NCBI GenBank assembly: GCA_025455065.1
Contig: JALONG010000004.1
Coordinates: forward strand, 86,690-150,689
Direction: 5' to 3'
DNA length: 64,000 nt
Source: Candidatus Kapaibacterium sp.
GTDB lineage: Bacteria > Bacteroidota > Ignavibacteria > Kapaibacteriales > UBA4661
Translations under genes and position numbers: made by a program
In this document: positions 1-64,000 of the stretch, piece by piece
Layout: every line of letters starts with the position of its first letter
How positions within the stretch are numbered: position 1 is the stretch's first letter
The notes under the pieces: model-generated
Databases searched by the model: none
Seen by the model: the letters and a program-made list of their open reading frames with translations, nothing else
What the model was told of the DNA's origin: nothing

Positions 1-3000
1 TTCGGTCCCGTGCGGGATTGGGAATGTGCTTGCGGAAAATACAAGCGCATTCGCTACAAAGGTATCGTCTGCGACCGCTGCGGCGTAGAAGTTACGCAGA
101 AATCCGTCCGCCGCGAACGCATGGGACACATCACGCTTGCCGTGCCTGTCGTTCACGTATGGTTCTTGCGCTCACAGCCCAGCAAAATTGCGGCTGTCAT
201 CGGACTTCCGGCAAAAGATATTGAACGCATTGTCTATTACGAATCCTATATCGTCGTGCAGCCCGGTACAACGGGTTTGCAGATGAAGGATTTGCTCACC
301 GAGGAAGAATACCTGCGCATCATGGATTCGCTCAAACCCGAAGAGCGCAATTTGGACGATGACGACCCGAAAAAATTCATCGCTCTTATCGGCGGCGAGG
401 CAGTGAAAGAACTGCTCAAGCGCGTCAATCCTGACAAAGACGCGGGTGAACTCCGCGAAATGGTCAAAGTTGAAACGTCGCAGCAGAAAAAAGCCGACCA
501 ATTGAAGCGCCTCCGCATCTTGGAAGCATTCCGCGACCGAGGCGACGGACGTTTGCCGAATGACCCTTCATGGATGGTCTTGGACGTTGTTCCCGTCATT
601 CCGCCGGAACTTCGCCCGCTTGTACCGCTCGAAGGCGGACGCTTCGCTACGTCCGATTTGAACGACCTGTACCGCCGTGTGATTATCCGCAATAACCGCC
701 TCAAGCGCCTTATTGACATCAAAGCGCCGGAAGTAATTTTGCGCAACGAAAAGCGTATGTTGCAAGAAGCAGTGGATTCGCTTTTTGATAACAGCCGCCG
801 CTCTACAGCCCGCGCAGAATCACAGCGTACACTGAAGTCGCTTTCCGATATGCTCAAAGGCAAAACCGGACGCTTCCGCCAGAACCTTTTGGGTAAGCGC
901 GTGGATTATTCCGGTCGCTCGGTTATCGTGGTCGGTCCGACACTCAAAATCTGGGAATGCGGTCTGCCGAAAGATATGGCTGTGGAACTCTTCAAGCCGT
1001 TCATTATTCGTCGTTTGATTGAGCGCGGGCACGTCAAAACCGTGAAAAGCGCCAAGAAAATGGTGGAACGCAAAACCACTGAAGTATGGGACATTTTGGA
1101 ACACGTGATTCAAGGACACCCCGTCTTGCTGAACCGCGCTCCCACGCTGCACCGCCTAGGTATTCAGGCATTCCAGCCGCGTTTGATTGAAGGTAAAGCG
1201 ATCCGCCTGCACCCGCTCGTTTGTACGGCATTCAACGCGGATTTCGACGGCGACCAGATGGCTGTTCACGTACCGCTTTCGCACGAAGCGCAGTTGGAAG
1301 CTATCTTGCTCATGCTTGCGTCACACAATATTCTGCACACCCAAAACGGCGCTCCGATTACCGTACCGTCCCAGGACATGGTGTTGGGTTGCTACTACTT
1401 GACCAAAATGCGTCGCTCCAGCAACGATGATGACAAAGTTAAAGGTGAGGGCATGATTTTCTACGGCACTGAAGATGTGATCATGGCATTCAACAACGGT
1501 ATTGCCGAAATGCACGCGAAAATCAAAGTGCGCTTGGACGGTCAAATCATCGAAACAACCGTTGGTCGTGTTATCTTCAACCAAATCGTTCCGAAAGAAG
1601 TCGGCTTCTTGAATGAAGCGCTTGGTAAAGGACGTTTGCGCCAAATTATCGGTCTGTGCTTCCAAAAAGCAGGTATGGCAAAAACGGTTGAGTTCTTGGA
1701 CGCGCTGAAAGAAACAGGCTTCCGCACCGCTACACGCGGCGGTTTGTCGGTAAGCATCCAAGATTTGATTATCCCCGACGAAAAAGTAAAACTCATTGAA
1801 TCGGCACAAGCGGAAGTAGATAAAATCGAAAGCTACTACCAAGCGGGCGTGATTACAAGCGGCGAGCGCTACAACAAAATCGTGGATATTTGGTCATCGG
1901 CGACAAACCGTATTGCGGACAAACTTTACAACGAACTTCAAAAGCACAAGCAAGGTTTCAACACCTTCTGGATGATGATGGATTCGCAGGCTCGCGGCTC
2001 GAAAGAGCAGATTCGCCAGCTTGCCGGTATGCGCGGTCTTATGGCGAAACCGAAAAAATCCGTTACCGGTTCGACGGGTGAACTTATCGAAAACCCGATT
2101 ATCTCGAACTTCAAAGAAGGTCTTTCGATTTTGGAATACTTCATCTCCACGCACGGTGCGCGGAAAGGTCTTGCCGACACAGCGCTTAAAACCGCCGATG
2201 CGGGCTACCTCACACGCCGTCTGCACGATGTGGCGCAGGACGTTATCATTTCGGAAGATGATTGCGGTACGATTCGCGGTATGGAACTTCGCGCTCTCAA
2301 AGACGGTGAGGAAGTGAAAGAATCGCTCTATGAACGCATTTTGGGACGGGTGTCGCTCTACGACGTAACCGACCCGCTTTCCGGCGAACTCATTGCGAAA
2401 AAAGGCGATTTGTTGGATGAAGTTGTTTCGCGCAAAATCGAAGATACGGCTATTGAAAGCGTCTTTGTGCGCTCGGTGCTTTCCTGCGAATCTCGTCAAG
2501 GTATTTGTGCGAAATGTTATGGTCGCAACCTCGCAACGGCGCGTATGGTGGACACAGGTGAGGCAGTCGGTACGATTGCAGCGCAGTCTATCGGTGAGCC
2601 GGGTACACAGCTTACGCTCCGCACTTTCCACACCGGCGGTACGGCATCGCTTATCACAGCACAAAGCAATATCACCGCGAAGTTCGATGGTCTTATTCAA
2701 TTTGACCGTGTGAAGACCATTAACGCTGAGACAGAAGATGATTCCGGCATGACGGTCAGCAAAGAACTTGTTGTCAATCGTGGTGGTATCATCAACATCA
2801 TTGAGCCGGATTCTAACCGCATTTTGACGAAGTACGAAACCATGTACGGCGCACAAATGCACGTCAAAGACGGTCAGTTGGTGAAAAAAGGCGAACTTAT
2901 TTACGAGTGGGATCCCTACAATGCCGTCATTATCACCGAGCGTGAGGGTTATGTGCGCTACCGCGATATGATTGAAAACGTTACCTTCCGCGAGGAAATT

Positions 3001-4170
3001 GACGAGCAGACAGGGCACATCTCCAAAACGATTATGGAATCCCGCGACCGTACCCGTTCACCGCAGCTTGTCATCACCAACGAAAAAGGCGAAGAACTCA
3101 AGTCGTACAGCTTGCCAACCAATGCGCAGCTGACGGTTGAGGAAAACGACTACGTGAATGTTGGTATGTCGCTGGCAAAAATTCCGAGAGATTCCGGCAA
3201 AACCCGCGATATTACGGGCGGTCTGCCCCGCGTAACGGAACTTTTCGAGGCACGTTCACCGCAAAAATCGGCTGTGGTATCGGAAATTGACGGTACGGTA
3301 GCCTTTGAAAGCAAGATGAAACGCGGCTCACGTTCTATCCGTGTTATCAGTTTCGACGGCGTTACCGAAAAGACATATGCCGTTTCGCTGAACAAATATG
3401 TAGTTGTGCAAGACGGCGACACCGTGCGTGCAGGCGACCGCCTCACCGACGGTTCGATTGACCCGCATGACATCTTGCGTATCAAAGGTCCGGCAGCCGT
3501 GCAGGAATACCTCGTGAACGAGATTCAAGAGGTGTACCGTATGCAGGGCGTGAAATTGAACGACAAACACATTGAGGTTATCGTGCGCCAGATGCTCCAA
3601 AAGAGCCGCGTCATTGACCCGGGTGATTCGCAGTTCCTCGAAGGCGACCAGATTGACCGCATCAAGTTCTTGGACGAAAACGACCGTTTGAAAGAAATGG
3701 TTGTTGTGGAGGACAAGGGCGATACGAAATTCAATATCAATCAAATCGTTCACAAAAAGCGTTTCCGCGAAGTCAATGCTGAATTGAAGAAGAAGGACAA
3801 AGCGCTTGCTGTCTCGCGTCCGGGCGAACCTGCGATTGCAGAGCCGATTTTGCTCGGCATCACGCAAGCAGCGCTGAATACCGAGAGCTTCATTTCCGCA
3901 GCATCCTTCCAAGAAACCACGCGCGTTTTGACCGAAGCGGCGATTGCTGCGAAAGCGGATAATCTCGTAGGATTGAAAGAAAACATCATCTTGGGGCAGC
4001 TTATTCCTGCCGGAACGGGCTTGCGTCGTTGCCAAGATATTGTCATTCACACGGAAGTCGGCAACATCTTCGACCACGAAGAATACCAACTCAACTTGCC
4101 GGAACGTCTCACGATTCCGCCTCCGCCGCCACCGACAAAAGGTCGCCGCCGCTCGAAAGAGACTGCGTAA
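1..4170 (+). CDS. rpoC: DNA-directed RNA polymerase beta' subunit, 5'-partial (the frame is open from base 1 and the N-terminus lies upstream of the window)
   Basis: Translation from base 1 reads [16 protein letters not shown], the Zn-finger region. The NADFDGDQM catalytic motif and a G-loop/trigger-loop-like region are present. The supplied ORF is 1386 aa. Confidence 0.95.
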
Positions 4171-4192
4171 ACGGCAGAAGACAGCAAATAAA

Positions 4193-4240
4193 AAAGCCCC
4201 GCAAACAAGCAATGATGCTCTTTGCGGGGCTTTTTCTTTG
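4193..4240 (+). terminator. Rho-independent terminator after rpoC
   Basis: GC-rich hairpin aagccccgcaaa...tttgcggggctt followed by a T-run (tttttcttt), 20 bp after the rpoC stop. Confidence 0.6.
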
Positions 4241-4250
4241 TAGTTCTTTT

Positions 4251-4454
4251 TCACTTCCCGTAATTTTTCGCTACAAATCCTTCCGGCACTGTCAGTTCTG
4301 CCGTTTCTCCATGTACCAAGACCAAATATATCCCCTCGCGCCACACGCGCTCCTGCAAATCGCGGGGAGCGTCCACTGCTGCTATCATCCCATACAAACG
4401 TTTGTCGGCGTGGTCGCTGAAATACAACGGAAATTCTTCCAATTTCAATAACAA
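4251..4454 (-). CDS. Small hypothetical ORF (67 aa) between two terminator hairpins, doubtful
   Basis: ORF-track entry only. No recognisable motif, and it sits downstream of the minus-strand terminator of the adhesin gene. Confidence 0.15.
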   Translation of the reverse strand: MLLKLEEFPLYFSDHADKRLYGMIAAVDAPRDLQERVWREGIYLVLVHGETAELTVPEGFVAKNYGK

Positions 4455-4456
4455 AT

Positions 4457-4500
4457 AAAAAGCCCTGCAACCATCATGAATGCTTGATTGCAGGGCTTTG
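4457..4500 (-). terminator. Rho-independent terminator for the minus-strand adhesin gene
   Basis: Hairpin gccctgcaa-N-ttgcagggc. Read on the minus strand it is followed by a T-run (complement of aaaaa at 4457-4461) and lies about 35 bp after the gene's 3' end at 4535. Confidence 0.55.
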
Positions 4501-4534
4501 AATTACAATAATATGGCGCAGTGATGTGTATCGC

Positions 4535-7500
4535 TTATTGCTTCACAAAGCGTTGAACGATGCGTTTTACTCCATCATTCAATTCAATCGTGTAGTATCC
4601 AGGCGGAAGATGACCAACATGGATGTGTTGCTCAAATGCGCCGCCGTTGCTTTGTACATCCGATGTCCACACCACCGAACCAAGAGCATTGCGAAGATTT
4701 AACCGCACCAAACCTGAGGTTTGAAGCGCTGTTTGTATCGTTACGCTTGTCTGCGCCGGATTGGGGAATACCTGCGCACCATTAAACGATGGTGTGATTT
4801 CCTCTCCTGCTTTTGCGGTATGGGATTCGCCACTGGTAAGGCTGCCTTCTTTCAAGAATGCCAAAAGAGGAATAATCGTCAAATCCGTTGTGGACTCAGC
4901 GATAAGCGTGTTTGTCGGCGAGGTAACATTTTTGAATATCTTGATTTTTCCTGTTACTGCGCCTGAAGGAACGGTTGCCGTGATTGAACCGTCGCCATTA
5001 ACAACAAACGACGTAACAGCAGCGCCACCGATAGTAATAACCGATGTACCTGCAAGATAGTTACCCACAATCGTCACCGTCTGACCTTCCATGCGGCTTG
5101 TCGGGTTGAAACTCGTAATCACCGGAAGCGGATGCGGCAAATAGGTGAAGTTCACGCCCAATGCGGCATTCGTGTTTGCGCTGCCATTGGGTGTTGTTAC
5201 CACGATATTACCGGAATTGCCTGCGGCAACCGTAGCGCGAATTTGTGTAGCGGAAACAAACGTTACGCCCGATGCCGGAACACCGCCAAAGCTGACGTTT
5301 GTCGAACCCGAAACGAAGTTCGTGCCTGTAATCGTTACCACTGTGCCTGTTGTGCCAATATCGGTGGAGATGTTGGTTATGGTCGGCGGAGGCGTCGGCG
5401 GAATATACGTGAAGTTCGTGGAACTAAAGACTGTGCCGCCCGGTGCTATCACGCGGATTGGTCCTGTTGCTCCTGTTCCAACGGTAGCAATAATGGTATT
5501 ATCATTGACAACCGTATAACTTGCTGCATTGGTATTACCGAATCGCACTCCGGTAGCAACAACACCCAAAGGACCTTTTGTTCCTATAAATCCCGAACCA
5601 ATAATCGTTACCATTGTTCCCGGTCCGCCCGATGTGGCAGAAAAGCTGGTAATGGTCGGCAAAGGATGCACGGTGACAGGCGTTGTTGTTGTGCCGCCAT
5701 GTGCATACAGCGTCAATGTACCCGAAGCAGAAGCGGAAGGAATACGAACCTGCACCTGAGTTGGCGCAGCACTGATAATCTGAAGCGGTACACCGTTCAA
5801 AAGAACGCCTGTGGTTGTGCTGAGATTTGTACCGTTAATGGTCAGGGTAGAATCTTGCCGTGAAACAGGCTGTGGCGCTACGGTAGTGATTGTCGGTGCG
5901 GTTGCCGTTGCGTTGGTGGCAAAGCGGAATGTGCCGCGTGAACCGACACCGCCTGGAGTGGTAATGATGGCATTACTGTTTATTACTGTTATTCCAGCAC
6001 CAACAGTTGCCACAACTTGATTGGGACCAACACTGACAATATTCCCCAACATATTGCCAAATTTTACTTGAAACGCGCCCGTGAAGTATTGTCCGTAGAT
6101 GGTAATTGTTGCTCCCGTCGTACCATATGAAGCGTAGAAGCCTTGTATAGTCGGCGGCGGTGTGAAGGTAAACGCATTCACCTGCGTAGCGGTCTGTGTG
6201 CCACTGCGGACGACAACATTACCCAAGCCCGGTTGGGCGTTTGCTGCCGGACGAGCGATGATTTGTGTGTCGGAAACAACCGTGTAGGAAGCAGCATTCG
6301 CGCCGTTGATTTGTACGCCGTTTGTACCATAGACTTTCAAGAAGTTCGTTCCGGTGATGGTTACTGCCGTGCCTGTTGTTCCGGCAGCAGGACTTACGCC
6401 CGTGATGGTGGGTGCATCAAAGAGCAGACCCGTGCGGCGTGCTACGGCTGCATCGGTGCGGACAATCTGCACCGTGCCGTTGGTGCCGCCAGCACCGATT
6501 GTGGCTTGAATCTGGGTCGGCGAAACAACCGTGAAACTTGTCGCAGGAACGCCGCCAAACCATACGCCTTGTGTCGTGATGCCGCAGCCTGCCGTGAAGT
6601 TCGTTCCCGTGATGGTGACAAGCGTTCCGGCAGCAGTGTTTGTCGGTGTGAAGTTCGTGATAGTCGGGAGAGCAAGATACGTGAAGCCCGGAAGCGAGTG
6701 CGAACCCGAAAGCGAAGTTACCGTTACAGCGCCTGTTGCACCTGCTTTGACCGTTGCCAAAATCTGCGAATCATTCACAATCGTAAACGATGCCGGAGTG
6801 CCGCCGAATTTTACCGATGATGCACCGGAGAAGCCTGTACCGTTGATGGTTACGACCGTTCCGGTTGTTCCGCATTGCGGCGTGAAGTTAGCCACATTCG
6901 GAATCGGCGGAACATTGGAATAGACAAAACCACCAACTGTTGCTGTGCCGTCGGGCTTTGTTACCGAAACGTTTACCGGAGTGAGTGACACCGTGCCAAC
7001 GCCCAAGGTAACCACAATACGCGAATTGCTCACCGATACAATCGTTGCCGGAACGCCGCCAAAGGTTACTTGGGTTGTGCCAAGGAAGTTCGCACCACGA
7101 ATCGTTACCGTCTGCGGGCTGACACCAAAAGCAGGTGTGAAACTGTTGATAATCGGCGGTGTGGGAACGTAGGTAAAGTTCGGGCAACTCGCAGTGCCGC
7201 CCGGCGTGGTAACGGTGTATGTGCCGCTTGTGGAGCCGAAGGCAACCGTTGCGCTAATTTGTGTGGAAGAAACAACCGTAAATGCGCTTGCATTCACGCC
7301 GCCAAATCGCACCGATGTTGCACCTGTGAAGTTTGTACCGTTCAACACAACGACATTGCCACCCGTGGAAGTAAGAGCCGTGCAAGTGAGCGTGGGAGGC
7401 AAAATAGCCGGGTTCGCAAAATCAATACTCAAATTTTGCCCGTTCAAACCACCAATCACCGCCACATTACCGTTTTGCACAGCAGCATTGAGGAATGTAA

Positions 7501-9016
7501 TTTGCACATTATTCACATCGTTTGCGTTAGCATGAGCCGCTGCCGCACCTGTGAAACTGATTTGTACTTGTGTGGAAGAGGTTTTGGTTAGCACCATCGT
7601 CAAACCAGCAGGAACATTCGTCACGGTGTAGTGAGTGCCGGCCGTGAGTGTGCTGCCATTGGCTATGCTGCTTGCCCATGCTGTTCCACCAAGTGTAATT
7701 GTTTGCGTTGTGGTGATTGTACCATTATTTGCTACTGCTTCAGAGAACATCGTTCCACTGTAGTTAGCTGTGGGAGATGGCGCAGGAGTACCATTCAAAC
7801 AAGTAATTCTTTGCTGTTGATACCAATCATATGAAGTGAAACTACCACCAACAACAATTCTACCATCGGAAAGTGTTGTAAAACTACCAACATAACCGCC
7901 GTACGATTGCACACGATTGAACGTTAAATCTAAATTTCCGTTTGAGTTAAGACGTGCAACTATACCACCTTGATTATCCCCACTACGCCCACTGACCAAG
8001 ATTTTCCCATCCGATTGTACCTCCATCCATGTACGGGAAGGTCTATCTCCATTGGCGCTCATAGTCCAAGGTACAAATGATCCGTCATTTGTGCCATCGC
8101 TATTGAGACGTATGATATCTGCATTCTGGAATGCAAGAAAGCCGAAAGCTGCGCTTAAATATGAATGCCGTAAAGCGAGAATTTTACCATCAGGCTGTAC
8201 ACGAATACTGGATGTACCCAAGCTAGTCAATGGACCGTTAAATGTCGGATCAATATCTCCATTTGACAATAAACGTGTTATACTTCCTGGATGACTAGAA
8301 GTTCCACCAGGAGGAGGATTTGTAGCCAGATATAATTTGTAACTCCCGCCAACGATGATTTTACCATCAGGCTGTAAAGCAATAGAATGGATATTCGGAA
8401 GAGTATTACCAAAGCCATCATCTGAAGGATAGTTATTGCCAAAAGTATTATCAAGAGAACCGTCAGAATTGACACGTACAAGGAACTTTCTTGAATTATC
8501 ACCTCCATATCCCTGGAAACCGCCACCAATCAAAATTTTGCCATCAGCTTGGATCGCTAACGCTTGCACAGGTGTGGGACCAGCTGCTAGGGTAATACCG
8601 CTTGAAAAACTCGGATCCAACGTACCATCAGGGTTAAATCGATAAACTCCTTTTTGATCAATACCTCCATTACTAACTATGTCACCACCAACAAGTATTT
8701 TGCCGTCAGTTTGGATAGCTACCGCATAAACAACCCCTGATATGCCGACAAATTTTGTACTATCAAGTGTTCCATCTGAATTAAACCGTGCCAATACAGA
8801 CCGTTCAACATTATTATATCGAGTAAATAAGCCACCTACCACAATCTTACCGTCCGCTTGCTTGACTATACTCGTTACATCTCCGTTAAAACCTGTTACA
8901 ATGGGAAAACAAAAACCAACACTCCCATCTTGCGCCCTCGCTTGCATTAAAGGCAGCACTAAAGCTAAAGTACAAACCAGTATCCAGACAAGTTTGTTAT
9001 TCAACAAACGATTCAT
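4535..9016 (-). CDS. Giant secreted T9SS cargo protein (~1490 aa). Contains a signal peptide, an N-terminal run of beta-propeller-type repeats (DGKILVGG), about ten IPT/TIG-like Ig repeats (FTPxxGxxGTxVTIxGxNF) and a C-terminal T9SS sorting domain.
   Basis: Signal peptide MNRLLNNKLVWILVCTLALVLPLMQARAQ, chosen as start at 9016; the ORF is open to 9094. Repeats DGKI(L/I)VGG occur about 8 times. Ig-like repeats are present. The last ~80 aa (FPNPAQTSVTIQ...GYYTIELNDGVKRIVQRFVKQ) match the T9SS C-terminal-domain pattern. Confidence 0.8.
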   Translation of the reverse strand: MNRLLNNKLVWILVCTLALVLPLMQARAQDGSVGFCFPIVTGFNGDVTSIVKQADGKIVVGGLFTRYNNVERSVLARFNSDGTLDSTKFVGISGVVYAVAIQTDGKILVGGDIVSNGGIDQKGVYRFNPDGTLDPSFSSGITLAAGPTPVQALAIQADGKILIGGGFQGYGGDNSRKFLVRVNSDGSLDNTFGNNYPSDDGFGNTLPNIHSIALQPDGKIIVGGSYKLYLATNPPPGGTSSHPGSITRLLSNGDIDPTFNGPLTSLGTSSIRVQPDGKILALRHSYLSAAFGFLAFQNADIIRLNSDGTNDGSFVPWTMSANGDRPSRTWMEVQSDGKILVSGRSGDNQGGIVARLNSNGNLDLTFNRVQSYGGYVGSFTTLSDGRIVVGGSFTSYDWYQQQRITCLNGTPAPSPTANYSGTMFSEAVANNGTITTTQTITLGGTAWASSIANGSTLTAGTHYTVTNVPAGLTMVLTKTSSTQVQISFTGAAAAHANANDVNNVQITFLNAAVQNGNVAVIGGLNGQNLSIDFANPAILPPTLTCTALTSTGGNVVVLNGTNFTGATSVRFGGVNASAFTVVSSTQISATVAFGSTSGTYTVTTPGGTASCPNFTYVPTPPIINSFTPAFGVSPQTVTIRGANFLGTTQVTFGGVPATIVSVSNSRIVVTLGVGTVSLTPVNVSVTKPDGTATVGGFVYSNVPPIPNVANFTPQCGTTGTVVTINGTGFSGASSVKFGGTPASFTIVNDSQILATVKAGATGAVTVTSLSGSHSLPGFTYLALPTITNFTPTNTAAGTLVTITGTNFTAGCGITTQGVWFGGVPATSFTVVSPTQIQATIGAGGTNGTVQIVRTDAAVARRTGLLFDAPTITGVSPAAGTTGTAVTITGTNFLKVYGTNGVQINGANAASYTVVSDTQIIARPAANAQPGLGNVVVRSGTQTATQVNAFTFTPPPTIQGFYASYGTTGATITIYGQYFTGAFQVKFGNMLGNIVSVGPNQVVATVGAGITVINSNAIITTPGGVGSRGTFRFATNATATAPTITTVAPQPVSRQDSTLTINGTNLSTTTGVLLNGVPLQIISAAPTQVQVRIPSASASGTLTLYAHGGTTTTPVTVHPLPTITSFSATSGGPGTMVTIIGSGFIGTKGPLGVVATGVRFGNTNAASYTVVNDNTIIATVGTGATGPIRVIAPGGTVFSSTNFTYIPPTPPPTITNISTDIGTTGTVVTITGTNFVSGSTNVSFGGVPASGVTFVSATQIRATVAAGNSGNIVVTTPNGSANTNAALGVNFTYLPHPLPVITSFNPTSRMEGQTVTIVGNYLAGTSVITIGGAAVTSFVVNGDGSITATVPSGAVTGKIKIFKNVTSPTNTLIAESTTDLTIIPLLAFLKEGSLTSGESHTAKAGEEITPSFNGAQVFPNPAQTSVTIQTALQTSGLVRLNLRNALGSVVWTSDVQSNGGAFEQHIHVGHLPPGYYTIELNDGVKRIVQRFVKQ

Positions 9017-9387
9017 AAAAACTCCAAAAAGAATAAAAAAACTCCCCGCCACAAGCGGAGCATGATTTGTTACAACGAAAATCAGCACTGGCACAACATT
9101 TGCAACAAATTCCCCGTGTCATCGTCTTTTGGCGGACACCACGGAACATTGCAAAGCCCGTTTGCAGCATAGTACAAAGCAAAGCAGCGTACTATGCTCA
9201 CAAGCAGTGTGCGAGCAATCCGAGAAATGGAGCCTGTCAGATGATTCATTGGCGTGAGGAATCCGACGGGCTTTTTATATTTTTTACGGTGCGTGACATT
9301 GATGTCCACAGCACCTTAGCCTAACAATAATTGAACAAGTGCAAAGTTATGCTGTTCAAAACAGAAAAAAAAATTTTGGAAGCCAAA

Positions 9388-9426
9388 AAGCGCTGAGCGG
9401 GACATATAAAGCGCTGAGCGGGACAT
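9388..9426. repeat. 19-bp direct repeat x2 (aaagcgctgagcgggacat)
   Basis: Two identical copies separated by 1 nt in an A/T-rich intergenic tract. Confidence 0.6.
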
Positions 9427-9565
9427 GAGATCCCCAAAACAGGCAAAATACACCTCATTACTCTCTACAAGCATACGACAAATGCACGAGAAGATATCGC
9501 AACATTGACAGAATACTCGCAAAAACGCAAGAGCATCGCTCTCCATCCACATTTCCACAAAAGCA

Positions 9566-9614
9566 GAATGAAGAATGAAGAATGAAGAATGAAGAATGAA
9601 GAATGAAGAATGAA
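9566..9614. repeat. Heptanucleotide microsatellite (GAATGAA)x7
   Basis: Perfect tandem heptamer repeats read directly in the sequence. Confidence 0.8.
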
Positions 9615-9873
9615 CTTACCAAGGAGTTACAATATGACCATGAATGACCACGTTTAAGAGAAATAGAAGAGAAAAAATCTGCACTTCTTTTTTATGGACA
9701 GTAAAATTTAAGATTGACAAAATTCTAATGGGGACAAAACTACCTTTTTTTCTCAATACGGCAAAAACAATTTTTCCAATGCTCAATATTTTATTTTTTT
9801 AACGCACTTACGTAACAACGTACTTATGTAGCTTGAATTCACGGGTTCTGCTTTTGTGTTTTTTGTAAAAAAA

Positions 9874-11193
9874 TTATGCTGTCTGCCCCAATTCCCGCGT
9901 GAGTGCTTCGCGCTCAATTTCCAACTGGCGAATTTTTCGCTCAATCGAATCCAATTCCTCCGGCATGGAGTCAATCTCTATGCGCAGTTTCGAGGCGGAT
10001 TCGTCTATGAGGTCAATGGCTTTATCCGGCAAAAAGCGGTCAGCGATGTATCTGTGCGAAAGCTGCGCCGCAGCAATAAGGGCTGCATCCGTAATGCGCA
10101 CTCCGTGATGCACTTCGTACCGCTCTTTGATGCCGCGCAAAATCGAAATTGTGTCCTCCACTGTTGGTTCTTCGATGAGAACTTTTTGAAAACGGCGCTC
10201 CAATGCAGCATCTTTTTCGATGTATTTTTGGTATTCGTCCAGCGTTGTTGCGCCGATGCAGCGCAATTCGCCGCGTGCCAATGCGGGTTTCAGGATGTTT
10301 GCCGCATCCATGCTGCCTTGATTGGTTGCGCCTGCGCCCACGAGCGTATGCAGTTCGTCAATGAACAAAATAATTTCGCCGTCGGACTCCGAAACCTCAC
10401 GCACGACTGCTTTTAAGCGCTCTTCAAACTGTCCGCGAAAACTTGTTCCCGCAACAAGAGCGCCCATATCAAGCGCAATAATCGTCTTGGTTTTGAGCGT
10501 TTCCGGAACATCGCCCGAAACGATGCGCTGCGCAATGCCTTCAGCAATAGCGGTTTTACCAACGCCCGGCTCACCGATTAACACGGGATTATTCTTCGTG
10601 CGGCGCGAAAGCACTTGCAAGACGCGCCGAATCTCGTCTTCGCGCCCGATAATCGGGTCAATTTTGCCTTTGCGAGCATCGTCATTAAGTGAACGTCCGT
10701 AGCGCTTCAGTGCTTGATATTTGTCTTCGGGATTTTGGTCGGTAACGCGCTGCGAACCGCGAAAATCCTTGAGAATTTTCACCACCGCATCTTTGGTAAC
10801 GCCTTGGTCGCGTAAAAGCTGTGCTGCTGGGGATTTGTGTTCGGCAAGCGCCATAAGCAGATGCTCGGTGCTGACGTATTCATCGTGGAGTTGCTGTGCT
10901 TCTTTGAGCGCTATTTCCAGCACCGCACCCAAATCACGGCTTAAAAACTGGCTTCCCACAACCGTTCCGCTTACTTTGGGCAGCGCGTCTATTTCCTGTT
11001 GCGCTTTGGATTTCAAATAATCCACATTCGCACCAAGTTTGAGCAGCATCGGCGGAATAATTCCACCCGAATCTTCCAGCAAAACCAGCATCAAATGGAC
11101 TGCTTCGATAGATTGGTGATTATTCGCCGAGGCAATTTCCTGTGCGCGTTGCAGTGCTTCCTGCGCTTTGAGCGTGAGTTTTTGAAAATTCAT
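9874..11193 (-). CDS. clpB: ClpB-type AAA+ disaggregase, N-terminal fragment only (N-domain, NBD1 and start of the M-domain coiled coil, 439 aa). The gene appears truncated and is a possible pseudogene.
   Basis: Clp N-domain repeats; Walker A GEPGVGKT; Walker B ILFIDELH. Ends in coiled coil ...[27 protein letters not shown] then stop. No NBD2 follows; an A/T-rich repeat tract replaces it. Confidence 0.85.
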
Positions 11194-11302
11194 AGGACAA
11201 CAAGAAAAACAGTGTTGAGTGCTAAATGTTGAGTGCTAAATGTTGAGTGCTGAGTTCCGCGTTTTGCGTGTCAAACTTGACGCAAAGCCTCACCAAACCA
11301 CG

Positions 11303-11608
11303 CTACTTCGCAAGCGGTCGAATCATTTTGAGTGATAACGTGTAACGTTCTTGCGGTGCGCCCGATGTATCCAGCACTGCCACAAGAGCCTCCTGAGCGC
11401 TTTGGTTCAGTTCTTCCACGCGGTAACGAATACCATTCGGGCTTTCAACGGCAGCTTCGACAATATCGCCCGCTTTGATGCCTTTCCAATGCTCAAAGTT
11501 CTCATGGCTGCTGCGTTTCCAATCTACGGGGCGGTAGAGCGTATAAAAAAAACGTTTGAAGATGTTCATATTGAGGGCGAATAAAATGTGGAGAAAATCG
11601 GTTATCAA
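11303..11608 (-). CDS. Hypothetical small protein (about 85-101 aa) immediately upstream of clpB
   Basis: ORF only, no recognised motif. Its 5' end overlaps the over-extended rsmB ORF, so the true start may be an internal Met. Confidence 0.35.
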   Translation of the reverse strand: MITDFLHILFALNMNIFKRFFYTLYRPVDWKRSSHENFEHWKGIKAGDIVEAAVESPNGIRYRVEELNQSAQEALVAVLDTSGAPQERYTLSLKMIRPLAK

Positions 11609-11779
11609 AAATTACGAAAAAACACGTATTTTGCAAGGCTTCGGTGTTTCTGCGGATTTGCTTATCGCAACATTGACCGCAACACTTCAAAGATAGTATT
11701 TTCCGTGCAATTTTTGAACGCCGAAACATTGTTCCGAATATTTTCCGTAGCACTTTTGTTCACTCTTTTTGGTTTCATC

Positions 11780-13864
11780 ATGTCCAATCACGACCAATCG
11801 CAGCCCCGCTCCCAAGAATCGCAAACTTCTCCGCAACAGCAAGAACGCCATTCCCAAGGCAAACCCAATGCCGGAGCGCATCAACAATCTCACCCAAAGC
11901 AGCGCGACAACCAGCAACACGACAACCAGCAACACGATAAACAGCCGCATCAAAAACACCAGCACGATAAGCAGCAGCAAGGGAAAACCCCTCAAAACCG
12001 ACCTCAACAGGAACGTGCGCAGCACAACCGACACAACAACGACAAACAACAGCGCGAGCATCAACCCCACAATGCTCACAAACCCAGTCATAATGCGCCT
12101 TCGGGAGAAGAGCGTCCGCAGCGTCCATATCAACATCAGCGTGACAACCAGCGCCCAAATGATAACCAGCGCCCAAATGATAACCAGCGCCCAAATGATA
12201 ACCAACGTCCAAATGACTTTCAACGCCAAAACGACAACCAGCGTCCTCAGAGACATGACCGTCCGCAGCACCAAGACCGGCGCGGTCAAGAGCGACACGA
12301 CGGCAACAACGACAATTCGCAACGCGAGTACCGTCCACGCTTTGAGCGGCAACCGAATCCCTACACGCCGGAGTTCATCCCCACGCATAGCGGCATAGAA
12401 CGCCCCGAACAGTTGGAAGAACTGCGCAAGCGCGGTATTCCTGAGGCGCTCCGCTACGACGACCCGCCTTACGTTCCCGACAAACCCGCAAAGGGCAGCG
12501 ACAACATTTTTTACAAGGATTTTAATCCGCTTTATACAACGGCTCGTGGGCTTGCAATCAAGATTTTATCACGTCTCGACCAGAGCGATTCGTATTTGGA
12601 CAAACTTGTGGAATACGAACTCGCACACTGCGATTTGAAGCCCGTTGATAGAGCGCTTTTGACAGAACTTGTGCATGGCGTTACGCGCTGGCAAGCGCGT
12701 CTGGACTGGATTTTGACGGGATTTTATCACGGCGAATTTGTCAAATGTATCGTTCCAGTGAAAAATGCAATGCGCATTGCACTCTACCAAATCATGTTTT
12801 TACAGCGTATTCCGCCCTTTGCGGCAGTGAGCGAATCGGTCGAATTTATCAAGCGTTTGAAGGGCGCACGGTCGGGGAATTTGGTCAATGCGATTTTGCG
12901 GAATATCTTGAACAATATCAACAATATCCGTTACCCGATTCGCAATGAAGATGTTGCACGGCATTTTTCGATTCTCCATTCGCACCCGTTTTGGCTTGTG
13001 AAGCGTTGGCTGGAGCGTTTCGGCGAAGAAGGCGCAGAGGCGCTGTTGAAGGTGAATAACGAGCGTCCGAAAATTTCGCTCAGGATGAATATGCTGCGTT
13101 GCAATGTCGAGGAATTTTATACGTTCCTCCAAATCCAAGATGTGAAGCGCTGGGATGCTCCCTTTGACACAGAGCGATTTACACTTGTCGGTTCGCTGTC
13201 GTCGGTGCGAGAGTGGAAGCCCTTCCGCGACGGGTGGTTTTCGGTGCAGGATTTGAGCGCTTCGATGGTGGTGAAACTCGCCAATCCTCAGCGCGGACAG
13301 CGTATTTATGACCTTTGTGCGGCACCGGGCGGAAAATCAACCTACATGGCGGAACTCATCGGCAACGAAGGCACAATCATTGCGCTGGACAAATACGCAG
13401 GAAAACTGACCACAATTCAAGAAAATGCAGAACGTTTGCAACTGACCTGCATTTCCACGCAGGCACAGGACGCACGGCACTTTGCGCCGAAGGAACTTGC
13501 CGACATCGTGCTTGTGGATGCACCCTGTTCGGGCTTGGGAACGCTTGCCAAAAAGCCGGATATTAAGTGGAAGTTTGAGACGACTGATTTTACGCCGCTT
13601 GTGCGCACGCAGCGTGAAATTTTGAAAAATGCCGCAAAACTTGTCAAACCCGGCGGAGCGCTTGTGTACAGCACTTGCACGATTGAACCGGAAGAAAACA
13701 CGGAGCAGATAGCGTGGTTTTTGGAGCATTTTCCCAACTACGAACTTGACCGCGCCGAACAGTATTTACCCCAAGAAGTCTGCAACAACGGCTTTTTGCA
13801 GACCTTTCCGCACCTTCACCAAACCGACGGCGCGTTTGCGGCACGGTTTGTGCGCAAGAAGTGA
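11780..13864 (+). CDS. rsmB: 16S rRNA m5C967 methyltransferase RsmB/Sun with an unusual ~230-aa low-complexity Q/H/N/R/P-rich N-terminal extension
   Basis: NusB-like region plus SAM-methyltransferase motifs DLCAAPGGKS and DAPCSGLGT. Start chosen at MSNHDQ (11780); the supplied ORF begins at 11588 but overlaps the convergent upstream gene. Confidence 0.85.
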   Translation: MSNHDQSQPRSQESQTSPQQQERHSQGKPNAGAHQQSHPKQRDNQQHDNQQHDKQPHQKHQHDKQQQGKTPQNRPQQERAQHNRHNNDKQQREHQPHNAHKPSHNAPSGEERPQRPYQHQRDNQRPNDNQRPNDNQRPNDNQRPNDFQRQNDNQRPQRHDRPQHQDRRGQERHDGNNDNSQREYRPRFERQPNPYTPEFIPTHSGIERPEQLEELRKRGIPEALRYDDPPYVPDKPAKGSDNIFYKDFNPLYTTARGLAIKILSRLDQSDSYLDKLVEYELAHCDLKPVDRALLTELVHGVTRWQARLDWILTGFYHGEFVKCIVPVKNAMRIALYQIMFLQRIPPFAAVSESVEFIKRLKGARSGNLVNAILRNILNNINNIRYPIRNEDVARHFSILHSHPFWLVKRWLERFGEEGAEALLKVNNERPKISLRMNMLRCNVEEFYTFLQIQDVKRWDAPFDTERFTLVGSLSSVREWKPFRDGWFSVQDLSASMVVKLANPQRGQRIYDLCAAPGGKSTYMAELIGNEGTIIALDKYAGKLTTIQENAERLQLTCISTQAQDARHFAPKELADIVLVDAPCSGLGTLAKKPDIKWKFETTDFTPLVRTQREILKNAAKLVKPGGALVYSTCTIEPEENTEQIAWFLEHFPNYELDRAEQYLPQEVCNNGFLQTFPHLHQTDGAFAARFVRKK
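12146..12217 (+). repeat. 18-bp tandem repeat x4 (aaccagcgcccaaatgat) encoding (QRPNDN)n inside rsmB
   Basis: Three perfect copies and one diverged copy. Translated as NDNQRPNDNQRPNDNQRPNDNQRPND. Confidence 0.8.
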
Positions 13865-14011
13865 TTCCCCGTTGAGGGGCTGGACTGAGAAGCCTCTGCT
13901 TTTAAGAAAGGAGTGATTGACGAATAAACAACCTTTTATGGCACAGACACAGCCTCATCTTGTCTGGGCAGTTTCCTGACTATTTTCAGCAAACTCATCT
14001 TTCCAAAACAG

Positions 14012-14761
14012 ATGCTCGAACTTTCTTCCGTCACCAAGCGCTATGCGCATAAGACCGTCCTCCACACGATTTCCTGCCGTATTGACGCAGGGCAGTGTTT
14101 CTGGCTCGTGGGCAGAAACGGTGCAGGCAAAACAACACTCATCAACATCCTCGCAGACCTCATTGCACCTGATTCCGGCGTAGTGAACTTCGGTGGATTA
14201 CGCTACGAAGATGATGAACTTGCCATCAAGCGCAATCTCGGTGTTTTGCCGGACAAAAACCCTGCAATTCCTCAACTTACGGGCTGGGAATATTTGCAGT
14301 TTGTCGGACTGCTCCATGAATTGCAGACGGACGAGTGTTTACGCCGTGTAAAAAGCCTTGTGGAGTATTTTTTCGATGAGACCGATGATGCTTACAAACG
14401 CATCGGAACATACTCGCACGGCATGACGAAGAAAATCGGCTTGTGTGCCGCATTGCTACACCGCCCGCAGTATTTGATATTGGATGAACCATTCGCAGGA
14501 TTAGACCCAGTGTCGGCAGCAAAACTTGTGCGGTTTTTGCAATCGTATCTTTCGCCGGAACGCTGTATTTTCCTGTCGTCGCACGACCTTGGCTATGCAC
14601 AGAAAATTATGACGCACATCGGCATTTTGGAAGGTGGCACGCTCCAATTTGTCGGTTCGGCGGAAGAATTTGCCTCCTCCAAACACACACTCGAAGAGTC
14701 CATTTTGCAGATTCTCCAACCGCAAGAATCCAATATCCAAGAACTCAACTGGCTTTTGTAA
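14012..14761 (+). CDS. ABC transporter ATP-binding protein (ABC-2/NatA-like)
   Basis: Walker A GRNGAGKTTL; signature-like YSHGMTKKIG; Walker B ILDEPFAGLD. Its stop overlaps the next start (TAATG). Confidence 0.85.
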   Translation: MLELSSVTKRYAHKTVLHTISCRIDAGQCFWLVGRNGAGKTTLINILADLIAPDSGVVNFGGLRYEDDELAIKRNLGVLPDKNPAIPQLTGWEYLQFVGLLHELQTDECLRRVKSLVEYFFDETDDAYKRIGTYSHGMTKKIGLCAALLHRPQYLILDEPFAGLDPVSAAKLVRFLQSYLSPERCIFLSSHDLGYAQKIMTHIGILEGGTLQFVGSAEEFASSKHTLEESILQILQPQESNIQELNWLL

Positions 14762-16143
14762 TGACCTTCCTCAGAACACTCGGTTTTGTGCTGCGTGCGC
14801 AGATGAATGAGCTTGTTCAAGGCGGACATGGGCTTTCTATTGCGGGGCGAGTGATTTTGCTCATTACGGCGCTTGTGTATGCGATAGGTTTTGGTCTTGT
14901 GTTACGCTTTGCAAATCGCTTGGAGATGAATAAGGATGCTGTTTTACTCGGCATCAACATTACACTTGCCGCGATGACTTTTCTGAAAAGTTATTTCCCC
15001 GCGTACCAATCCACCACCCAACCTATCGCCGCATTTTTCCCGATGAGCCGTCTGCAACGCTCATTGCTTGGTGCTTTGCTGGATTCGTGTTCGGTATTTC
15101 CCTTGACAGTACTGTTTTTTTACGGCGTTGTCTTTGCCATCGCATTCCCTGTCTTGAGTGCCCCACAAATGCTTGTCTCGTTGGTTTTCTTTTTGACGGC
15201 ACTTGTGCTAGACCGCGCATTGCGGCTGATGTTGGAGTACAATATTCCCAAGCGAATTGGGTATATGACGCTTGCAGTTGCGCTTGGCGTTGTGTTATTT
15301 GGGTACAATGTTGTGGAATGGTTGAAGCATATTTCGCCTCTTATTATCGTGTTTCCGCTTTTTGTGAGTGCTTGTGCGGTGCAGGGCGCTATGGCTCTTG
15401 CGGCGGTTTCGCCTCACACAGAGCGCGTTTCCACTGTGCCGACACGCAGCATTGGCGATAGTACTGCTCCGCAATCGCTTATTTCCTTGATTTTCAAAGC
15501 ATTTTTCGGCAGCAAGCACGTTTATACGCTCTTTGGGACTGCGACATTGGTAAAAATTGGGATGCTGCTGTACTTTTGGAAATTTAGAACTCGGAACATT
15601 GACGATGGTTTCGAGCGCTTCATTCTCCACTATGTTTTGTGGCTTTATACCGCTCCAATGGGTATGTTCACCTACGTTTTGAACAACAGTTTCGGTATGA
15701 ATTGGCAGATGTGGCAATCATTTCAGCATCAACGCGGGCGGGATGTTTTGCGATTGTATTTCCTGTATGCCGCATTTCCACTGCTGTTCGATGCTCTTAT
15801 TACCTTGAGTGCACTACTGTTGATGCGGCGAATGCAGACGCATTTAGTGATAAACTATCTTGCTTCTACGGGAGCGCTCTTAGGCTGGGGGCTTTTTGTC
15901 GCGGTACGGATGCCGATTAAAGTCGAAAAACTCACCGCAAGTGCATGGATGAGTTTCCGCGGCATCAATTCCCCCGTAGGAATGTGGGGCGTTTTGGGTA
16001 TCTTTGTTGTCATAAGTTTGCTCTCGACAATTTCCGTCTGGATGCCGCTTTTGCTGCTGCTTCCGGCAGGATTATGTGCCGTGTATGTAATGCGGAATTT
16101 CGCTACGATGAAGTTTATGACGTATGAAAAAATTCACCAATGA
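14761..16143 (+). CDS. Polytopic membrane protein, probable permease partner of the ABC ATPase
   Basis: 460 aa with many hydrophobic segments. Translationally coupled to the upstream ATPase. Confidence 0.55.
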   Translation: MTFLRTLGFVLRAQMNELVQGGHGLSIAGRVILLITALVYAIGFGLVLRFANRLEMNKDAVLLGINITLAAMTFLKSYFPAYQSTTQPIAAFFPMSRLQRSLLGALLDSCSVFPLTVLFFYGVVFAIAFPVLSAPQMLVSLVFFLTALVLDRALRLMLEYNIPKRIGYMTLAVALGVVLFGYNVVEWLKHISPLIIVFPLFVSACAVQGAMALAAVSPHTERVSTVPTRSIGDSTAPQSLISLIFKAFFGSKHVYTLFGTATLVKIGMLLYFWKFRTRNIDDGFERFILHYVLWLYTAPMGMFTYVLNNSFGMNWQMWQSFQHQRGRDVLRLYFLYAAFPLLFDALITLSALLLMRRMQTHLVINYLASTGALLGWGLFVAVRMPIKVEKLTASAWMSFRGINSPVGMWGVLGIFVVISLLSTISVWMPLLLLLPAGLCAVYVMRNFATMKFMTYEKIHQ

Positions 16144-16249
16144 GGTGAAGACAATCCGAAGCCATCGAATGAATATTCAGAAACCGCACACAACCTGCAT
16201 TGAAGACAAAACCACACACCAACAACAATGAACTGTTCCTCCCAAAGTC

Positions 16250-17662
16250 TTATTTCACACCACCCATCATCCTGCGAATATGCGGCGTGAGCAAGGCAAG
16301 AATCAGCGCAGCAAGCATCATCACGGCAGATAATACGCCGAAATACTGTACCAAAAATTCCGTATTTCGTTCATCGAAAAAGCCCGCTAAATAGCCTGCA
16401 ATGCGACTAGCAACGGCACTCGCCAAAAACCACACGCCCATCATCATCCCCACAAGCCTCACCGGTGCGAGTTTTGTTACAACACTCAGCCCCGTCGGGT
16501 TCAGCAGCACCGCACCAATTTCCTGCAAGAAAAATGCACCCAAAAGCCAGAACGGGCTTACTTCCCCGTGCCGTGCAGCCAAGGAAGCCGCAACCATGAC
16601 GCTGAACGCCAAACCGACAAAGAGCAGACTGAGCGCAAATTTCGTCGGTGAGGAAGGCTGCCGCTCCCCCAAGCTAATCCAGAGGCGCGACAGCAAAGGT
16701 GCAAGAATGATGACGTAAATCGGAATCACCGATTGAAACCAACTCGACGGAAATTCCCACGAGCCAATAGTGGTACGGGTTAGGCGGTCTGCAAAGAGAT
16801 TCATGCTGGAACCTGCCTGCTCGGAAACAATACCGAACAGCACCGTAAAGACGAACAAAATACCAATCACGCCCACACGCTGCCATTCTTCCCGGCTGAG
16901 GGCTGGGAGCGATAGCGATTGTTTCTGCATTGGGGCGTGTTTACGTTCACCAACGGCTTGAAAACGGTCTTGCGACGCGAGAAACTGCCACAGCCCAATC
17001 ATCATGCCCACTGCGGCTGCACCAAATCCCCAATGCCACGAATGAAGCGGGTTCAATCCCCAAACAAGCAGCAGTTCTTTGAAGAGCGGATGTTGCGCTA
17101 AAAATCCGCAGACAATAGGCGCACACGCCGCACCAACATTGATGCCCATAAAAAACAGCGAAAACCCCGCATCACGCCTTTCGTCGCCGTCGGGGTAGAG
17201 TTCCCCGACCATCGCACTGATGCTGGGTTTGAGCAAACCCGTTCCAAGCGTGATACACGCCAAACCCGCATAGAACCAGAGTATTTGCGTACTTGCGGCA
17301 ACAAGCGCAATCAAAAAATGTCCCAGCGCAATGATTCCGCCTCCGGCTATAACTGCCCGCCGTGCGCCGAGCCACCTGTCCGCAACAAAGCCCCCCGGCA
17401 GCGCCAAAAGATACACCCACATCGTATAAGTGCCGTAAATTGCCGTTGCAGTTTTTACATCCAGCGCCAAACCGCCTTCGGTGAGCGGTGCAACCATGTA
17501 GAGAATGAGAATTGCCCTCATTCCGTAATAGCTGAAGCGCTCCCACAGTTCGGTAAAAAACAGCGTCGTCAGCCCACGTGGATGCCCACCGATACCGCTT
17601 ACGTCGCTTGCAGTGTCGGTTTGATGTGGATTTGGTGCTGTGTTGTGGTGTGAAAACGCCAT
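16250..17662 (-). CDS. POT/PTR2-family proton-dependent di-/tripeptide transporter
   Basis: Motif ELWERFSYYGMRAILILYM plus 12-TM-like hydrophobicity. Start set to the internal Met (MAFSHH) at 17662, because the ORF's upstream extension overlaps the divergent gene. Confidence 0.8.
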   Translation of the reverse strand: MAFSHHNTAPNPHQTDTASDVSGIGGHPRGLTTLFFTELWERFSYYGMRAILILYMVAPLTEGGLALDVKTATAIYGTYTMWVYLLALPGGFVADRWLGARRAVIAGGGIIALGHFLIALVAASTQILWFYAGLACITLGTGLLKPSISAMVGELYPDGDERRDAGFSLFFMGINVGAACAPIVCGFLAQHPLFKELLLVWGLNPLHSWHWGFGAAAVGMMIGLWQFLASQDRFQAVGERKHAPMQKQSLSLPALSREEWQRVGVIGILFVFTVLFGIVSEQAGSSMNLFADRLTRTTIGSWEFPSSWFQSVIPIYVIILAPLLSRLWISLGERQPSSPTKFALSLLFVGLAFSVMVAASLAARHGEVSPFWLLGAFFLQEIGAVLLNPTGLSVVTKLAPVRLVGMMMGVWFLASAVASRIAGYLAGFFDERNTEFLVQYFGVLSAVMMLAALILALLTPHIRRMMGGVK

Positions 17663-17741
17663 ACTTGGTGCGTTCTTTCGTGCTTGCGGAAAAAAAGTAT
17701 TTTGCAAAGCACAAACATACCAAGATATTTGTGGAACGCCA

Positions 17742-18521
17742 ATGGGAAAACGATGGCGAATATTGCGACCAATCACAAACATTATGAATCTATATTTTTT
17801 ACCCTTTGCCGCATCGTTGCTGCTTTTTTTGCCGAAAGCACTCAATGCGCAAAATGATAACCCGCATTGGCGCATTGCGAGTACGTTTCTCCAAAACCGA
17901 AGACAAACCAATGACCCCACAAGAATAGCACTCGGCAGCGTACTCAATTTTTACGGCTATAACGACCTCCAGCCCCAATTTGAAAAAGATTTTTCTTCCA
18001 TTCCGAACCGTTATCAAACGGGCGAAAACTATGATAACTTTGTTGCCGACATGACGAACTGGACACTCCTTCCCATCTACTGGGGCGGTACGGCGTGGTC
18101 AACGGCGGTGTCGGTGGTCAGTTTTATAGGGGGTGATATTCTCGGCGGCATCTGGCACGCCTTCGGCGCGGTGCAGTGGTCACGTGGGGCAACATACCTG
18201 ACGTGGACAGCGAAACACGACTGGAATAAGCTCATAGGCGCACAGCGTACGGTACAAAAGCAAGTCTTTGTCATCCGCACCCAGTTCAATTTCCCATGGG
18301 TTTTTGCGGGCAACGTACTGCTGGATGTCGTTGAAGATACTGACGGCGATGGACTCTTTGGGGAGGAGGCGCAGAAATATAGAGGAACTAACTCTATTGG
18401 TTTATACGAAGCCGAAGGTATGAGCCATAATGTGTCCTCGAATCATCCAAAATCCAAACAGCAGTTTGAGAGAGCGTTTGATAACCCGAATATCCCATTT
18501 TACGCACCCAAAAGGAGATAA
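17742..18521 (+). CDS. Secreted hypothetical protein carrying a glycine-rich hydrophobic module (first gene of a four-gene cassette)
   Basis: Signal-peptide-like N-terminus (MGKRWRILRPITNIMNLYFLPFAASLLLFLPKALNAQ); the alternative start is 17784. Hydrophobic segment MTNWTLLPIYWGGTAWSTAVSVVSFIGGDILGGIWHAFGAVQW. No family recognised. Confidence 0.5.
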   Translation: MGKRWRILRPITNIMNLYFLPFAASLLLFLPKALNAQNDNPHWRIASTFLQNRRQTNDPTRIALGSVLNFYGYNDLQPQFEKDFSSIPNRYQTGENYDNFVADMTNWTLLPIYWGGTAWSTAVSVVSFIGGDILGGIWHAFGAVQWSRGATYLTWTAKHDWNKLIGAQRTVQKQVFVIRTQFNFPWVFAGNVLLDVVEDTDGDGLFGEEAQKYRGTNSIGLYEAEGMSHNVSSNHPKSKQQFERAFDNPNIPFYAPKRR

Positions 18522-18524
18522 TTT

Positions 18525-19718
18525 ATGAAACGCCTAATTCTTCGACTGTATTTCTTCTGTCTGTGCATTGCAAGCCTGAATGCTTCTGCTTGCGACCCTT
18601 TAACAAGTTCCAGAGAACAATTTCTTTGGAAACAATCACTTTCTGACGGAAAACTTATCGAAGGTGAGTTGCCTAATATTCTGTATAATGGCACTATTAT
18701 TTCACTAGGTATGAGTGGTGGTAAACGAACACTCTATGCTTTTGATGCAAGTAGTGGAGAACCTCGCTGGCGATGGTCAGATTGGTTTTTGAGTGATAGA
18801 AGCATTTTAGTGGATTATGTGCATACTTTTGATAACGTGCTTGTTATTTGTAACAGAGGACCGAATTATGGCATTGATACTCGTACAGGAAAAACAATCT
18901 GGAGCAATGACATAAAGAATAGAGAATCAGGCTCACAGGGAGCAAGCGGAATAGGACAATTATATTTTTTTGGTACTTATATTTCCGTGACAGAAAATTA
19001 TCTGATGCAAGGCAATATATACCGAGATGATGAGAGAGTTCTTGTTTCCTTACCTCGCGGAACAGGCGCAAAACACTCAACACCGTTTGTAGCCCAAAAC
19101 GGCGATACAATGCTGGTCTATTTCTCCACCTACGGAGAACCAGCAACAAATTTTCGGAACAGAACCTACATCAGTCTCTACAATGTCAGTAAACGCCAAG
19201 AAATCTATACTCTTCTTCAAGACACAAGTTCACCCGAAAATGCCAATGTTCTTACTGGCGGCGTTCCTTTAATCCGTAACAAAACTATTTATAGTGCTAT
19301 TGGGCGCAGTGTTCAAGCTAATGATATCGAAACAGGAAAACTCCTTTGGAGGACAAAAACGGAGTGGGATTTTAACGTCTCTGGTATAATTGAAGCTGAT
19401 GGAATAATTATTGGGAATAACCCAGATGGGTTTCTTCATGCTTTTGAAAGTCAAACAGGGAAATTATTATGGAGAGTTAAGGCTTCTGGAACTTCACGCA
19501 GACCTTTTTATATGAATGGTGTCGTTTACATCGTTGGTGTTGGGGATGGAAAATTATATGCGTTTGATGCAAAAACAGGCGATAAAATTTGGGCTTTTGA
19601 TTCTCCTGACGATAACGGTCGTTCTGGGTCTTCGTTTGATGGTATCGTTACAGGTGCGAACGGCAAAATCTATGCCCGCTCGTTTCTCAACCTCTACTGT
19701 TACAGAGCAGCACGATGA
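18525..19718 (+). CDS. Secreted PQQ-repeat-like (BamB-like) beta-propeller protein, possible lipoprotein
   Basis: Signal sequence with ...LNASAC. Repeated L(Y/H)AFDAxTGxxxW motifs (LYAFDASSGEPRWRW, GKLLWRTK, GKLLWRVK, LYAFDAKTGDKIWAF). Lies 4 bp after the upstream gene. Confidence 0.6.
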   Translation: MKRLILRLYFFCLCIASLNASACDPLTSSREQFLWKQSLSDGKLIEGELPNILYNGTIISLGMSGGKRTLYAFDASSGEPRWRWSDWFLSDRSILVDYVHTFDNVLVICNRGPNYGIDTRTGKTIWSNDIKNRESGSQGASGIGQLYFFGTYISVTENYLMQGNIYRDDERVLVSLPRGTGAKHSTPFVAQNGDTMLVYFSTYGEPATNFRNRTYISLYNVSKRQEIYTLLQDTSSPENANVLTGGVPLIRNKTIYSAIGRSVQANDIETGKLLWRTKTEWDFNVSGIIEADGIIIGNNPDGFLHAFESQTGKLLWRVKASGTSRRPFYMNGVVYIVGVGDGKLYAFDAKTGDKIWAFDSPDDNGRSGSSFDGIVTGANGKIYARSFLNLYCYRAAR

Positions 19719-19915
19719 GCAGAAGCATACATATTGCCGGCATGACGAACTGGACACTCCTCCCCGCCTTCTGGGGCGCGACGGCGTGGTCAACGGCGGT
19801 GTCGGTGGTAAACTTTGTGGGCGGTAATGTGGTGGGCGGGCTGTGGCACGCTTTCGGTGCTGTGCAGTGGTCACGCGATGAATTACTGGAAATGGCGCAA
19901 TCGCTGATTCGATAA
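19715..19915 (+). CDS. 66-aa orphan paralog of the glycine-rich hydrophobic module
   Basis: MTNWTLLPAFWGATAWSTAVSVVNFVGGNVVGGLWHAFGAVQWSRD aligns with 36 of 46 residues identical to residues of the 17742 gene. The start overlaps the upstream stop (ATGA). Confidence 0.4.
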   Translation: MSRSIHIAGMTNWTLLPAFWGATAWSTAVSVVNFVGGNVVGGLWHAFGAVQWSRDELLEMAQSLIR

Positions 19916-19948
19916 TTATTTATTCAATCACTATTTGGGAGTACAGTT

Positions 19949-20707
19949 ATGCGTGAAATCTTCGGCATCATCGTTCTCATGCTGCTTGGCGGCGTTGCAT
20001 GGATTCTTATTCACGGTTTTGGCACGGTTGCGCCGTTGGATTGGATTATTGCGCTTTTGACGCTGCTGTGGCTCATCGGCATTGTTACCGTGCCTTGGAA
20101 TATCTATTTTCAAACACGGGCAATTTTGGTCGAAGCCGAAGAATCGAAAAAGCGCGATATTTCGGTCGAAGAGGACAAAATCACCTACGCAAAACGTTGG
20201 TCGGAACGCGCGTTGGTACTGGCGTTGGTGCTGCATTTGGCTACGGCGCTGGGAATGTATTTTTTAGCGGCGTTTGGTGTGAGTTTTATCGGGTATTTCG
20301 GCGCGGGAGCGGCGCTTATGCTGACGTTTGTGCGCCCTATTGTGCGTGGGTATGAGTATGTGCGTAAGCGCCTCGCCACAATTCGGGAAGAAATCACTTA
20401 TCCACGTGAGGATGTTGTTTCGCTGAAAGCGCAGGTAGAAGATATGAAAGCGACGCTCGAAATGCTCGAAAAGCGTTTGGATGCAAGCGATTCCGATTCG
20501 TGGGCAGCAAAACAAGAACAGAATATGGAAGCGCTCCGCACTAAACTTGATTTGATGCGGCACAGAATAGACGATGCCCTCGAAACCAATAAACTCGACC
20601 ACGAGAAAATTTCCCGCGATGCGCAAAACGCAATGGCGCAAGCAATGGCGGATGCGGCGATTGTGAATCACGTCCGAGAGATTGTGCGCTTTTTCAAAGA
20701 AGCGTGA
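19949..20707 (+). CDS. Membrane protein with four predicted TM helices and a C-terminal coiled-coil domain
   Basis: N-terminal hydrophobic helices followed by a heptad-like E/K/L-rich C-terminal ~110 aa. Last gene of the cassette. Confidence 0.5.
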   Translation: MREIFGIIVLMLLGGVAWILIHGFGTVAPLDWIIALLTLLWLIGIVTVPWNIYFQTRAILVEAEESKKRDISVEEDKITYAKRWSERALVLALVLHLATALGMYFLAAFGVSFIGYFGAGAALMLTFVRPIVRGYEYVRKRLATIREEITYPREDVVSLKAQVEDMKATLEMLEKRLDASDSDSWAAKQEQNMEALRTKLDLMRHRIDDALETNKLDHEKISRDAQNAMAQAMADAAIVNHVREIVRFFKEA

Positions 20708-21192
20708 TTCTATCGCCGAAGTGGATAGTTTACAGTATTTGAGTTCGTAGGTTTTGGGCGCAGATTTTCATGATTGAACAGATTACACAGAGTTTAAGCG
20801 GCTTTGAGGCTTGTTGTTGAGTATTTGCAAATGGCGTGAATCCAAGTGGTTTGTCGTTGAAAAATCATGACAATCTGTTGAATCATAAGAATCTGCGTCA
20901 AAGTTATTACCCAATCATCAAGGGTAAATTTTGTCTTCAAAGCGTGAAAGGTTGTACAACGTTGGGAGAAGTTGTAAATTGCAATTCTTTGTCCGAACAC
21001 AAAGTAAAGAACGCGGATTTTGAGGATAAAGAGGATAGCAAGGATGAAGAAGAGTAATGATGCGGTTTAAAAGCAATGTTGTCTAACCAATCCTCTGCAT
21101 CTTCCAAATCCTCACAATCCGCGTTCTCCCACACAAAACCTCAGCACATACTTCCAACCACGACCAAAAGAAACCATCACATTCCTTTCACC

Positions 21193-22998
21193 ATGAATCA
21201 CTTCCGCAATTTTTGTATTATCGCCCACATTGACCACGGAAAATCCACGCTTGCAGACCGTTTGCTGGAGCATACCGGCACACTGCAAAAGCGCGAGATG
21301 ACGATGAATCAGATGCTCGACAGTAACCCGCTTGAGCAAGAGCGCGGCATCACGATTAAACTGCACGCAATTCAGATGCGCTATACATCTCGTGCCAAAG
21401 AAGATTATATCCTGAACCTCATTGATACTCCCGGACACGTTGATTTTTCTTACGAAGTCTCGCGCTCACTTGCTGCCTGCGAAGGCGCTTTGCTCGTGGT
21501 GGATGCTACCCAAGGCGTAGAAGCGCAAACTATTAGTAACCTCTATTTGGCTATTGACGCGGGTTTGGAGATTATTCCCGTCATCAACAAAATTGACCTT
21601 CCCAGCGCTGTAACGACGATTGATTCGGTAAAGCAGCAGGTAATGGATTTGATTGGTTGCAAAGAAGAAGACATGGTGCTTGCTTCAGGCAAGACGGGGA
21701 TTGGGATTGAGGATATTTTGGAGGCAGTGGTAGCGCGTATTCCTGCACCCAAAGGAGACCCCGCAGCACCGCTCCGTGCGCTGATTTACGATTCGCACTT
21801 CGACCCCTATTTGGGCGTTGTCGTGAATGCTCGTGTGATTGACGGAACGCTCCGCGAGAAGGACAAAATCTACTTCTACGCAACCGACAAAACCTACGAA
21901 GTGGAAGAATGTGGTTATATGAAAATGAACCGCGTCCGCACAGGCGAAATCGGTGCCGGCAACGTAGGCTACATCACCGCAAGTATCAAAAACCTCCATG
22001 ATACGCGAGTCGGCGACACTATCACTCATGCCGACAACAAAGGCGAGCGTATTTCGGGCTTCAAAGAAGTGAAACCGATGGTTTTTAGCGGGATTTACCC
22101 CGCCGACAGCGATGATTTCGAGGATTTACGCGAAGCACTGCAAAAATTGTCGTTGAACGATTCGGCGATTACGTTTGAACCCGAAAGTTCCGTTGCGCTG
22201 GGATTCGGCTTCCGATGCGGCTTCCTGGGGCTTTTGCATATGGAAATCGTGCAAGAGCGTTTGGAACGGGAGTTTGCGCAAACGATTGTGACGACCGTTC
22301 CGACGGTGCGCTACCGATTGGAACTCACCAATGGCGAAGAATCGTGGATTGAATCGCCGGCACAAATGCCCGAAAATGTCAGTTCGATTAACGAAATTTA
22401 CGAACCCTTCATCAAAGCACAGATTATCACGCCTGCGGAGTATATCGGTGTGATAATGAAACTTTGCATGGACAGGCGCGGTATATTTTTGGCAACGAAT
22501 TATTTGACCGAAACCCGCGTCGAAATGCTCTTTGAACTGCCCTTGTCAGAAGTGATTTTTGACTTTTTCGACAAGCTCAAATCCGGCACACGCGGCTATG
22601 CGTCGCTTGATTACGAGCCGATAGATATGCGCCCGGGCGACCTTATTAAACTCGACATTCTTCTCAACGGAGAGCCTGTTGATGCGCTTTCCAGCATTGT
22701 TCACCGCCAAAAAGCATACGATTGGGGGCGGAAACTCTGCAGCAAACTGAAAGAACTTATCCCGCGTCAGATGTTTGAAGTGGCTATCCAAGCCGCAATC
22801 GGCGCGAAAATCATCGCCCGCGACAACATCAGCGCCATTCGCAAAAACGTTCTTGCGAAGTGCTACGGCGGCGATATTTCCCGCAAGCGCAAACTTTTGG
22901 ACAAGCAAAAAGAAGGCAAAAAACGGATGAAGCAAATCGGGCGCGTGGAAGTGCCGCAAGAGGCATTCCTCGCGGTCTTGAGCATTGATGATGATTAG
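21193..22998 (+). CDS. lepA: Elongation factor 4 (LepA)
   Basis: [32 protein letters not shown] GTPase motifs and the LepA C-terminal region. Start set at MNHFRNF (21193). Confidence 0.95.
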
Positions 22999-23115
22999 AC
23001 GCTTCTGAATCTTCTTGATGAAAGCGCCGTAATAGGACATAGCACAAGAGGCATTTAGCGAGTAGCATAGGCATTTTTACCTGTGCGAAACAGCCTACAA
23101 ATGTTACCAAATCTC

Positions 23116-23137
23116 GCACAGACAGGAATGTCTGTGC
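23116..23137. repeat. Palindromic repeat core gcacagacaggaatgtctgtgc (dispersed family member)
   Basis: Perfect 9-bp arms with a 4-nt spacer and the shared flanks ctcGCACAGACA...TGTCTGTGCcactga. Located in the lepA-lepB intergenic region. Confidence 0.7.
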
Positions 23138-23264
23138 CACTGATTGTCAAACTTACCATTTTGTGTTCGAGCCAATTCTCATACAAACAAAGGTATCGTA
23201 ATTCCGAACCATTACTTTTGAGACTTTTCCAAGCACTCAACCTTCTTTACTCATCATTTCAATT

Positions 23265-24269
23265 ATGGCAAAATCCCTCGACCAAATCCGCGCTGAAGCC
23301 AAGCGTGATGCCGACCGCAAGAAAAACGGCAAAGCTAAAGGTAAAACCGGAGCTATTGACCTCAAAAAAACTTCGCAGCCCGCTTCGCAAAACGGCTCTG
23401 AAGGAGAATTCCCCCAGACCTTCGGTGAAATCGCGCTTTCGTGGACACGCACGATTGTCGGTGCGTTTTTGATGGTGATGATTCTGAACGGTGTTCTCGT
23501 CGCATCGTTTGTTGTTCCGACCGGTTCTATGGAAGGCACGGTCATGACAGGCGATTTCCTTTTCGTGAACAAGTTCCTTTACGGTCCTTCTACGCCGCAG
23601 ATGATTCCGATTTTCAATATCCCGCTTCCGTATTACCGTTTTCCGGGTGTGCGCAAGCCGGAAAAAGGCGATGTGATTGTGTTTATTTTTCCCGGAAACC
23701 GCGATGAAGCCAAGCCGCAGGAGTTTCAGTATTACCTGAAGCGCTGCGTGGCAACAGCAGGCGACACTTTGACCATTCGCAATAAACAAATCTTCATCAA
23801 CGGCGCGGCACAGCCACTGCCGCAGGACGGGCGTTTGAGCAATTTTATCGCCTCACCCGAATCCGACGACCGCTATCACACCTTCCCGATTGGTGCGGGC
23901 TTCACACGCGACAACTACGGTCCGATTCGTATTCCCAAGCAGGGCGATGTTGTCGAACTTACGCCGATGAATTTAGCGCAATGGGAAATTTTCATCCGCC
24001 GCGAAGGGCATGAAATCACGACGAATGACGGTAAAATTTTGATAGATGGCAAAGAAACAACCCAATACACCGTAAAGCGCGATTATTGCTTCGGCATGGG
24101 CGACAACCGCGATAACAGCTTGGACAGCCGCTATTGGGGATTTGTTCCGGTGGATGATGTCGTCGGAACGCCGCTTGTGGTCTATTGGTCGTGGGAAACA
24201 AATCTGCCGAGCATTTTCGAGAAATTTGCCACGATTCGCTTTAATCGTTTTGGTAAGTTGATTCAGTAA
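23265..24269 (+). CDS. lepB: Signal peptidase I
   Basis: TM anchor, catalytic Ser context PTGSMEGT, and GDNRDNSLDSRYWGFVP box. Immediately downstream of lepA as in many bacteria. Confidence 0.9.
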   Translation: MAKSLDQIRAEAKRDADRKKNGKAKGKTGAIDLKKTSQPASQNGSEGEFPQTFGEIALSWTRTIVGAFLMVMILNGVLVASFVVPTGSMEGTVMTGDFLFVNKFLYGPSTPQMIPIFNIPLPYYRFPGVRKPEKGDVIVFIFPGNRDEAKPQEFQYYLKRCVATAGDTLTIRNKQIFINGAAQPLPQDGRLSNFIASPESDDRYHTFPIGAGFTRDNYGPIRIPKQGDVVELTPMNLAQWEIFIRREGHEITTNDGKILIDGKETTQYTVKRDYCFGMGDNRDNSLDSRYWGFVPVDDVVGTPLVVYWSWETNLPSIFEKFATIRFNRFGKLIQ

Positions 24270-24406
24270 AACGAGTATTGGCGTTCCGCAAAAAAGTCCA
24301 CGAATTGCAAACTGTTGTAGAAGATTTAAAATAAAGGGATAAAGGCTCAGAACCTCGTAACTGCGGCTTTTGTCCCTTTTCTCTTGTACTTTTGTTCACT
24401 TGATTT

Positions 24407-25531
24407 TTGCTCAATTCTATGTCCTTTTTCCAACGACTATTCCTCGGCATAGTGCTTGTTTGCTTGATTGCAGGCGGCACGGTATATTTTGTGTGGTTGC
24501 GTATTGACGCAATACAAGCATCGGTGCAGCGCAATGAACGCACAGAGCAGGTGCAAGCAGCAGCAGACCGCTTGCTGGCGCAGTTTATCGGCATGGAAAC
24601 AGGGGCGAGGAGTTACATCATCACCGGAGATTCCACGCACCTCATGTTGTACGCCCGCACCGTCGGCGAAGTGGCTCTGACAGCGAAGCAGCTCCGAACA
24701 ATGATGCAGCCGCTTTCCCCCGAAAGCGCATCAGTGCTGGATTTTATTGATATTGCGTTAGATAAAAAAATTATTGAAGCGAACCAAGCAATCGCCATGC
24801 GGCGCGAACAGGGAATAAAAATTGCGGCGTACGTCATCATCAAAGGCAAAGCCGCAAACCAAGCAGACACGCTCACGACGCTTATTCAGCGCCTTCAGGA
24901 GGAAACGCGAGCGGCGCATATCAAGCAATACGAATCTGTTCCCGTGCAGTACCGCGAAACGGCGTATTTCCTGCTTTATGGCGTGGGTGGTATGGTGGTA
25001 GTCATTCTGCTTGCGACTGCATGGGCAATGCTGGCACAGCGCAGCGCTTTGAAGCCTGTCATAGAAGGCGCGGAAAAACTTGCTTTGGGGGATGTTTACT
25101 ATCGTATTCCGCCCGGAAAAACTGCCGATGTGAAGCCCATTATTTCTGCGGTGAATACCTTGGGTGAGCGTTTACAATCTATGCAAGGAAAGACGCGGCA
25201 GTCAGAAGATGTGTATGCGGACATCGTTCATGCGACAACGGAGGGAATTGCGGTCTGGAGAGCCGTGCGCAACGGTTACGGGCAGATAACCGATTTTGAG
25301 TGCCAAATGGCAAATAACACATGGAACATGGCGTACAGGCGTTCAGCGGACTATTTCACCGGAAAGCAGATGAAATCAAGCCTGCCTGACTTTCTACCAC
25401 TTTTCGATCAATGCACAATGATTGTCGAGCAGCATCAAAAATTAAGCCTCCCGCACCCCGTCGAAGGTAAGCAATATCGCCTTGTTGCGACCAAAATGCG
25501 TGACGGTTTGCTCTTGCGTTTGGTGGAGTGA
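24407..25531 (+). CDS. Membrane sensor protein with periplasmic CHASE3-like domain, TM, HAMP-like linker and a PAS-like domain, lacking a recognisable output domain
   Basis: CHASE3-like signature ETGARSYIITGDSTHLMLY. Second TM GVGGMVVVILLATAWAMLA. A PAS-like region follows. No H-box, ATPase, GGDEF or other output motifs before the stop. Confidence 0.6.
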   Translation: MLNSMSFFQRLFLGIVLVCLIAGGTVYFVWLRIDAIQASVQRNERTEQVQAAADRLLAQFIGMETGARSYIITGDSTHLMLYARTVGEVALTAKQLRTMMQPLSPESASVLDFIDIALDKKIIEANQAIAMRREQGIKIAAYVIIKGKAANQADTLTTLIQRLQEETRAAHIKQYESVPVQYRETAYFLLYGVGGMVVVILLATAWAMLAQRSALKPVIEGAEKLALGDVYYRIPPGKTADVKPIISAVNTLGERLQSMQGKTRQSEDVYADIVHATTEGIAVWRAVRNGYGQITDFECQMANNTWNMAYRRSADYFTGKQMKSSLPDFLPLFDQCTMIVEQHQKLSLPHPVEGKQYRLVATKMRDGLLLRLVE

Positions 25532-25609
25532 ACAGCCACGGCATGAACCGTACCGTTAGGCGGATAACGGTATCAGTAGCTAGACATTGGCAAACCCTCT
25601 GGAACACTT

Positions 25610-26473
25610 TTAGGGCAACAAGTCCGCCGGAACGCCATTCGGATAGAGTTTATCAATCGCTGCTTTGATTTTCCCAATGCGATTGTCGGGGTTCGGATGC
25701 GTTGAGAAAAATTCCGGTTGGCGCTGTCCACCGCCGCCCGCTTCGGCAAGGACTTCCATGACACGAATCATTGCACGCGGGTCGTAGCCTGCTTCCGCCA
25801 TAAACCGCACACCGAGATAATCCGATTCCAACTCATCTTCACGCCCAAATTTCATTGTTACCAAATTACCAATCATCATCGCTACTTGCGATGTTCCCAT
25901 CGTTTTTGGGTCAGAAGGGTCATATGTCGCCAGCACCGCTGCGCCGCTCAAGCCTTGTGTTAATTGTTGCTTTGCCATACGCTCCGCGCCGTGCCGTGCC
26001 AAAACGTGTCCGATTTCATGCCCCATTACTCCCGCAATCTGCCCTTCAGTCTGCAAACGGCGTAGCAGAGCCATAGTGATAAAGGTTTGTCCGCCCGGAA
26101 GTGCAAAGGCATTGACGGTACGTTCATCGGCGAGAACGTGAAACTCAAGTGGATATCCTGCTTCGCGGACTTGCGGTAGTGCAGCGAGTTTCGCGCAAAC
26201 CCTCTTCACCAGCGCATCGGCATTCGCATCACGTGTCAGACCGCCGTATTGCTGCGCCATTTGTGGAGCGGCTTGCAAGCCCATAGCGATTTCCTGCTGC
26301 GCCGAAATTTTGATGTATTGCTTCTCTCCGGTAACAGTATTCACCGAACTTGAACTAAAATAAGAAATAAGCGAAAACGCCGCCATTCCAAGCCCGATAA
26401 GCAATCTCAGCCCCAGCGATTTACCCTGCGGACGGCTTTGCATCGGCATTGCACGTTGTGAAAAGGAGTTCAT
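25610..26473 (-). CDS. Secreted M48-family zinc metalloprotease
   Basis: Signal peptide and HEIGHVLARH (HExxH) motif typical of peptidase M48. Confidence 0.8.
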   Translation of the reverse strand: MNSFSQRAMPMQSRPQGKSLGLRLLIGLGMAAFSLISYFSSSSVNTVTGEKQYIKISAQQEIAMGLQAAPQMAQQYGGLTRDANADALVKRVCAKLAALPQVREAGYPLEFHVLADERTVNAFALPGGQTFITMALLRRLQTEGQIAGVMGHEIGHVLARHGAERMAKQQLTQGLSGAAVLATYDPSDPKTMGTSQVAMMIGNLVTMKFGREDELESDYLGVRFMAEAGYDPRAMIRVMEVLAEAGGGGQRQPEFFSTHPNPDNRIGKIKAAIDKLYPNGVPADLLP

Positions 26474-26524
26474 AATGAGTACGGGAAAAATGAGAAAATG
26501 AGGTTTGAAGCCTTACACAAAGGA

Positions 26525-28105
26525 TTACACCGCAACATCCTCCGGCGGTTTTTCCAGCAAAATTAAACCTTTGGTTTGTTCCACGTGATAGTTCATTTCC
26601 CATTCGCTGCGGAACAGTACCACTTTGCGCCCTTGGTCGTCCAGTGCGTAGGTGAGCGTGGACGAGGCAGGCATTACGTCGCTGCCAATCCAGCGTGTGC
26701 GCGTGAAAGGAAGGCGTTCCAAGATGATTATCTCGTTGTACTCCGATTCCATGCGGGATTGAAAGACTTGTAATTGTAGTTCTCCCACTGCCGCGATAAG
26801 CGGAATCGGGCTGCCTTGCATATCACCAAAAATCTGCACAACGCCCTCCTCGCCAAGCTGCTCCACGCCTTTGCGGAAGGACTTTGAGAATGAGCCTGTT
26901 TTGGGAACAACTTTCGCATAAATCTCCGGTGCAAAGCGTGGGAACTGAGGAATCGTAAAATCTGCACCCGTCGAAAGCGCGTCGCCAACGCGAAACACGC
27001 CCGGATTCGACAAGCCGATAACATCGCCCGGGTAGGCTTCATCAATGATTTCGCGGTCTTGACCGAAAATTTGGAACGGGTAATTGAGTTTCACTTCTTT
27101 GCCGGAACGGAAGTGTTTCGCCGTCATCCCACGCTCAAATTTCCCCGAAACAATGCGAAAAAACGCAATGCGGTCGCGGTGCGCTTTGTTCATGTTTGCT
27201 TGCATTTTGTACATGAAGCCCGAAAAGAAACCGCTTTCCGGCGCGACAATGCCGCCCGAAGTCTTCATTCCTTGCGGTTCGGGAGCAAGGTCAATAAGGC
27301 GCTGCAAAAATGTTTCTACGCCGAAATTGGTAATCGCACTGCCGAAAAAGACAGGTGTGATGCGCTCTGCAAGGAAATCTTCCTGCGTGAATTGCGGCAG
27401 CACCACTTCGACCATTTCCAAATCTTCAATCAATTTCGCGTGTGCCGTCTCGCCCAAGGAAGCGCGTATCTGCTCATCGTGAACGTCTGCAAGCCGCACG
27501 GGGGCTTTGTATGCGCCGCCGGTAGTGCGCTCAAAAAAGTGAAAGCGTTTTCCTTCGCGTTCATACACACCGCGAAAATCCGTGCCGTCGCCGACGGGCC
27601 ACGTCATCGGTACAGCCGTGATTCCAAGCACTTTTTCGACGTTATCCAAAAGCTCAAACGGATTCAGCGCCGGACGATCCATTTTGTTGATAAACGTGAT
27701 AATCGGGATGCCTCTATCGCGGCAGACTTTGAAGAGTTTAACGGTCTGCTCTTCCACACCTTTGCCCGCATCAAGAAGCATAATTGCGCTGTCCACAGCC
27801 ATCAACGTTCTGTATGTGTCTTCGCTAAAATCTTGGTGTCCGGGAGTGTCGAGAATGTTCAAAATGAATTCGTCGTATTCCACCCGCGCTGCGCTGGACG
27901 ACACCGAAATACCACGCTGCTGCTCAATGGACATCCAATCAGACACGGTTGCTTTGTGCTTGCCGACCATCACATTTCCGGCAGAGCGTATTGCGCCGGA
28001 ATAGAGCAGCAGTTTTTCGGTTAGCGTGGTTTTTCCCGCGTCGGGGTGAGAAATGATTGCCAAAGTGCGTCGGCGCTTGATTTCATGCTGAATATCGTTG
28101 CTCAT
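26525..28105 (-). CDS. prfC: Peptide chain release factor 3
   Basis: RTLAIISHPDAGKTTLTEKLL and DTPGHQDF GTPase motifs. The length (526 aa) matches RF3. Confidence 0.93.
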   Translation of the reverse strand: MSNDIQHEIKRRRTLAIISHPDAGKTTLTEKLLLYSGAIRSAGNVMVGKHKATVSDWMSIEQQRGISVSSSAARVEYDEFILNILDTPGHQDFSEDTYRTLMAVDSAIMLLDAGKGVEEQTVKLFKVCRDRGIPIITFINKMDRPALNPFELLDNVEKVLGITAVPMTWPVGDGTDFRGVYEREGKRFHFFERTTGGAYKAPVRLADVHDEQIRASLGETAHAKLIEDLEMVEVVLPQFTQEDFLAERITPVFFGSAITNFGVETFLQRLIDLAPEPQGMKTSGGIVAPESGFFSGFMYKMQANMNKAHRDRIAFFRIVSGKFERGMTAKHFRSGKEVKLNYPFQIFGQDREIIDEAYPGDVIGLSNPGVFRVGDALSTGADFTIPQFPRFAPEIYAKVVPKTGSFSKSFRKGVEQLGEEGVVQIFGDMQGSPIPLIAAVGELQLQVFQSRMESEYNEIIILERLPFTRTRWIGSDVMPASSTLTYALDDQGRKVVLFRSEWEMNYHVEQTKGLILLEKPPEDVAV

Positions 28106-28245
28106 AAACGTTGTTCTTCAAAACAGAATAGAAGTCGAAAAATGACAACAGTGTGAAAGTGAGGTTTGATGGGGTCTTGATGTACTGCCATTGTGGATTG
28201 ATAATTGTACTTTATTGTTATTGAGCCTTTTATTCCATGAGCCGC

Positions 28246-28326
28246 ACCAATACTCGCACAGACAAAAATGTCTGTGCCACTGAAGCCTGTTTTTATGCAC
28301 AATTATCAACTCAAATTGGTGTAACA
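28246..28326. repeat. Partial copy of the composite dispersed repeat (palindrome core plus 3' module)
   Basis: tactcGCACAGACAaaaaTGTCTGTGCcactgaagcctgtttttatgcacaattatcaactcaaattggt. Matches 50153-50205. Confidence 0.7.
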
Positions 28327-28335
28327 CTTCTTAGT

Positions 28336-28452
28336 GTTAGGACTTTCGCAAAACCATACTTGTGAGGCAAGGGGTTGAAACCCCTTGTTGCGTAAGTCAT
28401 TGTTTAACAAGGGGCTTTAGCCCCTTGCGACTTGTGTTTGCGAAAGTCCTAA
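28336..28452. repeat. 117-bp nested palindrome: 15-bp terminal inverted repeats (taggactttcgcaaa / tttgcgaaagtcctaa) enclosing two 8-bp-stem hairpins (caaggggttgaaaccccttg; caaggggctttagccccttg)
   Basis: Read directly from the sequence. Lies between the 3' end of ribBA and the 5' end of prfC. MITE-like or structured-RNA-like. Confidence 0.6.
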
Positions 28453-28485
28453 GTGTAAAATTTTCCATACGGTGCCATCGGACGA

Positions 28486-29700
28486 TTACAAATGCTGAAG
28501 CAAATGCCCCATTTTCGTCTTTTTGGTGCGCAAATAATCAATGTTACGGTCATTATGCGGCACTTCAATCGGTATGCGCTCAATGACCTCCAAACCGAAA
28601 CTTTCAATGCCGACGCGCTTTGTGGGGTTGTTCGTCAAAAGGCGCATTTTGCGCACACCCAAATCCACAAGAATTTGTGCGCCGATGCCGTAATCACGCG
28701 CGTCGGGTTGAAAACCCAGTGCTTCGTTTGCCTGCACGGTGTCCATGCCTTGTTCTTGCAAAGCATACGCACGAATTTTGTTCAAAAGCCCGATTCCACG
28801 CCCTTCTTGGCGCATATAGAGCAGTACGCCTTTTTCTGCTTCATTGATTTGCTTCATCGCTGCGTCCAGCTGCAAGCCGCAATCACAGCGCATCGAATGA
28901 AACACATCACCCGTCAGACATTCCGAATGAACGCGCACAAGCACCGCTTCGTCCTGTGTCCATGCGCCTTTGACGAGGGCAACGTGTTCTTTGCCATCCA
29001 CCACATTCTCAAAACCGACAATTTTGAACTCGCCAAATTCCGTCGGCATTTCCGCTTCGGCAATTTTGCGGACAAGGCGGTCAGTCTGCAAGCGGTATCC
29101 AATCAGGTCTTTAACGGTGATAATCTTCATCGAATGTTTGTTCGCAAACTCAATAAGCGCATCGCGGCGTTTCATTGTGCCGTCGTCGTCCAAAATTTCA
29201 CACAATACGCCGCAGGGTTTCAATCCTGCAAGGCGCATCAAATCTACGGTTGCTTCGGTATGCCCTGCGCGGCGCAATACGCCTTCCGCCGCAGCGACAA
29301 GCGGGAAAATATGCCCCGGTCTGCCCAAATCGGAAGGCTTCGTTGCGGGGTCTGCCAAAGAGCGCACCGTTGCTGCGCGGTCGAAGGTTGAGATGCCGGA
29401 ACTCGTGTTGTGGAGATAGTCCACCGAGACCGTAAATTTCGTGCCGTGCAGCGCTGTGTTAGAGCGAACCATGCTGTCGAGTTCAAGTTCCTGCGCCCTT
29501 TCCGGCGTTATCGACACGCAGACTAAGCCGCGTCCTTCGCTTGCCATAAAGTTAATCATCTCCGGTGTGCAAAGTTCGGATGCGCAAATCAAATCGCCCT
29601 CATTTTCGCGGTCTTCATCGTCTAAAACGATAATCATTCTACCATTTTTTAGTTCGTCAAGTGCTTCGGGGATAGTGTTAAATGCGGGATGTGTAGCCAT
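28486..29700 (-). CDS. ribBA: Bifunctional 3,4-dihydroxy-2-butanone-4-phosphate synthase / GTP cyclohydrolase II
   Basis: RibB N-terminal half (RENEGDLI) and GTP cyclohydrolase II C-terminal half (cysteine cluster CDCG). 404 aa. Confidence 0.93.
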   Translation of the reverse strand: MATHPAFNTIPEALDELKNGRMIIVLDDEDRENEGDLICASELCTPEMINFMASEGRGLVCVSITPERAQELELDSMVRSNTALHGTKFTVSVDYLHNTSSGISTFDRAATVRSLADPATKPSDLGRPGHIFPLVAAAEGVLRRAGHTEATVDLMRLAGLKPCGVLCEILDDDGTMKRRDALIEFANKHSMKIITVKDLIGYRLQTDRLVRKIAEAEMPTEFGEFKIVGFENVVDGKEHVALVKGAWTQDEAVLVRVHSECLTGDVFHSMRCDCGLQLDAAMKQINEAEKGVLLYMRQEGRGIGLLNKIRAYALQEQGMDTVQANEALGFQPDARDYGIGAQILVDLGVRKMRLLTNNPTKRVGIESFGLEVIERIPIEVPHNDRNIDYLRTKKTKMGHLLQHL

Positions 29701-29811
29701 AGTAACGGTGGTGTGCTTGGTAAAGAAACGGTTCGCGGTGTGGAAATTACGTGGTTATTGAGAAGGTTACATTGCCGTAAAACCTTCACAAAACTACGAG
29801 GAAAAACATCA

Positions 29812-29861
29812 CCAAAAAACAAAAAGTCTGTGCTACCGAATAATTCTTGAGTAGCACAGAC
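29812..29861 (-). terminator. Rho-independent terminator for the minus-strand gene at 29899-30828
   Basis: 11-bp stem gtctgtgctac / gtagcacagac with a 14-nt loop. A U-run follows on the minus strand (A-run 29812-29825 on plus). The stem sequence is related to the dispersed palindrome family. Confidence 0.55.
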
Positions 29862-29898
29862 CGTAATTGTCGTGAGTGTTTGCGTGATTGCGAGTATT

Positions 29899-30828
29899 TT
29901 AGGTCGGCGGCAGCGTTTGATTCAGTGCCGAATACGGGTCGGAATTATCCAGACTGCTGAAATAGTAGAATGTGCGCCCGTTAGCATCAATTTCCACAAC
30001 CGCGATGCGCTTTTCAACGGCGTGTTTCAAAAACTGCTCAATTTCTGCAAGGGAAAAATCAGATTCAATGACCAGCAACTCAGGATACACCTTACCTTGA
30101 TGCTGGTAAGCATACCGCAAAACGGATTTTTCCATCATCACAAAATTTGCCGGAGCCGAAGGCGGCATCGGTGCTGACGGAGAAGCCGGACCCAAGGCAA
30201 GAAACTCGCGGTGTTCATCTTGAAGGCGATAAAATTTCTGACGATTTTCGCGGACGCTGTATGCGGACATTGCAGCCATACCGCCAAACACTAACGCCGG
30301 AACACCTAAATCGCCATCGGCAAAAATCATCCCGATGGTAAAACACGCTGACATTATCGTGCTAAACACGACACCGCGCTTGCTGCTTTCGAGTTTGCGC
30401 TCTGCTTGCTGGAGTTTTTTAACGAGACGTTTGTAAGTTTCTTCTCGGTATCTGTCCACAGCAGTTGGAGAACTTCCGCGTTGCTGTTCCACTCGCGCAC
30501 GGTGGCTTTTGGAGGTTTCCATTGCCGCATCCACAGCATCCATAACGCTGTCAATGATTTCACCGACAATTTCGCCGGCTTTGGTACGGTATTCTTTGCC
30601 GCGCTCAAAATCACGTTCAAAGCGCTCACGACGACGACGGCGCATTTTATCACGCATATCGGCAAATTCTTCTTGCCAATCGTGTTGCTGCCGACCGCGA
30701 TTACCGTTTCCGGCACCGCTTCCGGTGTTGTATTTGTCCCAATTATTATTGGAAAAACTACTCATAACGCTATTCCTTGCGAAAGGCATGGTATCGTGCG
30801 GGTGAGGGGATTGTTGATACCTATTCAT
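29899..30828 (-). CDS. Hypothetical protein with basic/acidic coiled-coil N-terminus, a central hydrophobic segment and a C-terminal globular domain
   Basis: ORF only. Start chosen at MNRYQQ (30828). No recognised family. Confidence 0.45.
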   Translation of the reverse strand: MNRYQQSPHPHDTMPFARNSVMSSFSNNNWDKYNTGSGAGNGNRGRQQHDWQEEFADMRDKMRRRRRERFERDFERGKEYRTKAGEIVGEIIDSVMDAVDAAMETSKSHRARVEQQRGSSPTAVDRYREETYKRLVKKLQQAERKLESSKRGVVFSTIMSACFTIGMIFADGDLGVPALVFGGMAAMSAYSVRENRQKFYRLQDEHREFLALGPASPSAPMPPSAPANFVMMEKSVLRYAYQHQGKVYPELLVIESDFSLAEIEQFLKHAVEKRIAVVEIDANGRTFYYFSSLDNSDPYSALNQTLPPT

Positions 30829-31077
30829 TTTGTCCGCTCCGACAATGTGTTGGTAATTTACAAAAGATTCTCTGCTTCTTCCAACGCAAAACGTACAAAA
30901 GAGTTTCACTTGCACATTTTTCTTGCAGAAATTTTTCGGTCTTGCGGTAAATAAACGTCATTCTCAGATAGAACCATTCGCCACGACGCTGCTTGTTTGG
31001 GGAATTATTCGTAAATTTGTGTTCAAAAAAATAAACACTCGTTTTTTTAGTCGTTCAGAAAGGTTGAAACACGTTCT

Positions 31078-32559
31078 ATGGAACAATTCAAAAATTACAT
31101 CAATGGCAAATGGGTTGCTGCCGCTTCAGGCAAAACCTTCCAAAACCTGAATCCTGCTGACCAGCGCGATGTTATCGGTGAATTTCCCGAATCCGACGCT
31201 GCCGATATTGACGCTGCTGTCAAGGCAGCAAAAGCCGCAGAACGCGCATGGATGCTTATGCCTGCGCCAAAGCGCGGGGACATTCTTCGCAAAGCGGGCG
31301 ATATTTTTTCGCGCCGCAAAGCCGAACTTTCGCGCATTATGACCCGCGAAATGGGCAAACCCACCTTCGAGACCGCAGGAGATGTGCAGGAAGCCATAGA
31401 CACGTGTTATTATGCGGCTACCGAAGGTCGCCGTTTATTCGGTTACAATACGCCGAGTGAAATGGAAAACAAGATGAATATGTCGTTTCGGATGCCGATT
31501 GGCATTTGTGGCATCATTACCGCGTGGAATTTCCCTATTGCCGTGCCGTCGTGGAAGATAATTCCGGCGCTGGTTTGCGGTAATACCGTCATTTTTAAGC
31601 CGTCGGATGATTCCCCTCATTCTGCCGTTATTTTTGCGGAGATTTTGGAAGAAGCGGGTGTTCCTGCCGGTGTGTTCAATGTGGTGCATGGCAAAGGTGC
31701 AAGCGGCGCGGCACTGGTGGAACATCCCGATGTGAAACTTATTGGTTTTACAGGTTCGACCGACACAGGCAAAAAAATCGCGGCAAAGTGCGGCGAAATG
31801 AACAAAAAATGCTCCCTCGAAATGGGCGGTAAAAACGCTCTTGCCGTCATGGAAGATGCCGACCAAGAACTTGCATTGGAAGGCGTACTTTGGGGTGCGT
31901 TTGGCACAACAGGGCAGCGCTGCACAGCAACTTCCCGGCTTATCGTTCACAAAGACATTTACGAAGAATTTACGAACAAACTTATCACCAAAGCCTCGAA
32001 ACTCCGCTTGGGACCGGGCTTGGAAGAAGATACGCAAGTTGGTCCCGTGATTAACGAGCGCCAATTAGACAAAATCGAAAAATATATCGAAATCGGGCGC
32101 GAACAAGGTGCTAAACTTGCTCTGGGCGGTGGACGCGATGACGGTCCGAAACTCGGCATGGGCTTATTCGTCAAACCCACGATTTTCCTTGATGTAACGC
32201 CACAAATGCGCATTTTCCGCGAAGAAATTTTCGGTCCTGTGTTGTCGGTAACAAAAGCAGAATCCTTTGACCACGCTATTGAACTTATCAATGATTGTGC
32301 CTACGGCTTGTCGTCAAGCGTGTTTACATCCGATGTAAACCGCGCCTTCCGCGCTATCCGCGACATCGAAGCCGGAATTACCTACATCAACGCGCCCACG
32401 ATTGGTGCGGAGGCGCATATGCCTTTTGGCGGCGTAAAAGGCACAGGCAATGGACACCGCGAAGGCGGTTGGACGGCATTCGAGATTTTCACGGAGTGGA
32501 AATCGGTGTATGTGGATTTCTCCAGCAAACTTCAGCGTGCGCAGATTGATAACTATTGA
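31078..32559 (+). CDS. NAD(P)-dependent aldehyde dehydrogenase family protein
   Basis: ALDH motifs [18 protein letters not shown]-like (EMGGKNA), catalytic Cys in [10 protein letters not shown]. 493 aa. Confidence 0.88.
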
Positions 32560-32580
32560 TACTGCTCACACATCGATAAT

Positions 32581-32626
32581 AAAAACCGCCCGCAACACAC
32601 GTCGTGATGCGGGCGGTTTTGTTGTT
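32581..32626. terminator. Bidirectional rho-independent terminator between the convergent ALDH and M50 genes
   Basis: aaaaaccgcccgc-N-gcgggcggttttgtt. A perfect 9-bp GC stem flanked by an A-run on one side and a T-run on the other. Confidence 0.65.
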
Positions 32627-32641
32627 GTACTTCTCTTCAAT

Positions 32642-33313
32642 TTACGAAAACCAAAGCCGTGCAACGTCCATGTACCAATAGTAAATTCCCACAATAACGC
32701 TGCTCAATAAGCCGCGCAAGGGCGTAAAATTGAGCAAAAGCAGTAAAATTATCATGCCGTATAAGCCCATAGAACGGTACTTGTCCGCCATATCGTCGGG
32801 AAGCGTGTTTGCAACAACGTGTGAGCCGTCAAGCGGCGGAATGGGAATCATATTAAACACCGCCAGCGCAATGTTGATAATCAACCCATAGCGCATAAAA
32901 CGGTAAAAAAGTTCGCCCGGTGTACCTGTGGAAACGTCAATCGTGCCGTTTGTGGCAACGACCAATCCCGCAAAAAACAGCACCGAAAGCACGATGTTGG
33001 AAGCCGGTCCGGCAAGCGCAATCAGCGTATCATCGCGGCGAATGTTCCGCAAATTACGCCAATCCACCGGAACAGGTTTTGCCCAACCGATAAGCGCTGC
33101 ACCGCCCGTAAATGCTGACAGCACGGGCATAACGATTGTTCCCAAAAAATCAATATGCGGCACAGGATTCAGCGTAACCCGCCCCAAATCTCGTGCGGTT
33201 GTGTCACCCAGATAATATGCCGACAGAGCGTGTGCCGCTTCGTGAACCGAGAGCGACAGCAGAAAAATCGGCATTGTTACCAGCAAATTGGAAATGATTG
33301 ATTGAAAGTCCAT
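32642..33313 (-). CDS. Site-2 protease (peptidase M50) family membrane metalloprotease
   Basis: HEAAHALSAYYLGD HExxH motif in a TM helix. Multiple TMs and a LDGS-type motif. Start set at MDFQSI (33313). Confidence 0.75.
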   Translation of the reverse strand: MDFQSIISNLLVTMPIFLLSLSVHEAAHALSAYYLGDTTARDLGRVTLNPVPHIDFLGTIVMPVLSAFTGGAALIGWAKPVPVDWRNLRNIRRDDTLIALAGPASNIVLSVLFFAGLVVATNGTIDVSTGTPGELFYRFMRYGLIINIALAVFNMIPIPPLDGSHVVANTLPDDMADKYRSMGLYGMIILLLLLNFTPLRGLLSSVIVGIYYWYMDVARLWFS

Positions 33314-33425
33314 AGAAAAAAACCTTGAGTTCGGAAAATGAAGGTGAGTGCAGAAGAGGGTAGTGTTAATTGGTATCCGTGTCCAACAATCGCCGTCTGT
33401 AAGGCGGAAAGGTTGTGAGCATCGT

Positions 33426-33692
33426 TTACTGCAAGCGATTCTGCAATCGGAGAATGCTTGTAACGTTGTTTCTGAGCGTTTCCAGCATTTCAGCTTCATC
33501 TTCCAAAGCAAGATTGTTGTCAATGAGGATATTCAGAAGGCGCGTTCCGGTGATGTTCAGAAAGAGCGCAACGTTGTATTCACGCGCATCCAGAGCATTT
33601 TTGAGTTCGAGCAGTGCCGTATGCAGCAATTCTTGAATCGTGCGTCGTTCTACTAACTCACGTGTCGTAAATTCTTCGAGACGCTTGTACAT
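33426..33692 (-). CDS. Small alpha-helical hypothetical protein (88 aa) downstream of dnaJ
   Basis: ORF only. Confidence 0.3.
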   Translation of the reverse strand: MYKRLEEFTTRELVERRTIQELLHTALLELKNALDAREYNVALFLNITGTRLLNILIDNNLALEDEAEMLETLRNNVTSILRLQNRLQ

Positions 33693-33785
33693 GAAAACCT
33701 CGTTGTAACGGGATTGAACCAGATGAAGAAAGCCGTGAGTTATTGAGAGGAAATAACAGAACGTGAAGGTTGCATAGCAAACCGA

Positions 33786-34976
33786 TTAGGAAAATACTTC
33801 CCGAACTTTATCGAAAAAATCCTTAGAATCCTTGTTTTCATCAGGCTTTGGTGCAATATTCGGGCTTTTCGACAATTCTTTCAGCGTGGTCTTTTCTTTG
33901 GCGTTGAGTTTCGTCGGCACGTACACATTCACAAGAATTGTCTGGTTGCCTTTTTCGTAGCTGTTCAGTTGCGGAATACCTTTGTTTCGCAAGGTAATTT
34001 TCGTACCGGGCTGCGTTCCCGCTTCAATCGAAATCACTGTCGAACCTTCCAGCGTCGGCACGGTAACTTCGCCGCCAAGCGCTGCGTCGGGGTAACTGAT
34101 AGTCAGGTTGTACAGAATGTCATTCCCGTTGCGCACAAAATAATCGTGCTTTTTCTCTTCGATGATTATTAGTGCATCTCCGGCTTCACCACCACGCCGT
34201 CCGGCATTGCCTTGTCCGCGCATCGGAATGTAATTTCCTTCGCTCACTCCGGCGGGGAAATTAACTTTGATAGTTGCTTCGACTTTCACGCGCCCTTCAC
34301 CTTCGCAGGTTTGACACGGGTCTTTAACGATTTGTCCCGTTCCGCCACAGGTTTGACAGGTCGAAACGTTGATAAACTGCCCAAACATGGAGCGTGACAC
34401 TTGACGAATTTCGCCCGTGCCGTTACACGTGCCACACGTCGTCAAGCCTGTTCCGGGCTTTGCACCGGAGCCGTTACACGTGTCGCATTTTTGCATCTTT
34501 TTCACACGGACGGTTTTTTCTACGCCTTTGGCAATTTCTTCCAACGTCAAAGGCATACGGATTTTAATATCTGAGCCGCGCTCACCAGTCTGCCGCCGCG
34601 CACCGCCGCGTCCACCACGCGCACCACCCATATTTCCGAAGATTTCATCGAAAATACTGCCGCTACCGCCTGCTCCGGCATTGCCGAAAATATCGCCGAA
34701 ATGACTAAAAATGTCGTTAATATTGGAGTATTGCCCAAAGTCCGCACCACCGCGCAATCCTTGATGACCGAATTGGTCATACCGCTTGCGTTTTGTCTCG
34801 TCGCTGAGAACTTCATACGCTTCGGTGGCTTCTTTGAATTTGTCTTCGGCTTCTTTGTTGTCGGGATTGCGGTCGGGGTGGTACTGCAAAGCGAGTTTGC
34901 GGTACGAAGCCTTGATTTCGTCCTTCGACGAGGTTTTACCGACACCTAAAATTTCGTAATAATCGCGTTTTGACAT
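33786..34976 (-). CDS. dnaJ: Chaperone DnaJ
   Basis: J-domain with HPD, G/F-rich region, four CxxCxGxG zinc-finger repeats and C-terminal domains. Confidence 0.95.
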
Positions 34977-35001
34977 GGTAAATTTGCTTCAAAAGTAATG
35001 G

Positions 35002-35571
35002 TTATTCAGCACTTTTTTCTTCTGCGCCTGATGCAGAGGGCATTCCGGCAGAAATAATCACTTTCGCATGGCGTAAAACCTTGTTTCCAAGCGTATAACC
35101 GCGCTGTGCCTCTTGAACGATTTGTCCTTCCGGTGCTTCGGAAGGCATTTGCATCAGTGCTTCGTGGAGATTAATATCAAAATCCTGACCAACCGACGGA
35201 ATCGGCTCTACACCTGCATCTTTGAAGGTCTGCAAAGCTTTGTTAAACACCAATTCTACGCCGTCAAGAAGCGCTTTGTAATCGGTGCTGTTTTTGCCGC
35301 TTTCTACCGCACGCTGCATATCGTCCAGCACGGGGAGTAGTTTTTGCAAAAGTTTCGTATTGGCGTGAATGATAAGTTCTTGGCGTTCCTGCTCGGTGCG
35401 GCGACGAAAATTCTCTAATTCGGCAACTTTGCGCAGCGAAATTTCTCGGAACTCATCGCGCTCACGGCGTAACTGCTCAAGGTCAGTATCGGAAGCCTGC
35501 GAATTGCCATTGGAAGCAGCTTCGGGAGTCAAAGGTGCTTCTTCTTGAAGTGTTGCTGTTTGGTCATTCAT
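35002..35571 (-). CDS. grpE: Nucleotide exchange factor GrpE
   Basis: Coiled-coil N-terminus and GrpE C-terminal beta domain. Lies 25 bp upstream of dnaJ. Confidence 0.92.
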   Translation of the reverse strand: MNDQTATLQEEAPLTPEAASNGNSQASDTDLEQLRRERDEFREISLRKVAELENFRRRTEQERQELIIHANTKLLQKLLPVLDDMQRAVESGKNSTDYKALLDGVELVFNKALQTFKDAGVEPIPSVGQDFDINLHEALMQMPSEAPEGQIVQEAQRGYTLGNKVLRHAKVIISAGMPSASGAEEKSAE

Positions 35572-35721
35572 TGGTAAAAATCCTTAGAAAAATTCTTGTC
35601 AAACATTGGAAACAGTTTTCTGAAAACAGTTTTAGCAAGTTGTATGACGCAGAAGAAGACGAACAAGTTTCAGGCTTGTTGTGTTTTCATTACTGCAAGT
35701 GTCATTTGTCCATTGGGGAGG

Positions 35722-36645
35722 TTAGAGCAGTTGATTTGTTTGAATGTATTGCATCCCATCCCATTGATACAGCATTTTTGTTTTTCGTGTTTCAGTGCGG
35801 CTGCCTGGTTCGGCGGAACTGCTTTTGCGTGTTTGTGTGCGGGTTACAAGCAACGAATATAAATCTTTGCCCCATGTTTTCATCGTTTCCAGCGTTGCGC
35901 GGTCTTCCAAGGCTGTTTCGTACTGACCGCCTTCGGTTTCGGCATCATCGCCGACATTGGAGTAGGTGCAAAGTTCAAAAATGTTTTGCATAATCTCGTT
36001 TTGCACACGGAAAAGACAGAGCATGGAGGTTGTTTGTTGCTTTCCGTCGGTTTGCTGCGTCGCAGTCCACTCAAATGCGAGAGCGTATTCTTCGTCGGTA
36101 ATTTGATATTTTTTCTGTTGCACCGACGTAATTTCGGCATTATCAAATTCCGGCTTATAGGTTGTATGTGCCAAAACAGGATTGCTTTGCGTACTGTCAC
36201 GGAACGCAAAGACATCGAAAAGGCAGCCATCACCATTCTCGCGCTTTACAACAGCCATATACGTCTGCGCATTCGTGTTTAACTGCGTTACTTGAATATC
36301 GGTTATCGTAAATGTACTTTTGTCATCGGGCTTAATTTCATTCGCGTAGAGCGTGATGATAAGGTCTGTCGGCAAAAAGCGTCCGCAAATTTTTTCGGGT
36401 TGGGATTTGGAAAATGCTAATACAACTATCGCGTCATTGATACGCAAGGACTGAAGCGCATGATTTGCGGATAAAGACTGATTATTTGCCGATGTGCCTC
36501 CCGTAGCGGAAGATTGTGCTTGTTGGGGCTGTGCCTGATCCTGTTGCGCAGCTTCTTTTGATGACGAAGTACAACCGTACCAAGCAACGGATAACGCAAA
36601 GGTGCAGATGCTGACCATGCTGAGGGGTAGTGAGCGCATAATCAT
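35722..36645 (-). CDS. Hypothetical lipoprotein
   Basis: Lipoprotein-type signal (MIMRSLPLSMVSICTFALSVAWYGC) followed by a Q/A/S-rich linker. No recognised domain. Confidence 0.45.
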   Translation of the reverse strand: MIMRSLPLSMVSICTFALSVAWYGCTSSSKEAAQQDQAQPQQAQSSATGGTSANNQSLSANHALQSLRINDAIVVLAFSKSQPEKICGRFLPTDLIITLYANEIKPDDKSTFTITDIQVTQLNTNAQTYMAVVKRENGDGCLFDVFAFRDSTQSNPVLAHTTYKPEFDNAEITSVQQKKYQITDEEYALAFEWTATQQTDGKQQTTSMLCLFRVQNEIMQNIFELCTYSNVGDDAETEGGQYETALEDRATLETMKTWGKDLYSLLVTRTQTRKSSSAEPGSRTETRKTKMLYQWDGMQYIQTNQLL

Positions 36646-36911
36646 TCCTTTCAAAAAAATGGTTTCAACCAGCAAATATACCATTTTGCGCTGTACCGTA
36701 AAAGCGGAAATTATCCCCATAATGATTGAAGTGTTTGCTGACCGATGTAAAATGTTGCATTCACAAACCTTTTACGGACAGCATCAGCCACAATTTCTAG
36801 CAATTTGTAGCCCAAAAACTTGTATTTTTAACTCATTCTTTTGTACAATCTCGGTTTTGCATAATTTCACCCCTTACATTCTAAAGTATCCCCCACTCAC
36901 CACGATCATCT

Positions 36912-37622
36912 ATGAGACTTCTGTTGTTTGATATTGATGGCACTCTCGTTTCCGTCGAGCGCAGTGCTTCGCGGATGATGCTTCGCCGCGTTGTTGAAGA
37001 AATTTTCGCCATTGAGTTACCACCACATTTCGAGTTTCAACTTGGCGGAAAGACCGATTACCAAATTATGACCGAAACCGCACAAATGCTGGATTTACCG
37101 ACAAAGCTCGTGGAAGAAAAGCGTGAGCAGATTCAGGATGTTTTGACACAACACACGGCAACACTCTCGAACCCCGAAACTATGCGCATTTTGGAGGGTG
37201 TGAAGCATTTAGTTGAGCATCTGGCTTCGCGCAACGATGTTGCCTTAGCGCTTCTCACAGGAAATCTCGAAACAACGGCTCTGCTCAAACTCCGTCCGCA
37301 TGGCTTAGATAGGCACTTTCCGGTGGGGGCGTTTGGTTCTGACCATATTGACCGCACCATGCTTCCGCCGATTGCGCTCAAACGTGCAAATGCCCATTAC
37401 AAAACACAGCACGGTTTCCATATCAATTTCGAGGCAAAAAACACGCTTATCATTGGCGATACACTGAACGACATTGCCTGCGCCAAGGCTCATGGAATCA
37501 AGACCTTAGCTGTAGCTACTGGTACAGTTGGCATGGGAACACTCCGCGAAGCAGGTGCGGAATTTGTTGTGGAAAATTTTGCGGATATGCAAGCAATTAC
37601 GGATATTGCGACGAATTTTTGA
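36912..37622 (+). CDS. HAD-superfamily hydrolase (phosphatase-like)
   Basis: Motif I LLFDIDGTL and motif IV GDTLNDIACAKAHG. Confidence 0.8.
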   Translation: MRLLLFDIDGTLVSVERSASRMMLRRVVEEIFAIELPPHFEFQLGGKTDYQIMTETAQMLDLPTKLVEEKREQIQDVLTQHTATLSNPETMRILEGVKHLVEHLASRNDVALALLTGNLETTALLKLRPHGLDRHFPVGAFGSDHIDRTMLPPIALKRANAHYKTQHGFHINFEAKNTLIIGDTLNDIACAKAHGIKTLAVATGTVGMGTLREAGAEFVVENFADMQAITDIATNF

Positions 37623-37667
37623 GTTTTACCGCTCAGGTATGACCGCTCAATGAGTTTTACCGCTCAG

Positions 37668-37775
37668 GTATTATACCAATTTACGTTGAAGATTGTGCAT
37701 TGTTTTTTCAATGCTTTTCTCTGGAAGCAGCATAAATACTCGCACAGACAAGAATGTCTGTGCCACTGACTTCTC
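37668..37775. repeat. Partial copy of the composite dispersed repeat (5' module plus palindrome core)
   Basis: tataccaatttacgttgaagattgtgcattgttttttcaatgcttttctctggaagcagcataaatactcGCACAGACAagaaTGTCTGTGCcactga. Matches 50019-50118. Confidence 0.75.
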
Positions 37776-38446
37776 CCAATATCATCATTGCCCTTGACGG
37801 TCCGGCAGGTTCGGGCAAAAGCACCACAGCTCGCCGTGTGGCGGAAGCGCTGGGCTATGTGTACATTGACACCGGCGCTATGTACCGCGCAATCACGCTT
37901 GCTGCCTTGCGGGAAGAACGCTCCATTACGAACTCCGACTTGCTTCCCATTGTCAAAGAGTATCAATTACAACTCACCATTTCACCCGACGGACAGCGTA
38001 CAATCTTGGGGCGCGAGGATGTTACCGAAGAAATTCGCTCGCCGGAAGTGACAAAACTTGTAAGCGCTGTTAGCGCTTTGCCGTCGGTGCGCGAAGCAAT
38101 GTCAAAACGGCAGCGCGAAATGGGCAAAAACGGTGGTGTTGTCATGGACGGGCGGGACATTGGAACGGTCGTGTTCCCCGAAGCCGAACTGAAAATTTTT
38201 CTTATAGCATCGCTCGAAGAACGCGCTAAACGCCGATTGGCGGAACTAAAGGACAGTTCTGTTTCGCTGGAAGAAATGTGCAAGCAAATCAGTGAACGCG
38301 ACAAGCAAGACACAGAGCGCCTTGTCAGCCCCTTGCGCAAAGCGGACGATGCCGTTGAAATTGATACTTCCGCGCTCAGTATTGATGCTCAAACAGAGCG
38401 TATTTTGGCGCTGGCACGGGAACGTATTGCGGCAAAGCGGGGATGA
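37754..38446 (+). CDS. cmk: Cytidylate kinase
   Basis: IIIALDGPAGSGKST P-loop and DTGAMYR motif. The ATG start lies inside the spacer of the palindromic repeat. Confidence 0.9.
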   Translation: MSVPLTSPNIIIALDGPAGSGKSTTARRVAEALGYVYIDTGAMYRAITLAALREERSITNSDLLPIVKEYQLQLTISPDGQRTILGREDVTEEIRSPEVTKLVSAVSALPSVREAMSKRQREMGKNGGVVMDGRDIGTVVFPEAELKIFLIASLEERAKRRLAELKDSSVSLEEMCKQISERDKQDTERLVSPLRKADDAVEIDTSALSIDAQTERILALARERIAAKRG

Positions 38447-38686
38447 GAAACGTTTGCAATATCTATATGGCATAAAAAGGTCGCTCGCATCGTCCTGCGT
38501 TAAAATACCGAACATCGGACAACATCGCTTCAAACGTGGTCGCATATTAAACTTTTCCCGCCGTCGGCAGTATCAAAGGAATAAAATTGTACGGAATTAT
38601 TTGGCAAAGCGCTTTTGAAATCGTAAATTAGAAGTCTTTGATAATTCTTACTTTCTTCATTCATTGTTCACTGTTTTCATAGCACT

Positions 38687-39229
38687 ATGAAATATTTCCT
38701 CAGCGCAGCACTTTTAGCTGCTGTGGCATTTGTTAGCCCCGCTTACGCACAAAAAGCAGCCTCCGGTGCTGCATCCGGCGGCGTAAAAATCGGTGTTGTT
38801 GATTCGCAAAAAATCGTCGCACAACTTCCCGAAGCAAAAGAAGCACAAGAAAAACTTCAAGAATCCGGTAAAAAATACCGCGATACCCTCGAAACCATTC
38901 AAAAAGACTACGTTCAGGCTCTCGAAGGATATGACAAACAAAAAGGCATGATGTCTGCCGACGCGAAAACCAAAGAAGAAGAGCGTTTGAAGGCAATCCA
39001 AGAGCGCTTCCTCCGCTACCGCGAAGAAAAACTCGGTAATCAAGGCGAACTCGCGCAGTTGCAGGAAGAGCTTCTCGCTCCTATTCGCAAGCGCGTTCAA
39101 GCGGCAATCAAAGAAGTTGCTAAAGGCGAAAAACTCTCCGCAGTAATGGAAACACCCGCTTTTGTCTATTTCGATGAAGAATTGGATATCACCTTCCGCG
39201 TTTTGGATAAACTCAAACGCAATAAGTAA
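38687..39229 (+). CDS. OmpH/Skp-family periplasmic chaperone
   Basis: Signal peptide and a long coiled-coil region typical of the OmpH family. Confidence 0.75.
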   Translation: MKYFLSAALLAAVAFVSPAYAQKAASGAASGGVKIGVVDSQKIVAQLPEAKEAQEKLQESGKKYRDTLETIQKDYVQALEGYDKQKGMMSADAKTKEEERLKAIQERFLRYREEKLGNQGELAQLQEELLAPIRKRVQAAIKEVAKGEKLSAVMETPAFVYFDEELDITFRVLDKLKRNK

Positions 39230-39434
39230 GACGAAATGTTGAGTTTTAAGTGTTGAGTTTTGAGTGGTAATACACCCGAAACAAACCATTAAAAAAGTCG
39301 TAATTTGTAGAACGGTTTCAGTGTATATCGAAACACCTGCTACACAGTTCAAAGCCAAAGCCGATGCAATGACTATTGCCGCGCTTTGGCTTTTCTGTCG
39401 TTACGGGTTTTGTTTCACTTTTTTGCGATTCGTT

Positions 39435-40307
39435 ATGATGAAGAATTCTTGGAAAATGCGCGGCTTTATCGTATTATGCAAGGCAGTACGGTGCAGAGCG
39501 CTTGGTATGGTGCTTGGAAGCACTACTCTTTGGGGTGTTGTCGGGGCAAGTAATGGTGTGCTTTGGGCGCAAGTACCGAAAGTCGCGTTTGTCAATTCTA
39601 ACACCATTCGTGAGCGTTTCCCCGATTACCAAACCGCCAAACAGCGCTTGGAATCTCTTGTTGCGGATTGGAAGCGCCAATCGGAAGACCAGCTTTCGCA
39701 AATTCAAACGCTGGAAGCGGAAATTCAGAAAAAACGCCTAATTTGGAGCGAAGCCGAACTCAAAGACCGCGAATTGCTCTTGCAAAAGCGCCGCCAAGAC
39801 CGCGAGGAATTTATCCGCAAAACCTTCAATTCCGGCGGTTCATTCGACACTGAGGCTGCAAATCTCATGCGCCCTGTGGAGGCGAAAATTGCTGCGGCGA
39901 TTCAAGAAGTGGCGATTACCGAAAATTACGATTATGTTTGGGACAAAAGTTCGCAGCCGCTTCTCTATGCCAATCCGCGTTTCGACGTTACCGCAAAAGT
40001 GATGGACAAACTCGGCTTATTTACTGACGACATTAAGGCAAAATTGAACGAAGCGATTGACAAAATTGAACGGGAGATTAACAAAGCTCGGCAGGAGCTT
40101 TCACCTTCCAGCATTCGCCGCCGCCTCAGTAGAATGGCGGAAGATGCGAAAAAAGTGGCTGAAGACACGATAAAAGAAGCCGAGAAGGAATTTAAAGACG
40201 CAACGAAAGACCTGAACTTAGGGCAGAAACAAGACACAAGCAAAAAAGTAACGCCACCACCCGCACCACCACAAGATTCGACCAAAAAAGAACCTCCGAA
40301 AAAGTAA
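39435..40307 (+). CDS. Second OmpH/Skp-like periplasmic chaperone with K/E/P-rich C-terminal tail
   Basis: OmpH-like coiled coil (KVAFVNSNTIRERFPDYQ...). Start uncertain; the ORF is open from 39264. Confidence 0.55.
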   Translation: MMKNSWKMRGFIVLCKAVRCRALGMVLGSTTLWGVVGASNGVLWAQVPKVAFVNSNTIRERFPDYQTAKQRLESLVADWKRQSEDQLSQIQTLEAEIQKKRLIWSEAELKDRELLLQKRRQDREEFIRKTFNSGGSFDTEAANLMRPVEAKIAAAIQEVAITENYDYVWDKSSQPLLYANPRFDVTAKVMDKLGLFTDDIKAKLNEAIDKIEREINKARQELSPSSIRRRLSRMAEDAKKVAEDTIKEAEKEFKDATKDLNLGQKQDTSKKVTPPPAPPQDSTKKEPPKK

Positions 40308-40352
40308 CACCCTTTTGGGGCAAATCGTTTACAACAATTTCGCAACATCATA

Positions 40353-41666
40353 ATGACCACACGCCCTCGCCTCAGCTTTTGGCAAATCTGGAACATGAGT
40401 TTTGGATTTCTCGGCATCCAATTTGGTTTTGCGCTGCAAAATGCCAATGTGAGCCGCATTTTTGCTACGCTCGGCGCAAACCCTGATGAAATCCCGATTC
40501 TCTGGATAGCCGCACCTACGACGGGGCTTTTGGTACAGCCCATTATCGGCTACATGAGCGACCGCACGTGGGGGCGTTTAGGGCGGCGCAGACCGTATTT
40601 TCTTATCGGGGCGATATTGGCTTCGCTGGCGCTTATTGCTATGCCAAACTCCCCCGCGCTCTGGATTGCTGCGGGCTTGCTGTGGATTATGGACGCTTCT
40701 ATCAATGTTTCGATGGAGCCGTTTCGTGCGCTGGTTGGCGATATGCTGCCTTCGGAGCAGCGTACAACGGGCTTCGCGCTGCAAAGTTTTTTCATCGGTA
40801 CAGGGGCGGTTATTGCGTCAGCGCTGCCTTATATGCTCACAAATTGGTTTGGCGTGGCGAATACTGCGGCTGCCGGGGCGATTCCGCCGTCGGTGGTGTG
40901 GTCATTTTATTTAGGCGCAATAGCGTTTATCGCGGCGGTAACGTGGACAGTTGCCACAACGCGGGAATATCCGCCGGAGAATCTCGCGGAATTTGAACGG
41001 GAAAAACAGCAGCAAAGCGGCTTATTTGCAAGTCTTACGCATGGTTTACGGGAAATTCTGGATTCCTTTGGCAAAATGCCGAAAACGATGGTGCAACTTG
41101 CAGTGGTGCAGTATTTTTCATGGTTTGCACTTTTTTCGATGTGGATTTACACCACAAGCGCCGTTACAAGCCGCATTTACGGCACAAGCGACACAAATTC
41201 CCTTGCCTACAATCAAGGTGCAGACTGGGTTGGCGTGTGCTTTGCCGTGTATAATGGTGCGGCGGCAATTTTTGCGTTTATCATCCCGATTATTGCCGCA
41301 AAAACAAGCCGCAAAGCCGTTCATGCGATTGCACTTGTAGCGGGCGCTGTGGGGCTTGCGTCGGTGTATGTGATTTCCAGCCCGCAGATGCTGTTGGTTT
41401 CTATGTTGGGTATCGGTTTTGCGTGGGCGAGTATTCTTTCGATGCCCTACGCAATTTTGGCGGGAGCCTTGCCGCCGGAGAAAATGGGTGTCTATATGGG
41501 CATTTTCAACTTTTTTATCGTTATTCCGCAAATTACCGCAGCCGGAATTTTAGGCTTTTTTATGCGCTCACTTTTTGGCAATCAAGCCGTGTTTGCCTTG
41601 ATTTTGGGCGGTGTTTCGATGCTTATTGCCGCCGCGATGACGATGCTTGTTCAGGATGAGCATTAA
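40353..41666 (+). CDS. MFS transporter, GPH/SLC45-like sugar:cation symporter family
   Basis: 12-TM profile. Conserved DRTWGRLGRRRPY motif after TM2, typical of glycoside-pentoside-hexuronide-type MFS. Confidence 0.75.
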   Translation: MTTRPRLSFWQIWNMSFGFLGIQFGFALQNANVSRIFATLGANPDEIPILWIAAPTTGLLVQPIIGYMSDRTWGRLGRRRPYFLIGAILASLALIAMPNSPALWIAAGLLWIMDASINVSMEPFRALVGDMLPSEQRTTGFALQSFFIGTGAVIASALPYMLTNWFGVANTAAAGAIPPSVVWSFYLGAIAFIAAVTWTVATTREYPPENLAEFEREKQQQSGLFASLTHGLREILDSFGKMPKTMVQLAVVQYFSWFALFSMWIYTTSAVTSRIYGTSDTNSLAYNQGADWVGVCFAVYNGAAAIFAFIIPIIAAKTSRKAVHAIALVAGAVGLASVYVISSPQMLLVSMLGIGFAWASILSMPYAILAGALPPEKMGVYMGIFNFFIVIPQITAAGILGFFMRSLFGNQAVFALILGGVSMLIAAAMTMLVQDEH

Positions 41667-41740
41667 ACGTGCGTTGTAGCGCTGCCGAATCCCACAAAAA
41701 ATTGTGAAAACAAAGTTGTGCAACATTTTTTGAATATTCT

Positions 41741-43444
41741 ATGCGAACCAGACTACTTTCCGCCTGTGCTTTTATGCTCCTGTGCATTGTTCAATCCGTC
41801 TTTGCACAGACATTGCCAATTAAGGATTTAAGCATTGGAAATCGTTTTTATTATGTTTATTCCTATGAATCAATTATGACTGGCTTTAACCCTCAGCAAG
41901 GTCCCTACATAAATAGAAATGGCGGTACTCGCTATACTCTAGAAAGAGTTCTTGATACAGTCTTGAGGGATGGCAAAAAGTATGCACTTGTAAGCACACT
42001 AAATTGGGGCGATGTACGCACAACATTATACACGACTCTCCAACGCTCCGATAGCGCATCAATTTATGTTTTTGACACAACATCGCGCTCTGAACGAAGT
42101 GTGTTTAATGTTGGTGGAAGATTTTCGTCCCCACTTGCTTCTGATTTACGACTAATCTCAACAACCTCAACAGAACTATTTGGCAAAAAACTACCGCGAT
42201 ATGAGTATGGGGCCTTCACAATTCCGATTTGCAGACCAGTGCAAGAAATCCACATTCAAACTCTTGGTTTTTACACTTCACAATATGGCTGTTCAGCACT
42301 CGGTGGTTTAAGATCAAGTACTAGCATGACATTATCAGGCGCAATTGTCGGTAAAGATACCTTAAATGAAGTGCCTAATCCCAAAATTGCGACACTTGCT
42401 CCTCCGCCCATAACGCAATTATCACCAAACAACATTGTTACTGTTCCCATTAGGCTTTCAGGTCTTGACAGTTTGGGTGAGGTCTTTGCGGCTGCGCCTC
42501 GATTAACAGTGCTTTTTAACAAGAAAACACTTCAACTGTACAATGTGCCTCAAGGATATTCGGCAGATTCAACGGCTCAAAATGACACCGTGCGTGTCTT
42601 CATTACTCCACCCTTGAACAGAAGCACACTCGCAACGTTGCAATTTCGGATGAATCCAACGGCGGAATTATCAGAGACCACCGTAGATGTGTCACTAGAA
42701 TCAAAGGCTACAAAAACATTAGCTTTCGTACTACCACAAGCCGGACGGATAGTGTTTGCGCCACGTAAACAATCTTCGATTTTTCGCTTTTTGGCAGTAG
42801 ATTCATCCTACAAATACGGCGATACAGCAAGAATTGGAGCGTATCTTACCGGAACCAGAGATATTGCGGAATTTGGAATTACGCGCATTCAGGCAACCGT
42901 GCCGATGCCTCTTACTGTGGCACAACCTTTGACAACGGTTGCTACCATAAATGGGTACGCAATGATTCCGATGGAGTTTGTTTTGTCCACCAATACCAAT
43001 TCTGCTTCAGCGTTTGCTCAGGTGCGAATTTTCACAACAGCCAGCGTTAGCGTGCCGTTAGCATTAACCGACCTCAAAGCTATTCCTAATGTCGCCGATT
43101 TTGAAGTATTTGGGAACGCCGCTTTTCTGCGTGTTCGCAGCCCCCAACCACAACTCGCACGAACAGCCGATACTGCGGCTCGTCCCAGCATTATCAGTCT
43201 CGCACCCAATCCCGTACAGAACGATATTTCTTTATCCTACTCGCTGCCTAACGATAGTTTCATTTCCATCCGACTATACGATATTCAAGGAAACATCGTA
43301 CAGACACTTTTGCCAAGAACATTACGGTTAAGCGGTGTTTATACCGAAAAATTTTCCATTACAGATTTACAGCAGGCTGAATATCGGCTTATTTTGCAAA
43401 CGGATAATGAAGTCGCGCAATCAAGAGTTATAGTGCATCGGTAG
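41741..43444 (+). CDS. Secreted hypothetical protein with T9SS C-terminal sorting domain
   Basis: Signal peptide. C-terminal ~80 aa (LAPNPVQNDISLSYSL...IRLYDIQGNIVQTLL...) fit the T9SS C-terminal-domain pattern. Confidence 0.7.
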   Translation: MRTRLLSACAFMLLCIVQSVFAQTLPIKDLSIGNRFYYVYSYESIMTGFNPQQGPYINRNGGTRYTLERVLDTVLRDGKKYALVSTLNWGDVRTTLYTTLQRSDSASIYVFDTTSRSERSVFNVGGRFSSPLASDLRLISTTSTELFGKKLPRYEYGAFTIPICRPVQEIHIQTLGFYTSQYGCSALGGLRSSTSMTLSGAIVGKDTLNEVPNPKIATLAPPPITQLSPNNIVTVPIRLSGLDSLGEVFAAAPRLTVLFNKKTLQLYNVPQGYSADSTAQNDTVRVFITPPLNRSTLATLQFRMNPTAELSETTVDVSLESKATKTLAFVLPQAGRIVFAPRKQSSIFRFLAVDSSYKYGDTARIGAYLTGTRDIAEFGITRIQATVPMPLTVAQPLTTVATINGYAMIPMEFVLSTNTNSASAFAQVRIFTTASVSVPLALTDLKAIPNVADFEVFGNAAFLRVRSPQPQLARTADTAARPSIISLAPNPVQNDISLSYSLPNDSFISIRLYDIQGNIVQTLLPRTLRLSGVYTEKFSITDLQQAEYRLILQTDNEVAQSRVIVHR

Positions 43445-43508
43445 GTGTTTGATGACAATATTTTTTGCTTCAGCACTATATTCCTCCAACAATTTGATAT
43501 TGTACACC

Positions 43509-44027
43509 ATGCAAAACCTCTGGTCACCTTGGCGCTCACACTATATCCAATCCGTTGCAAGTTCAACGGAAGCCGACAACGACTGTTTTTTATGCGCAGC
43601 CGCAGAACTTCCCTCCACACCGGAACGCGATGCGGAACTGCTCGTTGTAGCGCGGCGAAAGGAATGTTTTGTGATAATGAACCGATTCCCCTACAATGCA
43701 GGTCACATCATGGTTGCGCCAAATCGTCACTGTGGAGAACTGCGTTTACTGACGGATGACGAAGTAACGAATCTTTTCCGCACGGTGCGCGAAGCAGAAG
43801 ATGTGCTGCACCGCATTTTGAAGCCGCATGGAATCAACGTCGGCATCAACCTTGGCAGCGCAGCCGGAGCAGGCGTACCGGGGCATCTGCACGTGCATTT
43901 AGTGCCGCGCTGGAACGGGGATGTGAATTTCATGCCTGTGTTGGCGGAAGTGAAGGTTATTTCGGAGCGCCTCGAAGAAACCTACGTCAAGTTACACGCC
44001 GCATTTTCTTCCGATAATTCACGGTAA
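43509..44027 (+). CDS. HIT-family (histidine triad) nucleotide hydrolase
   Basis: N-terminal LWSPWR..Y and histidine triad GHLHVHLVPR. Start set at MQNLWSPW. Confidence 0.85.
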   Translation: MQNLWSPWRSHYIQSVASSTEADNDCFLCAAAELPSTPERDAELLVVARRKECFVIMNRFPYNAGHIMVAPNRHCGELRLLTDDEVTNLFRTVREAEDVLHRILKPHGINVGINLGSAAGAGVPGHLHVHLVPRWNGDVNFMPVLAEVKVISERLEETYVKLHAAFSSDNSR

Positions 44028-44078
44028 ACTTGCCATAAAGCACAGGCAGGGTATCGAATTTTTTCGTAACTTACCGTT

Positions 44079-45104
44079 ATGAAGACACTCGCTCTTGAAA
44101 TTCTCGGACGATTCCATAATGATTTCGACACACCGTGGAAAGAAGCGCTTGAAATCTACTTTCAAGAGTTTATGGAGTTTTTCTTTGCCGAAGCCGCCAC
44201 GCAGATTGACTGGAACAAAGGCTACGAATTTTTGGATAAAGAACTGCAAGCAATCATGCGTGAAAGCGAAATTGGAAAGCGCTATGCCGATAAACTCGTG
44301 CGTGTGCATTTACGCACTGGCGAAGAATCGTGGCTGCTGGTGCATATTGAAATTCAAGGGCAGCAGGAAAGCGATTTTGCCAAACGAATGTTTATCTACA
44401 ATTACCGAATTTTCGACCGTTATGAGCATCCGGTAGCGAGTTTAGCCGTTTTGACCGATAGTTCTCAAACATGGAGACCGCATGAATACTCGTATTCTTC
44501 TCTCGGCTCGGAAATGCGCCTGACATTCCCCATTGCAAAGATGTTGGATTTTGCGGAACAGTGGGCGCTGCTTGAAGAAAGTGCGAATCCGTTTGCGGTG
44601 ATTGTCATGGCGCATTTGAAAGCCATCGAAAAAGGCTTGTCGCCGGAAGATCGCATGAAATGGAAGGTGTTGATTGCCTCGGCGCTCTATCGGAAAAATA
44701 CCGCTAAAAGCGATATTATCAAGATTTTGGGATTTTTGGACTGGCTCATCACACTGCCGACCGAGCTACAACAACAATTTCGTACCACTATTGACATACT
44801 GGAGAAACGCAATATGCCGTATTTATCAACGTTTGAGCGCGAAGCAATGTTGCGAGGAATTGAGCAGGGCTTAGAACAAGGAATGCAACAAGGAATGCAA
44901 CAAGGAATGCAACAAGGAATGCAACTTGGTTTACAGATGCTTCGTGAAAATATCACCTTCGGCTTACAAGCACGATTTGGCGATGCCGCCGCACATCTCA
45001 TTGCAGAAATTGATACAATCACGGATTCCGAGCGCTTGAACGGCATCCTTCATGCGCTTTTTACGGTATCTTCGCTAGAGGAAATTCGGCAATTACTACG
45101 CTAA
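44079..45104 (+). CDS. Rpn/YhgA-like PD-(D/E)XK nuclease family 'putative transposase' with DUF4351-like C-terminus
   Basis: Conserved LVHIEIQ motif with an upstream acidic residue, and a C-terminal helical domain resembling DUF4351. Identified by motif recollection only. Confidence 0.6.
   Translation: MKTLALEILGRFHNDFDTPWKEALEIYFQEFMEFFFAEAATQIDWNKGYEFLDKELQAIMRESEIGKRYADKLVRVHLRTGEESWLLVHIEIQGQQESDFAKRMFIYNYRIFDRYEHPVASLAVLTDSSQTWRPHEYSYSSLGSEMRLTFPIAKMLDFAEQWALLEESANPFAVIVMAHLKAIEKGLSPEDRMKWKVLIASALYRKNTAKSDIIKILGFLDWLITLPTELQQQFRTTIDILEKRNMPYLSTFEREAMLRGIEQGLEQGMQQGMQQGMQQGMQLGLQMLRENITFGLQARFGDAAAHLIAEIDTITDSERLNGILHALFTVSSLEEIRQLLR
44877..44924 (+). repeat. 12-bp tandem repeat x4 (caaggaatgcaa) encoding (QQGM)4
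   Basis: Perfect tandem copies inside the Rpn-like gene. Confidence 0.8.
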
Positions 45105-45266
45105 ATCACCTTGCTACATTACTTCGCTACCGAACAACAACCATTATTTTGTCCTGTAATTTTGCATTTCCAACCTCTCATCAATTCAACGTTTTTATTT
45201 TGCTATTCGGGCGCTTCAATTCTGCCTTCTGAGGATATGTTGAACCACTGAGCGCCGATAACGTTT

Positions 45267-47894
45267 GTGCATACACTACAATTTCCTGCTATGATTCCTG
45301 ACCGCATACAAATTCTTGACCTCCTGAAAAAAACTGCACCTGCCACACTCAGGCTGCACGACATTGCCAAACATTTTCATCTCCGCTCTGATTCTACCGA
45401 TTACGAGCAGTTGCGCATTATGCTAACGCAACTTGCCGATGAAAAGGTGATTTACCGCTCCACACGCCGCAAATACGGTATTGAAATTCCCACCGGAGCC
45501 ACAACCGTCAAGAAAAAACAAGCACTCCGCGAAGTCCAAGTGGCTGCTGCTACATTTGAAGGCATTTTGACGATTGACGGCTACAATGGCGTTGTGGCAA
45601 CGGATTCCGAGGAATTTCCGCACATCACCGTCAAACGCCCCAATCTCGGTACTGCCTTCAACGGTGACCGTGTGCGCCTCAAATTACTTGCCTTGCGCAA
45701 AGAAGGGAAAGTTTCCGGCGAAGTGATTGAAATTCTGGAACGCGCTCCCACGCGCTTTGTGGGCAAATTAGAAAGCAACGGCGATTTCACGTTTTTCATT
45801 CCCGACGACGACCACATTCACGTTGATTTTCTCGTGCATCCTAACCGCATGGCTGGTGCAGGTGACGGCGATAAAGTCGTCGTAGAACTGCACCGTTGGG
45901 ATGACCCGATGAAATCGCCCGAAGCTCGTGTTGTCGAAATTTTAGGACGCGCAGGCATGGCGAGCGTTGAGTATTCATCGGTCTTGCGGGAATTTAAGCT
46001 GGTGCGTGATTTTGCGCCAAAAGTCGAAGCGGAAGCAAAGGCAGTCGCTGTGCCGATTTCCAAGAAAGAAATCGCACGACGTTTGGATTTGCGCAAGCAA
46101 ACTATCATCACCATTGACCCCATTGACGCGAAGGATTTTGACGACGCGCTGTCACTGGAGCATCTGGACAACGGTAACATCCGCATCGGTGTCCACATCG
46201 CCGATGTGAGCCATTACGTGCAGGAAAAAGGCGCGTTGGACGAAGAAGCACTCAAACGCGGTAACAGCACATACCTTGTGGATGGCGTAGTTCCTATGCT
46301 CCCACACACCTTGTCGAGCAATATGTGTTCGCTTGTGCCACACGAAGACCGTTTGGCGTATTCGGTGATTATGGATTTTTCACCACGCGGAGCGCTGAAA
46401 TCCTATGAAATCCGCGAAATTGTCATGCACAGCAAACGCCGTTTTACCTACGAAGAAGTGCAGGACATTATTGACGGCAAAGCTCAAGACCCCCATCAAG
46501 ACTTGGTTTTCGAGCTAAACCGTTTTGCCGATGTTCTGCGCAAAAAACGCTATGCTTCCGGTGGTATTGACTTTGTTACCAGCGAAATCCGTTTTATGCT
46601 GGATGAATACAAACAGCCCGTCAAGGCATTACTCAAAACCCGCACCGATGCTACGTCGCTGGTGGAAGAGTATATGCTCGCAGCGAACCGCGTTGTGGCG
46701 GAACACGTGAAAAAACTTTCCACCAAATACCGCCTCAAAAAAACGCTGCCTTTCCTTTACCGCATCCACGACCAACCCGACCAAGGCAAACTCAGCATGG
46801 CATTTAGCCTCGTGCGCTCGTTTGGTATTCCGGCACCGCACGGAGAGCGCATTTCCTCACGGGACATCAACGAATTTTTGCAAGGCTTGAACGAACACCC
46901 CGCGCAAAGTGTTCTGAATCAAGTCCTGCTGCGGTCTATGGCAAAAGCGGTCTATGCGGAATACAATATCGGGCATTACGGCTTGGGGTTTGAGTATTAT
47001 TCGCATTTTACCTCGCCGATTCGTCGTTATCCCGATTTGGTGATTCATCGTCTGTTGAAGGAGTTCGCCATTGCGAAGCCTGATGACAAGCGGCTTCGGG
47101 AGTTGGCGGAACTTTTGCCCGAAGTCAGTACGCACTGTTCCACAACGGAGCGCCTTTCGGTCGAAGCAGAACGCGCATCCAACAAACTCACCCAAACAGC
47201 GCTTGCGATGAAGCATCTCGGCGAGGAGTTCAACGGCACGATTACGGGCGTTACGCACTTCGGAATTTTTGTGATGGTGGACGACATCTACGCAGAAGGA
47301 TTGGTGCGGGTTCTGGACTTGCCGACGGATTATTATTACCACAATGAACGTGAATTTTCACTCGTGGGGCGCTACACCAAGAAAAAATTCCAAATGGGAA
47401 TGCGAGTGCGGGTGCGGATTGCGAAGGTGAATATGCAAAAACGCGAGTTGGATTTCCTCTACACCGGAAATACACTCGACGCAGAGGCTCTCGCCGCACT
47501 GAACGCACGCCGCGCAAATGCTTCCTTGCTGGACAAAACCGCAGGCGACGGCGACGAGGACACACCAAGCCTTGAGAGCGTTCTCAAAACCGTGCGGCGC
47601 AAAGAGAAAAAAGCACAAAAGCACCACGAGCAAAAAGCAAATGCTCAAAAAAGCAGCACTCCGAAAAGCGGCACTCAAAAAAGTAGCGCTCCGAAAAGTA
47701 ACACTCCAAAAGGTACTACCCCAAAAAGCGCATCGGCTCAAACCTCACAACGAAGCGCTTCCGGCGGCGGCAAAAAACAATCATCGCAGAAATCAAGCAC
47801 CAAAGCAGGTATCACGCGCAAAGCACTAAAATCGCTCAAAACCAAGCCGCAGAGCGCATCCGGGGGCAAAGGTGGCAAGAAAACAAAGCAGTAG
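45267..47894 (+). CDS. rnr: Ribonuclease R
   Basis: Winged-helix N-terminus, cold-shock-like domains, RNB catalytic domain (HIADVSHYV, ...D.D.A), S1 domain and a lysine-rich basic C-terminal tail. Confidence 0.92.
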   Translation: MHTLQFPAMIPDRIQILDLLKKTAPATLRLHDIAKHFHLRSDSTDYEQLRIMLTQLADEKVIYRSTRRKYGIEIPTGATTVKKKQALREVQVAAATFEGILTIDGYNGVVATDSEEFPHITVKRPNLGTAFNGDRVRLKLLALRKEGKVSGEVIEILERAPTRFVGKLESNGDFTFFIPDDDHIHVDFLVHPNRMAGAGDGDKVVVELHRWDDPMKSPEARVVEILGRAGMASVEYSSVLREFKLVRDFAPKVEAEAKAVAVPISKKEIARRLDLRKQTIITIDPIDAKDFDDALSLEHLDNGNIRIGVHIADVSHYVQEKGALDEEALKRGNSTYLVDGVVPMLPHTLSSNMCSLVPHEDRLAYSVIMDFSPRGALKSYEIREIVMHSKRRFTYEEVQDIIDGKAQDPHQDLVFELNRFADVLRKKRYASGGIDFVTSEIRFMLDEYKQPVKALLKTRTDATSLVEEYMLAANRVVAEHVKKLSTKYRLKKTLPFLYRIHDQPDQGKLSMAFSLVRSFGIPAPHGERISSRDINEFLQGLNEHPAQSVLNQVLLRSMAKAVYAEYNIGHYGLGFEYYSHFTSPIRRYPDLVIHRLLKEFAIAKPDDKRLRELAELLPEVSTHCSTTERLSVEAERASNKLTQTALAMKHLGEEFNGTITGVTHFGIFVMVDDIYAEGLVRVLDLPTDYYYHNEREFSLVGRYTKKKFQMGMRVRVRIAKVNMQKRELDFLYTGNTLDAEALAALNARRANASLLDKTAGDGDEDTPSLESVLKTVRRKEKKAQKHHEQKANAQKSSTPKSGTQKSSAPKSNTPKGTTPKSASAQTSQRSASGGGKKQSSQKSSTKAGITRKALKSLKTKPQSASGGKGGKKTKQ

Positions 47895-47918
47895 TTTGTT
47901 ATTGCACAAAACAATGTT

Positions 47919-48857
47919 ATGTCATTGAGGAATGAATACACCATGAAACCACAGCAACCAAGCGCCCCGGAGCGCCTAAAACCCCGCAAGGACTTAGGGC
48001 AGAACTTCCTCAAAGACCGCAATATTGCTCACAATATCGTCAAAGCATTAGAACTCCATGAACGGGAAACCGTGATAGAAATTGGTCCCGGCGAGGGCGC
48101 TCTTACGTCCTTGCTCATGGAAACCAACGTCAGAAACGTTATCGCCATTGAATACGATGCACGGGCGGTAGAACTCCTGCAAACACGATTTCATGCGGCA
48201 ATCACGGCAGGACGCTTGCGGATTATTCACAGCGACGTTCTTAAACTTACCTTCGACAAAATTTTTGCAGAAAACTCCGCAACGCCCGATGAAATCTCAA
48301 TTGTTGGTAATATCCCGTATTATATCACCAGCGATATTCTCTTTTGGATTTTTGACGAATGGGCAAAACACAGCGCAGAAATAGTTTCAAAAGCCTCACA
48401 GCAACACGCTTGGAAAAAAATCACGCTCCGCAAAGCGGTAATTATGATGCAAAAAGAAGTCGCAGAGCGCATCACGGCAAAACCGCGCACAAAAGAATAC
48501 GGTATCTTGAGTGTCGCATCGCTGCTTGTTTCTGAGCCGAAAATTCTTTTTCATGTTCCGCCGCAATGTTTTTTTCCGCCGCCGAAAGTAACCTCATCGG
48601 TCGTGGAGTTCCGCATGAAAGCAGGCGCAGAAGCCTCCGCACAGTTTCGGGCGGTACATCCTCTTGTGCGGGTTGCTTTCAACCAACGCCGCAAAGTGCT
48701 TTCCAATGCGCTTTCCGGCGTTTTGCCAAAAGAACGCTTGCCCGAACTTCTTGCTGCTGCGGAAATGCGGAAAATTTCGTATTTTCGCTCTCGTGCGGAG
48801 GAACTCACGCCGCACGATTTTATGCGCTTGCATGAGCTTATTGCAGAATTTCGCTAA
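47919..48857 (+). CDS. rsmA: 16S rRNA (adenine1518/1519-N6)-dimethyltransferase
   Basis: LGQNFL, SAM motif IEIGPGEGALT, and NIPY motif. An alternative start is at 47943. Confidence 0.9.
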   Translation: MSLRNEYTMKPQQPSAPERLKPRKDLGQNFLKDRNIAHNIVKALELHERETVIEIGPGEGALTSLLMETNVRNVIAIEYDARAVELLQTRFHAAITAGRLRIIHSDVLKLTFDKIFAENSATPDEISIVGNIPYYITSDILFWIFDEWAKHSAEIVSKASQQHAWKKITLRKAVIMMQKEVAERITAKPRTKEYGILSVASLLVSEPKILFHVPPQCFFPPPKVTSSVVEFRMKAGAEASAQFRAVHPLVRVAFNQRRKVLSNALSGVLPKERLPELLAAAEMRKISYFRSRAEELTPHDFMRLHELIAEFR

Positions 48858-48930
48858 CACCTTCTCTCCTCTGCTTGAAAGGTCATCTGCTTGAAAGCCT
48901 CTCTGCCGCGCACCAGTCCGCAACATTCCC

Positions 48931-50016
48931 ATGAAAACTCCCCCTTCATCCTCAACCACCCCGCGAACCCGCGCCCGTACTCGCTTCGGAGCGCAAGAAC
49001 ACTCTGCGCCCTCGCCAAATTCGCATGAGCAGTCAGAAAAGCATTCTCCAAGCGGTTTACAGGTCTTGCAGCAAATCCGCATTACGCCCCGTCGGTTGAA
49101 AGAATCGCTCACAACGGCAGAAATACTGACACTGACGATGCTTACGTTTTATACGGTTTTGGGCTGTATTTTTGCGACGGTCGTGGAAAATACGCTCATG
49201 TACATCGTGGTAAATTGCTGTTTTATGTGGATGCAATGCGCCTTAGCGGTAAGCGTGTCGGAGAACGAAACGGGGCGTATCTTTCGGTCATTGCTCATTG
49301 CGCGGCGATTTTTCCTGCTTCCGGCGATTTATTTCATTTACTCCCAATCCCACCTGTATATCACGCACATCAACCCGCATGATTACGACGCATTGCTGGC
49401 AGAATGGGACGTTGCGCTCTTTGGCGTGTATCCGACGCGCTGGATATATCAATTCGCACACCCGCTTTTGACGGAGTTCTTGCAAATTTGTTATTTCCTC
49501 TATTTCTGGATTCCCGTTGGCTTGGGGGCTGAATTTTACACGTCGCGCCCGACGATTTACTACACGCGCTATGCGCTTTACGTGGCGTGTGTGAGTTATG
49601 CGCTGTATCTGGGATATTTTTTTATGCCGGCAATCGGTCCTTGCTTCACGCTGCATGATTTTTCGCAGTGGAACGCCGAACTTCCGGGCATCGTTTTTGC
49701 CGAACCGCTCCGCGCTATTGTCAATAACGGCTCCGGCGCAGGCACGGCGACACCGCATCTGACCGCGCACCGCAACTGTATGCCAAGCGGTCACACGATG
49801 GTAACGCTGCTGAATATGATGATTGCTTTTCGGTGGAAGTCGCGTTTTCGCTGGGGGTATTTCGTTATTGGTTGCGGCATTATTGTTTCGACGATTTATC
49901 TGCGCTATCACTACGTGGTGGATTTGCTTGCCGGAGCGGTAGTAACGGTCTTGGCGCTGCTTTTTGCAAGGGTTTTGGAGCGTACCTTGAGGAAGATTGG
50001 TTTTGCTGCGGCGTAA
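48931..50016 (+). CDS. PAP2-superfamily membrane protein (phosphatase / phospholipid-headgroup transferase-like)
   Basis: PSGH and R-x5-H-x3-D motifs (CMPSGHT, RYHYVVDLLAG) in a multi-TM protein. Start uncertain; the N-terminal ~60 aa may not be coding. Confidence 0.55.
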   Translation: MKTPPSSSTTPRTRARTRFGAQEHSAPSPNSHEQSEKHSPSGLQVLQQIRITPRRLKESLTTAEILTLTMLTFYTVLGCIFATVVENTLMYIVVNCCFMWMQCALAVSVSENETGRIFRSLLIARRFFLLPAIYFIYSQSHLYITHINPHDYDALLAEWDVALFGVYPTRWIYQFAHPLLTEFLQICYFLYFWIPVGLGAEFYTSRPTIYYTRYALYVACVSYALYLGYFFMPAIGPCFTLHDFSQWNAELPGIVFAEPLRAIVNNGSGAGTATPHLTAHRNCMPSGHTMVTLLNMMIAFRWKSRFRWGYFVIGCGIIVSTIYLRYHYVVDLLAGAVVTVLALLFARVLERTLRKIGFAAA

Positions 50017-50018
50017 GG

Positions 50019-50205
50019 TTTTATACCAATTTACGCTGAGGATTGTGCATTATTTTTTCAATGCTTTTCTCTGGAAGCAGCATAAATACTCGCACAGACA
50101 AGAATGTCTGTGCCACTGACATAAATACTCGCACAGACAAGAATGTCTGTGCCACTGAAGCCGGATTTTTTTGCACAGTTATCAACTCAAATTGGTATTA
50201 TGCTG
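50019..50205. repeat. Most complete copy of the composite dispersed repeat (5' module, two tandem palindrome cores, 3' module), MITE/REP-like
   Basis: ttttataccaatttacgctgaggattgtgcattattttttcaatgcttttctctggaagcagcataaatactcGCACAGACAagaaTGTCTGTGCcactgacataaatactcGCACAGACAagaaTGTCTGTGCcactgaagccggatttttttgcacagttatcaactcaaattggt. Modules are shared with 37668-37775 and 28246-28326. Confidence 0.75.
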
Positions 50206-50266
50206 TTTTGATGTGAAAATGGCAATTCAAATAGTGATTTATTTTTGACACAGTTCCCACAAAATC

Positions 50267-50851
50267 ATGACAAATTTTGTTTTAGATGAACCAGCTATTC
50301 GCAACTGTGTTCTGCCGATGACATCGGAACAGTACCGTTTTATGGGAGAATCGGGCTTGTTGGAAAACAACGTAGAACTTATTCGTGGTTTTATTGTCAA
50401 AAAAATGCCCAAATCACCGCTTCATACCTTGCTTGTCACACGATTGCAAGCAGCATTAGTCGGGCTTCTGCCCACGAATTATTTTGTGCGCAAAGAAGAG
50501 CCTCTCGCCCTGCAAAACTCAGAGCCGGAGCCGGATTTGGCACTTGTCATCGGCTCGGCAGAACAGTACGCTCAAAATCACCCCTCCGGCTCAGAAACAG
50601 TCCTCGTCTGCGAAGTAGCCCTTTCGTCATTGGCGCTTGACCGAAAAAAAGCAGAACTGTACGCGGAAGCGGACATTCCGCATTATTGGCTGGTCAATGG
50701 CGTTGAAATGCGCTTGGAAGCATACTCTACGCCGGAGCAAGGCGTGTACACTCATTGCACAATTTTGGCATTCAACGAGTCAATTACTGTGCCATTTGCG
50801 GCGGGTAACGCGCTGCACCTCAGCACCATATTTCCACATCCTGCTGAATAG
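50267..50851 (+). CDS. Uma2-family (DUF820) PD-(D/E)XK-type putative endonuclease
   Basis: Pattern EPDLALV ... E ... YAEADIPHYWLV typical of Uma2 proteins. Recollection-based. Confidence 0.6.
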   Translation: MTNFVLDEPAIRNCVLPMTSEQYRFMGESGLLENNVELIRGFIVKKMPKSPLHTLLVTRLQAALVGLLPTNYFVRKEEPLALQNSEPEPDLALVIGSAEQYAQNHPSGSETVLVCEVALSSLALDRKKAELYAEADIPHYWLVNGVEMRLEAYSTPEQGVYTHCTILAFNESITVPFAAGNALHLSTIFPHPAE

Positions 50852-50978
50852 GGCATACAGCATTGCTTTCGTCCTTGCGTCATTCAACAATCGTGATTGC
50901 CTCTCACGGCAAACAACGATAGACGGCAAGCCTCTCAAACAGCCTCTCAAATACTTGTTTTCACGCTTTTTTTTCGGT

Positions 50979-52244
50979 ATGAATCTTCTGAAAAATTTCC
51001 CTTCATCGCCATTTTTGGTGTTTGTTATTGCGGCAGCTTTTTTTGTTGCCTACGGCTCATTTTTGGTGATGACACAGCTTGCCGCAAGCCCGTTTGTTCT
51101 CTTTGTTTCGTCGGTATTTTTGCTCTTTCCCTTTCGCAATGAATCCGTTCATGTCAAACGCATGATGGTTTTGCTGTGTTTGACCTTTGCGGCATGGCTT
51201 TTCCGCGAGGTGGGAAGCCTCTTTGCACCGTTTTTTGTGGCATTTGCCTTTGCGTATTTGTTCGAGCCGGTGGTGCAGTTTTTACAGCGCAGAAAATTCC
51301 CGCGCTGGCTTTCGGCAGGGCTGTTGGTGCTAGCATTTATCAGCCTTGTAGCCTCTATTGTGGTCTTTGTATTCCCGATTATTTTGGCACAACTCAACGA
51401 CATTATCAGGGAAATGTCCTCGCTCATTACCCGCGCAACGGCGTACTTAGAAAGCAGACAGTTTTTCCGTTTGCTTTCCAGTTACGGCTTAAATTCCCCA
51501 CAAACCCGCGAATTGATTCAGCGTGAACTTGTGCCGCGCTTGGAAGGCTCATTCAACCTCATTTTGCGCACGTTGCTCACATTTTTGAGCAGCCTTTCGG
51601 ATGTGGTTACGCAAGTGGTGAACATCATCCTCACGCCGATTTTGATGTTTTATTTCACCAAAGATTTCGACAAAGTAAAAGCCTTCATCGTCAAGGTTTT
51701 AAGCGGTCAGCAGTCGAAATTGCTGTTTGATTTGTACCGCATCAACGGCATCGTGAAAGCATACATTAGCGGGCAGGCAATCGCGGCGGTGATGATAGGC
51801 ACGGCTTCCAGCCTCATTTTCTTTGCTTTTGGGATTCCTTATTCCGGCGTTATCGGCACGGTGTGCGGTTTGCTCAATCCGATTCCGTATATCGGGATGT
51901 TTTCGAGCATCATTATCGGCTTGATAACAGTCGTGGTGGTGGGTTCGGGCGATGCGATTATGTTTTCGCTGGCGGTTATTACGACGACAGTCTTGGGGCT
52001 GCATTTAGTGGACAATTATGTCTTGCAGCCGCGTATTGTCGGGCAGCGTGTGGGATTGCACCCGCTTGTGATGATTGCTTCACTCTTGCTTTTTGGGCAT
52101 TTTTGGGGAATTGCAGGCTTGCTTATGGCGGTTCCGATTATGGCAAGTATGATGATGTTCTTCAACGATTGGCTGACGGCAAAACTCGCCGCCCAAGAAG
52201 CACCGGAAATGCCCGTAGAATCTATGATTGCCGATGCGATGTAA
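50979..52244 (+). CDS. AI-2E family (UPF0118/PerM-like) membrane transporter
   Basis: 8-TM profile with the characteristic long central loop and conserved GLLNPIPYIG-type motif. Start set at MNLLKNF; the ORF is open from 50637. Confidence 0.75.
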   Translation: MNLLKNFPSSPFLVFVIAAAFFVAYGSFLVMTQLAASPFVLFVSSVFLLFPFRNESVHVKRMMVLLCLTFAAWLFREVGSLFAPFFVAFAFAYLFEPVVQFLQRRKFPRWLSAGLLVLAFISLVASIVVFVFPIILAQLNDIIREMSSLITRATAYLESRQFFRLLSSYGLNSPQTRELIQRELVPRLEGSFNLILRTLLTFLSSLSDVVTQVVNIILTPILMFYFTKDFDKVKAFIVKVLSGQQSKLLFDLYRINGIVKAYISGQAIAAVMIGTASSLIFFAFGIPYSGVIGTVCGLLNPIPYIGMFSSIIIGLITVVVVGSGDAIMFSLAVITTTVLGLHLVDNYVLQPRIVGQRVGLHPLVMIASLLLFGHFWGIAGLLMAVPIMASMMMFFNDWLTAKLAAQEAPEMPVESMIADAM

Positions 52245-52290
52245 TGTGATGCCGATGTACGTTAATACCTGTGCAAAAATACAGGCTTCC

Positions 52291-52420
52291 GTAGCACAGA
52301 CATTCCTGTCTGTGTCCGAAATGAGCAAAGCGAATAATCTTCAAGCAGGGTAATTTCAGTAAGATACGGCATTACGCCTATCGGCGTTAAAGACACAGAC
52401 AAGAGTGTCTGTGCCACGAA
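52291..52420. repeat. Two diverged, oppositely oriented palindrome cores (gtagcacagacattcctgtctgtg; gacacagacaagagtgtctgtgcc) flanking a small hairpin (acgcctatcggcgt)
   Basis: Members of the same CACAGACA-N-TGTCTGTG family. Located downstream of both convergent genes (AI-2E and mltG). Confidence 0.6.
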
Positions 52421-52486
52421 GAAATTCCTTGATGCTTAACTTGGATGAAGCCTATGATTTTGGACACGCTATTTTTTTCACCACCT

Positions 52487-53539
52487 CTAAATGTTAATCT
52501 TCCCCGCTCTACGCCTTGCGCGGAATATCGCCACAGCTTGCTGATGCTCCGCACCGTTGCGGGTGAAGGTGTGCGTATTTGTACCGTCCAATTTTGCCAC
52601 GAAGTAATAGAATCCATGCGCTTCGGGAGCAAGTGCAGCTTTGATTGCGGCGCGTCCGGGGGAGTTAATCGGCGCGGGTGGCAATCCGGCGTATTTGTAG
52701 GTATTGAAGGGGCTGTCAATTTCTAAATCCGCAAAAAGCAGGCGGCGACTTGTGCGATTGGGGTTTTTAATGTCATAGACATACTGCACGGTCGGGTCTG
52801 CTTCCAACTTCATCCCGATTTTATACCGATTCCAATACACCCCCGAAACACGCGGTTTTTCGTCATCCACAGGTGTTTCTGCCTCGACGATGGAAGCCAG
52901 CGTCAGCGTTTGGTGACGGTCAATGCCCGTTGTGGCAGTGCTGGAGACTTCGCGCCAAAATTCGTCTTGTTCATCCAAAAGTTTGTCCAGCACTTCGTTT
53001 GCGGGAGTTTTTTTGTAAAATTCGTAGGTGTTTGGCATCAAATACCCTTCAATAGTCGCCGTCGTGATTCCACGCGCTTTACGCAGCGAGTCGGAATAGG
53101 CAATCCGTAAAAATTCTCCTTTATCACAGCCTATTTTTTCCGCCGCAATTTCTGCATATTTGCGAAGCGTGATTCCTTCTTGGAAGGTAACGGTTGCCGT
53201 TTGTAAATTACGCTTGGAAAAAAGCCGCATAATTACCATAAATTGAGGCATATTCGGCTCAATGGTAAAAATGCCGCGCTGAATCGCTCGCTCTTGCTGC
53301 CACGCCACAGCACGGGCAAAGAGCCGCGCAATAGTCGGCGAGGTAATAATGGAGCGGTTTTCAAGCTGCGTTATGGCAGTATTGATGCTCATTTTGGGGC
53401 TGACATAAAACTCCATCGGCGTAGCAGTCTCCACAGGCTTAACAAGCTGGACAAAACTGTACCCGGCAAGGCTTGCAATGATAACTATCGGAAGCCCGAT
53501 AATAACGGCGATTCGCTGACCACGAGTCATAGAAAACAC
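52487..53539 (-). CDS. mltG: Endolytic murein transglycosylase MltG (YceG-like)
   Basis: N-terminal TM anchor and YceG-like domain (GYLMPNTYEF, EAETP motifs). Confidence 0.85.
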   Translation of the reverse strand: MFSMTRGQRIAVIIGLPIVIIASLAGYSFVQLVKPVETATPMEFYVSPKMSINTAITQLENRSIITSPTIARLFARAVAWQQERAIQRGIFTIEPNMPQFMVIMRLFSKRNLQTATVTFQEGITLRKYAEIAAEKIGCDKGEFLRIAYSDSLRKARGITTATIEGYLMPNTYEFYKKTPANEVLDKLLDEQDEFWREVSSTATTGIDRHQTLTLASIVEAETPVDDEKPRVSGVYWNRYKIGMKLEADPTVQYVYDIKNPNRTSRRLLFADLEIDSPFNTYKYAGLPPAPINSPGRAAIKAALAPEAHGFYYFVAKLDGTNTHTFTRNGAEHQQAVAIFRARRRAGKINI

Positions 53540-53636
53540 GATGTATTCAACATTTGATGAACTTTAAGGCTGCTAATATGCGAAATTTCCTTCAGGCGAC
53601 AAAGCGCCATTCTCGAAAACACGCTTCAAATAATCT

Positions 53637-54078
53637 TCTTCGTAGCACAGACATTCCTGTCTGTGTCCCTAACGCCGTTAGGCGTAATTCCGAAAGGACA
53701 GCAATGGGTGAAAATTCTTCCCGTAGCACAGACATTCCTGTCTGTGCCCCTAACGCCGTTAGGCGTAATTCCAAAAGAACAGCAATGGGTGAAAATTCTT
53801 CCCGTAGCACAGACATTCCTGTCTGTGCCCCTAACGCCGTCAGGCGTAATTCCGAAAGGCATAATACCAAAATCATCGTAACAACAACCTTTTCAAGATT
53901 ATACGCTTCGCGTATTAGTGACACAGACAAGAATGCCCGTGCTACGGGGGGAGAAGACATTCTTGTCTGTGTTTCTAACGCTGAAAGGCATAATACCGAA
54001 AGTATCGTAACAACAACCTTTTCAAGATTATACGCTTCGCGTATTAGTGGCACAGACAAGAATGTCTGTGCTACGGGT
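53637..54078. repeat. Tandem repeat array: three 81-bp units followed by two ~126-bp units, each containing the CACAGACA-N3-TGTCTGTG palindrome (not CRISPR)
   Basis: Units start at 53641, 53722 and 53803 and are nearly identical (cgtagcacagacattcctgtctgtg[t/c]ccctaacgccgttaggcgtaattcc...agcaatgggtgaaaattcttcc). A second unit type starts at 53858 and 53984 (ggcataatacc...cgtattagtg[a/g]cacagacaagaatg...). Lies in the divergent mltG / M1-peptidase intergenic region. Confidence 0.8.
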
Positions 54079-54080
54079 GT

Positions 54081-57000
54081 CATTGTGTTACTTCTGATGC
54101 TTGCCGCACTATCCCTCCAAGCCCAGCCCACAAGCGGCTTCCCGCAAAACCTCGAAGAACGCCTCAAACAAGAGCGCCTCGCGGGGCTTGTCCACACGAT
54201 GAACGTTACGGTTAATGATGATGATTACACCTTCAAAGGCACGTCCCGCGTGGAGTTCACCAATAACACGCCTGACACGCTGCGCCAAATCTTCTTCCAC
54301 GCCCATTTCAACGCCTTTCAGCCGAACAGCCTCACGCATAAGCGCGTTGCGGCAATCGGTCCGAACCGCTTAAAACCTGAAACCTTTGCTAATCTCAAAC
54401 CAAACGAAATCGGCAAACTTGACATTCTGCCCGGCACAAGTAATGGAGCGCCTTTCACGGTAGAGCGCTTGGGAACGATTATCCGCTTAGACCTTGCAAA
54501 ACCGCTTCTGCCCGAAGAGCGCACCACGCTTGAGTTTGCCTTTGAGGGACAAGTTCCCGTGCAGGTGCGGCGCTCAGGGCGCAATAATGCTCAAGGTGTG
54601 CGCTATTCGATGGCGCAATGGTTTCCGAAATTATGTCAATACGACCAACACGGCTGGCAAAATAACCAATTTGTTTTGCGAGAATTTTACGGCGTGTGGG
54701 GTAAATATGATGTGAAAATTACGCTTCCCGCAAAGTACGTCGTTGGCGCTTCCGGCGACCTCCAAAACCCGCAAGAATGCGGCTTCGGCTATCCCTTCAC
54801 CGGAAGCGCCGCAAGCGACACAACCGTTATGCCGCTTCCCGATGCACAAAAGCCACAAGGCACGAAAACATGGCACTTTGTGGCATTTCCCGTGCATGAT
54901 TTCGCGTGGGTTGCCGATGCGGACTATATTCACCGCGTCGTCAAAATGCCAGTTTCTTCGCCAGTTTCGGCAGGAATGACCTTTCACATTCTCACCAAAC
55001 CCAAGTACGACGCGGTTTGGAAGAACGCTGTGGATTGGCTGCCGCGTGTCTTTCGCTTTATGGGCGAGAAGTATTTGCCATATCCTTACAAGCAATTTAC
55101 CTGCACACAAGCGGGCGACGGCGGTATGGAGTACCCAAATTTGGTGATGATTCGGAGCGGTGATTACAACGGGACGCTTGGCACAGTCGCGCACGAGGCA
55201 ATACACCAGTGGTTTTACGGCATGGCGGCGAATAACGAAACCAAACACGCTTGGATGGACGAAGGCATCACCGATTACCTCACCGACCGCATTATGGCTG
55301 AGGAGTTTAAGATTGATGAGCAGCAGCGCTCCACGTGGCTAGAGCAGACGCTCATTCCGCGCCGCAAGGACGCTTTAGAATCGAATCGGGCGTTTTTGCG
55401 GGTGTATGCGCTTGGCTACGATGAACCGCTCTCTATCCCGCATGACCGCTTTAACGAGGACATGACCGCCGTGATGGTTTACCGCAAAGGTTCGGCGTGG
55501 ATGCGGCAATTTGAGTATTCGTTTGGCAAGGACAAGGTTGATGAACTACTGAGGAATTATCAGGCTCAGTGGCGTTTCCGTCACCCATATCCGCCGGATT
55601 TCGAGAAATTGGCAAGCGAAACTTTTGGGCAGCGCATGGATGAAGTGTTTGACACCTTTTTGCGCGGCACGGAACTTCCCGATTACACGCTTCAATCCTT
55701 GCGTTCTGAGCCGACAAGCGACGGAAAATTCAAAAACACGCTGCAAATGACCAAACGCGAACGCGCTCACGTGCCGCTTCGCCTCTTTGCAACGGATGTG
55801 GGCGGTCAGCGCAGCATTTTGACGATTCCCAGCGATATGCTGAATGCGCCAAACAACGACACAAGCCGCCTTGCGCCTTGGTTCTGGGCAGCAGGCGATT
55901 ACACCGCAGAATTTATCACCCAAACCCCACTCCGTGAAGTTCGGCTGGACACCGCAGGAAATCTGCTTCGCCAAGACCTCACGAAAAATAGCATTCAAGC
56001 GGGCGGATTGTTTCCTGCCATGCCGGATGTCAAATTCGGCTTTATGACGCGCTTCGACGAAGCTATGCCGCTTGATTATTATGGTGTGTCGGTGCGCCCG
56101 TCGGTGTGGTTTGACCCGCTTGGGGGCTTGCAACTTGGGGTAAGGGCGGATGGTGTTGGCGGCTACAATACGCCAAAAATCACGGCTGGGGCGTATTACA
56201 ATTTGGGGAATCGGCGGTTTGATTGGCAGGTGGGGCTTCAGCAGACGCTTGGCGGGAATGGGGTTATTAACACTTTTGACGCGAAAATCTTTAGTATGGA
56301 TGGAGTTCGTGGGGTTTCTTTGCGGGCATTGAACGACATTCGCCCAACGCGATATGCCCGTGAGTCATTCGGGCTGAGTTCGATAATGATTGACTTTTTA
56401 GACTTCGGAGATGATAGTTATCTACTGCCCGAAATATCCAGTACAACCTTCAGAGGTGCAATGATGCGGTTGGGTGCAATCAGTGAACAACGCTGGCGAA
56501 ATGGCTATGTGCAATTAGAGGCAAATATTTCGTCTGACGGTTTTATTTTTATCGACGGACAAGTTCGATTTGAATGGTCAGACACTTTTTTTGAATCACC
56601 GTATTTCAGCATAAAACCTCGTGCTTTCGTGTATTTGGCAACTATCGGAACGCCGCGCTTCTTACAATATTCCCTTCAAAGTGGTACTTCACTAGAGCGT
56701 TTTGAAAATATACCGGCACGCTATACACGTTTCGCGGCTTACAATTTTAATCTCCCTGTTTTCACACAAGGAGGCGGTGGGTTCGTAAATTCTGCAAACG
56801 AGGCGACAAGCGCTATTGCGGCTGTCAATCTCTTTTTGGGGAACAAAACACTTAGATCAATGGGCGTAAATATTTTTGGAATTGAAGTGCTAAAGCCCGG
56901 TGCATGGATTTCAGCAGCGTTTGCGCCCATACGTACCCAAAGTTCTTTTGACTTCAACTTCGACTCCGGCATCTCACTCGGCATCAATCTCGCAGACATC

Positions 57001-57147
57001 GCACCGGAGAGCCGTCTGTTGTGGACGTTCAAAAACGAAGTGTCGCTGACGGCGTACGTGCCGCTTGTTTCCTACATTCCCGGGCGGAATTGGATTCTGG
57101 GCTACGACGGAGTGCGCTTTGGTGTCAGCACGACGATAGGGCAGTAA
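54081..57147 (+). CDS. Secreted M1-family zinc aminopeptidase-like protein with a ~480-aa C-terminal extension of unknown function
   Basis: HEAIHQWFYG...WMDEGITDY (HExxH-x18-E) M1 signature, plus a hydrophobic signal-like segment LLLMLAALSLQAQP. The start is uncertain (GTG 54081 or ATG 54099); the supplied ORF (from 53554) runs through the repeat array and that part is not believed coding. Confidence 0.7.
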
Positions 57148-57172
57148 CAACAACTTTTCAAGGAATACTATC

Positions 57173-57424
57173 ATGCAACCAACACATTTTTCTCGGCTCC
57201 AAATGGAATTGCTGAAACTCTACGCACACGAACCCTCCGACGAGGAATTACGGGACATTCAGCAACTGTTAGCCCAATACTACGCAAACAAAGCACACGC
57301 GGCAATGGACGCATTTATCGCCGAGCAGGAGGCAACGCCGGAAGAGATCTATGCGACATGGGCGAGTGAGCATTTGCGTACACCCTACACAACTAATCGC
57401 TTATCCCATGCAAATAGTGATTGA
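57173..57424 (+). CDS. Small helical protein, candidate antitoxin of the downstream PIN gene
   Basis: 83-aa ORF whose stop overlaps the PIN gene start by 17 nt. No family recognised. Confidence 0.4.
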   Translation: MQPTHFSRLQMELLKLYAHEPSDEELRDIQQLLAQYYANKAHAAMDAFIAEQEATPEEIYATWASEHLRTPYTTNRLSHANSD

Positions 57425-57812
57425 CACAAACATTCTGCTGAGTAGTATTGGCGCGGCAGCACCCTACAGATGGCTTTGGGATACAGTTTTGGCTGGTCGT
57501 TTGTCTATGCTTGTTACAACAGATATTCTGCTTGAATACGAAGAAATTATTGGCAGAAAAACGAATGCTTTTGTTGCAAATAATATTCTCCAAGCAATAA
57601 CAAGACTTCCTCAAACCCGCTTCGTTACAGTATATTACTGGTGGAATCTGATTGCAGAAGATGTTGATGACAATAAGTTTGTTGATTGTGCAATTAACGG
57701 CAATGCTGCATATATCATTAGCAATGACAGGCACTTTGATACACTTAGTTCCCTTGATTTTCCTCGTTGTACGGTAATCCGCCCGGAAGTCTTTCATGAT
57801 TTACTCTTCTAA
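57408..57812 (+). CDS. PIN-domain protein (putative toxin of a toxin-antitoxin module, TIGR00305-like)
   Basis: N-terminal IVIDTNILLS with the first acidic residue, later conserved D/E positions, and terminal NDRHF-like motif. 134 aa. Confidence 0.7.
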   Translation: MQIVIDTNILLSSIGAAAPYRWLWDTVLAGRLSMLVTTDILLEYEEIIGRKTNAFVANNILQAITRLPQTRFVTVYYWWNLIAEDVDDNKFVDCAINGNAAYIISNDRHFDTLSSLDFPRCTVIRPEVFHDLLF

Positions 57813-57815
57813 TTT

Positions 57816-58205
57816 TTGACTATGACGACAACCATCACCATTCCCGTAGATAGCGCATTATTGCTTTCGCTTCGACTTTCGCGTGAGGAATTTGCCCGAC
57901 AAATACTCTTTGCGGGAGCGCTTGCCCTTTACCGCCAACATAAACTCAGTTTAGGAAAAGCTGCTAAACTCGCCGAATACAGCCGAATGGCATTTATTGA
58001 AGAATTATCGCGGCGGGGAGAGGCAATCTTTGATTTTAGCGATGAGGAAGTAAATGACCTCATTACGCGGGCGGATTCTGTTGAACGCTTGATAGAAAGC
58101 CCTAAACAAGAGACATTTGAAAAATTGCTAGCCCGAATCACATCGGAAAATTTGCATACGGAAACAGACTGGGGAACGCCCGAAGGAAAGGAAATACGCC
58201 CATGA
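57816..58205 (+). CDS. UPF0175-like small protein with C-terminal extension (antitoxin-like)
   Basis: Segment LSLGKAAKLAEYSRMAFIEELSRRG resembles the UPF0175 helix-turn-helix core. Lies 4 bp after the PIN stop, and its own stop overlaps pgeF. Confidence 0.5.
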   Translation: MTMTTTITIPVDSALLLSLRLSREEFARQILFAGALALYRQHKLSLGKAAKLAEYSRMAFIEELSRRGEAIFDFSDEEVNDLITRADSVERLIESPKQETFEKLLARITSENLHTETDWGTPEGKEIRP

Positions 58206-58951
58206 CCCTCCGCATCGAACAACCCCACATCTTTCCGCACAACATCGTCGCCGGAGTCACCGAGCGCAATACCGAACTTTTTCCCGAAACAGGCTTGTCT
58301 TTGCTGAAAGCACAGATTCTCACTGGCGAAGAAGCCGAACAACACCGCTTTCACCTCGCCAAAGCAATAGGCGTGGAGCGCGATGCGCTTAAATTCCAAC
58401 GCCAAGTGCATGGCACAGAACTACGCTTTCTCGCAAACGATAATCACGAGCGCAATACCTACGAACCCTTCAATGAATCCGACGGCATGATGACCGCAAC
58501 GCGAGGTTTTGTGCTGTGTGTGGGCATTGCCGATTGTGCGGGAGTGCTGCTCTATGACGCAGAGAATGGGGCTATTGCCGGCTTACATTCGGGGTGGAAA
58601 GGCACACACGGAAATATCGTGCGTGGCGGCATTGAAGAAATGCACAAGCGATTTGGCACAAACGCCGCATCATTGCTTGCGTATATCTCGCCCTGTGCTT
58701 CGGGTGAGCGGTATATTGTGCGGGAAGATGTCGCACAGTTTTTCACCGCACCCGCTCTTAGCCGCATCAATGCTCAAGAATACACGTTTGACAACCGTCT
58801 GCGCATCAAAGAACAACTCTTGGAATGTGGCGTTTTACCGGAACATTGCGAAGTTGCGCCCGGTTGCACTATCAGCGAAGAGCGGTATCACTCGCACAGG
58901 CGGGACGGTTCGGCTGCGGGGCGCATGGTTGCGTTTATTGGGATGAAATGA
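58202..58951 (+). CDS. pgeF: YfiH/PgeF-family (laccase-domain, DUF152) purine nucleoside phosphorylase / peptidoglycan editing factor
   Basis: Motifs CVGIADCAGVLLYD and GLHSGWKGT characteristic of the YfiH family. Confidence 0.8.
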   Translation: MTLRIEQPHIFPHNIVAGVTERNTELFPETGLSLLKAQILTGEEAEQHRFHLAKAIGVERDALKFQRQVHGTELRFLANDNHERNTYEPFNESDGMMTATRGFVLCVGIADCAGVLLYDAENGAIAGLHSGWKGTHGNIVRGGIEEMHKRFGTNAASLLAYISPCASGERYIVREDVAQFFTAPALSRINAQEYTFDNRLRIKEQLLECGVLPEHCEVAPGCTISEERYHSHRRDGSAAGRMVAFIGMK

Positions 58952-59048
58952 GTGATAGCACATTGCAGCAAAGCAAAAAAATGCGGCGCTGCAAAGAACT
59001 CTCTCTGCAACGCCGCATATAATCGAAGAGGCAATCTGATGCCAGCGC

Positions 59049-59483
59049 TTACGCGACTGCTTCTTTCACGCAAAATTCATCGAACATACCTTGAATTGCG
59101 TCCGCAATCGTTTCCGGCATTCTGCCTTCGATATGATGACGGTGAATTACCGCCACAGGCTGCCCGTCGCGGAAGAGCGCCATTGAGGGCGATGACGGTG
59201 GGATGCCTTGCAAATACTGAGCGCGAAGATGCTGCGTTGCGGCAGTGTCTTGACCAGCAAATACCGTAACAAGGCGGTCGGGGAGTGCTTCGTTTTTGAG
59301 TGCCTGAGCCACAGCCGGACGAGCGCTGCCGGCAGCACAACCACAAACAGAGTTCACAACGACAAAGGTTGTTCCCTGCTGCGAAAGTGCGCTATCAACA
59401 GCCTCCGGTGTCAGCATTTCCTGAAAACCAATGCGGGTAAGTTCTTCGCGCATCGGCTTTACAAGCAGAGGGTCGTATGCCAT
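59049..59483 (-). CDS. Bacilliredoxin-like thiol-disulfide oxidoreductase (BrxA/BrxB, DUF1094/YphP family)
   Basis: 144 aa with the unusual CGC active-site motif (VVNSVCGCAAG) in a thioredoxin-like length. Recollection-based. Confidence 0.6.
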   Translation of the reverse strand: MAYDPLLVKPMREELTRIGFQEMLTPEAVDSALSQQGTTFVVVNSVCGCAAGSARPAVAQALKNEALPDRLVTVFAGQDTAATQHLRAQYLQGIPPSSPSMALFRDGQPVAVIHRHHIEGRMPETIADAIQGMFDEFCVKEAVA

Positions 59484-59604
59484 ACAAGTCCTTTGGTTTG
59501 GTGGAAAAAGAATAAAACCGCACGGGGAAAAGTGATTTGTTTGTGTGCGGCATTTCTACAACATTAGAAAAATACGCAATATCAAAGACGGAAAAACGAG
59601 CCGA

Positions 59605-59946
59605 TTATTTCTCACTCTTCTCACTCTTCTCGCTTTTCTCTGCTTTGGGGACGATATTTGCCACAGCAACACGATTAACGCGAACACGCACGTTGTCGGC
59701 AATCTGCACCACAATCACATCTGCTTCAACACCTGAAACTGTGCCATGAATACCGGAGGAGAGTACAATTTTATCACCTTGCTTCAGGCTTTCCATCAAT
59801 TTTTTGTGTTCGTCTTCGCGCTTTTTTTGGGGGCGCAAAATCATGAAGTAAAAAATCAGAATAACCGAGCCAAAGGTCAAAACTGTGGTAAAAAGGCTGG
59901 TCGGGTCTCCGCCTTGCGTGGGAGACATTGCGAAAAGGAAATTCAT
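59605..59946 (-). CDS. yajC: Preprotein translocase subunit YajC
   Basis: Single N-terminal TM (LIFYFMILRPQKKR) and YajC core (GDKIVLSSGIHGTV). C-terminal (KSE)n tail. Confidence 0.85.
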   Translation of the reverse strand: MNFLFAMSPTQGGDPTSLFTTVLTFGSVILIFYFMILRPQKKREDEHKKLMESLKQGDKIVLSSGIHGTVSGVEADVIVVQIADNVRVRVNRVAVANIVPKAEKSEKSEKSEK

Positions 59947-60129
59947 AGAGTTATTTCAAAATTAAAAAATAAATGGAACAAGAGTCTTTACTTGTTTGAC
60001 GAGCAAATTTTGTTTGGCAAATAACTTGCTTTACAAGCACGATAAAAACAAGATTCCATGCTAAAAATCCGCGAATTACTTTCGATATTCCAATTACTTC
60101 CGGTTTTCCGATTACCTTCGGTCTTCCGA

Positions 60130-62043
60130 TTACTTCCGGTCTTCCGGTCGAAATTCCGGCACACCCGAAGCTGCTCCCGCATCGTTGCCGCCGGAAGCGC
60201 TCGGTTCTTGGCGAGGTGCGCCTTGCGGCTGGCTTTGTTGCTGGTCGGGTCGGGAAGAGGGCTTCGCACTTGGTTTGGTGATAAGTTTACGTTTGGGCGT
60301 AGAGAAGCGCTCGCCCGGGTCTTGCTGGATAATTCCTAACGCCAACGAAATCGGGCGCATACTGCCGATAGAGGCGTTCACATCACCCCGCACAACCATT
60401 GACGACGAAGCGCCGCCATCCAGATTTAACGCATGATACGCGCCAATTTGCCGCATACCTTCCGCCAATTCTTGCAGTGTCATTCCTGTTGTTCCGGCTT
60501 CATTGTCCGTTGGGTCTGTGGTAACGAAATAGAGCATTGTTCCGTTAGAGTTTGTGCCGATAGCCGTGCGGGGGAGTTTTTGCGAAATAAAATTCCGCCC
60601 CGTTGTGCCTTCCTGCGTTGCTTCGTGCTTCGGAATACCGCTCCGCACAAGGCGCGGCGTACCTCCAACGGCATGAACAAACGGCACACTCGAATACACA
60701 TTCGTTTTGAACATCAGCGTCACTTTGTCGCCCGGGCGGGGCAGTTCACTTTCGTCAATATTTCGCCCAAACGAGATAACCACGCCGTTTTGCGGCATTG
60801 CCACTGCGCCTGTATCTACCTCTACCACCCGACAAACAACTTCTTCGTTAATCATCGGCGGTGAAGCGTAAAGCAAGGTCGCTTTGTAAAGCGGGCGCTC
60901 TGCATCTGCCATGCGGCGCTGCATATCCTGTGTGCGCTGGATTTGTGTTTGCGACGGTGCTTCGTCGGTGGGAAGCGTGGAAGCCGCATTAACACTATTG
61001 TTCTTGGTTTTGGAGGTTTTTATTCCTGCTGTTCCCATTTCAATATTCTCCACAGGCACCATCGGCTGCACGGGAACTTCTTTACCGCCGTAGCGATTGT
61101 ACAACACGACACCATTAGCATTGGTGCGGGAATTGACGGTTTCAACGGGGAAACTTGTTTCACGGGTGCGGAGCGTTGCGCTCATGGTAAATCGCTCAAT
61201 GTACATCCTGTTTTGACGGTCAAAAAAGCATGACGACCAGCTTTTGTACTGCCCCATTTCGACAACTTCGCCGTTCACCACCGCATGACCAAGCGGTGTG
61301 TTGTAATAGGAGCGCCAGAAATTTGCATTCACCATTCCCTGCAACGTGCCTGTTTTTGCGGAATCTACGCGATTTGCCATTGTCGGCAGTGATTCCAAGC
61401 CGTTGGAAGCGTTCTGTGCTTTCCAAAGACCAACGGCAACATCAGGTTTGGTGCGGTCCACTTCCAAAACATGAATGGAGTGTTTACTTCCGGTGCTGAT
61501 GATGTAATGTTTGTAGCGCACACCGGGCATGAGTTCTTCGTCGCGCAAGGTTTCGTGCCATGTTTCAGCGAAGGATTTTATCGGCTTCGGAGCGGCTTCC
61601 ACCCGTGCTTTGCGAGAAGAAGAGCGCCGTGACGAAGCATAATAGCGCTTCGATTTCGAGCGACGATGATAACGACTGTAATACTTGCGCGAAGAGCGTT
61701 TTTTTGCTGCGGAATAAGCGTATTTTTTGCTTGAACGATATGAGCGATAACGGCTTGTCGTGCGCTTTTTACTCGACGTTGTTTTTGAAAGTGCTTGTTT
61801 GGAAGCAGGTTTCGAGGAAGGAGTCCGTTTGGAGGAAGTCTGTTTGGATGAAGTTTGCTTGGAAGAAGCCTTGGATGCGGGTTTGGATGCTGTTTTGATA
61901 GCAGAATACGAAGCAGTTTTCGGCAGCCGCCATACGGCAGGAGAAGCAGACAGAAGATTCTGAGCGGCTTCCAGAGCATCAGCGCTCAGAAGTGAACCGC
62001 ACAGAAGACTTGCAATGACGCGGAGAGTGGTAAAATGCTTCAT
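60130..62043 (-). CDS. Secreted phosphodiester glycosidase-family (DUF2233/NAGPA-like) protein with a long basic S/K/R/Y-rich low-complexity region
   Basis: Signal peptide. ~110-aa S/K/R/Y-rich tract. C-terminal domain with the LNLDGGASS motif typical of the phosphodiester glycosidase family. Confidence 0.6.
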   Translation of the reverse strand: MKHFTTLRVIASLLCGSLLSADALEAAQNLLSASPAVWRLPKTASYSAIKTASKPASKASSKQTSSKQTSSKRTPSSKPASKQALSKTTSSKKRTTSRYRSYRSSKKYAYSAAKKRSSRKYYSRYHRRSKSKRYYASSRRSSSRKARVEAAPKPIKSFAETWHETLRDEELMPGVRYKHYIISTGSKHSIHVLEVDRTKPDVAVGLWKAQNASNGLESLPTMANRVDSAKTGTLQGMVNANFWRSYYNTPLGHAVVNGEVVEMGQYKSWSSCFFDRQNRMYIERFTMSATLRTRETSFPVETVNSRTNANGVVLYNRYGGKEVPVQPMVPVENIEMGTAGIKTSKTKNNSVNAASTLPTDEAPSQTQIQRTQDMQRRMADAERPLYKATLLYASPPMINEEVVCRVVEVDTGAVAMPQNGVVISFGRNIDESELPRPGDKVTLMFKTNVYSSVPFVHAVGGTPRLVRSGIPKHEATQEGTTGRNFISQKLPRTAIGTNSNGTMLYFVTTDPTDNEAGTTGMTLQELAEGMRQIGAYHALNLDGGASSSMVVRGDVNASIGSMRPISLALGIIQQDPGERFSTPKRKLITKPSAKPSSRPDQQQSQPQGAPRQEPSASGGNDAGAASGVPEFRPEDRK

Positions 62044-62111
62044 AGTTCTCATCCTATCCAAGGGAGATTCACCGAAAAAATTGTTGCAACGTTAAGCCGC
62101 TACGCCTGTCT

Positions 62112-62747
62112 TTATGCTTCGTTGGAGGAAGAATCGTTATTGGGCGAGCGCGGTACGACAACAGGTTTTGAGGGTGAATTACGAAAAATGCTGCGCAAAT
62201 AGCGCACGTTATACGGAAAAATTACCGAACGATTCAGGTTAATGACGTAGTTTACTTTGTGTTCGAGGTCGTAACGAGGAAAGACGCGGCTTGCCCACCA
62301 CATTTCACCAATAAACGAACCTAGAAAATACGCCAAAATCGTCATGGAAAGATACGTCATCATCACCGCCACACCAACGGTGAACCACCGCGCCGCAATC
62401 AGCGCCAGAGCCATAAGCAGCGCAATACTGAAAGATTCTACGGTGTCGCCCAAAAGCCGCTTGGTATCGTGCTGCCCCATTGTGCGCCGTTTTTCACGGA
62501 TTTGTGCCAAAAGCCACGCTGCGGCAAAAACAATCGGCATCGCTGAAAACGACAGTGTTAATGCGGTTGAGTGCAAAAGCCCCGCAGCGAGAAAACCTTG
62601 CAACGCCGTGAGCGACGCATATTCCACGAAACGCTGACGGCGCTTCATCTCGTGTAGGCGCTCAACGTCGCGCACAGTCAAAAGCGGCGACTCCCCCGAA
62701 AGAGAAGTACCCGCCAAGCGTGAATTGATGCGACCTAACTCAGACAC
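62112..62747 (-). CDS. Hypothetical membrane protein (4 predicted TM helices)
   Basis: ORF with hydrophobic helices. No recognised family. Confidence 0.4.
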   Translation of the reverse strand: MSELGRINSRLAGTSLSGESPLLTVRDVERLHEMKRRQRFVEYASLTALQGFLAAGLLHSTALTLSFSAMPIVFAAAWLLAQIREKRRTMGQHDTKRLLGDTVESFSIALLMALALIAARWFTVGVAVMMTYLSMTILAYFLGSFIGEMWWASRVFPRYDLEHKVNYVINLNRSVIFPYNVRYLRSIFRNSPSKPVVVPRSPNNDSSSNEA

Positions 62748-62939
62748 GAGACAACACTTTGACTAAAAAATGACAAAAGAACTTCGCGGCAAAAGCAAAA
62801 AAAGCAAAAGATACGAACCGCTTTTACAGCGAAATATATGATTTTCTTAAAACTAAGCAAGCCACAAAATTACACAGAATCAGCACATTGACCAAAAAAA
62901 TTCGCGCATAGCCTTCGATACCGAAAACAAGCACCATGA

Positions 62940-63917
62940 CTATGTTCGGCGTTCAAATGCCTCCAAAAAGCGCATTGCAGCAAGCGTCGGCGGTAGTTCT
63001 TCGGCAAAAACCTGTTGTTCCAAATCCTTGCGCAAAGCGCGTAATTCCTCGTTTTTCTCCACCAAGCGCCGAAGACCGTCGCTCACGGTTTCCTGCATCC
63101 ACCGCACCGACTGAGAACGCCGCAAGCCGCGTATTCGCTCAGGTCGCTCCGATGCAAATTGCTGAATCATCGTCCAAATTTCTGCCAAACCACTCTGCGT
63201 CAAGGCGCTGCACAACAAAACGGGAACTTGCCAATCGTCATATTTCGGGGCGGAAAAATGCAGTGCATTCCGAATTTGCTGCGCAGCCCGCTCTGCTGCT
63301 TGCAAGTATGGTTCTTCGGCTTTGTTGATAGCGATTGCGTCGGCAAGTTCCATAATTCCCCGCTTCATGCCTTGTAGCTCATCGCCCGCGCCGGCAAGCG
63401 CCAGAACGAGGAAAAAATCTACCATTGCAGCAACGGCTGTTTCCGATTGCCCCACGCCGACGGTCTCCACCAACACCACATCAAAACCCGCCGCCTCACA
63501 CAGGAGCATCGTTTCGCGGGTTCGCCGCGCAACCCCACCCAAGGTCTTTCCTGCCGGAGAAGGGCGAATAAATGCGGCTTCCGAGCGTGAAAGCTCCAAC
63601 ATCCGCGTTTTGTCACCCAAAATGCTGCCGCCTGTGCGCTCACTTGATGGGTCAATCGCCAAAACCGCCACCTTCAAGCCTTGCTCAATCAGCATCAAGC
63701 CGAATGCCTCAATAAATGTACTTTTTCCCACGCCCGGCACGCCCGTAATACCGATTCTTCGGGCTTTCCCTGTTTGTGGTAAAATGATATTCAAGAGTTC
63801 TTGCGCTCTGGCAGTGTCCTCCGTGCGGCTGCTTTCGACAAGGGTAATTGCCTTTGCTAAAGCACGGCGTTTGCCTGTAAGGAGCGATTCAGCGAGGGTT
63901 TGGAGGGATTGAGACAT
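62940..63917 (-). CDS. MeaB/ArgK-like G3E-family GTPase (methylmalonyl-CoA mutase-associated)
   Basis: P-loop GVPGVGKST, switch motif DPSS and VVLVETVGVGQSE. Start set at MSQSLQ (63917). Confidence 0.82.
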   Translation of the reverse strand: MSQSLQTLAESLLTGKRRALAKAITLVESSRTEDTARAQELLNIILPQTGKARRIGITGVPGVGKSTFIEAFGLMLIEQGLKVAVLAIDPSSERTGGSILGDKTRMLELSRSEAAFIRPSPAGKTLGGVARRTRETMLLCEAAGFDVVLVETVGVGQSETAVAAMVDFFLVLALAGAGDELQGMKRGIMELADAIAINKAEEPYLQAAERAAQQIRNALHFSAPKYDDWQVPVLLCSALTQSGLAEIWTMIQQFASERPERIRGLRRSQSVRWMQETVSDGLRRLVEKNEELRALRKDLEQQVFAEELPPTLAAMRFLEAFERRT

Positions 63918-64000
63918 ACGGAGTGAGGAGGGGTTGTGACGGGAGTTTTTCCGCTCCGATATTTTCTTAAAAAATGAGTTAATCTTTCCAGACAAAATCA

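What the first reader, a model, noticed from the sequence alone, without database searches (positions are those of the whole stretch)
17742..20707. Compact four-gene cassette of uncharacterized secreted/membrane proteins (candidate novel envelope or toxin-immunity-like system)
Four same-strand genes are packed with 4-bp, overlapping (ATGA) and 34-bp junctions. (1) A signal-peptide protein whose only striking feature is a glycine-rich, Trp/Ala-rich hydrophobic module (possible TM hairpin or glycine zipper). (2) A PQQ/BamB-like beta-propeller protein with a lipoprotein-like signal. (3) A 66-aa ORF that is essentially just a second copy of the hydrophobic module. (4) A 4-TM protein with a long cytoplasmic coiled coil. 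None matches a family I can name. A full-length gene followed by a truncated paralogous module and a polytopic membrane protein recalls polymorphic-toxin/orphan-module/immunity loci and bacteriocin-plus-immunity operons. It could equally be an outer-membrane assembly complex. The cassette sits divergently next to a peptide transporter gene and is not part of a housekeeping operon.
Basis: partly seen in the sequence, partly recalled or inferred. Interest (0 to 1): 0.7.

Follow-up and report, generated by a model that had tools for sequence, protein, structure and literature searches.

The report
Beheaded lipase gene with propeller partner
The "four-gene cassette" is a 2.2-kb insert holding two catalytically dead fragments of a lipase-like enzyme gene around an intact beta-propeller lipoprotein gene, probably a leftover toxin/antidote-type pair, and the fourth gene is an unrelated resident membrane protein.

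Summary
The four tightly packed genes and the shared hydrophobic module are real. They are not one cassette.

- **Gene 4 (19949-20707)** belongs to a large conserved family (over 1,050 homologues in Kapaibacteria and cyanobacteria). It sits at the same spot, between the PTR2 transporter and lepA, in relatives that lack genes 1-3.
- **Genes 1-3 (about 17766-19948)** are an insert in a variable slot.
- **Genes 1 and 3** are not a new family. They are 5'-truncated pieces of a rare Sec-exported, lipase-like alpha/beta-hydrolase of about 410-435 aa. Gene 1 keeps the Asp and His motifs and the cap hairpin, which is the "hydrophobic module". It lacks the whole GHSxGG nucleophile half.
- **Gene 2** is the partner of that hydrolase. 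In four independent full-length loci, one on a Fibrella plasmid, the hydrolase is immediately followed by a gene-2-type PQQ beta-propeller lipoprotein. One locus reads hydrolase-propeller-fragment-propeller-fragment-propeller.
- **The window's clade** (about nine loci) holds only fragments alternating with intact propellers. Divergence between strains is mosaic, which indicates recombination.

Best reading (inferred, about 0.5): a hydrolase/inhibitor pair of the effector-immunity type that has been reduced to an orphan propeller plus effector remnants. The pair itself appears undescribed. This locus is a degenerate copy of it.

The parts
17766..19948 (+). Inserted block (g1-g2-g3) in a variable slot between the PTR2 transporter gene and g4
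   Evidence: DNA homology to relative L007 runs through PTR2 up to 17765 and resumes inside g4 at 20039 (19976 for L010). The same slot holds a Peptidase_S41 gene in L007 and an acyl-CoA dehydrogenase gene in L010. GC is 44.6% against a window mean of 48.7%, in the lowest 4% of equal-sized windows.
17742..18521 (+). g1: 5'-truncated, nucleophile-less lipase-like alpha/beta-hydrolase gene (259 aa from 17742, 244 aa from 17787) with a chimeric signal-peptide-like N-terminus
   Evidence: It aligns only to the C-terminal ~200 aa of 407-561-aa hydrolases that carry GHSxGG. It keeps Asp ('DGDGLF', D203) and His ('GMSHN', H229). There is no Pfam, NCBIfam or PDB hit on its own. dN/dS against L030 is 0.18.
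18043..18184 (+). Hydrophobic Gly/Trp/Ala-rich module of g1, corresponding to the helical hairpin of the hydrolase cap
   Evidence: It aligns to the helix-helix hairpin (residues 251-315) of the P0158 model and to the hydrophobic equivalent 'WTNYAAAAVAGAFTFGLGAIPLVYVAIQWNKG' in the full-length Fibrella hydrolase.
18525..19718 (+). g2: PQQ_2-type beta-propeller lipoprotein, cognate partner of the hydrolase and the only intact, clearly constrained component
   Evidence: Pfam PQQ_2 E 5e-24. It is homologous over its full length to the propellers that directly follow full-length hydrolases in L032-L035 (E 1e-17 to 6e-41). All have a Cys-terminated signal peptide, and the propellers in L032-L034 also share the C-terminal [YF]CY motif; the Fibrella propeller (L035) ends in YGY instead. 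Its only hit among 72,556 plasmids is the Fibrella hydrolase-linked propeller. dN/dS against L030 is 0.12.
19715..19915 (+). g3: remnant of a second hydrolase fragment, with the module only and the C-terminal domain deleted
   Evidence: ATGA overlap with g2. In L014 and L015 the same position holds a 165-aa module + C-domain gene. In the 93%-identical strain L030 it is truncated at a different point, equivalent to window 19805, so it is not conserved.
19734..19875 (+). Second copy of the module, inside g3
   Evidence: 142 nt at 83% identity to 18043-18184.
19949..20707 (+). g4: resident 4-TM + coiled-coil membrane protein of a large uncharacterised family. A neighbour, not part of the system
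   Evidence: Over 1,050 homologues, about 255 aa, in Kapaibacteria and cyanobacteria, with no Pfam domain. There are 45 invariant columns among 16 diverse members. It holds the same position next to lepA or PTR2 in L007-L010, which lack g1-g3. No PDB relative.

Best explanation
SHOWN: Positions ~17766-19948 are an insert that carries a degenerate copy of a two-gene module. In its intact form the module consists of a Sec-exported, lipase-like Ser-Asp-His alpha/beta-hydrolase (~410-435 aa, with a protruding helical hairpin and a long beta-hairpin inserted before the Asp/His strands), directly followed by a PQQ-type beta-propeller lipoprotein, often with overlapping stop/start codons. In the window the hydrolase gene is beheaded. 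g1 starts just after the strand that precedes 'PHWRIAS' and lacks the oxyanion HG and the GHSxGG nucleophile. g3 is a still smaller piece of a second copy. The propeller g2 is intact. g4 is an unrelated resident gene. INFERRED: the propeller binds and neutralises the hydrolase in the periplasm, as an immunity or inhibitor lipoprotein against a membrane-active lipase. Tandem duplication of '3' hydrolase piece + propeller' units, followed by recombination, produces the alternating arrays. In this genome the toxin is dead and the propeller is kept as an orphan immunity gene against related hydrolases made by competitors. g1 and g3 are effector remnants. They may still be translated, or they may serve as recombination substrates.
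For: Homology of g1 to the C-terminal part of the hydrolases: the profile search found only 28 hits in 1.84e9 proteins. The long ones are GHSxGG hydrolases that match Pfam PGAP1/Abhydrolase_6. Asp, His and a second His are invariant across both groups. The AF2 model of full-length P0158 (pLDDT 69) gives an alpha/beta core plus hairpins, and Foldseek hits lipases and MenH. The N-terminal half matches BioH and family-I lipases in the PDB. No nucleophile half occurs anywhere in the 64 kb. Pairing: the hydrolase is followed by a g2-type propeller in L032, L033, L034 and on Fibrella plasmid CP155473.1 next to traK/M/N. Among plasmids, g2 hits only that propeller. Array architecture: L033 reads hydrolase-propeller-83aa fragment-propeller-83aa fragment-propeller. 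The window clade has fragment/propeller alternation in L002, L006, L013, L014, L015, L030 and L031. Asymmetry: every hydrolase copy in the clade is truncated or frameshifted. The propellers are intact in all loci but L006 and are under purifying selection (omega 0.10-0.32). That fits an orphan-immunity role and is hard to fit with a pure foldase or anchor role. Accessory character: both families are very rare (6 and 18 hits in 5.8e9 proteins), sit in different genomic contexts, and are plasmid-borne in Fibrella. Recombination: window/L030 divergence is mosaic, with 3 differences in 900 nt next to tracts 15-31% divergent, against a 5% flank. g4 independence.
Against: No activity, toxicity or binding has been tested for any member, so the immunity reading rests on architecture alone. 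The full-length hydrolases carry Sec signal peptides and have no T6SS, T7SS, CDI or T9SS-CTD delivery features, so no delivery route to a competitor is evident. No secretion-system genes flank them, and the window has none. Two full-length loci have a conserved third gene, an upstream ~285-aa lipoprotein (E 3e-11), which would also fit an envelope enzyme complex. No full-length hydrolase of the g1 clade (>50% identical) exists in the databases searched, so the presumed attacker is unsampled. The catalytically dead fragments show dN/dS of 0.07-0.25, and even the 83-aa fragments of L033 show 0.23. Plain remnants should not be this constrained, unless the tracts are imported from functional genes. 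The AF2 model of g1 alone is poor (pLDDT 41).
Confidence: 0.5

Rival explanations
1. Non-conflict enzyme complex. The hydrolase is an envelope lipid or lipoprotein-remodelling esterase. The propeller, and the upstream lipoprotein of L032 and L034, anchor, chaperone or regulate it. The window copy is a decaying relic with no current role.
For: There is a conserved three-gene order, lipoprotein-hydrolase-propeller, in L032 and L034, with homologous upstream lipoproteins. The hydrolase has a Sec signal. There is no secretion-system context. The operon layout resembles lipase-foldase (LipA-Lif) operons, and the N-terminal half resembles family-I lipases.
Against: The propeller stays intact and constrained where the enzyme is dead. 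Propellers are amplified to 3 per hydrolase, with interleaved fragments, in L033. The distribution is extremely patchy and rare, and one copy is plasmid-borne. Mosaic recombination tracts are present.
Confidence: 0.25
2. Neofunctionalised pair. The Ser-less g1 protein, with a new signal peptide, a hydrophobic hairpin, a beta-hairpin and the Asp/His strands, has acquired a non-catalytic function of its own, for example as a membrane-inserting or propeller-binding factor. It works with g2 as a novel envelope module.
For: dN/dS is 0.07-0.25 across g1-like genes, including window against L030, which share the same truncated form. The same 'DNPHW' truncation point is found in a different genomic context in L006. 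D203, H229 and H235 remain invariant. The g1-g2 junction is tight, with an internal AGGAG.
Against: Truncation points differ widely among loci (259, 229, 165, 151, 135, 109 and 66 aa, plus frameshifted copies). The N-terminus is not conserved. Window/L030 differences sit in recombination tracts, so omega may reflect selection in the donor genes. A fragment with only the last two core strands cannot form the alpha/beta fold. The AF2 model is poor.
Confidence: 0.15
3. One reading: a four-gene operon in which g1 or g3 are toxins or bacteriocins and the polytopic g4 is the immunity protein.
For: All four genes are on the same strand, with a 33-nt gap and no terminator-like site between g3 and g4, so co-transcription is possible.
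Against: g4 is conserved with PTR2 and lepA in genomes that lack g1-g3. It has over 1,050 homologues, against 6 for g1. g1-g2 units in L002, L030 and L014 are not followed by g4.
Confidence: 0.03
4. g2 is the organism's BamB, and the cassette is part of outer-membrane protein assembly.
For: PQQ_2 fold, lipoprotein signal, and PDB hits to BamB at E 1e-14 to 1e-16.
Against: The BamB equivalog models fall far below their cut-offs (72.7 against 285.2, and 44.4 against 423). Close homologues exist in only about ten loci, always with hydrolase pieces. GC3 is atypical at 0.31.
Confidence: 0.02

Closest known systems
T6SS lipase effector / immunity pairs (Tle1-4 with Tli lipoproteins; my own knowledge of Russell et al. 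2013, and bioRxiv 10.1101/2023.03.28.534661 read here)
   Same: A GxSxG alpha/beta-hydrolase is encoded next to a periplasmic lipoprotein partner. The partner genes are often amplified in tandem. Orphan partner genes persist without the enzyme.
   Different: The hydrolases here carry Sec signal peptides, and no T6SS genes or PAAR/VgrG/Hcp neighbours are present. The partner is a PQQ beta-propeller, whereas the Tli in the paper read is an ankyrin-repeat protein. There is no sequence-family match to any Tle in Pfam. Function is untested.
Orphan toxin-fragment / immunity arrays of polymorphic toxin systems (CdiA-CT/CdiI, Rhs; Zhang et al. 2012, PMC3482391)
   Same: 5'-truncated toxin pieces alternate with intact downstream partner genes. 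There is evidence of recombination. One array is headed by a full-length gene (L033).
   Different: The fragments are parts of the catalytic domain itself (cap + Asp/His strands), not complete alternative toxin domains. There is no N-terminal trafficking domain or repeat region. Zhang et al. state that beta-propellers had not been found among immunity proteins.
Family I.1/I.2 lipase with lipase-specific foldase (LipA-Lif/LipB)
   Same: A secreted lipase gene is followed directly by a dedicated periplasmic, membrane-tethered partner gene. The N-terminal half of the hydrolase resembles these lipases.
   Different: Lif is an all-helical steric chaperone needed for activity. Here the partner is a propeller lipoprotein that is retained and amplified where the enzyme is dead.
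BamB / PQQ_2 beta-propeller lipoproteins
   Same: The fold, the lipoprotein signal and the size (about 390 aa) of g2.
   Different: g2 falls below the BamB equivalog thresholds, is rare and patchy, and is always linked to the hydrolase.
PefD/PefE of Proteus mirabilis (as cited in bioRxiv 10.1101/2023.03.28.534661)
   Same: A predicted beta-propeller protein serves as the immunity partner of an antibacterial effector.
   Different: PefD is a PAAR T6SS effector, not a lipase-like hydrolase. No homology was tested here.

Membership tests
alpha/beta-hydrolase (lipase-like, PGAP1/Abhydrolase_6 type), applied to g1 and g3 | Nucleophile elbow G-x-S-x-G after strand beta5, and the oxyanion HG motif | tested here: not met
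   g1 aligns only from the strand before 'PHWRIAS' onward. GHSxGG and 'WxHG' are present in P0136, P0140, P0144, P0147, P0158 and the Fibrella protein, but absent from g1 and g3 and from the whole window.
alpha/beta-hydrolase (lipase-like, PGAP1/Abhydrolase_6 type), applied to g1 and g3 | Catalytic Asp loop and His loop in the C-terminal strands (xSDGxV...GxxH...P) | tested here: met
   g1 D203 ('DGDGLF') and H229 ('GMSHN') fall in invariant columns of alignment A3. g3 lacks this part.
alpha/beta-hydrolase (lipase-like, PGAP1/Abhydrolase_6 type), applied to g1 and g3 | Significant match to a curated family model | tested here: not met
   g1 and g3 have no Pfam or NCBIfam hit at E<=1. The full-length relatives do hit PGAP1/Abhydrolase_6, some above the gathering score. 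g1 is therefore a homologous fragment, not a member enzyme.
PQQ_2 beta-propeller lipoprotein, applied to g2 | Pfam PQQ_2 above the gathering score, and a signal peptide ending in Cys | tested here: met
   85.6 bits against 27.6. '..CIASLNASAC|D', with a Cys at the same place in all orthologues and in the hydrolase-linked propellers. The lipobox was judged by eye only.
BamB (TIGR03300 / NF008351 equivalogs), applied to g2 | Score above the NCBIfam equivalog cut-off | tested here: not met
   72.7 against 285.2 bits, and 44.4 against 423 bits.
Effector-immunity pair / polymorphic-toxin-like locus | Toxin gene immediately followed by a conserved cognate partner gene | tested here: met
   Hydrolase followed by propeller in L032, L033, L034 and L035. 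Fragment followed by propeller in about nine loci of the window clade.
Effector-immunity pair / polymorphic-toxin-like locus | Arrays of 5'-truncated toxin pieces, each with a partner gene, and signs of recombination | tested here: met
   L033 array. L013 and L031. Mosaic window/L030 divergence.
Effector-immunity pair / polymorphic-toxin-like locus | Delivery determinant (T6SS/T5SS/T7SS/T9SS domain or neighbouring secretion genes) | tested here: not met
   Only Sec-type signal peptides are present. No extra N- or C-terminal domains. No secretion-system genes in the window or in the L032-L034 neighbourhoods.
Effector-immunity pair / polymorphic-toxin-like locus | Toxicity of the enzyme and specific neutralisation by the partner | not testable with these tools
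   Requires expression and binding experiments.
   g4 occurs without g1-g3 in L007-L012, and g1-g2 occur without g4 in L002, L014 and L030.

The most novel reading that the evidence does not exclude
The lipoprotein-hydrolase-propeller module is a previously undescribed, Sec-dependent antibacterial lipase toxin / beta-propeller-immunity family of Bacteroidota and Kapaibacteria. Its '3' hydrolase cassette + immunity' units are shuffled by recombination. This would explain the mosaic tracts, the GC3-rich cassettes and the purifying selection on catalytically dead fragments, and the window's locus would be an orphan-immunity island of that system.
Probability: 0.3. Interest if true: 0.7.

Novelty: new variant of a known kind. 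Interest (0 to 1): 0.45.

Why it matters
If the inference holds, this would be a toxin/immunity-type pair built from parts not yet linked in the literature I could search: a Sec-exported lipase-like hydrolase with a hydrophobic hairpin, and a PQQ beta-propeller lipoprotein as its neutraliser. It occurs in poorly studied lineages (Kapaibacteria, Cytophagales). Its cassette-like fragments stay under selection although they cannot be enzymes. A cultured host with a complete copy exists (Fibrella sp. ES10-3-2-2 plasmid), so the idea can be tested directly. The result is also a caution for this window: tight packing on one strand made an insert plus a resident gene look like a four-gene operon, and a 'novel hydrophobic module' is the cap of a beheaded enzyme.

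Tried and rejected
- **Family searches.** PADLOC defence models gave nothing relevant. A PDB sequence search with the g1 profile gave no hit.
- **AF2 of g1.** With a 7-sequence alignment, pLDDT was 41, which is unusable except for the secondary-structure order.
- **The search for related loci.** The genome-contig scan with A5 picked the generic motif [IF]LIGHS[LM]GG and returned only unrelated alpha/beta-hydrolases, L016-L029. A local tblastn confirmed no C-terminal match and no propeller linkage, so that scan was wasted.
- **Metagenome scan with the g2 alignment.** This added only two loci.
- **g1 against plasmids.** No match.
- **Missing nucleophile half.** I looked for it elsewhere in the window and found none.
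- **Upstream lipoprotein of L032 and L034.** I looked for a homologue in the window and found none.
- **g4.** No Pfam, NCBIfam or PDB relative beyond coiled-coil noise.
- **Promoter/terminator scan.** Not informative, with counts near the shuffled expectation.
- **Literature searches.** No paper links a PQQ/BamB-like propeller to a lipase effector.
- **Rejected ideas.** g2 as BamB, on thresholds and distribution. g1 and g3 as glycine-zipper bacteriocins, because they are homologous to a hydrolase cap. g4 as an immunity protein, on synteny.


Full report
**Observation.** The four + strand ORFs exist as described: g1 17742/17787-18521, g2 18525-19718, g3 19715-19915, g4 19949-20707.
- The junctions are TAA, 3 nt, ATG; an ATGA overlap; and 33 nt.
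- The g1/g3 module is a real paralogous repeat. It spans 48 aa at 77% identity (E 1e-13) and 142 nt at 83% identity.
- g2 is a PQQ_2 beta-propeller (85.6 bits against 27.6) with a Cys-terminated signal peptide.
- g4 has two pairs of hydrophobic segments and a coiled-coil-like tail.
- The divergent neighbour is a PTR2/POT transporter.
- The surrounding window is ordinary chromosome: rpoC, rsmB, lepA, lepB, prfC, ribBA, dnaJ, grpE, cmk, rnr, ksgA. By the g4 hits it comes from a member of Candidatus Kapaibacteriota.

**g4 is not part of the unit.**
- g4 has over 1,050 homologues of about 255 aa in Kapaibacteria and many cyanobacteria, at 41-69% identity with 45 invariant columns.
- In relatives L007-L009 (81% identity) and L010 (69%) the order is PTR2(-) | X | g4, and lepA follows g4 in L007-L009 (in L010 a TPR/guanylate-cyclase gene follows). 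X is a Peptidase_S41 gene in L007 and an acyl-CoA dehydrogenase gene in L010.
- DNA homology to L007 runs through PTR2 to 17765 and resumes inside g4. The insert is therefore g1-g3 only, about 2.2 kb, at 44.6% GC against 48.7% for the window.
- g1-g2 units elsewhere are not followed by g4 (L002, L014, L030).

**g1-g2-g3 is a recurrent unit.**
- g1 has only 6 relatives among 5.8e9 clustered proteins. g2 has only a handful of close relatives.
- Wherever flanks are visible, g1-like ORFs and g2-like propellers alternate:
  - L002: truncated g1, propeller, then a frameshifted g1-like remnant.
  - L006: a 229-aa g1-like gene, then a frameshifted propeller.
  - L013 and L031: a 135-aa fragment, a propeller, then a 109-aa fragment.
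  - L014 and L015: a propeller end '..YLNLYCYKAAR*' overlapping by ATGA with a 165-aa gene that begins at the module.
  - L030: a 93%-identical strain with g1 and g2, and g3 cut at a different point.

**What g1 and g3 are.**
- A profile of the g1 family, searched against 1.84e9 representative proteins, found 28 hits. The close ones are all short.
- The long ones (P0136, P0140, P0142, P0144, P0147, P0150) are signal-peptide proteins with 'WIHG', 'LIGHSMGG', 'SDGLVP' and 'GVSHxExxNHP'. They match Pfam PGAP1/Abhydrolase_6.
- g1 aligns only with their C-terminal ~200 residues. It keeps Asp203, His229 and His235 in invariant columns but has no nucleophile half. No such half is encoded elsewhere in the window.
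A long beta-hairpin follows, then the Asp and His strands. Foldseek and PDB sequence hits are generic hydrolases, lipases, BioH and MenH.
- The best full-length comparator is on Fibrella sp. ES10-3-2-2 plasmid CP155473.1. It has 'NEESPVHWRIAS' (g1: 'NDNPHWRIAS') and a similarly hydrophobic hairpin.
- g1 is therefore a beheaded lipase-like hydrolase gene. g3 is a smaller remnant of a second copy.

**g2 is the hydrolase's partner.** In L032, L033, L034 and the Fibrella plasmid, the full-length hydrolase is immediately followed by a ~400-aa propeller.
- That propeller is homologous to g2 over its full length (E 1e-17 to 6e-41). All four have a Cys-terminated signal peptide, and those in L032-L034 share the C-terminal [YF]CY motif; the Fibrella propeller ends in YGY.
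- Among 72,556 plasmids, g2 hits only the Fibrella propeller.
- L033 reads hydrolase-propeller-83aa-propeller-83aa-propeller. The 83-aa ORFs are the Asp/His end of the hydrolase.
- L032 and L034 also share an upstream ~285-aa lipoprotein, which the window lacks.

**Evolutionary behaviour.**
- Propellers are under purifying selection (omega 0.10-0.32; window against L030, 0.12).
- The dead fragments unexpectedly are too: 0.07-0.25 for g1-like genes, and 0.23 between the two L033 fragments.
- However, window/L030 divergence is mosaic. The PTR2 flank differs by about 5%. Positions 18270-19170 differ at 3 of 900 nt. Positions 17970-18270 differ by about 15%, and 19230-19830 by about 21%. Some tracts are closer to L002. 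Recombination therefore imports tracts, and omega may reflect selection in the donor genes.
- g3 is not conserved between the two strains, so it is a remnant.
- Propellers are AT-rich at third codon positions (0.29-0.39) and fragments are GC-rich (0.45-0.69) in every locus of the clade. This is unexplained.

**Mechanism.**
- Shown: the anatomy, the homology, the pairing, the arrays, the mosaicism and the independence of g4.
- Inferred: the propeller lipoprotein binds and neutralises the exported hydrolase. Here the enzyme is dead and the propeller persists as an orphan immunity gene.
- The main argument is the asymmetry. The hydrolase is always truncated and the propeller is intact in all loci but L006 and constrained. 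Added to this are propeller amplification, rarity and patchiness, plasmid carriage, and recombination.
- Against the inference: there is no delivery determinant and there are no functional data. A conserved third lipoprotein exists. No attacker of the g1 clade has been sampled. The selection on fragments is unexplained.

**Comparison with known systems.** The locus resembles Tle/Tli lipase-immunity pairs and orphan toxin/immunity arrays in layout. It resembles LipA-Lif operons in gene order. It is a member of none of these. It has no T6SS context, the partner fold is different, and it shows no family match.
- Zhang et al. 2012 noted that beta-propellers had not been seen among immunity proteins. 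A predicted example, PefE, is cited.
- I found no paper describing this pairing.

**Verdict.** The locus is a degenerate copy of a rare, apparently undescribed hydrolase/propeller module placed next to an unrelated resident gene. Interest is moderate at 0.45. The module is worth testing in Fibrella, while the window's own copy is a relic.

Noticed in passing
window 18525-19718 versus 17787-18521 and 19715-19915; also L002, L006, L013, L014, L015, L030, L031, L033: There is a sharp, conserved contrast in third-position GC. Propeller genes have GC3 of 0.29-0.39 (g2 0.31). The adjacent hydrolase fragments have 0.45-0.69 (g1 0.53, g3 0.67). Host genes are about 0.53-0.59. In L033 the 83-aa fragments are also more GC3-rich than both the full hydrolase and the propellers. 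GC-biased gene conversion in recombining cassettes is one possibility.
   Followed up: partly
window 16710-19830 versus L030 1-3110: Divergence between two strains is mosaic. The PTR2 flank differs by 5%. Positions 18270-19170 show 3 differences in 900 nt. The module region and the 3' third of g2 plus g3 differ by 15-31%. The C-terminus of g2 in L030 is of the L002 type. This indicates recent exchange plus imported tracts.
   Followed up: partly
L030 901-1045 and 3080-3213; window 17631-17649, 18162-18180, 19853-19871: In strain L030 the g1-g2-g3' block is flanked by a ~140-bp direct repeat (81.5% identity) of the PTR2-upstream region, and an unrelated ORF follows instead of g4. A 19-nt similarity between that region and the end of the module ('GGTGCTGTG..TGGT') may have mediated the junction.
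   Followed up: partly
window 17691-17737: A 47-bp element upstream of PTR2 ('..gtattttgcaaagcacaaacataccaagatatttgtgg..') is 85% conserved in L010 and also in L007, and is duplicated in L030. It has TTTG ... TATTTG spacing reminiscent of Bacteroidota-type promoters. g1's first ATG (17742) lies at its edge.
   Followed up: partly
window 19949-20707: g4 represents a large, strongly conserved membrane-protein family with no Pfam, NCBIfam or PDB relative. Motifs include TVPWNIYF, YPREDV and HVREIIRFFK. It is shared by Kapaibacteria and cyanobacteria at 41-44% identity.
   Followed up: partly
window 17663-19948 compared with L007 5534-8000 and L010 6172-8000: The slot between PTR2 and g4 is a replacement hot spot. 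It holds g1-g3 here, a 795-aa Peptidase_S41 gene in L007 and a 561-aa acyl-CoA dehydrogenase gene in L010.
   Followed up: yes
L007 10764-11424 compared with window 22998-23265: Relative L007 carries a nucleotidyltransferase/HepT toxin-antitoxin pair between lepA and lepB that is absent from the window.
   Followed up: no
window 9094-11193 (- strand): A ClpB/ClpA-like gene stops after 439 aa (Clp_N + first AAA + lid). About 780 nt of AT-rich, ORF-poor DNA follows (GC 0.41 in 8-10 kb) before the next gene. This may be a truncated chaperone gene or an assembly or rearrangement scar.
   Followed up: partly
window 4535-9094 (- strand): A 1,519-aa protein with DUF5122 propeller repeats, seven TIG domains and a Por_Secre_tail sorting domain. 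The organism therefore has type IX secretion cargo.
   Followed up: no
window 21008-21045 and 21090-21127: A 38-nt inverted repeat (76% complementary) straddles the annotated start region of lepA. The listed lepA ORF has a long non-conserved N-terminal extension, and the real start is probably near 21193.
   Followed up: no
L032 7131-7973, L034 7099-7965, L035 6179-6937: Full-length hydrolase loci have a conserved upstream gene. In L032 and L034 it is a ~285-aa lipoprotein (E 3e-11 between the two). A 252-aa ORF sits in the same place in Fibrella, with no BLAST similarity detected. It has no Pfam match and is absent from the window.
   Followed up: partly

Follow-up and report, generated by a model that had tools for sequence, protein, structure and literature searches.

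A 142-bp repeat in a Candidatus Kapaibacterium locus as the probable trace of a tandem array of hydrolase-fragment and PQQ-lipoprotein cassettes

Two copies of a 142-bp coding module lie 1691 nt apart in the window, the 64,000-nt stretch of Candidatus Kapaibacterium sp. DNA that was analysed. With a probability of about 0.72, each copy is the 5' end of a unit in a tandem cassette array, and of these two successive units the second has been reduced to a deletion stump; the gene that holds the first copy (X) and the PQQ gene behind it would then be a disarmed effector with its retained immunity partner. Taken alone, the duplication is of an ordinary kind, what unequal crossing-over and deletion leave behind in a tandem array. 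Its interest lies in the unannotated gene pair that it brings to light, in which a PQQ beta-propeller lipoprotein is coupled to a lipase-like hydrolase that is secreted. The pair bears the hallmarks of a conflict locus: partner amplification, orphan fragments, mosaic recombination and a lost catalytic half. The features of the locus are as follows.

17742..18521 (259 aa) or 17784..18521 (245 aa), + strand: gene X, from the list of open reading frames; contains module copy 1.
18043..18184, + strand: module copy 1, X residues about 87-134, placed by the repeat alignments and by mapping onto the full-length relative P0029.
18525..19718, + strand: gene for a PQQ_2/BamB-like beta-propeller lipoprotein of 397 aa (PF13360, 85.6 bits).
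19715..19915, + strand: X', an ORF of 66 aa made up of a 9-residue leader, the module and an unrelated 12-residue tail; its ATG overlaps the PQQ stop.
19734..19875, + strand: module copy 2, inside X', 1691 nt downstream of copy 1.
19874..19881, + strand: proposed deletion junction, CGCGATGA, identical to the last 8 nt of the PQQ gene of the related locus L006.

Local alignment of 18043-18184 with 19734-19875 runs over 142 nt without a gap, 118 of which are identical (83.1%; blastn E = 2e-38), and thus bears out the ~140-bp duplication described in an earlier note on this DNA. The next match within the 64-kb window has an E value of about 2, and a repeat finder listed these two copies, 1691 nt apart, as its family D3. 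The pairwise alignment found neither low similarity nor a disrupted frame in the second copy. Both copies are in frame and their MTNWTLLP...GAVQWSR segments are identical at 36 of 45 residues (36 of 46 in the earlier count, which was essentially right), or at 37 of 49 when four flanking residues are added. Chance was rejected as the origin of the repeat on the E value of 2e-38, and an assembly artefact on the 24 differences that separate the copies over 142 positions. A tblastn search over the 64-kb window returned the two module copies and one PQQ gene, and nothing further. An Rfam scan of 17400-20200 (E up to 0.1) gave no match, hence no evidence of an RNA element behind the DNA conservation, and a scan for sigma-70 promoters and terminators did no better than on shuffled sequence. 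The excess of synonymous over non-synonymous change that had been read from the two copies is real: the 45-codon module gives dS = 0.52, dN = 0.12 and omega = 0.23, a value that covers both branches since the divergence of the copies and is not assignable to the X' branch. The 49-codon comparison of the same copies gives an omega of 0.33, which is likewise not assignable to the X' branch, and a Fisher p of 0.026 was obtained from the counts of this longer comparison, not from those behind the omega of 0.23.

The product of gene X has a short N-domain behind its signal peptide and continues as what is, by homology, the C-terminal half of a secreted lipase-like alpha/beta-hydrolase without the nucleophile half. 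A database protein of 259 aa (P0001) is 100% identical to X, and its length fits the ATG at 17742. Pfam and NCBIfam scans gave no match for X or for the 66-aa ORF. Near relatives are very rare: out of 5.8 billion proteins, X had only six matches and X' two. When 1.84 billion representative proteins were searched with a profile of X homologues, secreted PGAP1-like hydrolases of 407-561 aa with a GHSMGG elbow were retrieved (E 1e-7 to 1e-4). These proteins carry signal peptides, match PGAP1-like (PF07819) and Abhydrolase models, and align with X through their C-terminal ~200 residues; hhalign of the X family against these C-termini gave a probability of 99.3% and an E value of 2.8e-20 over 120 columns. 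The profile search also returned multi-stretch matches in three giant proteins (P0015, P0017 and P0024), which probably do no more than reflect the Gly/Trp-rich composition of the module.

In an alignment of 44 full-length hydrolases, S87, D379 and H405 are invariant. D189 of X (in DGDGLF) aligns with D379 and H215 (in SHNVSSNHP) with H405, and the catalytic Asp and His motifs (SDGL..Q and GV(S/N)H.E.NH) are invariant in both the X family and the full-length family. The GxSxG nucleophile elbow (GHSMGG) is absent from X, the alignment starting only at the beta6 strand, ahead of the second helical insertion, and X alone therefore cannot be an active serine hydrolase. A search for an N-terminal half with the Ser nucleophile gave no significant match in the 64-kb window and the related loci. 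At L006, X is preceded by decayed hydrolase sequence with a stop and a frameshift, which shows that X descends from a longer gene. Copies of X from different loci are under purifying selection (omega 0.06-0.33 at dS of 0.7 or more), including pairs of like truncated architecture such as L001_X2 and L009_X2 (omega 0.16), so that constraint has acted on the fragments as proteins. Such selection on a protein without its nucleophile is unexplained by a simple dead-remnant reading; these conserved, selected serine-less fragments are a specific puzzle and the most interesting point of the locus.

The module falls in a defined part of the hydrolase fold. For X itself, AF2 with an alignment of 6 sequences gave a model too poor to use (pLDDT 37.6), and the full-length relative P0029 was modelled in its place (pLDDT 86, pTM 0.81). 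The best PDB matches of the P0029 model are bacterial lipases of families I.1 and I.2, at TM-scores of 0.3-0.46, relative to which the P0029-family hydrolase has two large helical insertions. By alignment and the AF2 model, the module corresponds to residues 264-298 of P0029, which lie next to the turn of a long hairpin of two helices (H256-281, H283-314) between beta6 and beta7. It is rich in Gly and Trp, and its Kyte-Doolittle 19-residue mean peaks at 1.2-1.4; transmembrane segments usually reach 1.6. This hydrophobicity suits a lid or an interfacial element, not a transmembrane peptide. The earlier note had likened the module to orphan toxin and membrane-peptide families. A helical hairpin of a lipase-like fold with a hydrophobicity maximum below the transmembrane range does not fit the second comparison, and the first finds support in the arrays of hydrolase fragments and PQQ lipoproteins of the relatives.

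The PQQ protein of the window carries a signal peptide and a conserved Cys (..LNASAC|D), and its gene has a G+C content of 40.7% vs 48.7% for the window. Neighbouring genes encode a POT transporter, an ABC transporter, LepA and a signal peptidase. Behind the full-length hydrolases of other Bacteroidota there is always a PQQ propeller gene. A hydrolase gene followed by a PQQ_2 gene, usually with an overlap, is also found at L012/L013, L014, L015, L016 and on contig YMrBFs5W, and on sequence evidence the pair recurs across Bacteroidota, Ignavibacteria and Kapabacteria. At L014 the hydrolase ahead of the PQQ gene is also a serine-less half (246 aa). In the complete genome of Marivirga arenosa (L015), four PQQ paralogues lie behind a single full-length hydrolase gene, and an ORF of 48-50 aa that repeats the last ~45 residues of the hydrolase precedes each of them. 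The full-length systems also share an upstream lipoprotein gene. One protein, P0125, was considered as a hydrolase-PQQ fusion and rejected, being a frameshifted gene call whose sequence is out of frame and of low complexity from about residue 350 on; the adjacency of the two genes is evident even so. The last 24 nt of the PQQ genes are almost invariant across all loci and end in ..GCAGC(A/G)CGATGA. By analogy with effector/immunity systems, the PQQ lipoprotein is most likely a cognate periplasmic binder or inhibitor of the hydrolase, that is, a putative immunity protein. No literature was found on the hydrolase-PQQ pair.

Arrays of these genes vary among the relatives in Kapabacteria and Ignavibacteria. 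At L007, in the Ignavibacteria MAG Clear-D13, the order is ECH - Xa - PQQ - Xb - PQQ - Xc - EF-G gene (opposite strand). Xa starts inside the module, Xb (163 aa) consists of the module and the C-domain with its ATG overlapping the PQQ stop, and Xc is a frameshifted C-domain only. L002 has a single PQQ gene between ECH and the EF-G gene, where L007 has two, and then a degraded X. L001 has the order X - PQQ - X2 - PQQ - X3, in which X2 (107 aa, start MKAAKHDW) is a C-domain only and X3 (75 aa) is the module plus 23 residues; contig DwbKnyBG carries the same 75-aa stub and has one unit fewer. L008, which is 93% identical to the window, has the order X - PQQ - X', and its X', of the L001 type, stops after 28 module residues and is joined to a diverged second X upstream region. 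X occurs in four forms (full, module plus C-domain, C-domain only and module only) and its copy number is strain-variable. Downstream 5'-truncated copies of X or of the hydrolase gene, each with its own PQQ gene, are present at L007, L001, L009 and the Marivirga locus L015. The downstream copies begin exactly at the module, and the C-domains of all X copies align with one another at 60-85% identity. The second copy of the window has neither a C-domain nor a second PQQ gene and is a stump only.

The sequences are also mosaic. Between the window and L008 there are no mismatches over about 800 nt (18390-19170), and dense differences at 17970-18270 (module copy 1) and 19230-19800 (the 3' third of the PQQ gene and X'). 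In the middle of the module, X of L008 resembles X' of the window, and X of the window resembles X3 of L001. For distant pairs, dS is 2-5 times lower in the module than in the C-domain; for example, X of the window gives 0.61 vs 1.21 against Xb of L007 and 1.11 vs 3.49 against L006. The closest pair shows the opposite, with 0.54 in the module vs 0.10 in the C-domain. This pattern is the signature expected of repeated exchange of the module. The PQQ genes are mosaic by thirds, those of L011 and L008 being 98% identical in the last third and 58% in the first.

In the mechanism proposed for the window, a unit of about 1.69 kb, which is also the spacing of the two module copies, would consist of the 3' part of the hydrolase gene from the hairpin module onward and then the PQQ lipoprotein gene, the ATG of the next unit overlapping the stop of the preceding PQQ gene. 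The first unit would be complete, comprising X (here with the signal peptide and short N-domain) and PQQ, and the second reduced to its first 55 codons. A deletion through CGCG microhomology probably fused the module end to the last 8 nt of the second PQQ gene, removing the C-domain of X' and the rest of that PQQ gene, which is predicted to have ended in ..CGCGATGA, followed by ATTACTGGAAATGG. The frame would thereby be shifted relative to the PQQ stop, so that the ORF reads on for 12 codons, and the 66-aa ORF would be a remnant, not a dedicated gene. The module and the near-invariant PQQ 3' end would together form a substrate for homologous recombination, which would create, delete and reshuffle units between copies and strains.

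The structure of X' fits this mechanism in several respects. Homology to X ends at 19875, and tblastn downstream of the X' module detected no further homology to X. MAFFT had set the tail DELLEMAQSLIR against DGLFGEEAQKYRG in X, a pairing rejected as chance at about 5/12 matches. An ORF of 66 aa (19715-19915) that ends 12 codons past the module had been described correctly; the same ORF is not free-standing, as the earlier note had it, since its ATG shares bases with the TGA that ends the upstream PQQ gene (ATGA, 19715-19718). An overlapped ATG start is common to the complete downstream X copies of L007, L001 and L008. The end of the stump differs from one relative to the next (66 aa in the window, 75 aa in L001, about 28 module residues plus unrelated sequence in L008), as decay or deletion predicts and a conserved small gene does not. 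From these lineage-specific truncation points, X' is in all probability the stump of a second cassette unit. Of the suggestion that both copies are under selection, the retained frame and the synonymous excess stand; selection on the second copy is not established, because the omega spans both branches and the stump end differs per relative. The locus as a whole looks like effector/immunity loci with orphan fragments, the likeness lying in partner amplification and divergence, enzyme stubs between partners, and partners kept while the catalytic half is lost. Several findings weigh against the cassette explanation: the C-domains are homologous in all X copies, unlike the varied folds of polymorphic toxins; secretion-system genes were not seen next to the examined loci; the 66-aa ORF could still be under constraint, given the omega of 0.23 for the two copies in the window; and the deletion junction rests on an 8-nt match.

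Other explanations share part of this evidence. It is possible, if doubtful, that the hydrolase and the PQQ protein are an enzyme and its accessory factor (a chaperone or foldase, an anchor or a substrate-binding partner) and that the duplication reflects neutral tandem-repeat dynamics. Family I.1/I.2 lipases, the closest solved folds, include the lipase-foldase complexes 2es4 and 9g8u and classically adjoin a dedicated foldase gene; the upstream lipoprotein, a third conserved gene in the full-length systems, suggests a multi-protein envelope complex, and the absence of visible secretion-system genes nearby would also suit an accessory factor. However, the known foldases (Lif) are alpha-helical, not beta-propellers, and four divergent partner paralogues beside a single enzyme gene are typical of immunity repertoires and not of chaperones, as is a partner kept where the catalytic half is lost (the window, L014 and L007). 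In a further, unlikely reading, the serine-less X proteins, which evolve under purifying selection and keep the Asp/His face and lid hairpin, would be a functional pseudoenzyme family that works with diversifying PQQ lipoproteins, the module and the PQQ 3' end being handles for cassette switching. This would be an undescribed effector/immunity-derived system of Kapabacteria and Ignavibacteria, with a beta-propeller immunity family linked to a lipase for the first time.

The 66-aa ORF might instead be a functional small protein, a Trp/Gly-rich hydrophobic helical hairpin coupled translationally to the PQQ gene, which may, for example, associate with the membrane and serve the propeller lipoprotein as a partner, decoy or regulator. 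This is quite unlikely. Its intact frame, the start coupled by the ATGA overlap, the moderate hydrophobicity of the module, the significant synonymous excess that separates the module copies (omega 0.23; Fisher counts from the 49-codon set) and an intact module-only ORF (75 aa) after the last PQQ gene of L001 all speak for a small protein; yet the array architecture by itself accounts for the overlapped start, the hydrophobicity is under the transmembrane range, and the omega is not assignable to the X' branch. Furthermore, the C-terminal ends differ per lineage (12 unrelated residues in the window, 23 X-derived residues in L001, a cut within the module in L008), and the sole database match of X' outside this MAG, P0008, is truncated differently. 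Very unlikely, finally, is that the module copies are silent recombination cassettes, the X fragments and stumps being donors or acceptors in exchange with a Ser-containing, full-length hydrolase gene at another place in the genome or in the population, and the conserved module acting as the homology handle by analogy with orphan cdiA-CT/rhs-CT or mafB-CT cassettes. Low synonymous divergence of the module, a module phylogeny incongruent with that of the C-domain, replacement patches centred on both module copies between near-identical strains, downstream copies that begin exactly at the module, and purifying selection on the nucleophile-less fragments would all be accommodated. However, no full-length hydrolase with a closely related module was found among the 1.84 billion representative proteins (nearest E about 1e-7), no such gene was found in the 64-kb window or the related loci, and the C-domains are not polymorphic.

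The cassette explanation can be set beside several known systems. In orphan rhs-CT, cdiA-CT and mafB-CT cassettes (Zhang et al. 2012, PMC3482391), as here, a first gene and its partner gene are followed by N-terminally truncated copies of the first gene; each truncated copy opens with sequence homologous to the first gene and has a partner gene of its own behind it. Strain-variable copy number, mosaic sequences and deletion stumps are likewise common to both. The differences are that i) the C-terminal domains here are all homologous and not different toxin folds; ii) the "main" gene in this clade lacks the catalytic nucleophile half; and iii) neither a domain nor an apparatus dedicated to secretion or trafficking was identified here. 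In gene order, which is what was compared, polymorphic-toxin arrays also resemble this locus and L012, L014, L015, L016 and YMrBFs5W, a predicted effector gene being directly followed by one or more partner genes.

The Tle-Tli pairs of type VI secretion systems (T6SS) similarly combine a lipase-like alpha/beta-hydrolase, with a GxSxG elbow in the full-length relatives here, with one or several adjacent lipoprotein genes. The lipoproteins would be periplasmic, where a membrane-targeting lipase would act, and paralogue arrays occur in both. Unlike Tle effectors, the full-length relatives here have Sec signal peptides (ending ..AQ), and no vgrG, hcp, PAAR or other T6SS families were found among the called genes flanking L012, L014 and L015. 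A known Tli example has ankyrin repeats and not a PQQ propeller (bioRxiv 10.1101/2023.03.28.534661). The predicted PefE of Proteus mirabilis, mentioned in the same study, was the only precedent found in the literature for a beta-propeller immunity protein. If the effector/immunity reading is true, the pair would add a beta-propeller class of immunity proteins and a Sec-dependent lipase effector outside Proteobacteria, and would give names to proteins that are now without a Pfam or NCBIfam assignment.

Two further comparisons concern the separate partners. LipA-Lif/LipB systems (family I.1/I.2) are the best structural matches of the full-length relative P0029 and share the gene order, a lipase gene with the gene of its envelope-anchored partner directly behind it. 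Here that partner is a PQQ_2 beta-propeller lipoprotein, not the helical Lif, and lipase-foldase operons show neither amplification of the partner nor truncation of the enzyme. With BamB, the PQQ protein of the window shares the PF13360 family and the lipoprotein signal, but it falls below the cut-offs of the BamB equivalog models (72.7 bits against 285.2 for TIGR03300; 44.4 against 423 for NF008351), and its gene is tied genetically to a hydrolase fragment and varies in copy number.

The copies of X that consist of its C-terminal domain only (X being the serine-less C-terminal half of a lipase-like alpha/beta-hydrolase) all start with MKAAKHDW. This start lies at the junction to the stop of the PQQ gene, which encodes a beta-propeller lipoprotein, in three related loci:

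L001 1407-1445, start of the C-domain-only X copy and junction to the PQQ stop
L007 9646-9690, same
L009 1556-1600, same

A short direct repeat, AAAGCAGCA..CGATGA|A(A/G)GCAGCGAAACACGAC, is found at the junction. Together, the common start and the repeat point to an old microhomology junction that these copies would share.

Traces of a longer gene are seen in the related locus L006. Frame 2 of positions 1-165, 5' of the X gene, retains hydrolase-like sequence (..YPS*YLNNTNGN.., compare GSxYINNIN of the hydrolase-family protein P0026). A stop codon and a frameshift break up this reading, so it is a longer gene in decay, cut by the contig end. In a second, distant lineage, L014 (8001-9961), a PQQ gene comes after the gene for P0012, a half-hydrolase of 246 aa that is likewise serine-less; alr lies on one side of the pair and an ABC transporter on the other. 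The nucleophile half has therefore been lost, and the partner kept, either more than once or in an ancient event.

In front of the full-length hydrolase genes lies a conserved gene for a lipoprotein of 279-303 aa and unknown family:

L015 7077-7988, upstream lipoprotein gene
L012 4094-4933, upstream lipoprotein gene

These lipoproteins from L015 and L012 are 25% identical to each other (E 1e-21) and had no Pfam hit. Genes of 306 aa and 224 aa hold the equivalent place in two other contigs. The lipoprotein gene is absent at the window locus. In L015, from Marivirga arenosa (CP129970.2), region 8001-14640 contains a full-length hydrolase gene and, downstream of it, four PQQ paralogues with identical C-terminal thirds and divergent N-terminal parts. 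Ahead of each paralogue lies a stub of 48-50 aa that corresponds to the C-terminus of the hydrolase, and the extreme tail differs from stub to stub. M. arenosa is cultured and suited to experiments.

In L008, which is 93% identical to the window, the half-module of X' (in the window a 66-aa ORF carrying the second module copy) is fused to a second, diverged copy of the region upstream of X:

L008 3090-3213, second copy, compared with L008 901-1045 and window 17634-17755

Within this second copy, a stretch of 66 nt matches window ~17695-17755 (..TTTTGCAAAGCACAAACATACCAAGATATTTGTGGAACGCCAATGGGAAAACGATG) at 100% identity and may have arisen by duplication of a promoter or leader. Only one copy of this region is present in the window. 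A POT-family peptide transporter gene (16250-17661, minus strand) is divergent from X; its ORF as listed (565 aa) is overextended upstream, with the likely start, MAFSHHNTAP.., near 17661.

The G+C content of the PQQ gene (18525-19718), 40.7%, is lower than that of the window (48.7%) and of the module copies (61-65%). Such a break in composition is compatible with a foreign origin of the cassette, the X fragment plus the PQQ gene.

Elsewhere in the window, a repeat search found a REP-like palindromic element (..CGCACAGACAAGAATGTCTGTGCCAC..) at at least seven scattered sites, and other repeats:

23109-23154, 28249-28294, 37735-37780, 50085-50169, 52386-52431, 54043-54088, REP-like element
53641-53883, three 81-nt units in tandem with the same palindrome at the core
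37666-37770 and 50016-50120, direct repeat, 105 nt, 96% identity, copies 12.35 kb apart
53847-53948 and 53976-54077, direct repeat, 102 nt, 91% identity, copies 129 nt apart

Both direct repeats overlap REP-like elements.

Follow-up and report, generated by a model that had tools for sequence, protein, structure and literature searches.

Probable GTAG/GTGG-footed REP hairpins and a MITE-like element built around one of them in intergenic DNA of Candidatus Kapabacteria

The intergenic hairpin repeats that we describe here in Candidatus Kapabacteria are very probably GTAG/GTGG-footed REPs, members of the class that is spread by REP-associated tyrosine transposases (RAYTs). Together with a short element that carries such a hairpin at its centre, they are a clear but ordinary case of known bacterial mobile DNA, a REP/RAYT system accompanied by a MITE-like derivative, and they explain approximately 1.2 kb of puzzling intergenic repeats in the window, as we call the whole 64-kb stretch of DNA that was analysed.

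The hairpin, GCACAGACA-N4-TGTCTGTGC, is present in the 64-kb window as 13 copies and two remnants, which lie in eight intergenic regions and not in the nine or more that had been proposed in the initial annotation. Its core is a perfect 9-bp inverted repeat with a loop that is always 4 nt long; a loop of 3-4 nt had been proposed, of which the longer form was found in every copy and the shorter in none, a pattern with NNN returning 0 matches. A search for CACAGACA-N4-TGTCTGTG with up to two mismatches gave 12 matches in the 64-kb window, compared to 0.01 expected from shuffled sequences, and a family-level scan added a thirteenth, degenerate copy at 53951, so that the recurring palindromic family reported earlier is real. 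Eleven copies are exact (starting at 23116, 28256, 37742, 50092, 50131, 52294, 52393, 53645, 53726, 53807 and 54050) and one, at 53921, has two mismatches. The coordinates first given for individual copies were recovered, except that the copy noted at 37743 starts at 37742, and the diverged copies placed near 13942 and 29826 do exist, at 13941-13971 and 29826-29864, both being REP remnants. The copies are found in spacers between genes of the same direction, in the convergent spacer at 52291-52417 and in the divergent promoter region at 53540-54080, which is filled by a cluster of six copies. Two forms occur in this lineage, a type A, which is a 36-nt unit, and a type B, in which the REP is followed by a second small hairpin. 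The LepA and Cmk proteins encoded in the window are 100% identical to those of a MAG listed by NCBI as "Candidatus Kapabacteria bacterium". No known RNA genes or tRNAs were detected in the 64-kb window using Rfam (at gathering thresholds) and ARAGORN. The features are as follows.

13941..13971, plus strand: diverged REP remnant in the rsmB / ABC ATPase spacer; GCACAGACA, an 11-nt loop and TGTCTGGGC, with one stem mismatch and a degenerate ATGG foot.
23116..23140, minus strand: solo type-A REP in the lepA-lepB spacer, GTGG-CACAGACA-TTCC-TGTCTGTG-C on the minus strand.
28240..28322, minus strand: older, diverged partial composite in the prfC / ribBA spacer, about 88% identical to the copy at 50024; last 16 nt of the left arm, REP (hairpin 28256-28277, loop TTTT) and right arm.
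29826..29864, no strand assigned: REP remnant with swapped halves, upstream of ribBA; GTCTGTGCTAC, 14 nt and GTAGCACAGAC; both half stems are foot-proximal, and their feet face inward.
37672..37769, minus strand: composite truncated in this assembly; left arm and type-A REP unit (hairpin 37742-37763).
50021..50200, minus strand (strand of the REP foot): full composite with TTA direct repeats; element TACCAATTT...AAATTGGTA at 50024-50197, flanked by TTA at 50021-50023 and 50198-50200.
52291..52417, no strand assigned: inverted REP dimer, REPIN-like, feet outward, in the spacer on which the AI-2E-transporter gene and mltG converge; plus-strand GTAG REP (52291-52315), 77-nt spacer, minus-strand GTGG REP (52393-52417).
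53641..53858, plus strand: tandem array of an 81-bp type-B unit, x2.7, with REP hairpins at 53645, 53726 and 53807; each unit holds a GTAG REP, then a small ACGCC-GTTA-GGCGT hairpin and a spacer.
53847..54077, no strand assigned: 102-nt segment present twice, with starts 129 nt apart and 91% identity; it includes degenerate REPs at 53921-53945 (minus strand, two mismatches) and 53951-53972 (plus strand) as well as a double-foot REP.

The dimer at 52291-52417 folds as a single long hairpin (z = -6.5). The array that had been described at 53637-54078 does contain multiple copies, its 81-bp unit being repeated 2.7 times (53641-53858) and followed by the 129-bp repeat. It is not a CRISPR array, as its copies share 96% identity over all 81 bp, the "spacer" included, which leaves no unique spacers. 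The double-foot REP, GTGG...CTAC, lies at 54047-54074, some 15-30 nt ahead of the likely start of the M1 peptidase gene, which is most likely at about 54087-54099. A long open reading frame across the 53.6-54.1 kb array encodes repeated peptide only.

The conserved REP comprises 25 nt, GT[AG]G-CACAGACA-YTCY-TGTCTGTG-C. GTAG or GTGG stands at the foot of the stem in all 11 exact window copies when each is read in the orientation given by its loop, which is pyrimidine-rich (TTCC, TTCT or CTCT) on the strand of the foot, and the last G of the foot pairs with the closing C, so that the stem measures 8 bp (CACAGACA), or 9 bp when the foot G-C pair is counted, with GCAC as its basal bases. By published rules, a REP has GTAG or GTGG at 0-2 nt from a perfect stem of 7-20 bp with a loop of 2-5 nt, and at least three G/C among the first four basal bases of the stem (PMC6006769). 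The window hairpins have this foot and these stem and loop dimensions, and they are multi-copy and extragenic.

The same REP is found far outside this lineage. Scanning one genome per species for the 22-mer gave at least 116 stretches, and among the matches listed the 25-nt REP was found in MAGs of Acidobacteriota (Thermoanaerobaculia, Acidiferrales and others), Planctomycetota, Ignavibacteria, Verrucomicrobiota and other groups, with Cloacimonadota also among the sources; those on the Planctomycetota side include Pirellulales, Gemmatales (with the isolate Gemmata algarum JC673) and Planctomycetaceae. Among these listed matches, the GT[AG]G foot accompanied 153 of 168 exact-core hairpins of other genomes, the loop on the foot strand followed the pattern N-T-C-Y (T at position 2 in 97%, C at position 3 in 94%), and there was no conservation outside the 25 nt. 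The initial annotation had stressed conservation well beyond the palindrome, which holds within this lineage, whereas other genomes keep only the 25 nt of foot, stem and loop. In a pairing test that presupposed no stem, for which sequences were anchored on ACA-loop-TGT only, the five pairs beyond the anchor were 86-92% paired and pairing stopped at the foot. Pairs 4 and 5 were kept by means of four Watson-Crick pair types, compared to 46-52% for shuffled pairing, and GTRG stood at a fixed offset in 121 of the 169 anchor-selected sequences. The stem structure is therefore real, backed by compensatory covariation.

In other genomes this hairpin is linked to RAYT genes. In an Ignavibacteria MAG (locus L028), identical REPs lie on both sides of a 148-aa open reading frame in inverted orientation, two upstream on the plus strand and one downstream on the minus strand. 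The encoded protein scores 85.8 bits against NCBIfam NF047646, "REP-associated tyrosine transposase" (curated cut-off 80), matches Pfam Y1_Tnp and has as its sole PDB match the TnpA_REP protein of E. coli, 4ER8 (E = 0.0011). In an Acidobacteria MAG, the 3' end of a RAYT homologue is 50 nt from the same REP. The Ignavibacteria protein has 518 homologues at E <= 1e-10, several of them called RayT by JGI, and the named sources include Chlorobi, Pirellulales, Tepidisphaeraceae and Xenobia. Relatives with 50-57% identity are flanked by related REPs, for example GTAG-GACAGACA-TTCC and GTAG-GACAGGCA-TTCT. In a metagenome scan, GTRG-footed hairpins were present within 400 nt at 60 of 67 related RAYT loci, 13 of these 67 having the exact window-type stem, and the usual layout was an upstream hairpin on the plus strand and a downstream hairpin on the minus strand. 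At these RAYT loci the loop and the inner stem, CAG[A/G]CA, hardly vary. The outer two to four pairs change compensatorily, and variants of REP stem and loop cluster on the RAYT tree. The initial annotation had taken the repeats for a mobile MITE/REP-like family, and its REP half is borne out by the GT[AG]G foot, by the stem and loop sizes and by the identical sequence that flanks RAYT genes elsewhere.

An alignment of these RAYTs (approximately 150 aa) retains RNLPHW, the HUH motif (D/N-H-V/A-H), IMKGIKG, WQDESFDR and the tyrosine motif YMxxNP, a combination that falls between subclasses 2.4, 2.5 and 2.7 and fits none of them cleanly (PMC6006769 Table 1). Two Ignavibacteria assemblies have the RAYT gene at the same TPM-phosphatase/der position. 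We found no relatives of the RAYT in viral contigs, and tblastn detected none in the 64-kb window, so that the presence of a cognate RAYT in this genome is something that we only infer.

The way in which such a system would work can be drawn from the REP systems studied so far. A single-stranded REP would fold into a hairpin of 8-9 bp, whose unpaired GTRG foot would act as the guide tetranucleotide for the RAYT (TnpA_REP), an HUH/Y1 enzyme. RAYT genes are usually present in a single copy per genome. The enzyme would bind, cut and rejoin the hairpins, spreading REPs in trans into intergenic DNA, and would also promote local rearrangements such as tandem reiteration, the formation of inverted dimers and deletions terminating at REP borders. 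Binding and cleavage of the single-stranded REP are predicted on the basis of homology to 4ER8 and of the conserved HUH/Y motifs, and the cognate RAYT gene, if encoded here, would be flanked by inverted GTRGCACAGACA hairpins.

Some REPs of the window are part of a larger composite element with the ends TACCAATTT...AAATTGGTA, which is 135 nt long with one type-A REP unit at its centre. The copy at 50024-50197 measures 174 nt because its REP unit is duplicated, 50081-50158 being an exact 39-nt tandem duplication with hairpins at 50092-50113 and 50131-50152. This is the copy that had been singled out, at 50019-50205, as carrying every module, and the element with its tandemly duplicated 39-nt REP unit does so. 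The two longer modules that had been proposed are likewise present: the 5' module common to the copies at 37668 and 50019 corresponds to 37666-37770 and 50016-50120 (96% identity over 105 nt), and the 3' module at 28278 and 50153 to the resemblance of 28240-28322 (approximately 88% identity) to the REP and right arm. The terminal inverted repeats of the composite are perfect over 9 bp and extend to approximately 27 bp with imperfect matches, three full copies share exactly these ends, and in the fold (z = -4.8) the two arms form a duplex that encloses the REP hairpin.

Copies of the composite outside the window indicate that it has moved. A phage contig from the same sample (IMGVR_UViG_3300037462_000758, which encodes an HK97-type capsid protein) has a single-REP composite adjoining the capsid gene, 99-100% identical to that of the window. 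In this population's short-read contigs (the end of L117, L216 and L217) the HAD-cmk spacer contains a full composite. The corresponding site is empty in L218, a related strain that comes from a different sample and whose Cmk is 97% identical; the allele of L117 and L216 differs from that of L218 by a clean 141-nt indel, both flanks being 97-100% identical. The composite has thus moved recently as a unit. The check for presence/absence polymorphism in related strains that had been suggested therefore turned up a strain without the element, and the MITE half of the initial annotation is substantiated by a discrete element bounded by inverted repeats, by this empty site and by the near-identical phage-contig copy.

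An alternative to movement by a RAYT is that the composite is a DDE-type MITE, in which an IS5/Harbinger-like transposase recognises TACCAATTT/AAATTGGTA, moves the 135-bp element and duplicates TWA, the central hairpin being cargo and the solo hairpins decay products. The inverted repeats, the clean filled/empty polymorphism and the phage-contig copy are as this reading would have them, and 3-nt direct repeats lie beside all three full copies (TTA/TTA, TAA/TAA and TTA/TTA). Insertion sequences of the IS5/IS1031 type, which use a DDE transposase, produce a 3-bp TNA duplication and Y1 transposition leaves no target duplication, and the inverted repeats together with the 3-nt direct repeats fit a DDE-type MITE better than Y1 transposition. 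The direct repeats suggest a TWA target duplication, hence a DDE-type transposase, the support for this being weak because only one position varies among the three copies (roughly p = 0.04); moreover, the empty site of the related strain, GGTATGACAG, contains no exact match to the predicted pre-insertion sequence. What counts against this reading is that the footed 25-nt hairpin stands without arms at most window sites and in many phyla, where such armless hairpins flank RAYT genes. Neither the window nor the compared loci contain a parent insertion sequence with these inverted repeats. As an account of the whole family the DDE reading is therefore rather unlikely; it can hold for the composite alone without displacing the REP explanation, on which the composite would be moved by a RAYT in place of a DDE transposase that recognises its inverted repeats.

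Because the hairpin occurs without arms in many phyla, flanking RAYT genes, the family is older than the composite and independent of it, and among the loci compared the composite arms are found only in those from this population. We therefore distinguish two layers, an old REP lineage associated with one RAYT clade and a MITE-like element that is young, specific to this lineage and built around a REP.

In the truncated copies the breakpoints coincide exactly with the ends of the 36-nt type-A unit (AATACTC-hairpin-CACTGA), which points to REP-directed recombination. In the window assembly the composite between the HAD hydrolase gene and cmk stops at CACTGA and is joined directly to codon 4 of cmk, a junction that amounts to a 150-nt deletion relative to the short-read allele from the same sample. 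One hairpin copy overlaps the annotated start codon of cmk; the deletion places this ATG, at 37754, within the REP (loop and 3' arm) and gives the Cmk of the window the N-terminus MSVPLTSPN and not MPSSSPN. The deletion may be a real variant or an assembly artefact. Contigs from JGI 3300037462 and SRR12684587 are 100% identical to the window and end at the repeats, and one short-read contig joins 37769 to 50120-50177 through the shared REP unit. The repeats thus explain breaks and mis-joins of short-read assemblies in this population, and the cmk start inside a repeat should be flagged. Mobility is also indicated by the REPs of close relatives, which lie at non-orthologous sites, and by the breaks of short-read contigs at the copies. 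The REP of the lepA-lepB spacer is absent from relatives with 93-94% identical LepA, whose lepA-lepB spacers are too diverged and rearranged for an insertion site to be defined.

It could also be argued that the hairpins are mainly functional signals (terminators, attenuators or mRNA-stabilising stem-loops) which are kept by selection site by site and not spread by transposition. Most copies lie downstream of genes or between genes of the same direction, the type-A unit passes a loose terminator scan on the minus strand, and effects of REPs on termination and on the stability of mRNA are known from E. coli (PMC6006769). However, the hairpin is not followed by a T-run when read in the sense direction of the flanking genes, which led us to reject a Rho-independent terminator, and both genes next to the terminator-like matches at 50092 and 50131 are read from the opposite strand. 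The six-copy cluster of the divergent promoter region also argues against this reading, as does an identity of sequence, foot and asymmetric loop across phyla that goes beyond what independent selection would yield, and both the linkage to RAYTs and the insertion polymorphism would be left unexplained. We regard it as improbable. The initial annotation had considered a dual role as terminator or operator sites; neither the operator nor a canonical terminator is upheld, and effects on termination or mRNA structure are possible as secondary by-products.

That a dimeric transcription factor uses the palindrome as its operator to control a regulon, as the perfect 9-bp inverted repeat with fixed 4-nt spacing and the position of copies upstream of some genes (cmk, the Uma2 gene and the M1 peptidase gene) might suggest, is extremely improbable, since copies are also found in convergent spacers, tandem arrays and a phage, the foot and loop are conserved asymmetrically, which a symmetric duplex operator does not need, and stem positions covary so as to preserve pairing rather than sequence. 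The genes beside the copies encode or are lepA, lepB, prfC, ribBA, a HAD hydrolase, cmk, a PAP2 protein, a Uma2 protein, an AI-2E-family transporter, mltG, an M1 peptidase, rsmB and an ABC ATPase; because these neighbours are unrelated housekeeping genes that lack functional coherence, the hairpins are not operators, and the initial annotation, which had set the family apart from transcription-factor operators, was right, copies being found after convergent genes as well.

Returning to the REP explanation, it is possible, though less likely than not, that the hairpin belongs to an undescribed and very widespread REP-RAYT lineage, in which the hairpin is near-frozen while the RAYT has diverged to approximately 40% identity. 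The near-frozen pattern is GTRG-xxCAGACA-YTCY-TGTCTGxx, seen in Acidobacteriota, Planctomycetota, Ignavibacteria/Kapabacteria and Verrucomicrobiota. Full-text literature searches for the hairpin sequence returned unrelated papers only, neither the text nor the supplements of the GTAG-repeat survey contain it, and literature searches for RAYTs in combination with these phyla returned nothing relevant. To our knowledge, work on REP-RAYT systems has been confined almost entirely to Proteobacteria. A single hairpin that is found across phyla and co-varies with its RAYT would be suited to the study of hairpin recognition and of movement between phyla, and the composite in a phage genome would, if true, offer a concrete route for the spread of REPs between genomes. 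Given its empty site and its phage copy, the composite marks a recent event which can be followed in time-series metagenomes.

The composite resembles DDE-derived MITEs in its size of 135 bp, its lack of coding capacity, its terminal inverted repeats and candidate 3-bp TWA flanks, its fold as a long hairpin and its presence/absence polymorphism, and differs from them in having a bona fide REP at its centre and truncations exactly at REP-unit borders. Compared to REPINs (PMC3116915), the dimer at 52291-52417 is similar, consisting of two inverted REPs that form one long hairpin, whereas most copies here are singletons or head-to-tail repeats and not inverted doublets, the form proposed as the mobile unit of REPINs, and the polymorphic unit is a single REP within an element bounded by inverted repeats and not a doublet. 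As in a REPtron, identical REPs in inverted orientation flank one HUH/Y1 RAYT gene, which was seen in other genomes, this 64-kb window having no cognate RAYT. REP-RAYT systems have been characterised as single-copy and as inherited for the most part vertically, and the shared TPM-phosphatase/der position of the RAYT in two Ignavibacteria assemblies is consistent with vertical inheritance. The proteins differ from known RAYT subclasses in being short (approximately 150 aa) with DHVH or NHAH, WQ and YMxxNP, without a clean fit to any subclass.

The closest likeness is to the GTAG-type REP/RAYT systems, which include the REP/BIME repeats of E. coli with YafM (PDB 4ER8) and those of Pseudomonas and Stenotrophomonas (PMC2817692, PMC3733652, PMC6006769). 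The window repeats share with them the GT[AG]G at the 5' foot of a short perfect hairpin, the extragenic, multi-copy distribution and the occurrence as singletons, inverted dimers, tandem clusters that carry flanking DNA and double-foot forms (PMC3733652, PMC6006769), and, as with the Y, Z1 and Z2 REPs of E. coli, several subtypes occur within one genome. They differ in their host, a member of the Kapabacteria (Bacteroidota/Chlorobi group), and in their stem CACAGACA and YTCY loop. REPs have been described as species-specific (PMC6006769), whereas here the same 25-mer is found, to the nucleotide, across several phyla; a widespread frozen lineage, if true, would contradict the species-specific view.

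In the spacer between the HAD and cmk genes, a direct duplication of about 31 nt runs from the HAD stop codon (TGAGTTTTACCGCTCAGGTATGAC..., present twice, window 37620-37671), and its second copy is the insertion point of the composite element. The duplication is also found after HAD in the related strain whose HAD-cmk site is empty (L218), and it is therefore older than the insertion of the composite. In the window assembly a REP contains the start codon of cmk (ATG at 37754, region 37742-37800) and Cmk begins with MSVPLTSPN, whereas the N-terminus is MPSSSPN both in the population's short-read contigs and in the related strain, which have 150 nt of extra sequence upstream of cmk relative to the window (population contig L216, 1-200; L218, 2860-3040). 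The altered start is either the product of a REP-border deletion that re-made the beginning of the gene or an assembly artefact.

Repeats of the REP/arm type restrict the contiguity of the MAG, as short-read contigs of the window's population stop at them, at approximately 28.4 kb and 37.7 kb in window positions:
L117 1-58, contig end at a REP/arm repeat
L118 and L217, contig ends at REP/arm repeats
The terminal overhang of the JGI contig matched the copy at 50.1 kb and was traced to the HAD-cmk site, where it forms the right arm of the full composite.

One REP remnant has its halves swapped:
window 29826-29864, GTCTGTGCTAC, 14 nt, GTAGCACAGAC, upstream of ribBA
Here two foot-proximal half stems of the REP are arranged tail-to-tail and make an 11-bp hairpin, and one possibility is that this arrangement arose by recombination or inversion between two REPs.

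Other repeats were also observed in the window. Downstream of ribBA, a long palindrome of 110 nt (28340-28450, TTAGGACTTTCGCAAA...TTTGCGAAAGTCCTAA) adjoins a REP copy, contains two G+C-rich hairpins (CAAGGGGTTGAAACCCCTTG and CAAGGGGCTTTAGCCCCTTG) and occurs only once in the window. The 14-nt tandem repeat TGTTGAGT(G/T)(C/T)TAA(A/G), present at two unrelated intergenic sites (11210-11269 and 39234-39265), is a separate, small dispersed repeat. A 142-nt repeat (18043-18184 and 19734-19875, 83% identity) was rejected as a member of the REP family, being a paralogous coding segment of two adjacent genes that encodes the peptide ..MTNWTLLP..WGxTAWSTAVSVV..GGxWHAFGAVQWSR.

Among the viral contigs, a phage contig of the same sample (L207, IMGVR_UViG_3300037462_000758) has a copy of the composite, 99-100% identical, beside its HK97-type capsid gene (copy at 1401-1537), and exact GTRG-footed REPs are found in 16 other IMG/VR contigs (loci L199-L215). 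None of the viral contigs encodes a relative of the RAYT transposase.

The close relative bin62 (L126, LepA 94% identical) has two REP variants, one with a CGCAGACA stem and one of the GCACAGACA type:
L126 7017, 7073 and 9823, REP variant sites
One of these L126 copies lies immediately upstream of the bin62 lepA gene. In two different Ignavibacteria assemblies, the RAYT gene is located between a TPM-phosphatase gene and der/engA (L028, 439-2766; L196, 5473-7937), and the two RAYTs are 73% identical. This common position is consistent with vertical, housekeeping-like inheritance of the RAYT.

Follow-up and report, generated by a model that had tools for sequence, protein, structure and literature searches.

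Canonical REPs are defined by a hairpin with a 5′ GT[AG]G tag at its foot, and TnpA-REP subclasses are known in Bacteroidetes (Quentin, 2018, PMC6006769). The survey of Di Nocera (2013) described dimers with the tags facing outward, conserved spacers that sometimes carry a small terminal stem-loop, and dimer clusters that are reiterated together with flanking DNA (PMC3733652). For hosts of the FCB-group type, it listed no GTAG REPs, and only CGTC-type REPs were reported in Bacteroidetes and Chlorobi (PMC3733652). Intragenic REPs have been found in Opitutus, Thauera and Rickettsia conorii, including N-terminal cases, and the largest REP-encoded stretches were 43–82 aa (PMC3733652). Similarly, the RPEs of Rickettsia (Ogata, 2000) are palindromic inserts that lie in frame in protein genes, and expression in vivo is known for some cases of RPE-1 (PMC10969869).

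The stretch of 64,000 nucleotides of Candidatus Kapaibacterium DNA analysed here (the window) carries an array of palindromes between mltG and the part of an M1-family peptidase gene that encodes the mature enzyme. A sequence-only reading of this DNA had described the array as a minisatellite-like feature of a divergent promoter region. Here, the anatomy of the array, the distribution of its palindrome and the corresponding site in related genomes were compared with the systems named above, and the coordinates of the features are collected in Table 1.

Table 1. Features of the peptidase locus and other copies of the repeat (window positions).
Feature	Coordinates	Strand	Basis
mltG CDS (YceG-like endolytic transglycosylase), 347 aa, ATG 53530	52487..53530	-	Pfam YceG E 5.4e-76
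True mltG-peptidase intergenic spacer, 47 nt; sequence and length (47–49 nt) conserved in relatives	53531..53577	.	tblastn of mltG, ATG positions, DNA comparison
M1 peptidase, ancestral ATG and n-region of the signal peptide (MRNFLQATK, 27 nt)	53578..53604	+	Insert-free orthologs, DNA conservation
Leader of the inserted material, 36 nt, RHSRKHASNNLL	53605..53640	+	DNA comparison with relatives
Two 81-nt units, A1 (53641–53721) and A2 (53722–53802)	53641..53802	+	TRF, repeat search, base-level alignment with L086
Doublet 1, tags outward	53803..53946	+	Repeat search, L086 alignment, fold
Doublet 2, the 129-nt duplicate	53947..54077	+	Repeat search, L086 alignment, fold
Signal-peptide hydrophobic core and cleavage region, GVIVLLLMLAALSLQAQ, with GTG 54085 and ATG 54097	54076..54123	+	Translation, candidate starts, JGI gene call
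Mature M1-family metallopeptidase, intact, HEAIH motif	54124..57147	+	Pfam Peptidase_M1, orthologs, pN/pS
Free doublet of the array type, in reverse orientation, where an AI-2E transporter gene and mltG converge at their 3′ ends	52283..52420	-	End-to-end alignment with array units, inverted-repeat pairs
Two tandem 39-nt units, one GTGG-tagged single REP each, between PAP2 and Uma2 genes	50081..50158	+	TRF, blastn vs L001
Single GTGG-tagged REP between a HAD hydrolase gene and cmk, overlapping the cmk start codon	37743..37766	-	Pattern search
Single GTGG-tagged REP between ribBA and prfC	28257..28280	-	Pattern search
Single GTGG-tagged REP between lepA and lepB	23117..23140	-	Pattern search

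Results

The array consists of 81-nt units followed by inverted doublets

Tandem Repeats Finder (TRF) detected an array at 53641–53858 with a period of 81, 2.7 copies, 96% matches and a score of 408, and the repeat search of the window placed the unit starts at 53641, 53722 and 53803, which confirmed the three near-identical 81-nt units described earlier. The repeat search also returned two 102-nt matches (53847–53948 and 53976–54077), 129 nt apart and 91% identical. The presence of two longer units had been recognised correctly and their period, given as ~126, was found to be 129 nt; the array as a whole contains 2.7 units of 81 nt followed by two units of 129 nt. Both searches supported its description as a minisatellite-like tandem array of palindrome-bearing units. 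A1 and A2 are each made of a GTAG-tagged palindrome, a small hairpin and a 24-nt tail; they differ from each other at 3 positions, and A3 continues into unique spacer. The small hairpin (AACGCC-GTTA-GGCGT), noted before in the first unit type, is present in units 1–3 at 53671, 53752 and 53833 and in a degenerate form at 53977. The loop of the main palindrome had been given as 3 nt; it is 4 nt (CACAGACA-TTCC-TGTCTGTG) with the half-sites 12 nt apart, and an N5 pattern gave no match.

The 129-nt unit is an inverted doublet in which a forward palindrome with the small hairpin is followed by a spacer of ~60 nt and a reverse palindrome, and the outer 34 nt of these doublets are 94% complementary. 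Doublet 1 contains the forward REP (53804–53827), the small hairpin (53833–53847), the spacer and a degenerate reverse REP (53922–53945), and its fold is a single long hairpin (−49.2 kcal/mol, z −5.95). In doublet 2, which folds with −44.9 kcal/mol (z −4.86), the left REP (53948–53971) is without its 5′ half-stem and the right REP (54051–54074) is intact. As RNA, the array region is strongly structured (z −10).

The regular spacing of palindromic repeats is a feature shared with CRISPR arrays, from which this array differs in its repeated inter-palindrome segments, the absence of cas genes, mixed orientation and the occurrence of single dispersed copies. The sequence-only reading had argued against a CRISPR array and this was borne out, as the segments between palindromes are repeated and not unique spacers, the palindromes occur in both orientations, no cas domains were detected among ~45 window ORFs (Pfam), and there was no match to Rfam CRISPR-DR families. 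Intrinsic terminators were also considered and rejected; the REP hairpins are without T runs, and the terminator scan, with 0.8 sites expected, gave 2 that are unrelated to them. Across the whole window, neither Rfam at gathering score nor a tRNA scan returned a match.

The array palindrome belongs to a dispersed family that is very probably of the REP type

The palindrome, G-CACAGACA / TGTCTGTG-C, is a hairpin with 9 bp in the stem and 4 nt in the loop (−14.4 kcal/mol, z −4.4). With 1.45 CACAGACA half-sites expected, the window contains 27, a number that was reached in 0 of 100 shuffles. About 13 copies of the palindrome were found in the window, in both orientations, and perfect copies are located outside the array at 23117, 28257, 37743, 50093, 50132, 52295 and 52394. 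The palindrome is thus not peculiar to the array, and its membership in a dispersed family had been overlooked in the sequence-only reading. The dispersed copies lie between unidirectional or convergent genes. When the copies from the window and seven related loci were oriented by their TTCY loop, the tag was found at the same foot in all 31 (GTAG in 16 and GTGG in 15). Doublets with tags outward, 120–145 nt in length, were found at 53803–53946, 53947–54077 and 52283–52420 in the window and also in L086, L083, L007 and L122, and the free doublet showed the strongest fold of the three in the window (−59.2 kcal/mol, z −7.86).

Because of the half-site excess, the uniform GT(A/G)G tag, the outward dimers, the reiterated clusters, the positions relative to genes and the hairpin folds, the array palindrome is very probably a GT(A/G)G-tagged REP-type repeat. 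Its 9-bp stem and 4-nt loop are within the ranges for REP stem-loops (stem 5–13 bp, loop 2–20 nt), and the GT[AG]G tag, the outward dimers and clusters (z −4.9 to −7.9) and polymorphism between close strains were all observed. Like the GTAG REPs, REPINs and BIMEs of E. coli, Pseudomonas and Stenotrophomonas (PMC3733652; PMC6006769), the family has a short tagged palindrome with dispersed copies, outward dimers that have conserved spacers and fold as one hairpin, dimer clusters that are reiterated in tandem with adjoining DNA, and presence/absence as well as copy-number differences between strains. It differs from them in its Kapaibacterium/Ignavibacteria-like FCB host, in a perfect 9-mer stem of mixed AT/GC composition rather than a GC-rich one, in the location of this cluster inside a coding region, and in that a cognate RAYT was not found in the sequence sampled.

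Dimeric regulators typically bind perfect inverted repeats with a gap of fixed length, and the 8-bp arms and 4-nt gap found here, near a divergent gene pair, would suit an operator array at which a dimeric transcription factor regulates both mltG and the peptidase. Other copies, however, are 3′ of genes and between convergent 3′ ends, and the promoter of the insert-free locus L029 is without a palindrome site. Furthermore, the invariant asymmetric GT(A/G)G tag, the doublets that form long hairpins, the insertion polymorphism and the amplification are traits of mobile repeats, and an operator array is thus extremely unlikely.

The possible mobilising enzyme was searched at three levels. No transposase or RAYT was detected among the ~45 window ORFs (Pfam), the REP-flanked ORFs of L005 gave only an aminotransferase, DUF4159 and T9SS-tail proteins (Pfam), and nothing credible matched the HUH...YIxxNP RAYT motif in 320 kb of clade sequence. 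RAYTs are usually single-copy, and therefore a 320-kb sample cannot decide on RAYT absence.

The array is located in the ancestral signal-peptide coding region of the peptidase

The flanking genes were correctly named in the sequence-only reading as mltG and the M1 peptidase (Pfam YceG, E 5e-76; Peptidase_M1, E 8e-13). The peptidase ORF (53554–57147) is open through the array, and its translation is as had been written earlier; in the peptidase frame, the predicted product of the array contains STDIPVCAPNAVR and IIVTTTFSR. The mature peptidase is under purifying selection, with pN/pS of 0.06–0.12 against its relatives. In the public annotation (JGI gene call, 1020 aa), the peptidase starts at GTG 54085. 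The protein P0001 is 100% identical to this 1020-aa peptidase, and an exact-sequence look-up of the latter returned no record, which is odd given the identity of P0001.

The insert-free orthologs (L029, P0005, P0010 and P0016) start with MRNFLHAAK-AVLCTVVVLCLI...LSAQ, an ordinary signal peptide. In the long ORF of the window, the same elements are found apart, as MRNFLQATK from ATG 53578, then the array, then the hydrophobic core GVIVLLLMLAALSLQAQ, with cleavage predicted at AQA/Q. The distance from ATG 53578 to the mltG ATG is 47 nt, and it is 47–49 nt in every relative with an adjacent mltG. The conserved ATG with AAGG 8 nt upstream was kept in the window, L086, L004, L007 and L161. Over the 27 nt from the ATG, the window, L086 and L083 do not differ; in the 21 nt that follow, with which the leader of the inserted material begins, L083 departs from the other two at one position. 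As the spacing of this ATG to mltG is conserved and the insert-free orthologs start there, the comparison places the array within the ancestral coding region, where the n-region of the signal peptide meets the h-region, and not in the intergenic promoter. The earlier claim that the array fills the whole intergenic promoter space could not be upheld, since the true spacer is 47–49 nt in all syntenic relatives and the array is downstream of the conserved peptidase ATG. In L003 and L005, the old start is lost and synteny with mltG is broken; a remnant of the palindrome is seen at the junction, and a new Met directly precedes the hydrophobic core.

A sigma-70 promoter scan of 53300–54300 gave 0 sites, and the scan was probably uninformative here. 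The host phylum uses promoter motifs other than the sigma-70 consensus. The mltG promoter must lie within the stretch that holds the insert.

Insertion and copy number of the doublets vary among relatives

The exact MltG protein was found on a JGI metagenome contig (L001) and on a Logan contig, and the orthologs of the peptidase at 69–97% identity came from Candidatus Kapaibacterium or Ignavibacteria bacterium MAGs and from metagenomes. The palindrome was present in L003, L005, L007, L013, L083, L084, L086, L122, L159 and L161 and in a variant form in L160, and it was absent from ~140 loci of more distant Bacteroidota. The most informative comparison was with L086, in which the peptidase is 97% identical, the flanks are 98–99% identical, and one doublet occupies the position of the array. 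In the base-level alignment, the window has 162 nt more (2 × 81) before the first palindrome and a further 129-nt doublet after it. A1 and A2 (2 × 27 codons) are missing in L086, and doublet 1 is the counterpart of its single doublet. The copy-number variation that had been suggested earlier is thus seen between the relatives compared. Because L086 carries a single doublet at the array site, the array is a recent tandem amplification (+162 nt and +129 nt) of one inserted doublet.

The free doublet downstream of mltG is also polymorphic. Between flanking matches of 98–99% identity, L086 has 14 nt and the window has 243 nt, and a segment of ~229 nt around the free doublet (52243–52485) is absent in L086. 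No target-site duplication was evident when the filled and empty states of this one site were compared. In length (120–145 nt), non-autonomous nature, 34-nt terminal inverted repeats that are 94% complementary, long hairpin, insertion polymorphism and possible in-frame read-through, the doublet resembles MITEs such as Correia, ERIC and Nezha. It differs from them in having no evident target-site duplication at the one site and in its termini, which are GT(A/G)G-tagged REP palindromes. No autonomous MITE partner was seen in the sequence compared, and the REP termini point to the REP/RAYT world and not to DDE-transposase MITEs.

The short-read assemblies from which the exact count of 81-nt units was taken are possibly not independent, and mis-resolution of the units by short reads could have made the true count higher or lower, which would leave the nature of the element unaffected. 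Units that are 96% identical are prone to such an error, the Logan short-read contig ends within the first palindrome, and L001 has one 39-nt unit at 50081, at its contig end, where the window has two; the single unit in L001 may be an assembly collapse. On the other hand, L001, an independent public contig, matches the window at 100% identity through 9.4 kb that contain the array (blastn), and reads can be anchored by the 3 differences between A1 and A2 and by the unique spacer that A3 enters. An assembly artefact is, therefore, quite unlikely.

Inside the insert, pN/pS was ~0.36 in one pair and ~2.2 in another, and with these small counts there was no consistent sign of selection on the peptide. 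As the codon-position and pN/pS results disagreed from pair to pair, they were given no weight in judging translation. The DNA of the insert diverges by 9–14% as compared to 24–50% at neighbouring synonymous sites, and this lower divergence points to DNA-level constraint, homogenisation or recent acquisition. The insert would, accordingly, be constrained or homogenised by a factor other than the peptide, for which REP structure, concerted evolution and the mltG promoter are candidates.

The peptidase frame stays open through all inserts compared

The insert-bearing loci were chosen by mltG adjacency, irrespective of the reading frame. Eleven loci keep the conserved ATG together with inserted material of 19–153 codons. 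The inserts are of several types: the window-type leader with a doublet (window, L086 and L083), a second leader with a doublet (L007, L122 and L161), a three-palindrome version (L013), palindromes in another reading phase, AQTFLSV...QTRMSVP (L159 and L160), and unrelated sequence (L004 and L006). L160 has an additional 30-nt duplication, which is in frame. In the peptidase frame, 0 stops were found in 687 insert codons from 11/11 loci, against 133 stops in 3,435 codons (3.9%) in the other five frames of the same inserts. At this stop rate, the probability that 250 independent codons would all be open is 5e-5. The length differences among these loci, at least a dozen as counted by eye from the alignments, are all multiples of three. 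No counter-example, i.e. a conserved ATG with a closed frame, was seen among the syntenic loci. Since the non-coding copy of the doublet carries two stops in the equivalent frame, the doublet is not inherently open.

Each of the 11 encoded inserts has a basic net charge, between +1 and +11. The positive-inside rule requires basic charge on the cytoplasmic side of a signal sequence. The basic inserts would fit a cytoplasmic N-terminal flank. In L006, there is no ATG, GTG or TTG between the insert and the hydrophobic core, and so an upstream start is required there. These findings together suggested that the extension from ATG 53578 through the array is probably translated, and that the earlier dismissal of this extension as spurious is probably wrong, given that the upstream ATG is the start of the insert-free orthologs and the frame is stop-free in every insert-bearing locus. 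The protein-database search with the 157-aa REP-encoded peptide gave 686 word-sharing candidates, none with E ≤ 0.01.

Several observations count against translation. The REP core is stop-poor, with 5/6 phases open, and dimer-based inserts lack stops in the antisense mirror frame too; the openness of the inserts is, therefore, in part a property of the element itself. The window's own duplications show no sign of selection beyond lengths divisible by three (81 and 129), and the length of the intergenic 39-nt unit at 50081 is divisible by three as well. Furthermore, an n-region of 150 residues would be unusual in a signal peptide. An antisense ORF of 201 aa (53592–54197) was examined as a gene and rejected; it has no Pfam match, ends 62 nt before mltG, and owes its openness to palindrome symmetry.

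The array could alternatively be an untranslated 5′ leader or a REP cluster of a divergent promoter, with the peptidase start moved to GTG 54085 or ATG 54097, a view close to that of the sequence-only reading. The hairpins and copy number of the array would then modulate the peptidase at the level of transcription, of the stability of its mRNA or of the start of translation, and might also modulate the mltG promoter. The choice of GTG 54085 by the gene caller agrees with such a leader. Most loci also offer an ATG or GTG that is close to the hydrophobic core and in frame with it, and initiation at the GTG of L004 would yield a good signal peptide. The strong RNA structure noted above and the view that most REPs in the 5′ ends of ORFs are not codogenic (Di Nocera, 2013, PMC3733652) point the same way. 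Conservation of the insert DNA exceeds that of synonymous sites, and hardly any change is seen in the first ~48 nt after the ATG, which fits a role at the DNA or RNA level such as an mltG promoter. An untranslated leader, however, leaves without explanation a stop-free, in-phase frame in all 11 loci that persisted through at least a dozen independent length changes, when the other five frames and the non-coding copy do contain stops. A start at GTG 54085 would give MLLLMLAALSLQAQ, a signal peptide without a charged n-region, L006 has no alternative start, and the upstream ATG with its AAGG was kept in the five loci named above. An untranslated leader is, thus, doubtful and translation from ATG 53578 is the preferred reading.

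In having stop-free palindromes that are tolerated in frame in a permissive part of a protein, the presumably translated insert resembles RPEs and intragenic REPs; it is located in a bona fide CDS of which insert-free versions exist (L029, P0005, P0010 and P0016). It differs from both in that it separates the n-region of a cleavable signal peptide from the h-region and would thus never belong to the mature protein, in its length of ~153 codons against 43–82 aa for the largest REP-encoded stretches surveyed, and in that several different inserts occur at one site across the clade.

Discussion

We propose that a REP doublet was inserted in the signal-peptide region of the peptidase gene, amplified in frame, and is translated from the ancestral ATG, an account to which we assign a probability of roughly 0.65. 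It builds on the observed anatomy and dispersal of the repeat, the polymorphism of insertion and copy number, the conserved ATG and the open frame. The basic unit is the hairpin with a 9-bp stem and 4-nt loop, two of which, with tags outward and a conserved spacer with a small stem-loop between them, make the doublet of 120–145 nt. One doublet may have been inserted or captured 27 nt into the M1 peptidase gene, between the charged n-region and the hydrophobic core. In the window lineage, it would have been duplicated in place and in tandem (2 × 81 nt and 1 × 129 nt, all multiples of three), with slippage at the directly repeated palindromes, or unequal exchange between them, as the possible mechanism. 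Translation would still start from ATG 53578 and read through the array to add ~153 residues, basic and probably disordered, ahead of the hydrophobic core. The extension would presumably be cleaved off with the signal peptide and the mature enzyme would remain unchanged. Because the extension would be discarded in this way, the site may be near-neutral and permissive, and only stop-free, in-frame inserts and duplications would survive there. The repeats are most likely selfish or structural DNA that is mobilised or amplified through hairpin-prone DNA, and a cognate RAYT transposase would be expected.

It is also conceivable, with a low probability in our judgement, that the REP cluster is used as a heritable 'dial', in which a translated basic extension of variable copy number and the mRNA hairpins tune the export or expression of the peptidase, and of mltG through the overlapping promoter region. 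Such a dial, if true, would be a route from selfish REP DNA to protein sequence.

The literature searched appears to contain no description of the GT(A/G)G REP family or of its host lineage. A canonical GT(A/G)G-tagged REP/REPIN family is hereby documented in an uncultivated, Kapaibacterium-like lineage of the FCB group. Intragenic REPs and RPEs were already known and the principle is established; unusual here are the site, the size and the comparative series. At one locus, nature has provided the empty site, the single doublet, diverged doublets, other inserts and the amplified array. This series would illustrate how a selfish palindrome settles in the discarded signal-peptide part of a protein and expands under the sole constraint of an open frame. 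If the array is indeed translated, few known protein segments encoded by REPs would be longer, and the architecture of the signal peptide would be unusual.

The locus also has consequences for the annotation of such genomes. The peptidase start was called after the array, and in L160 mltG was extended through the antisense open frame. In addition, contigs break at the REP repeats.

Changes at repeat sites among related loci

The free doublet, two REPs with their tags outward, lies in an intergenic segment of ~229 nt (window 52243-52485), and this entire segment is absent from L086, a relative which is 98-99% identical to the window here. The matching flanks in L086 are separated by 14 nt (2267-2280), and no obvious target-site duplication was seen when these two sites were compared.

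The region upstream of the M1 peptidase was found to be altered in two relatives. In L003 (6262-6541) and L005 (9839-10043), the sequence ahead of the peptidase is unrelated and mltG is absent. The junction bears a REP remnant, where the peptidase frame reads TDKNVCAT and TGKNACAT, respectively, and a new Met is present ahead of the hydrophobic core in both loci. The repeat may have been the site of a rearrangement. The related locus L160 differs in its public gene call, in which mltG (1211-2455) is 414 aa long versus 347 aa. The extra length comes from the REP insert, whose antisense frame is open and is read as part of mltG, and the 414-aa product is an annotation artefact arising from the symmetry of the palindrome.

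The 5′ end of the peptidase ORF

The first ~48 nt of the peptidase ORF (window 53578-53625 and the equivalents in L083 and L086) contain one difference between lineages, where the neighbouring synonymous divergence is ~0.47. Because the mltG ATG is located on the opposite strand just 47 nt upstream of the peptidase ORF start, this stretch probably includes part of the mltG promoter. Separately, the REP-free ortholog P0012 carries a small tandem duplication (AKAVLS / AKAVVS / AKAIL, residues 8-25) at the junction of the charged n-region and the hydrophobic core of the signal peptide, the same place that the REP inserts occupy elsewhere. As this duplication occurs without a REP, the junction seems to be generally liable to length change.

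Single REPs and other repeats

The single REPs include a perfect tandem pair of 39-nt units at window 50081-50158, each unit with one GTGG-tagged REP. The JGI metagenome contig L001, otherwise 100% identical, contains one unit (9373-9411) versus two in the window; this difference may be an assembly collapse, the site being 46 nt from the end of L001. Similarity extends into the flanks of single REPs, on one side over 105 nt (96%, window 37666-37770 versus 50016-50120) and on the other over 31 nt (94%, 28290-28320 versus 50166-50196). With such longer conserved flanks, the singles may be pieces of a larger composite element.

The starting ATG of the cytidylate kinase ORF cmk (window 37754-38446) falls within the loop of the REP palindrome 37743-37766, and the sole other in-frame start, GTG 37760, is located in its 3′ stem. 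Residue 12 is the first one covered by the Pfam match, so the hairpin would sequester the cmk start codon.

The three short tandem repeats in the table have no relation to the REP family. In the RsmB-like ORF, the NusB and methyltransferase domains lie downstream of the 18/36-nt repeat.

Other repeats of the window
Repeat	Window position	Remarks
AGAATGA, x7.1, short tandem	9565-9614	perfect
14-mer, x2.8, short tandem	11213-11251	perfect
18/36-nt tandem	12142-12246	within N-terminal part of RsmB-like ORF 11588-13864
142-nt direct repeat	18043-18184 vs 19734-19875	83% identity; on both sides of BamB-like PQQ-repeat gene (18525-19718)
12-mer, x4.2, short tandem	44875-44925	perfect
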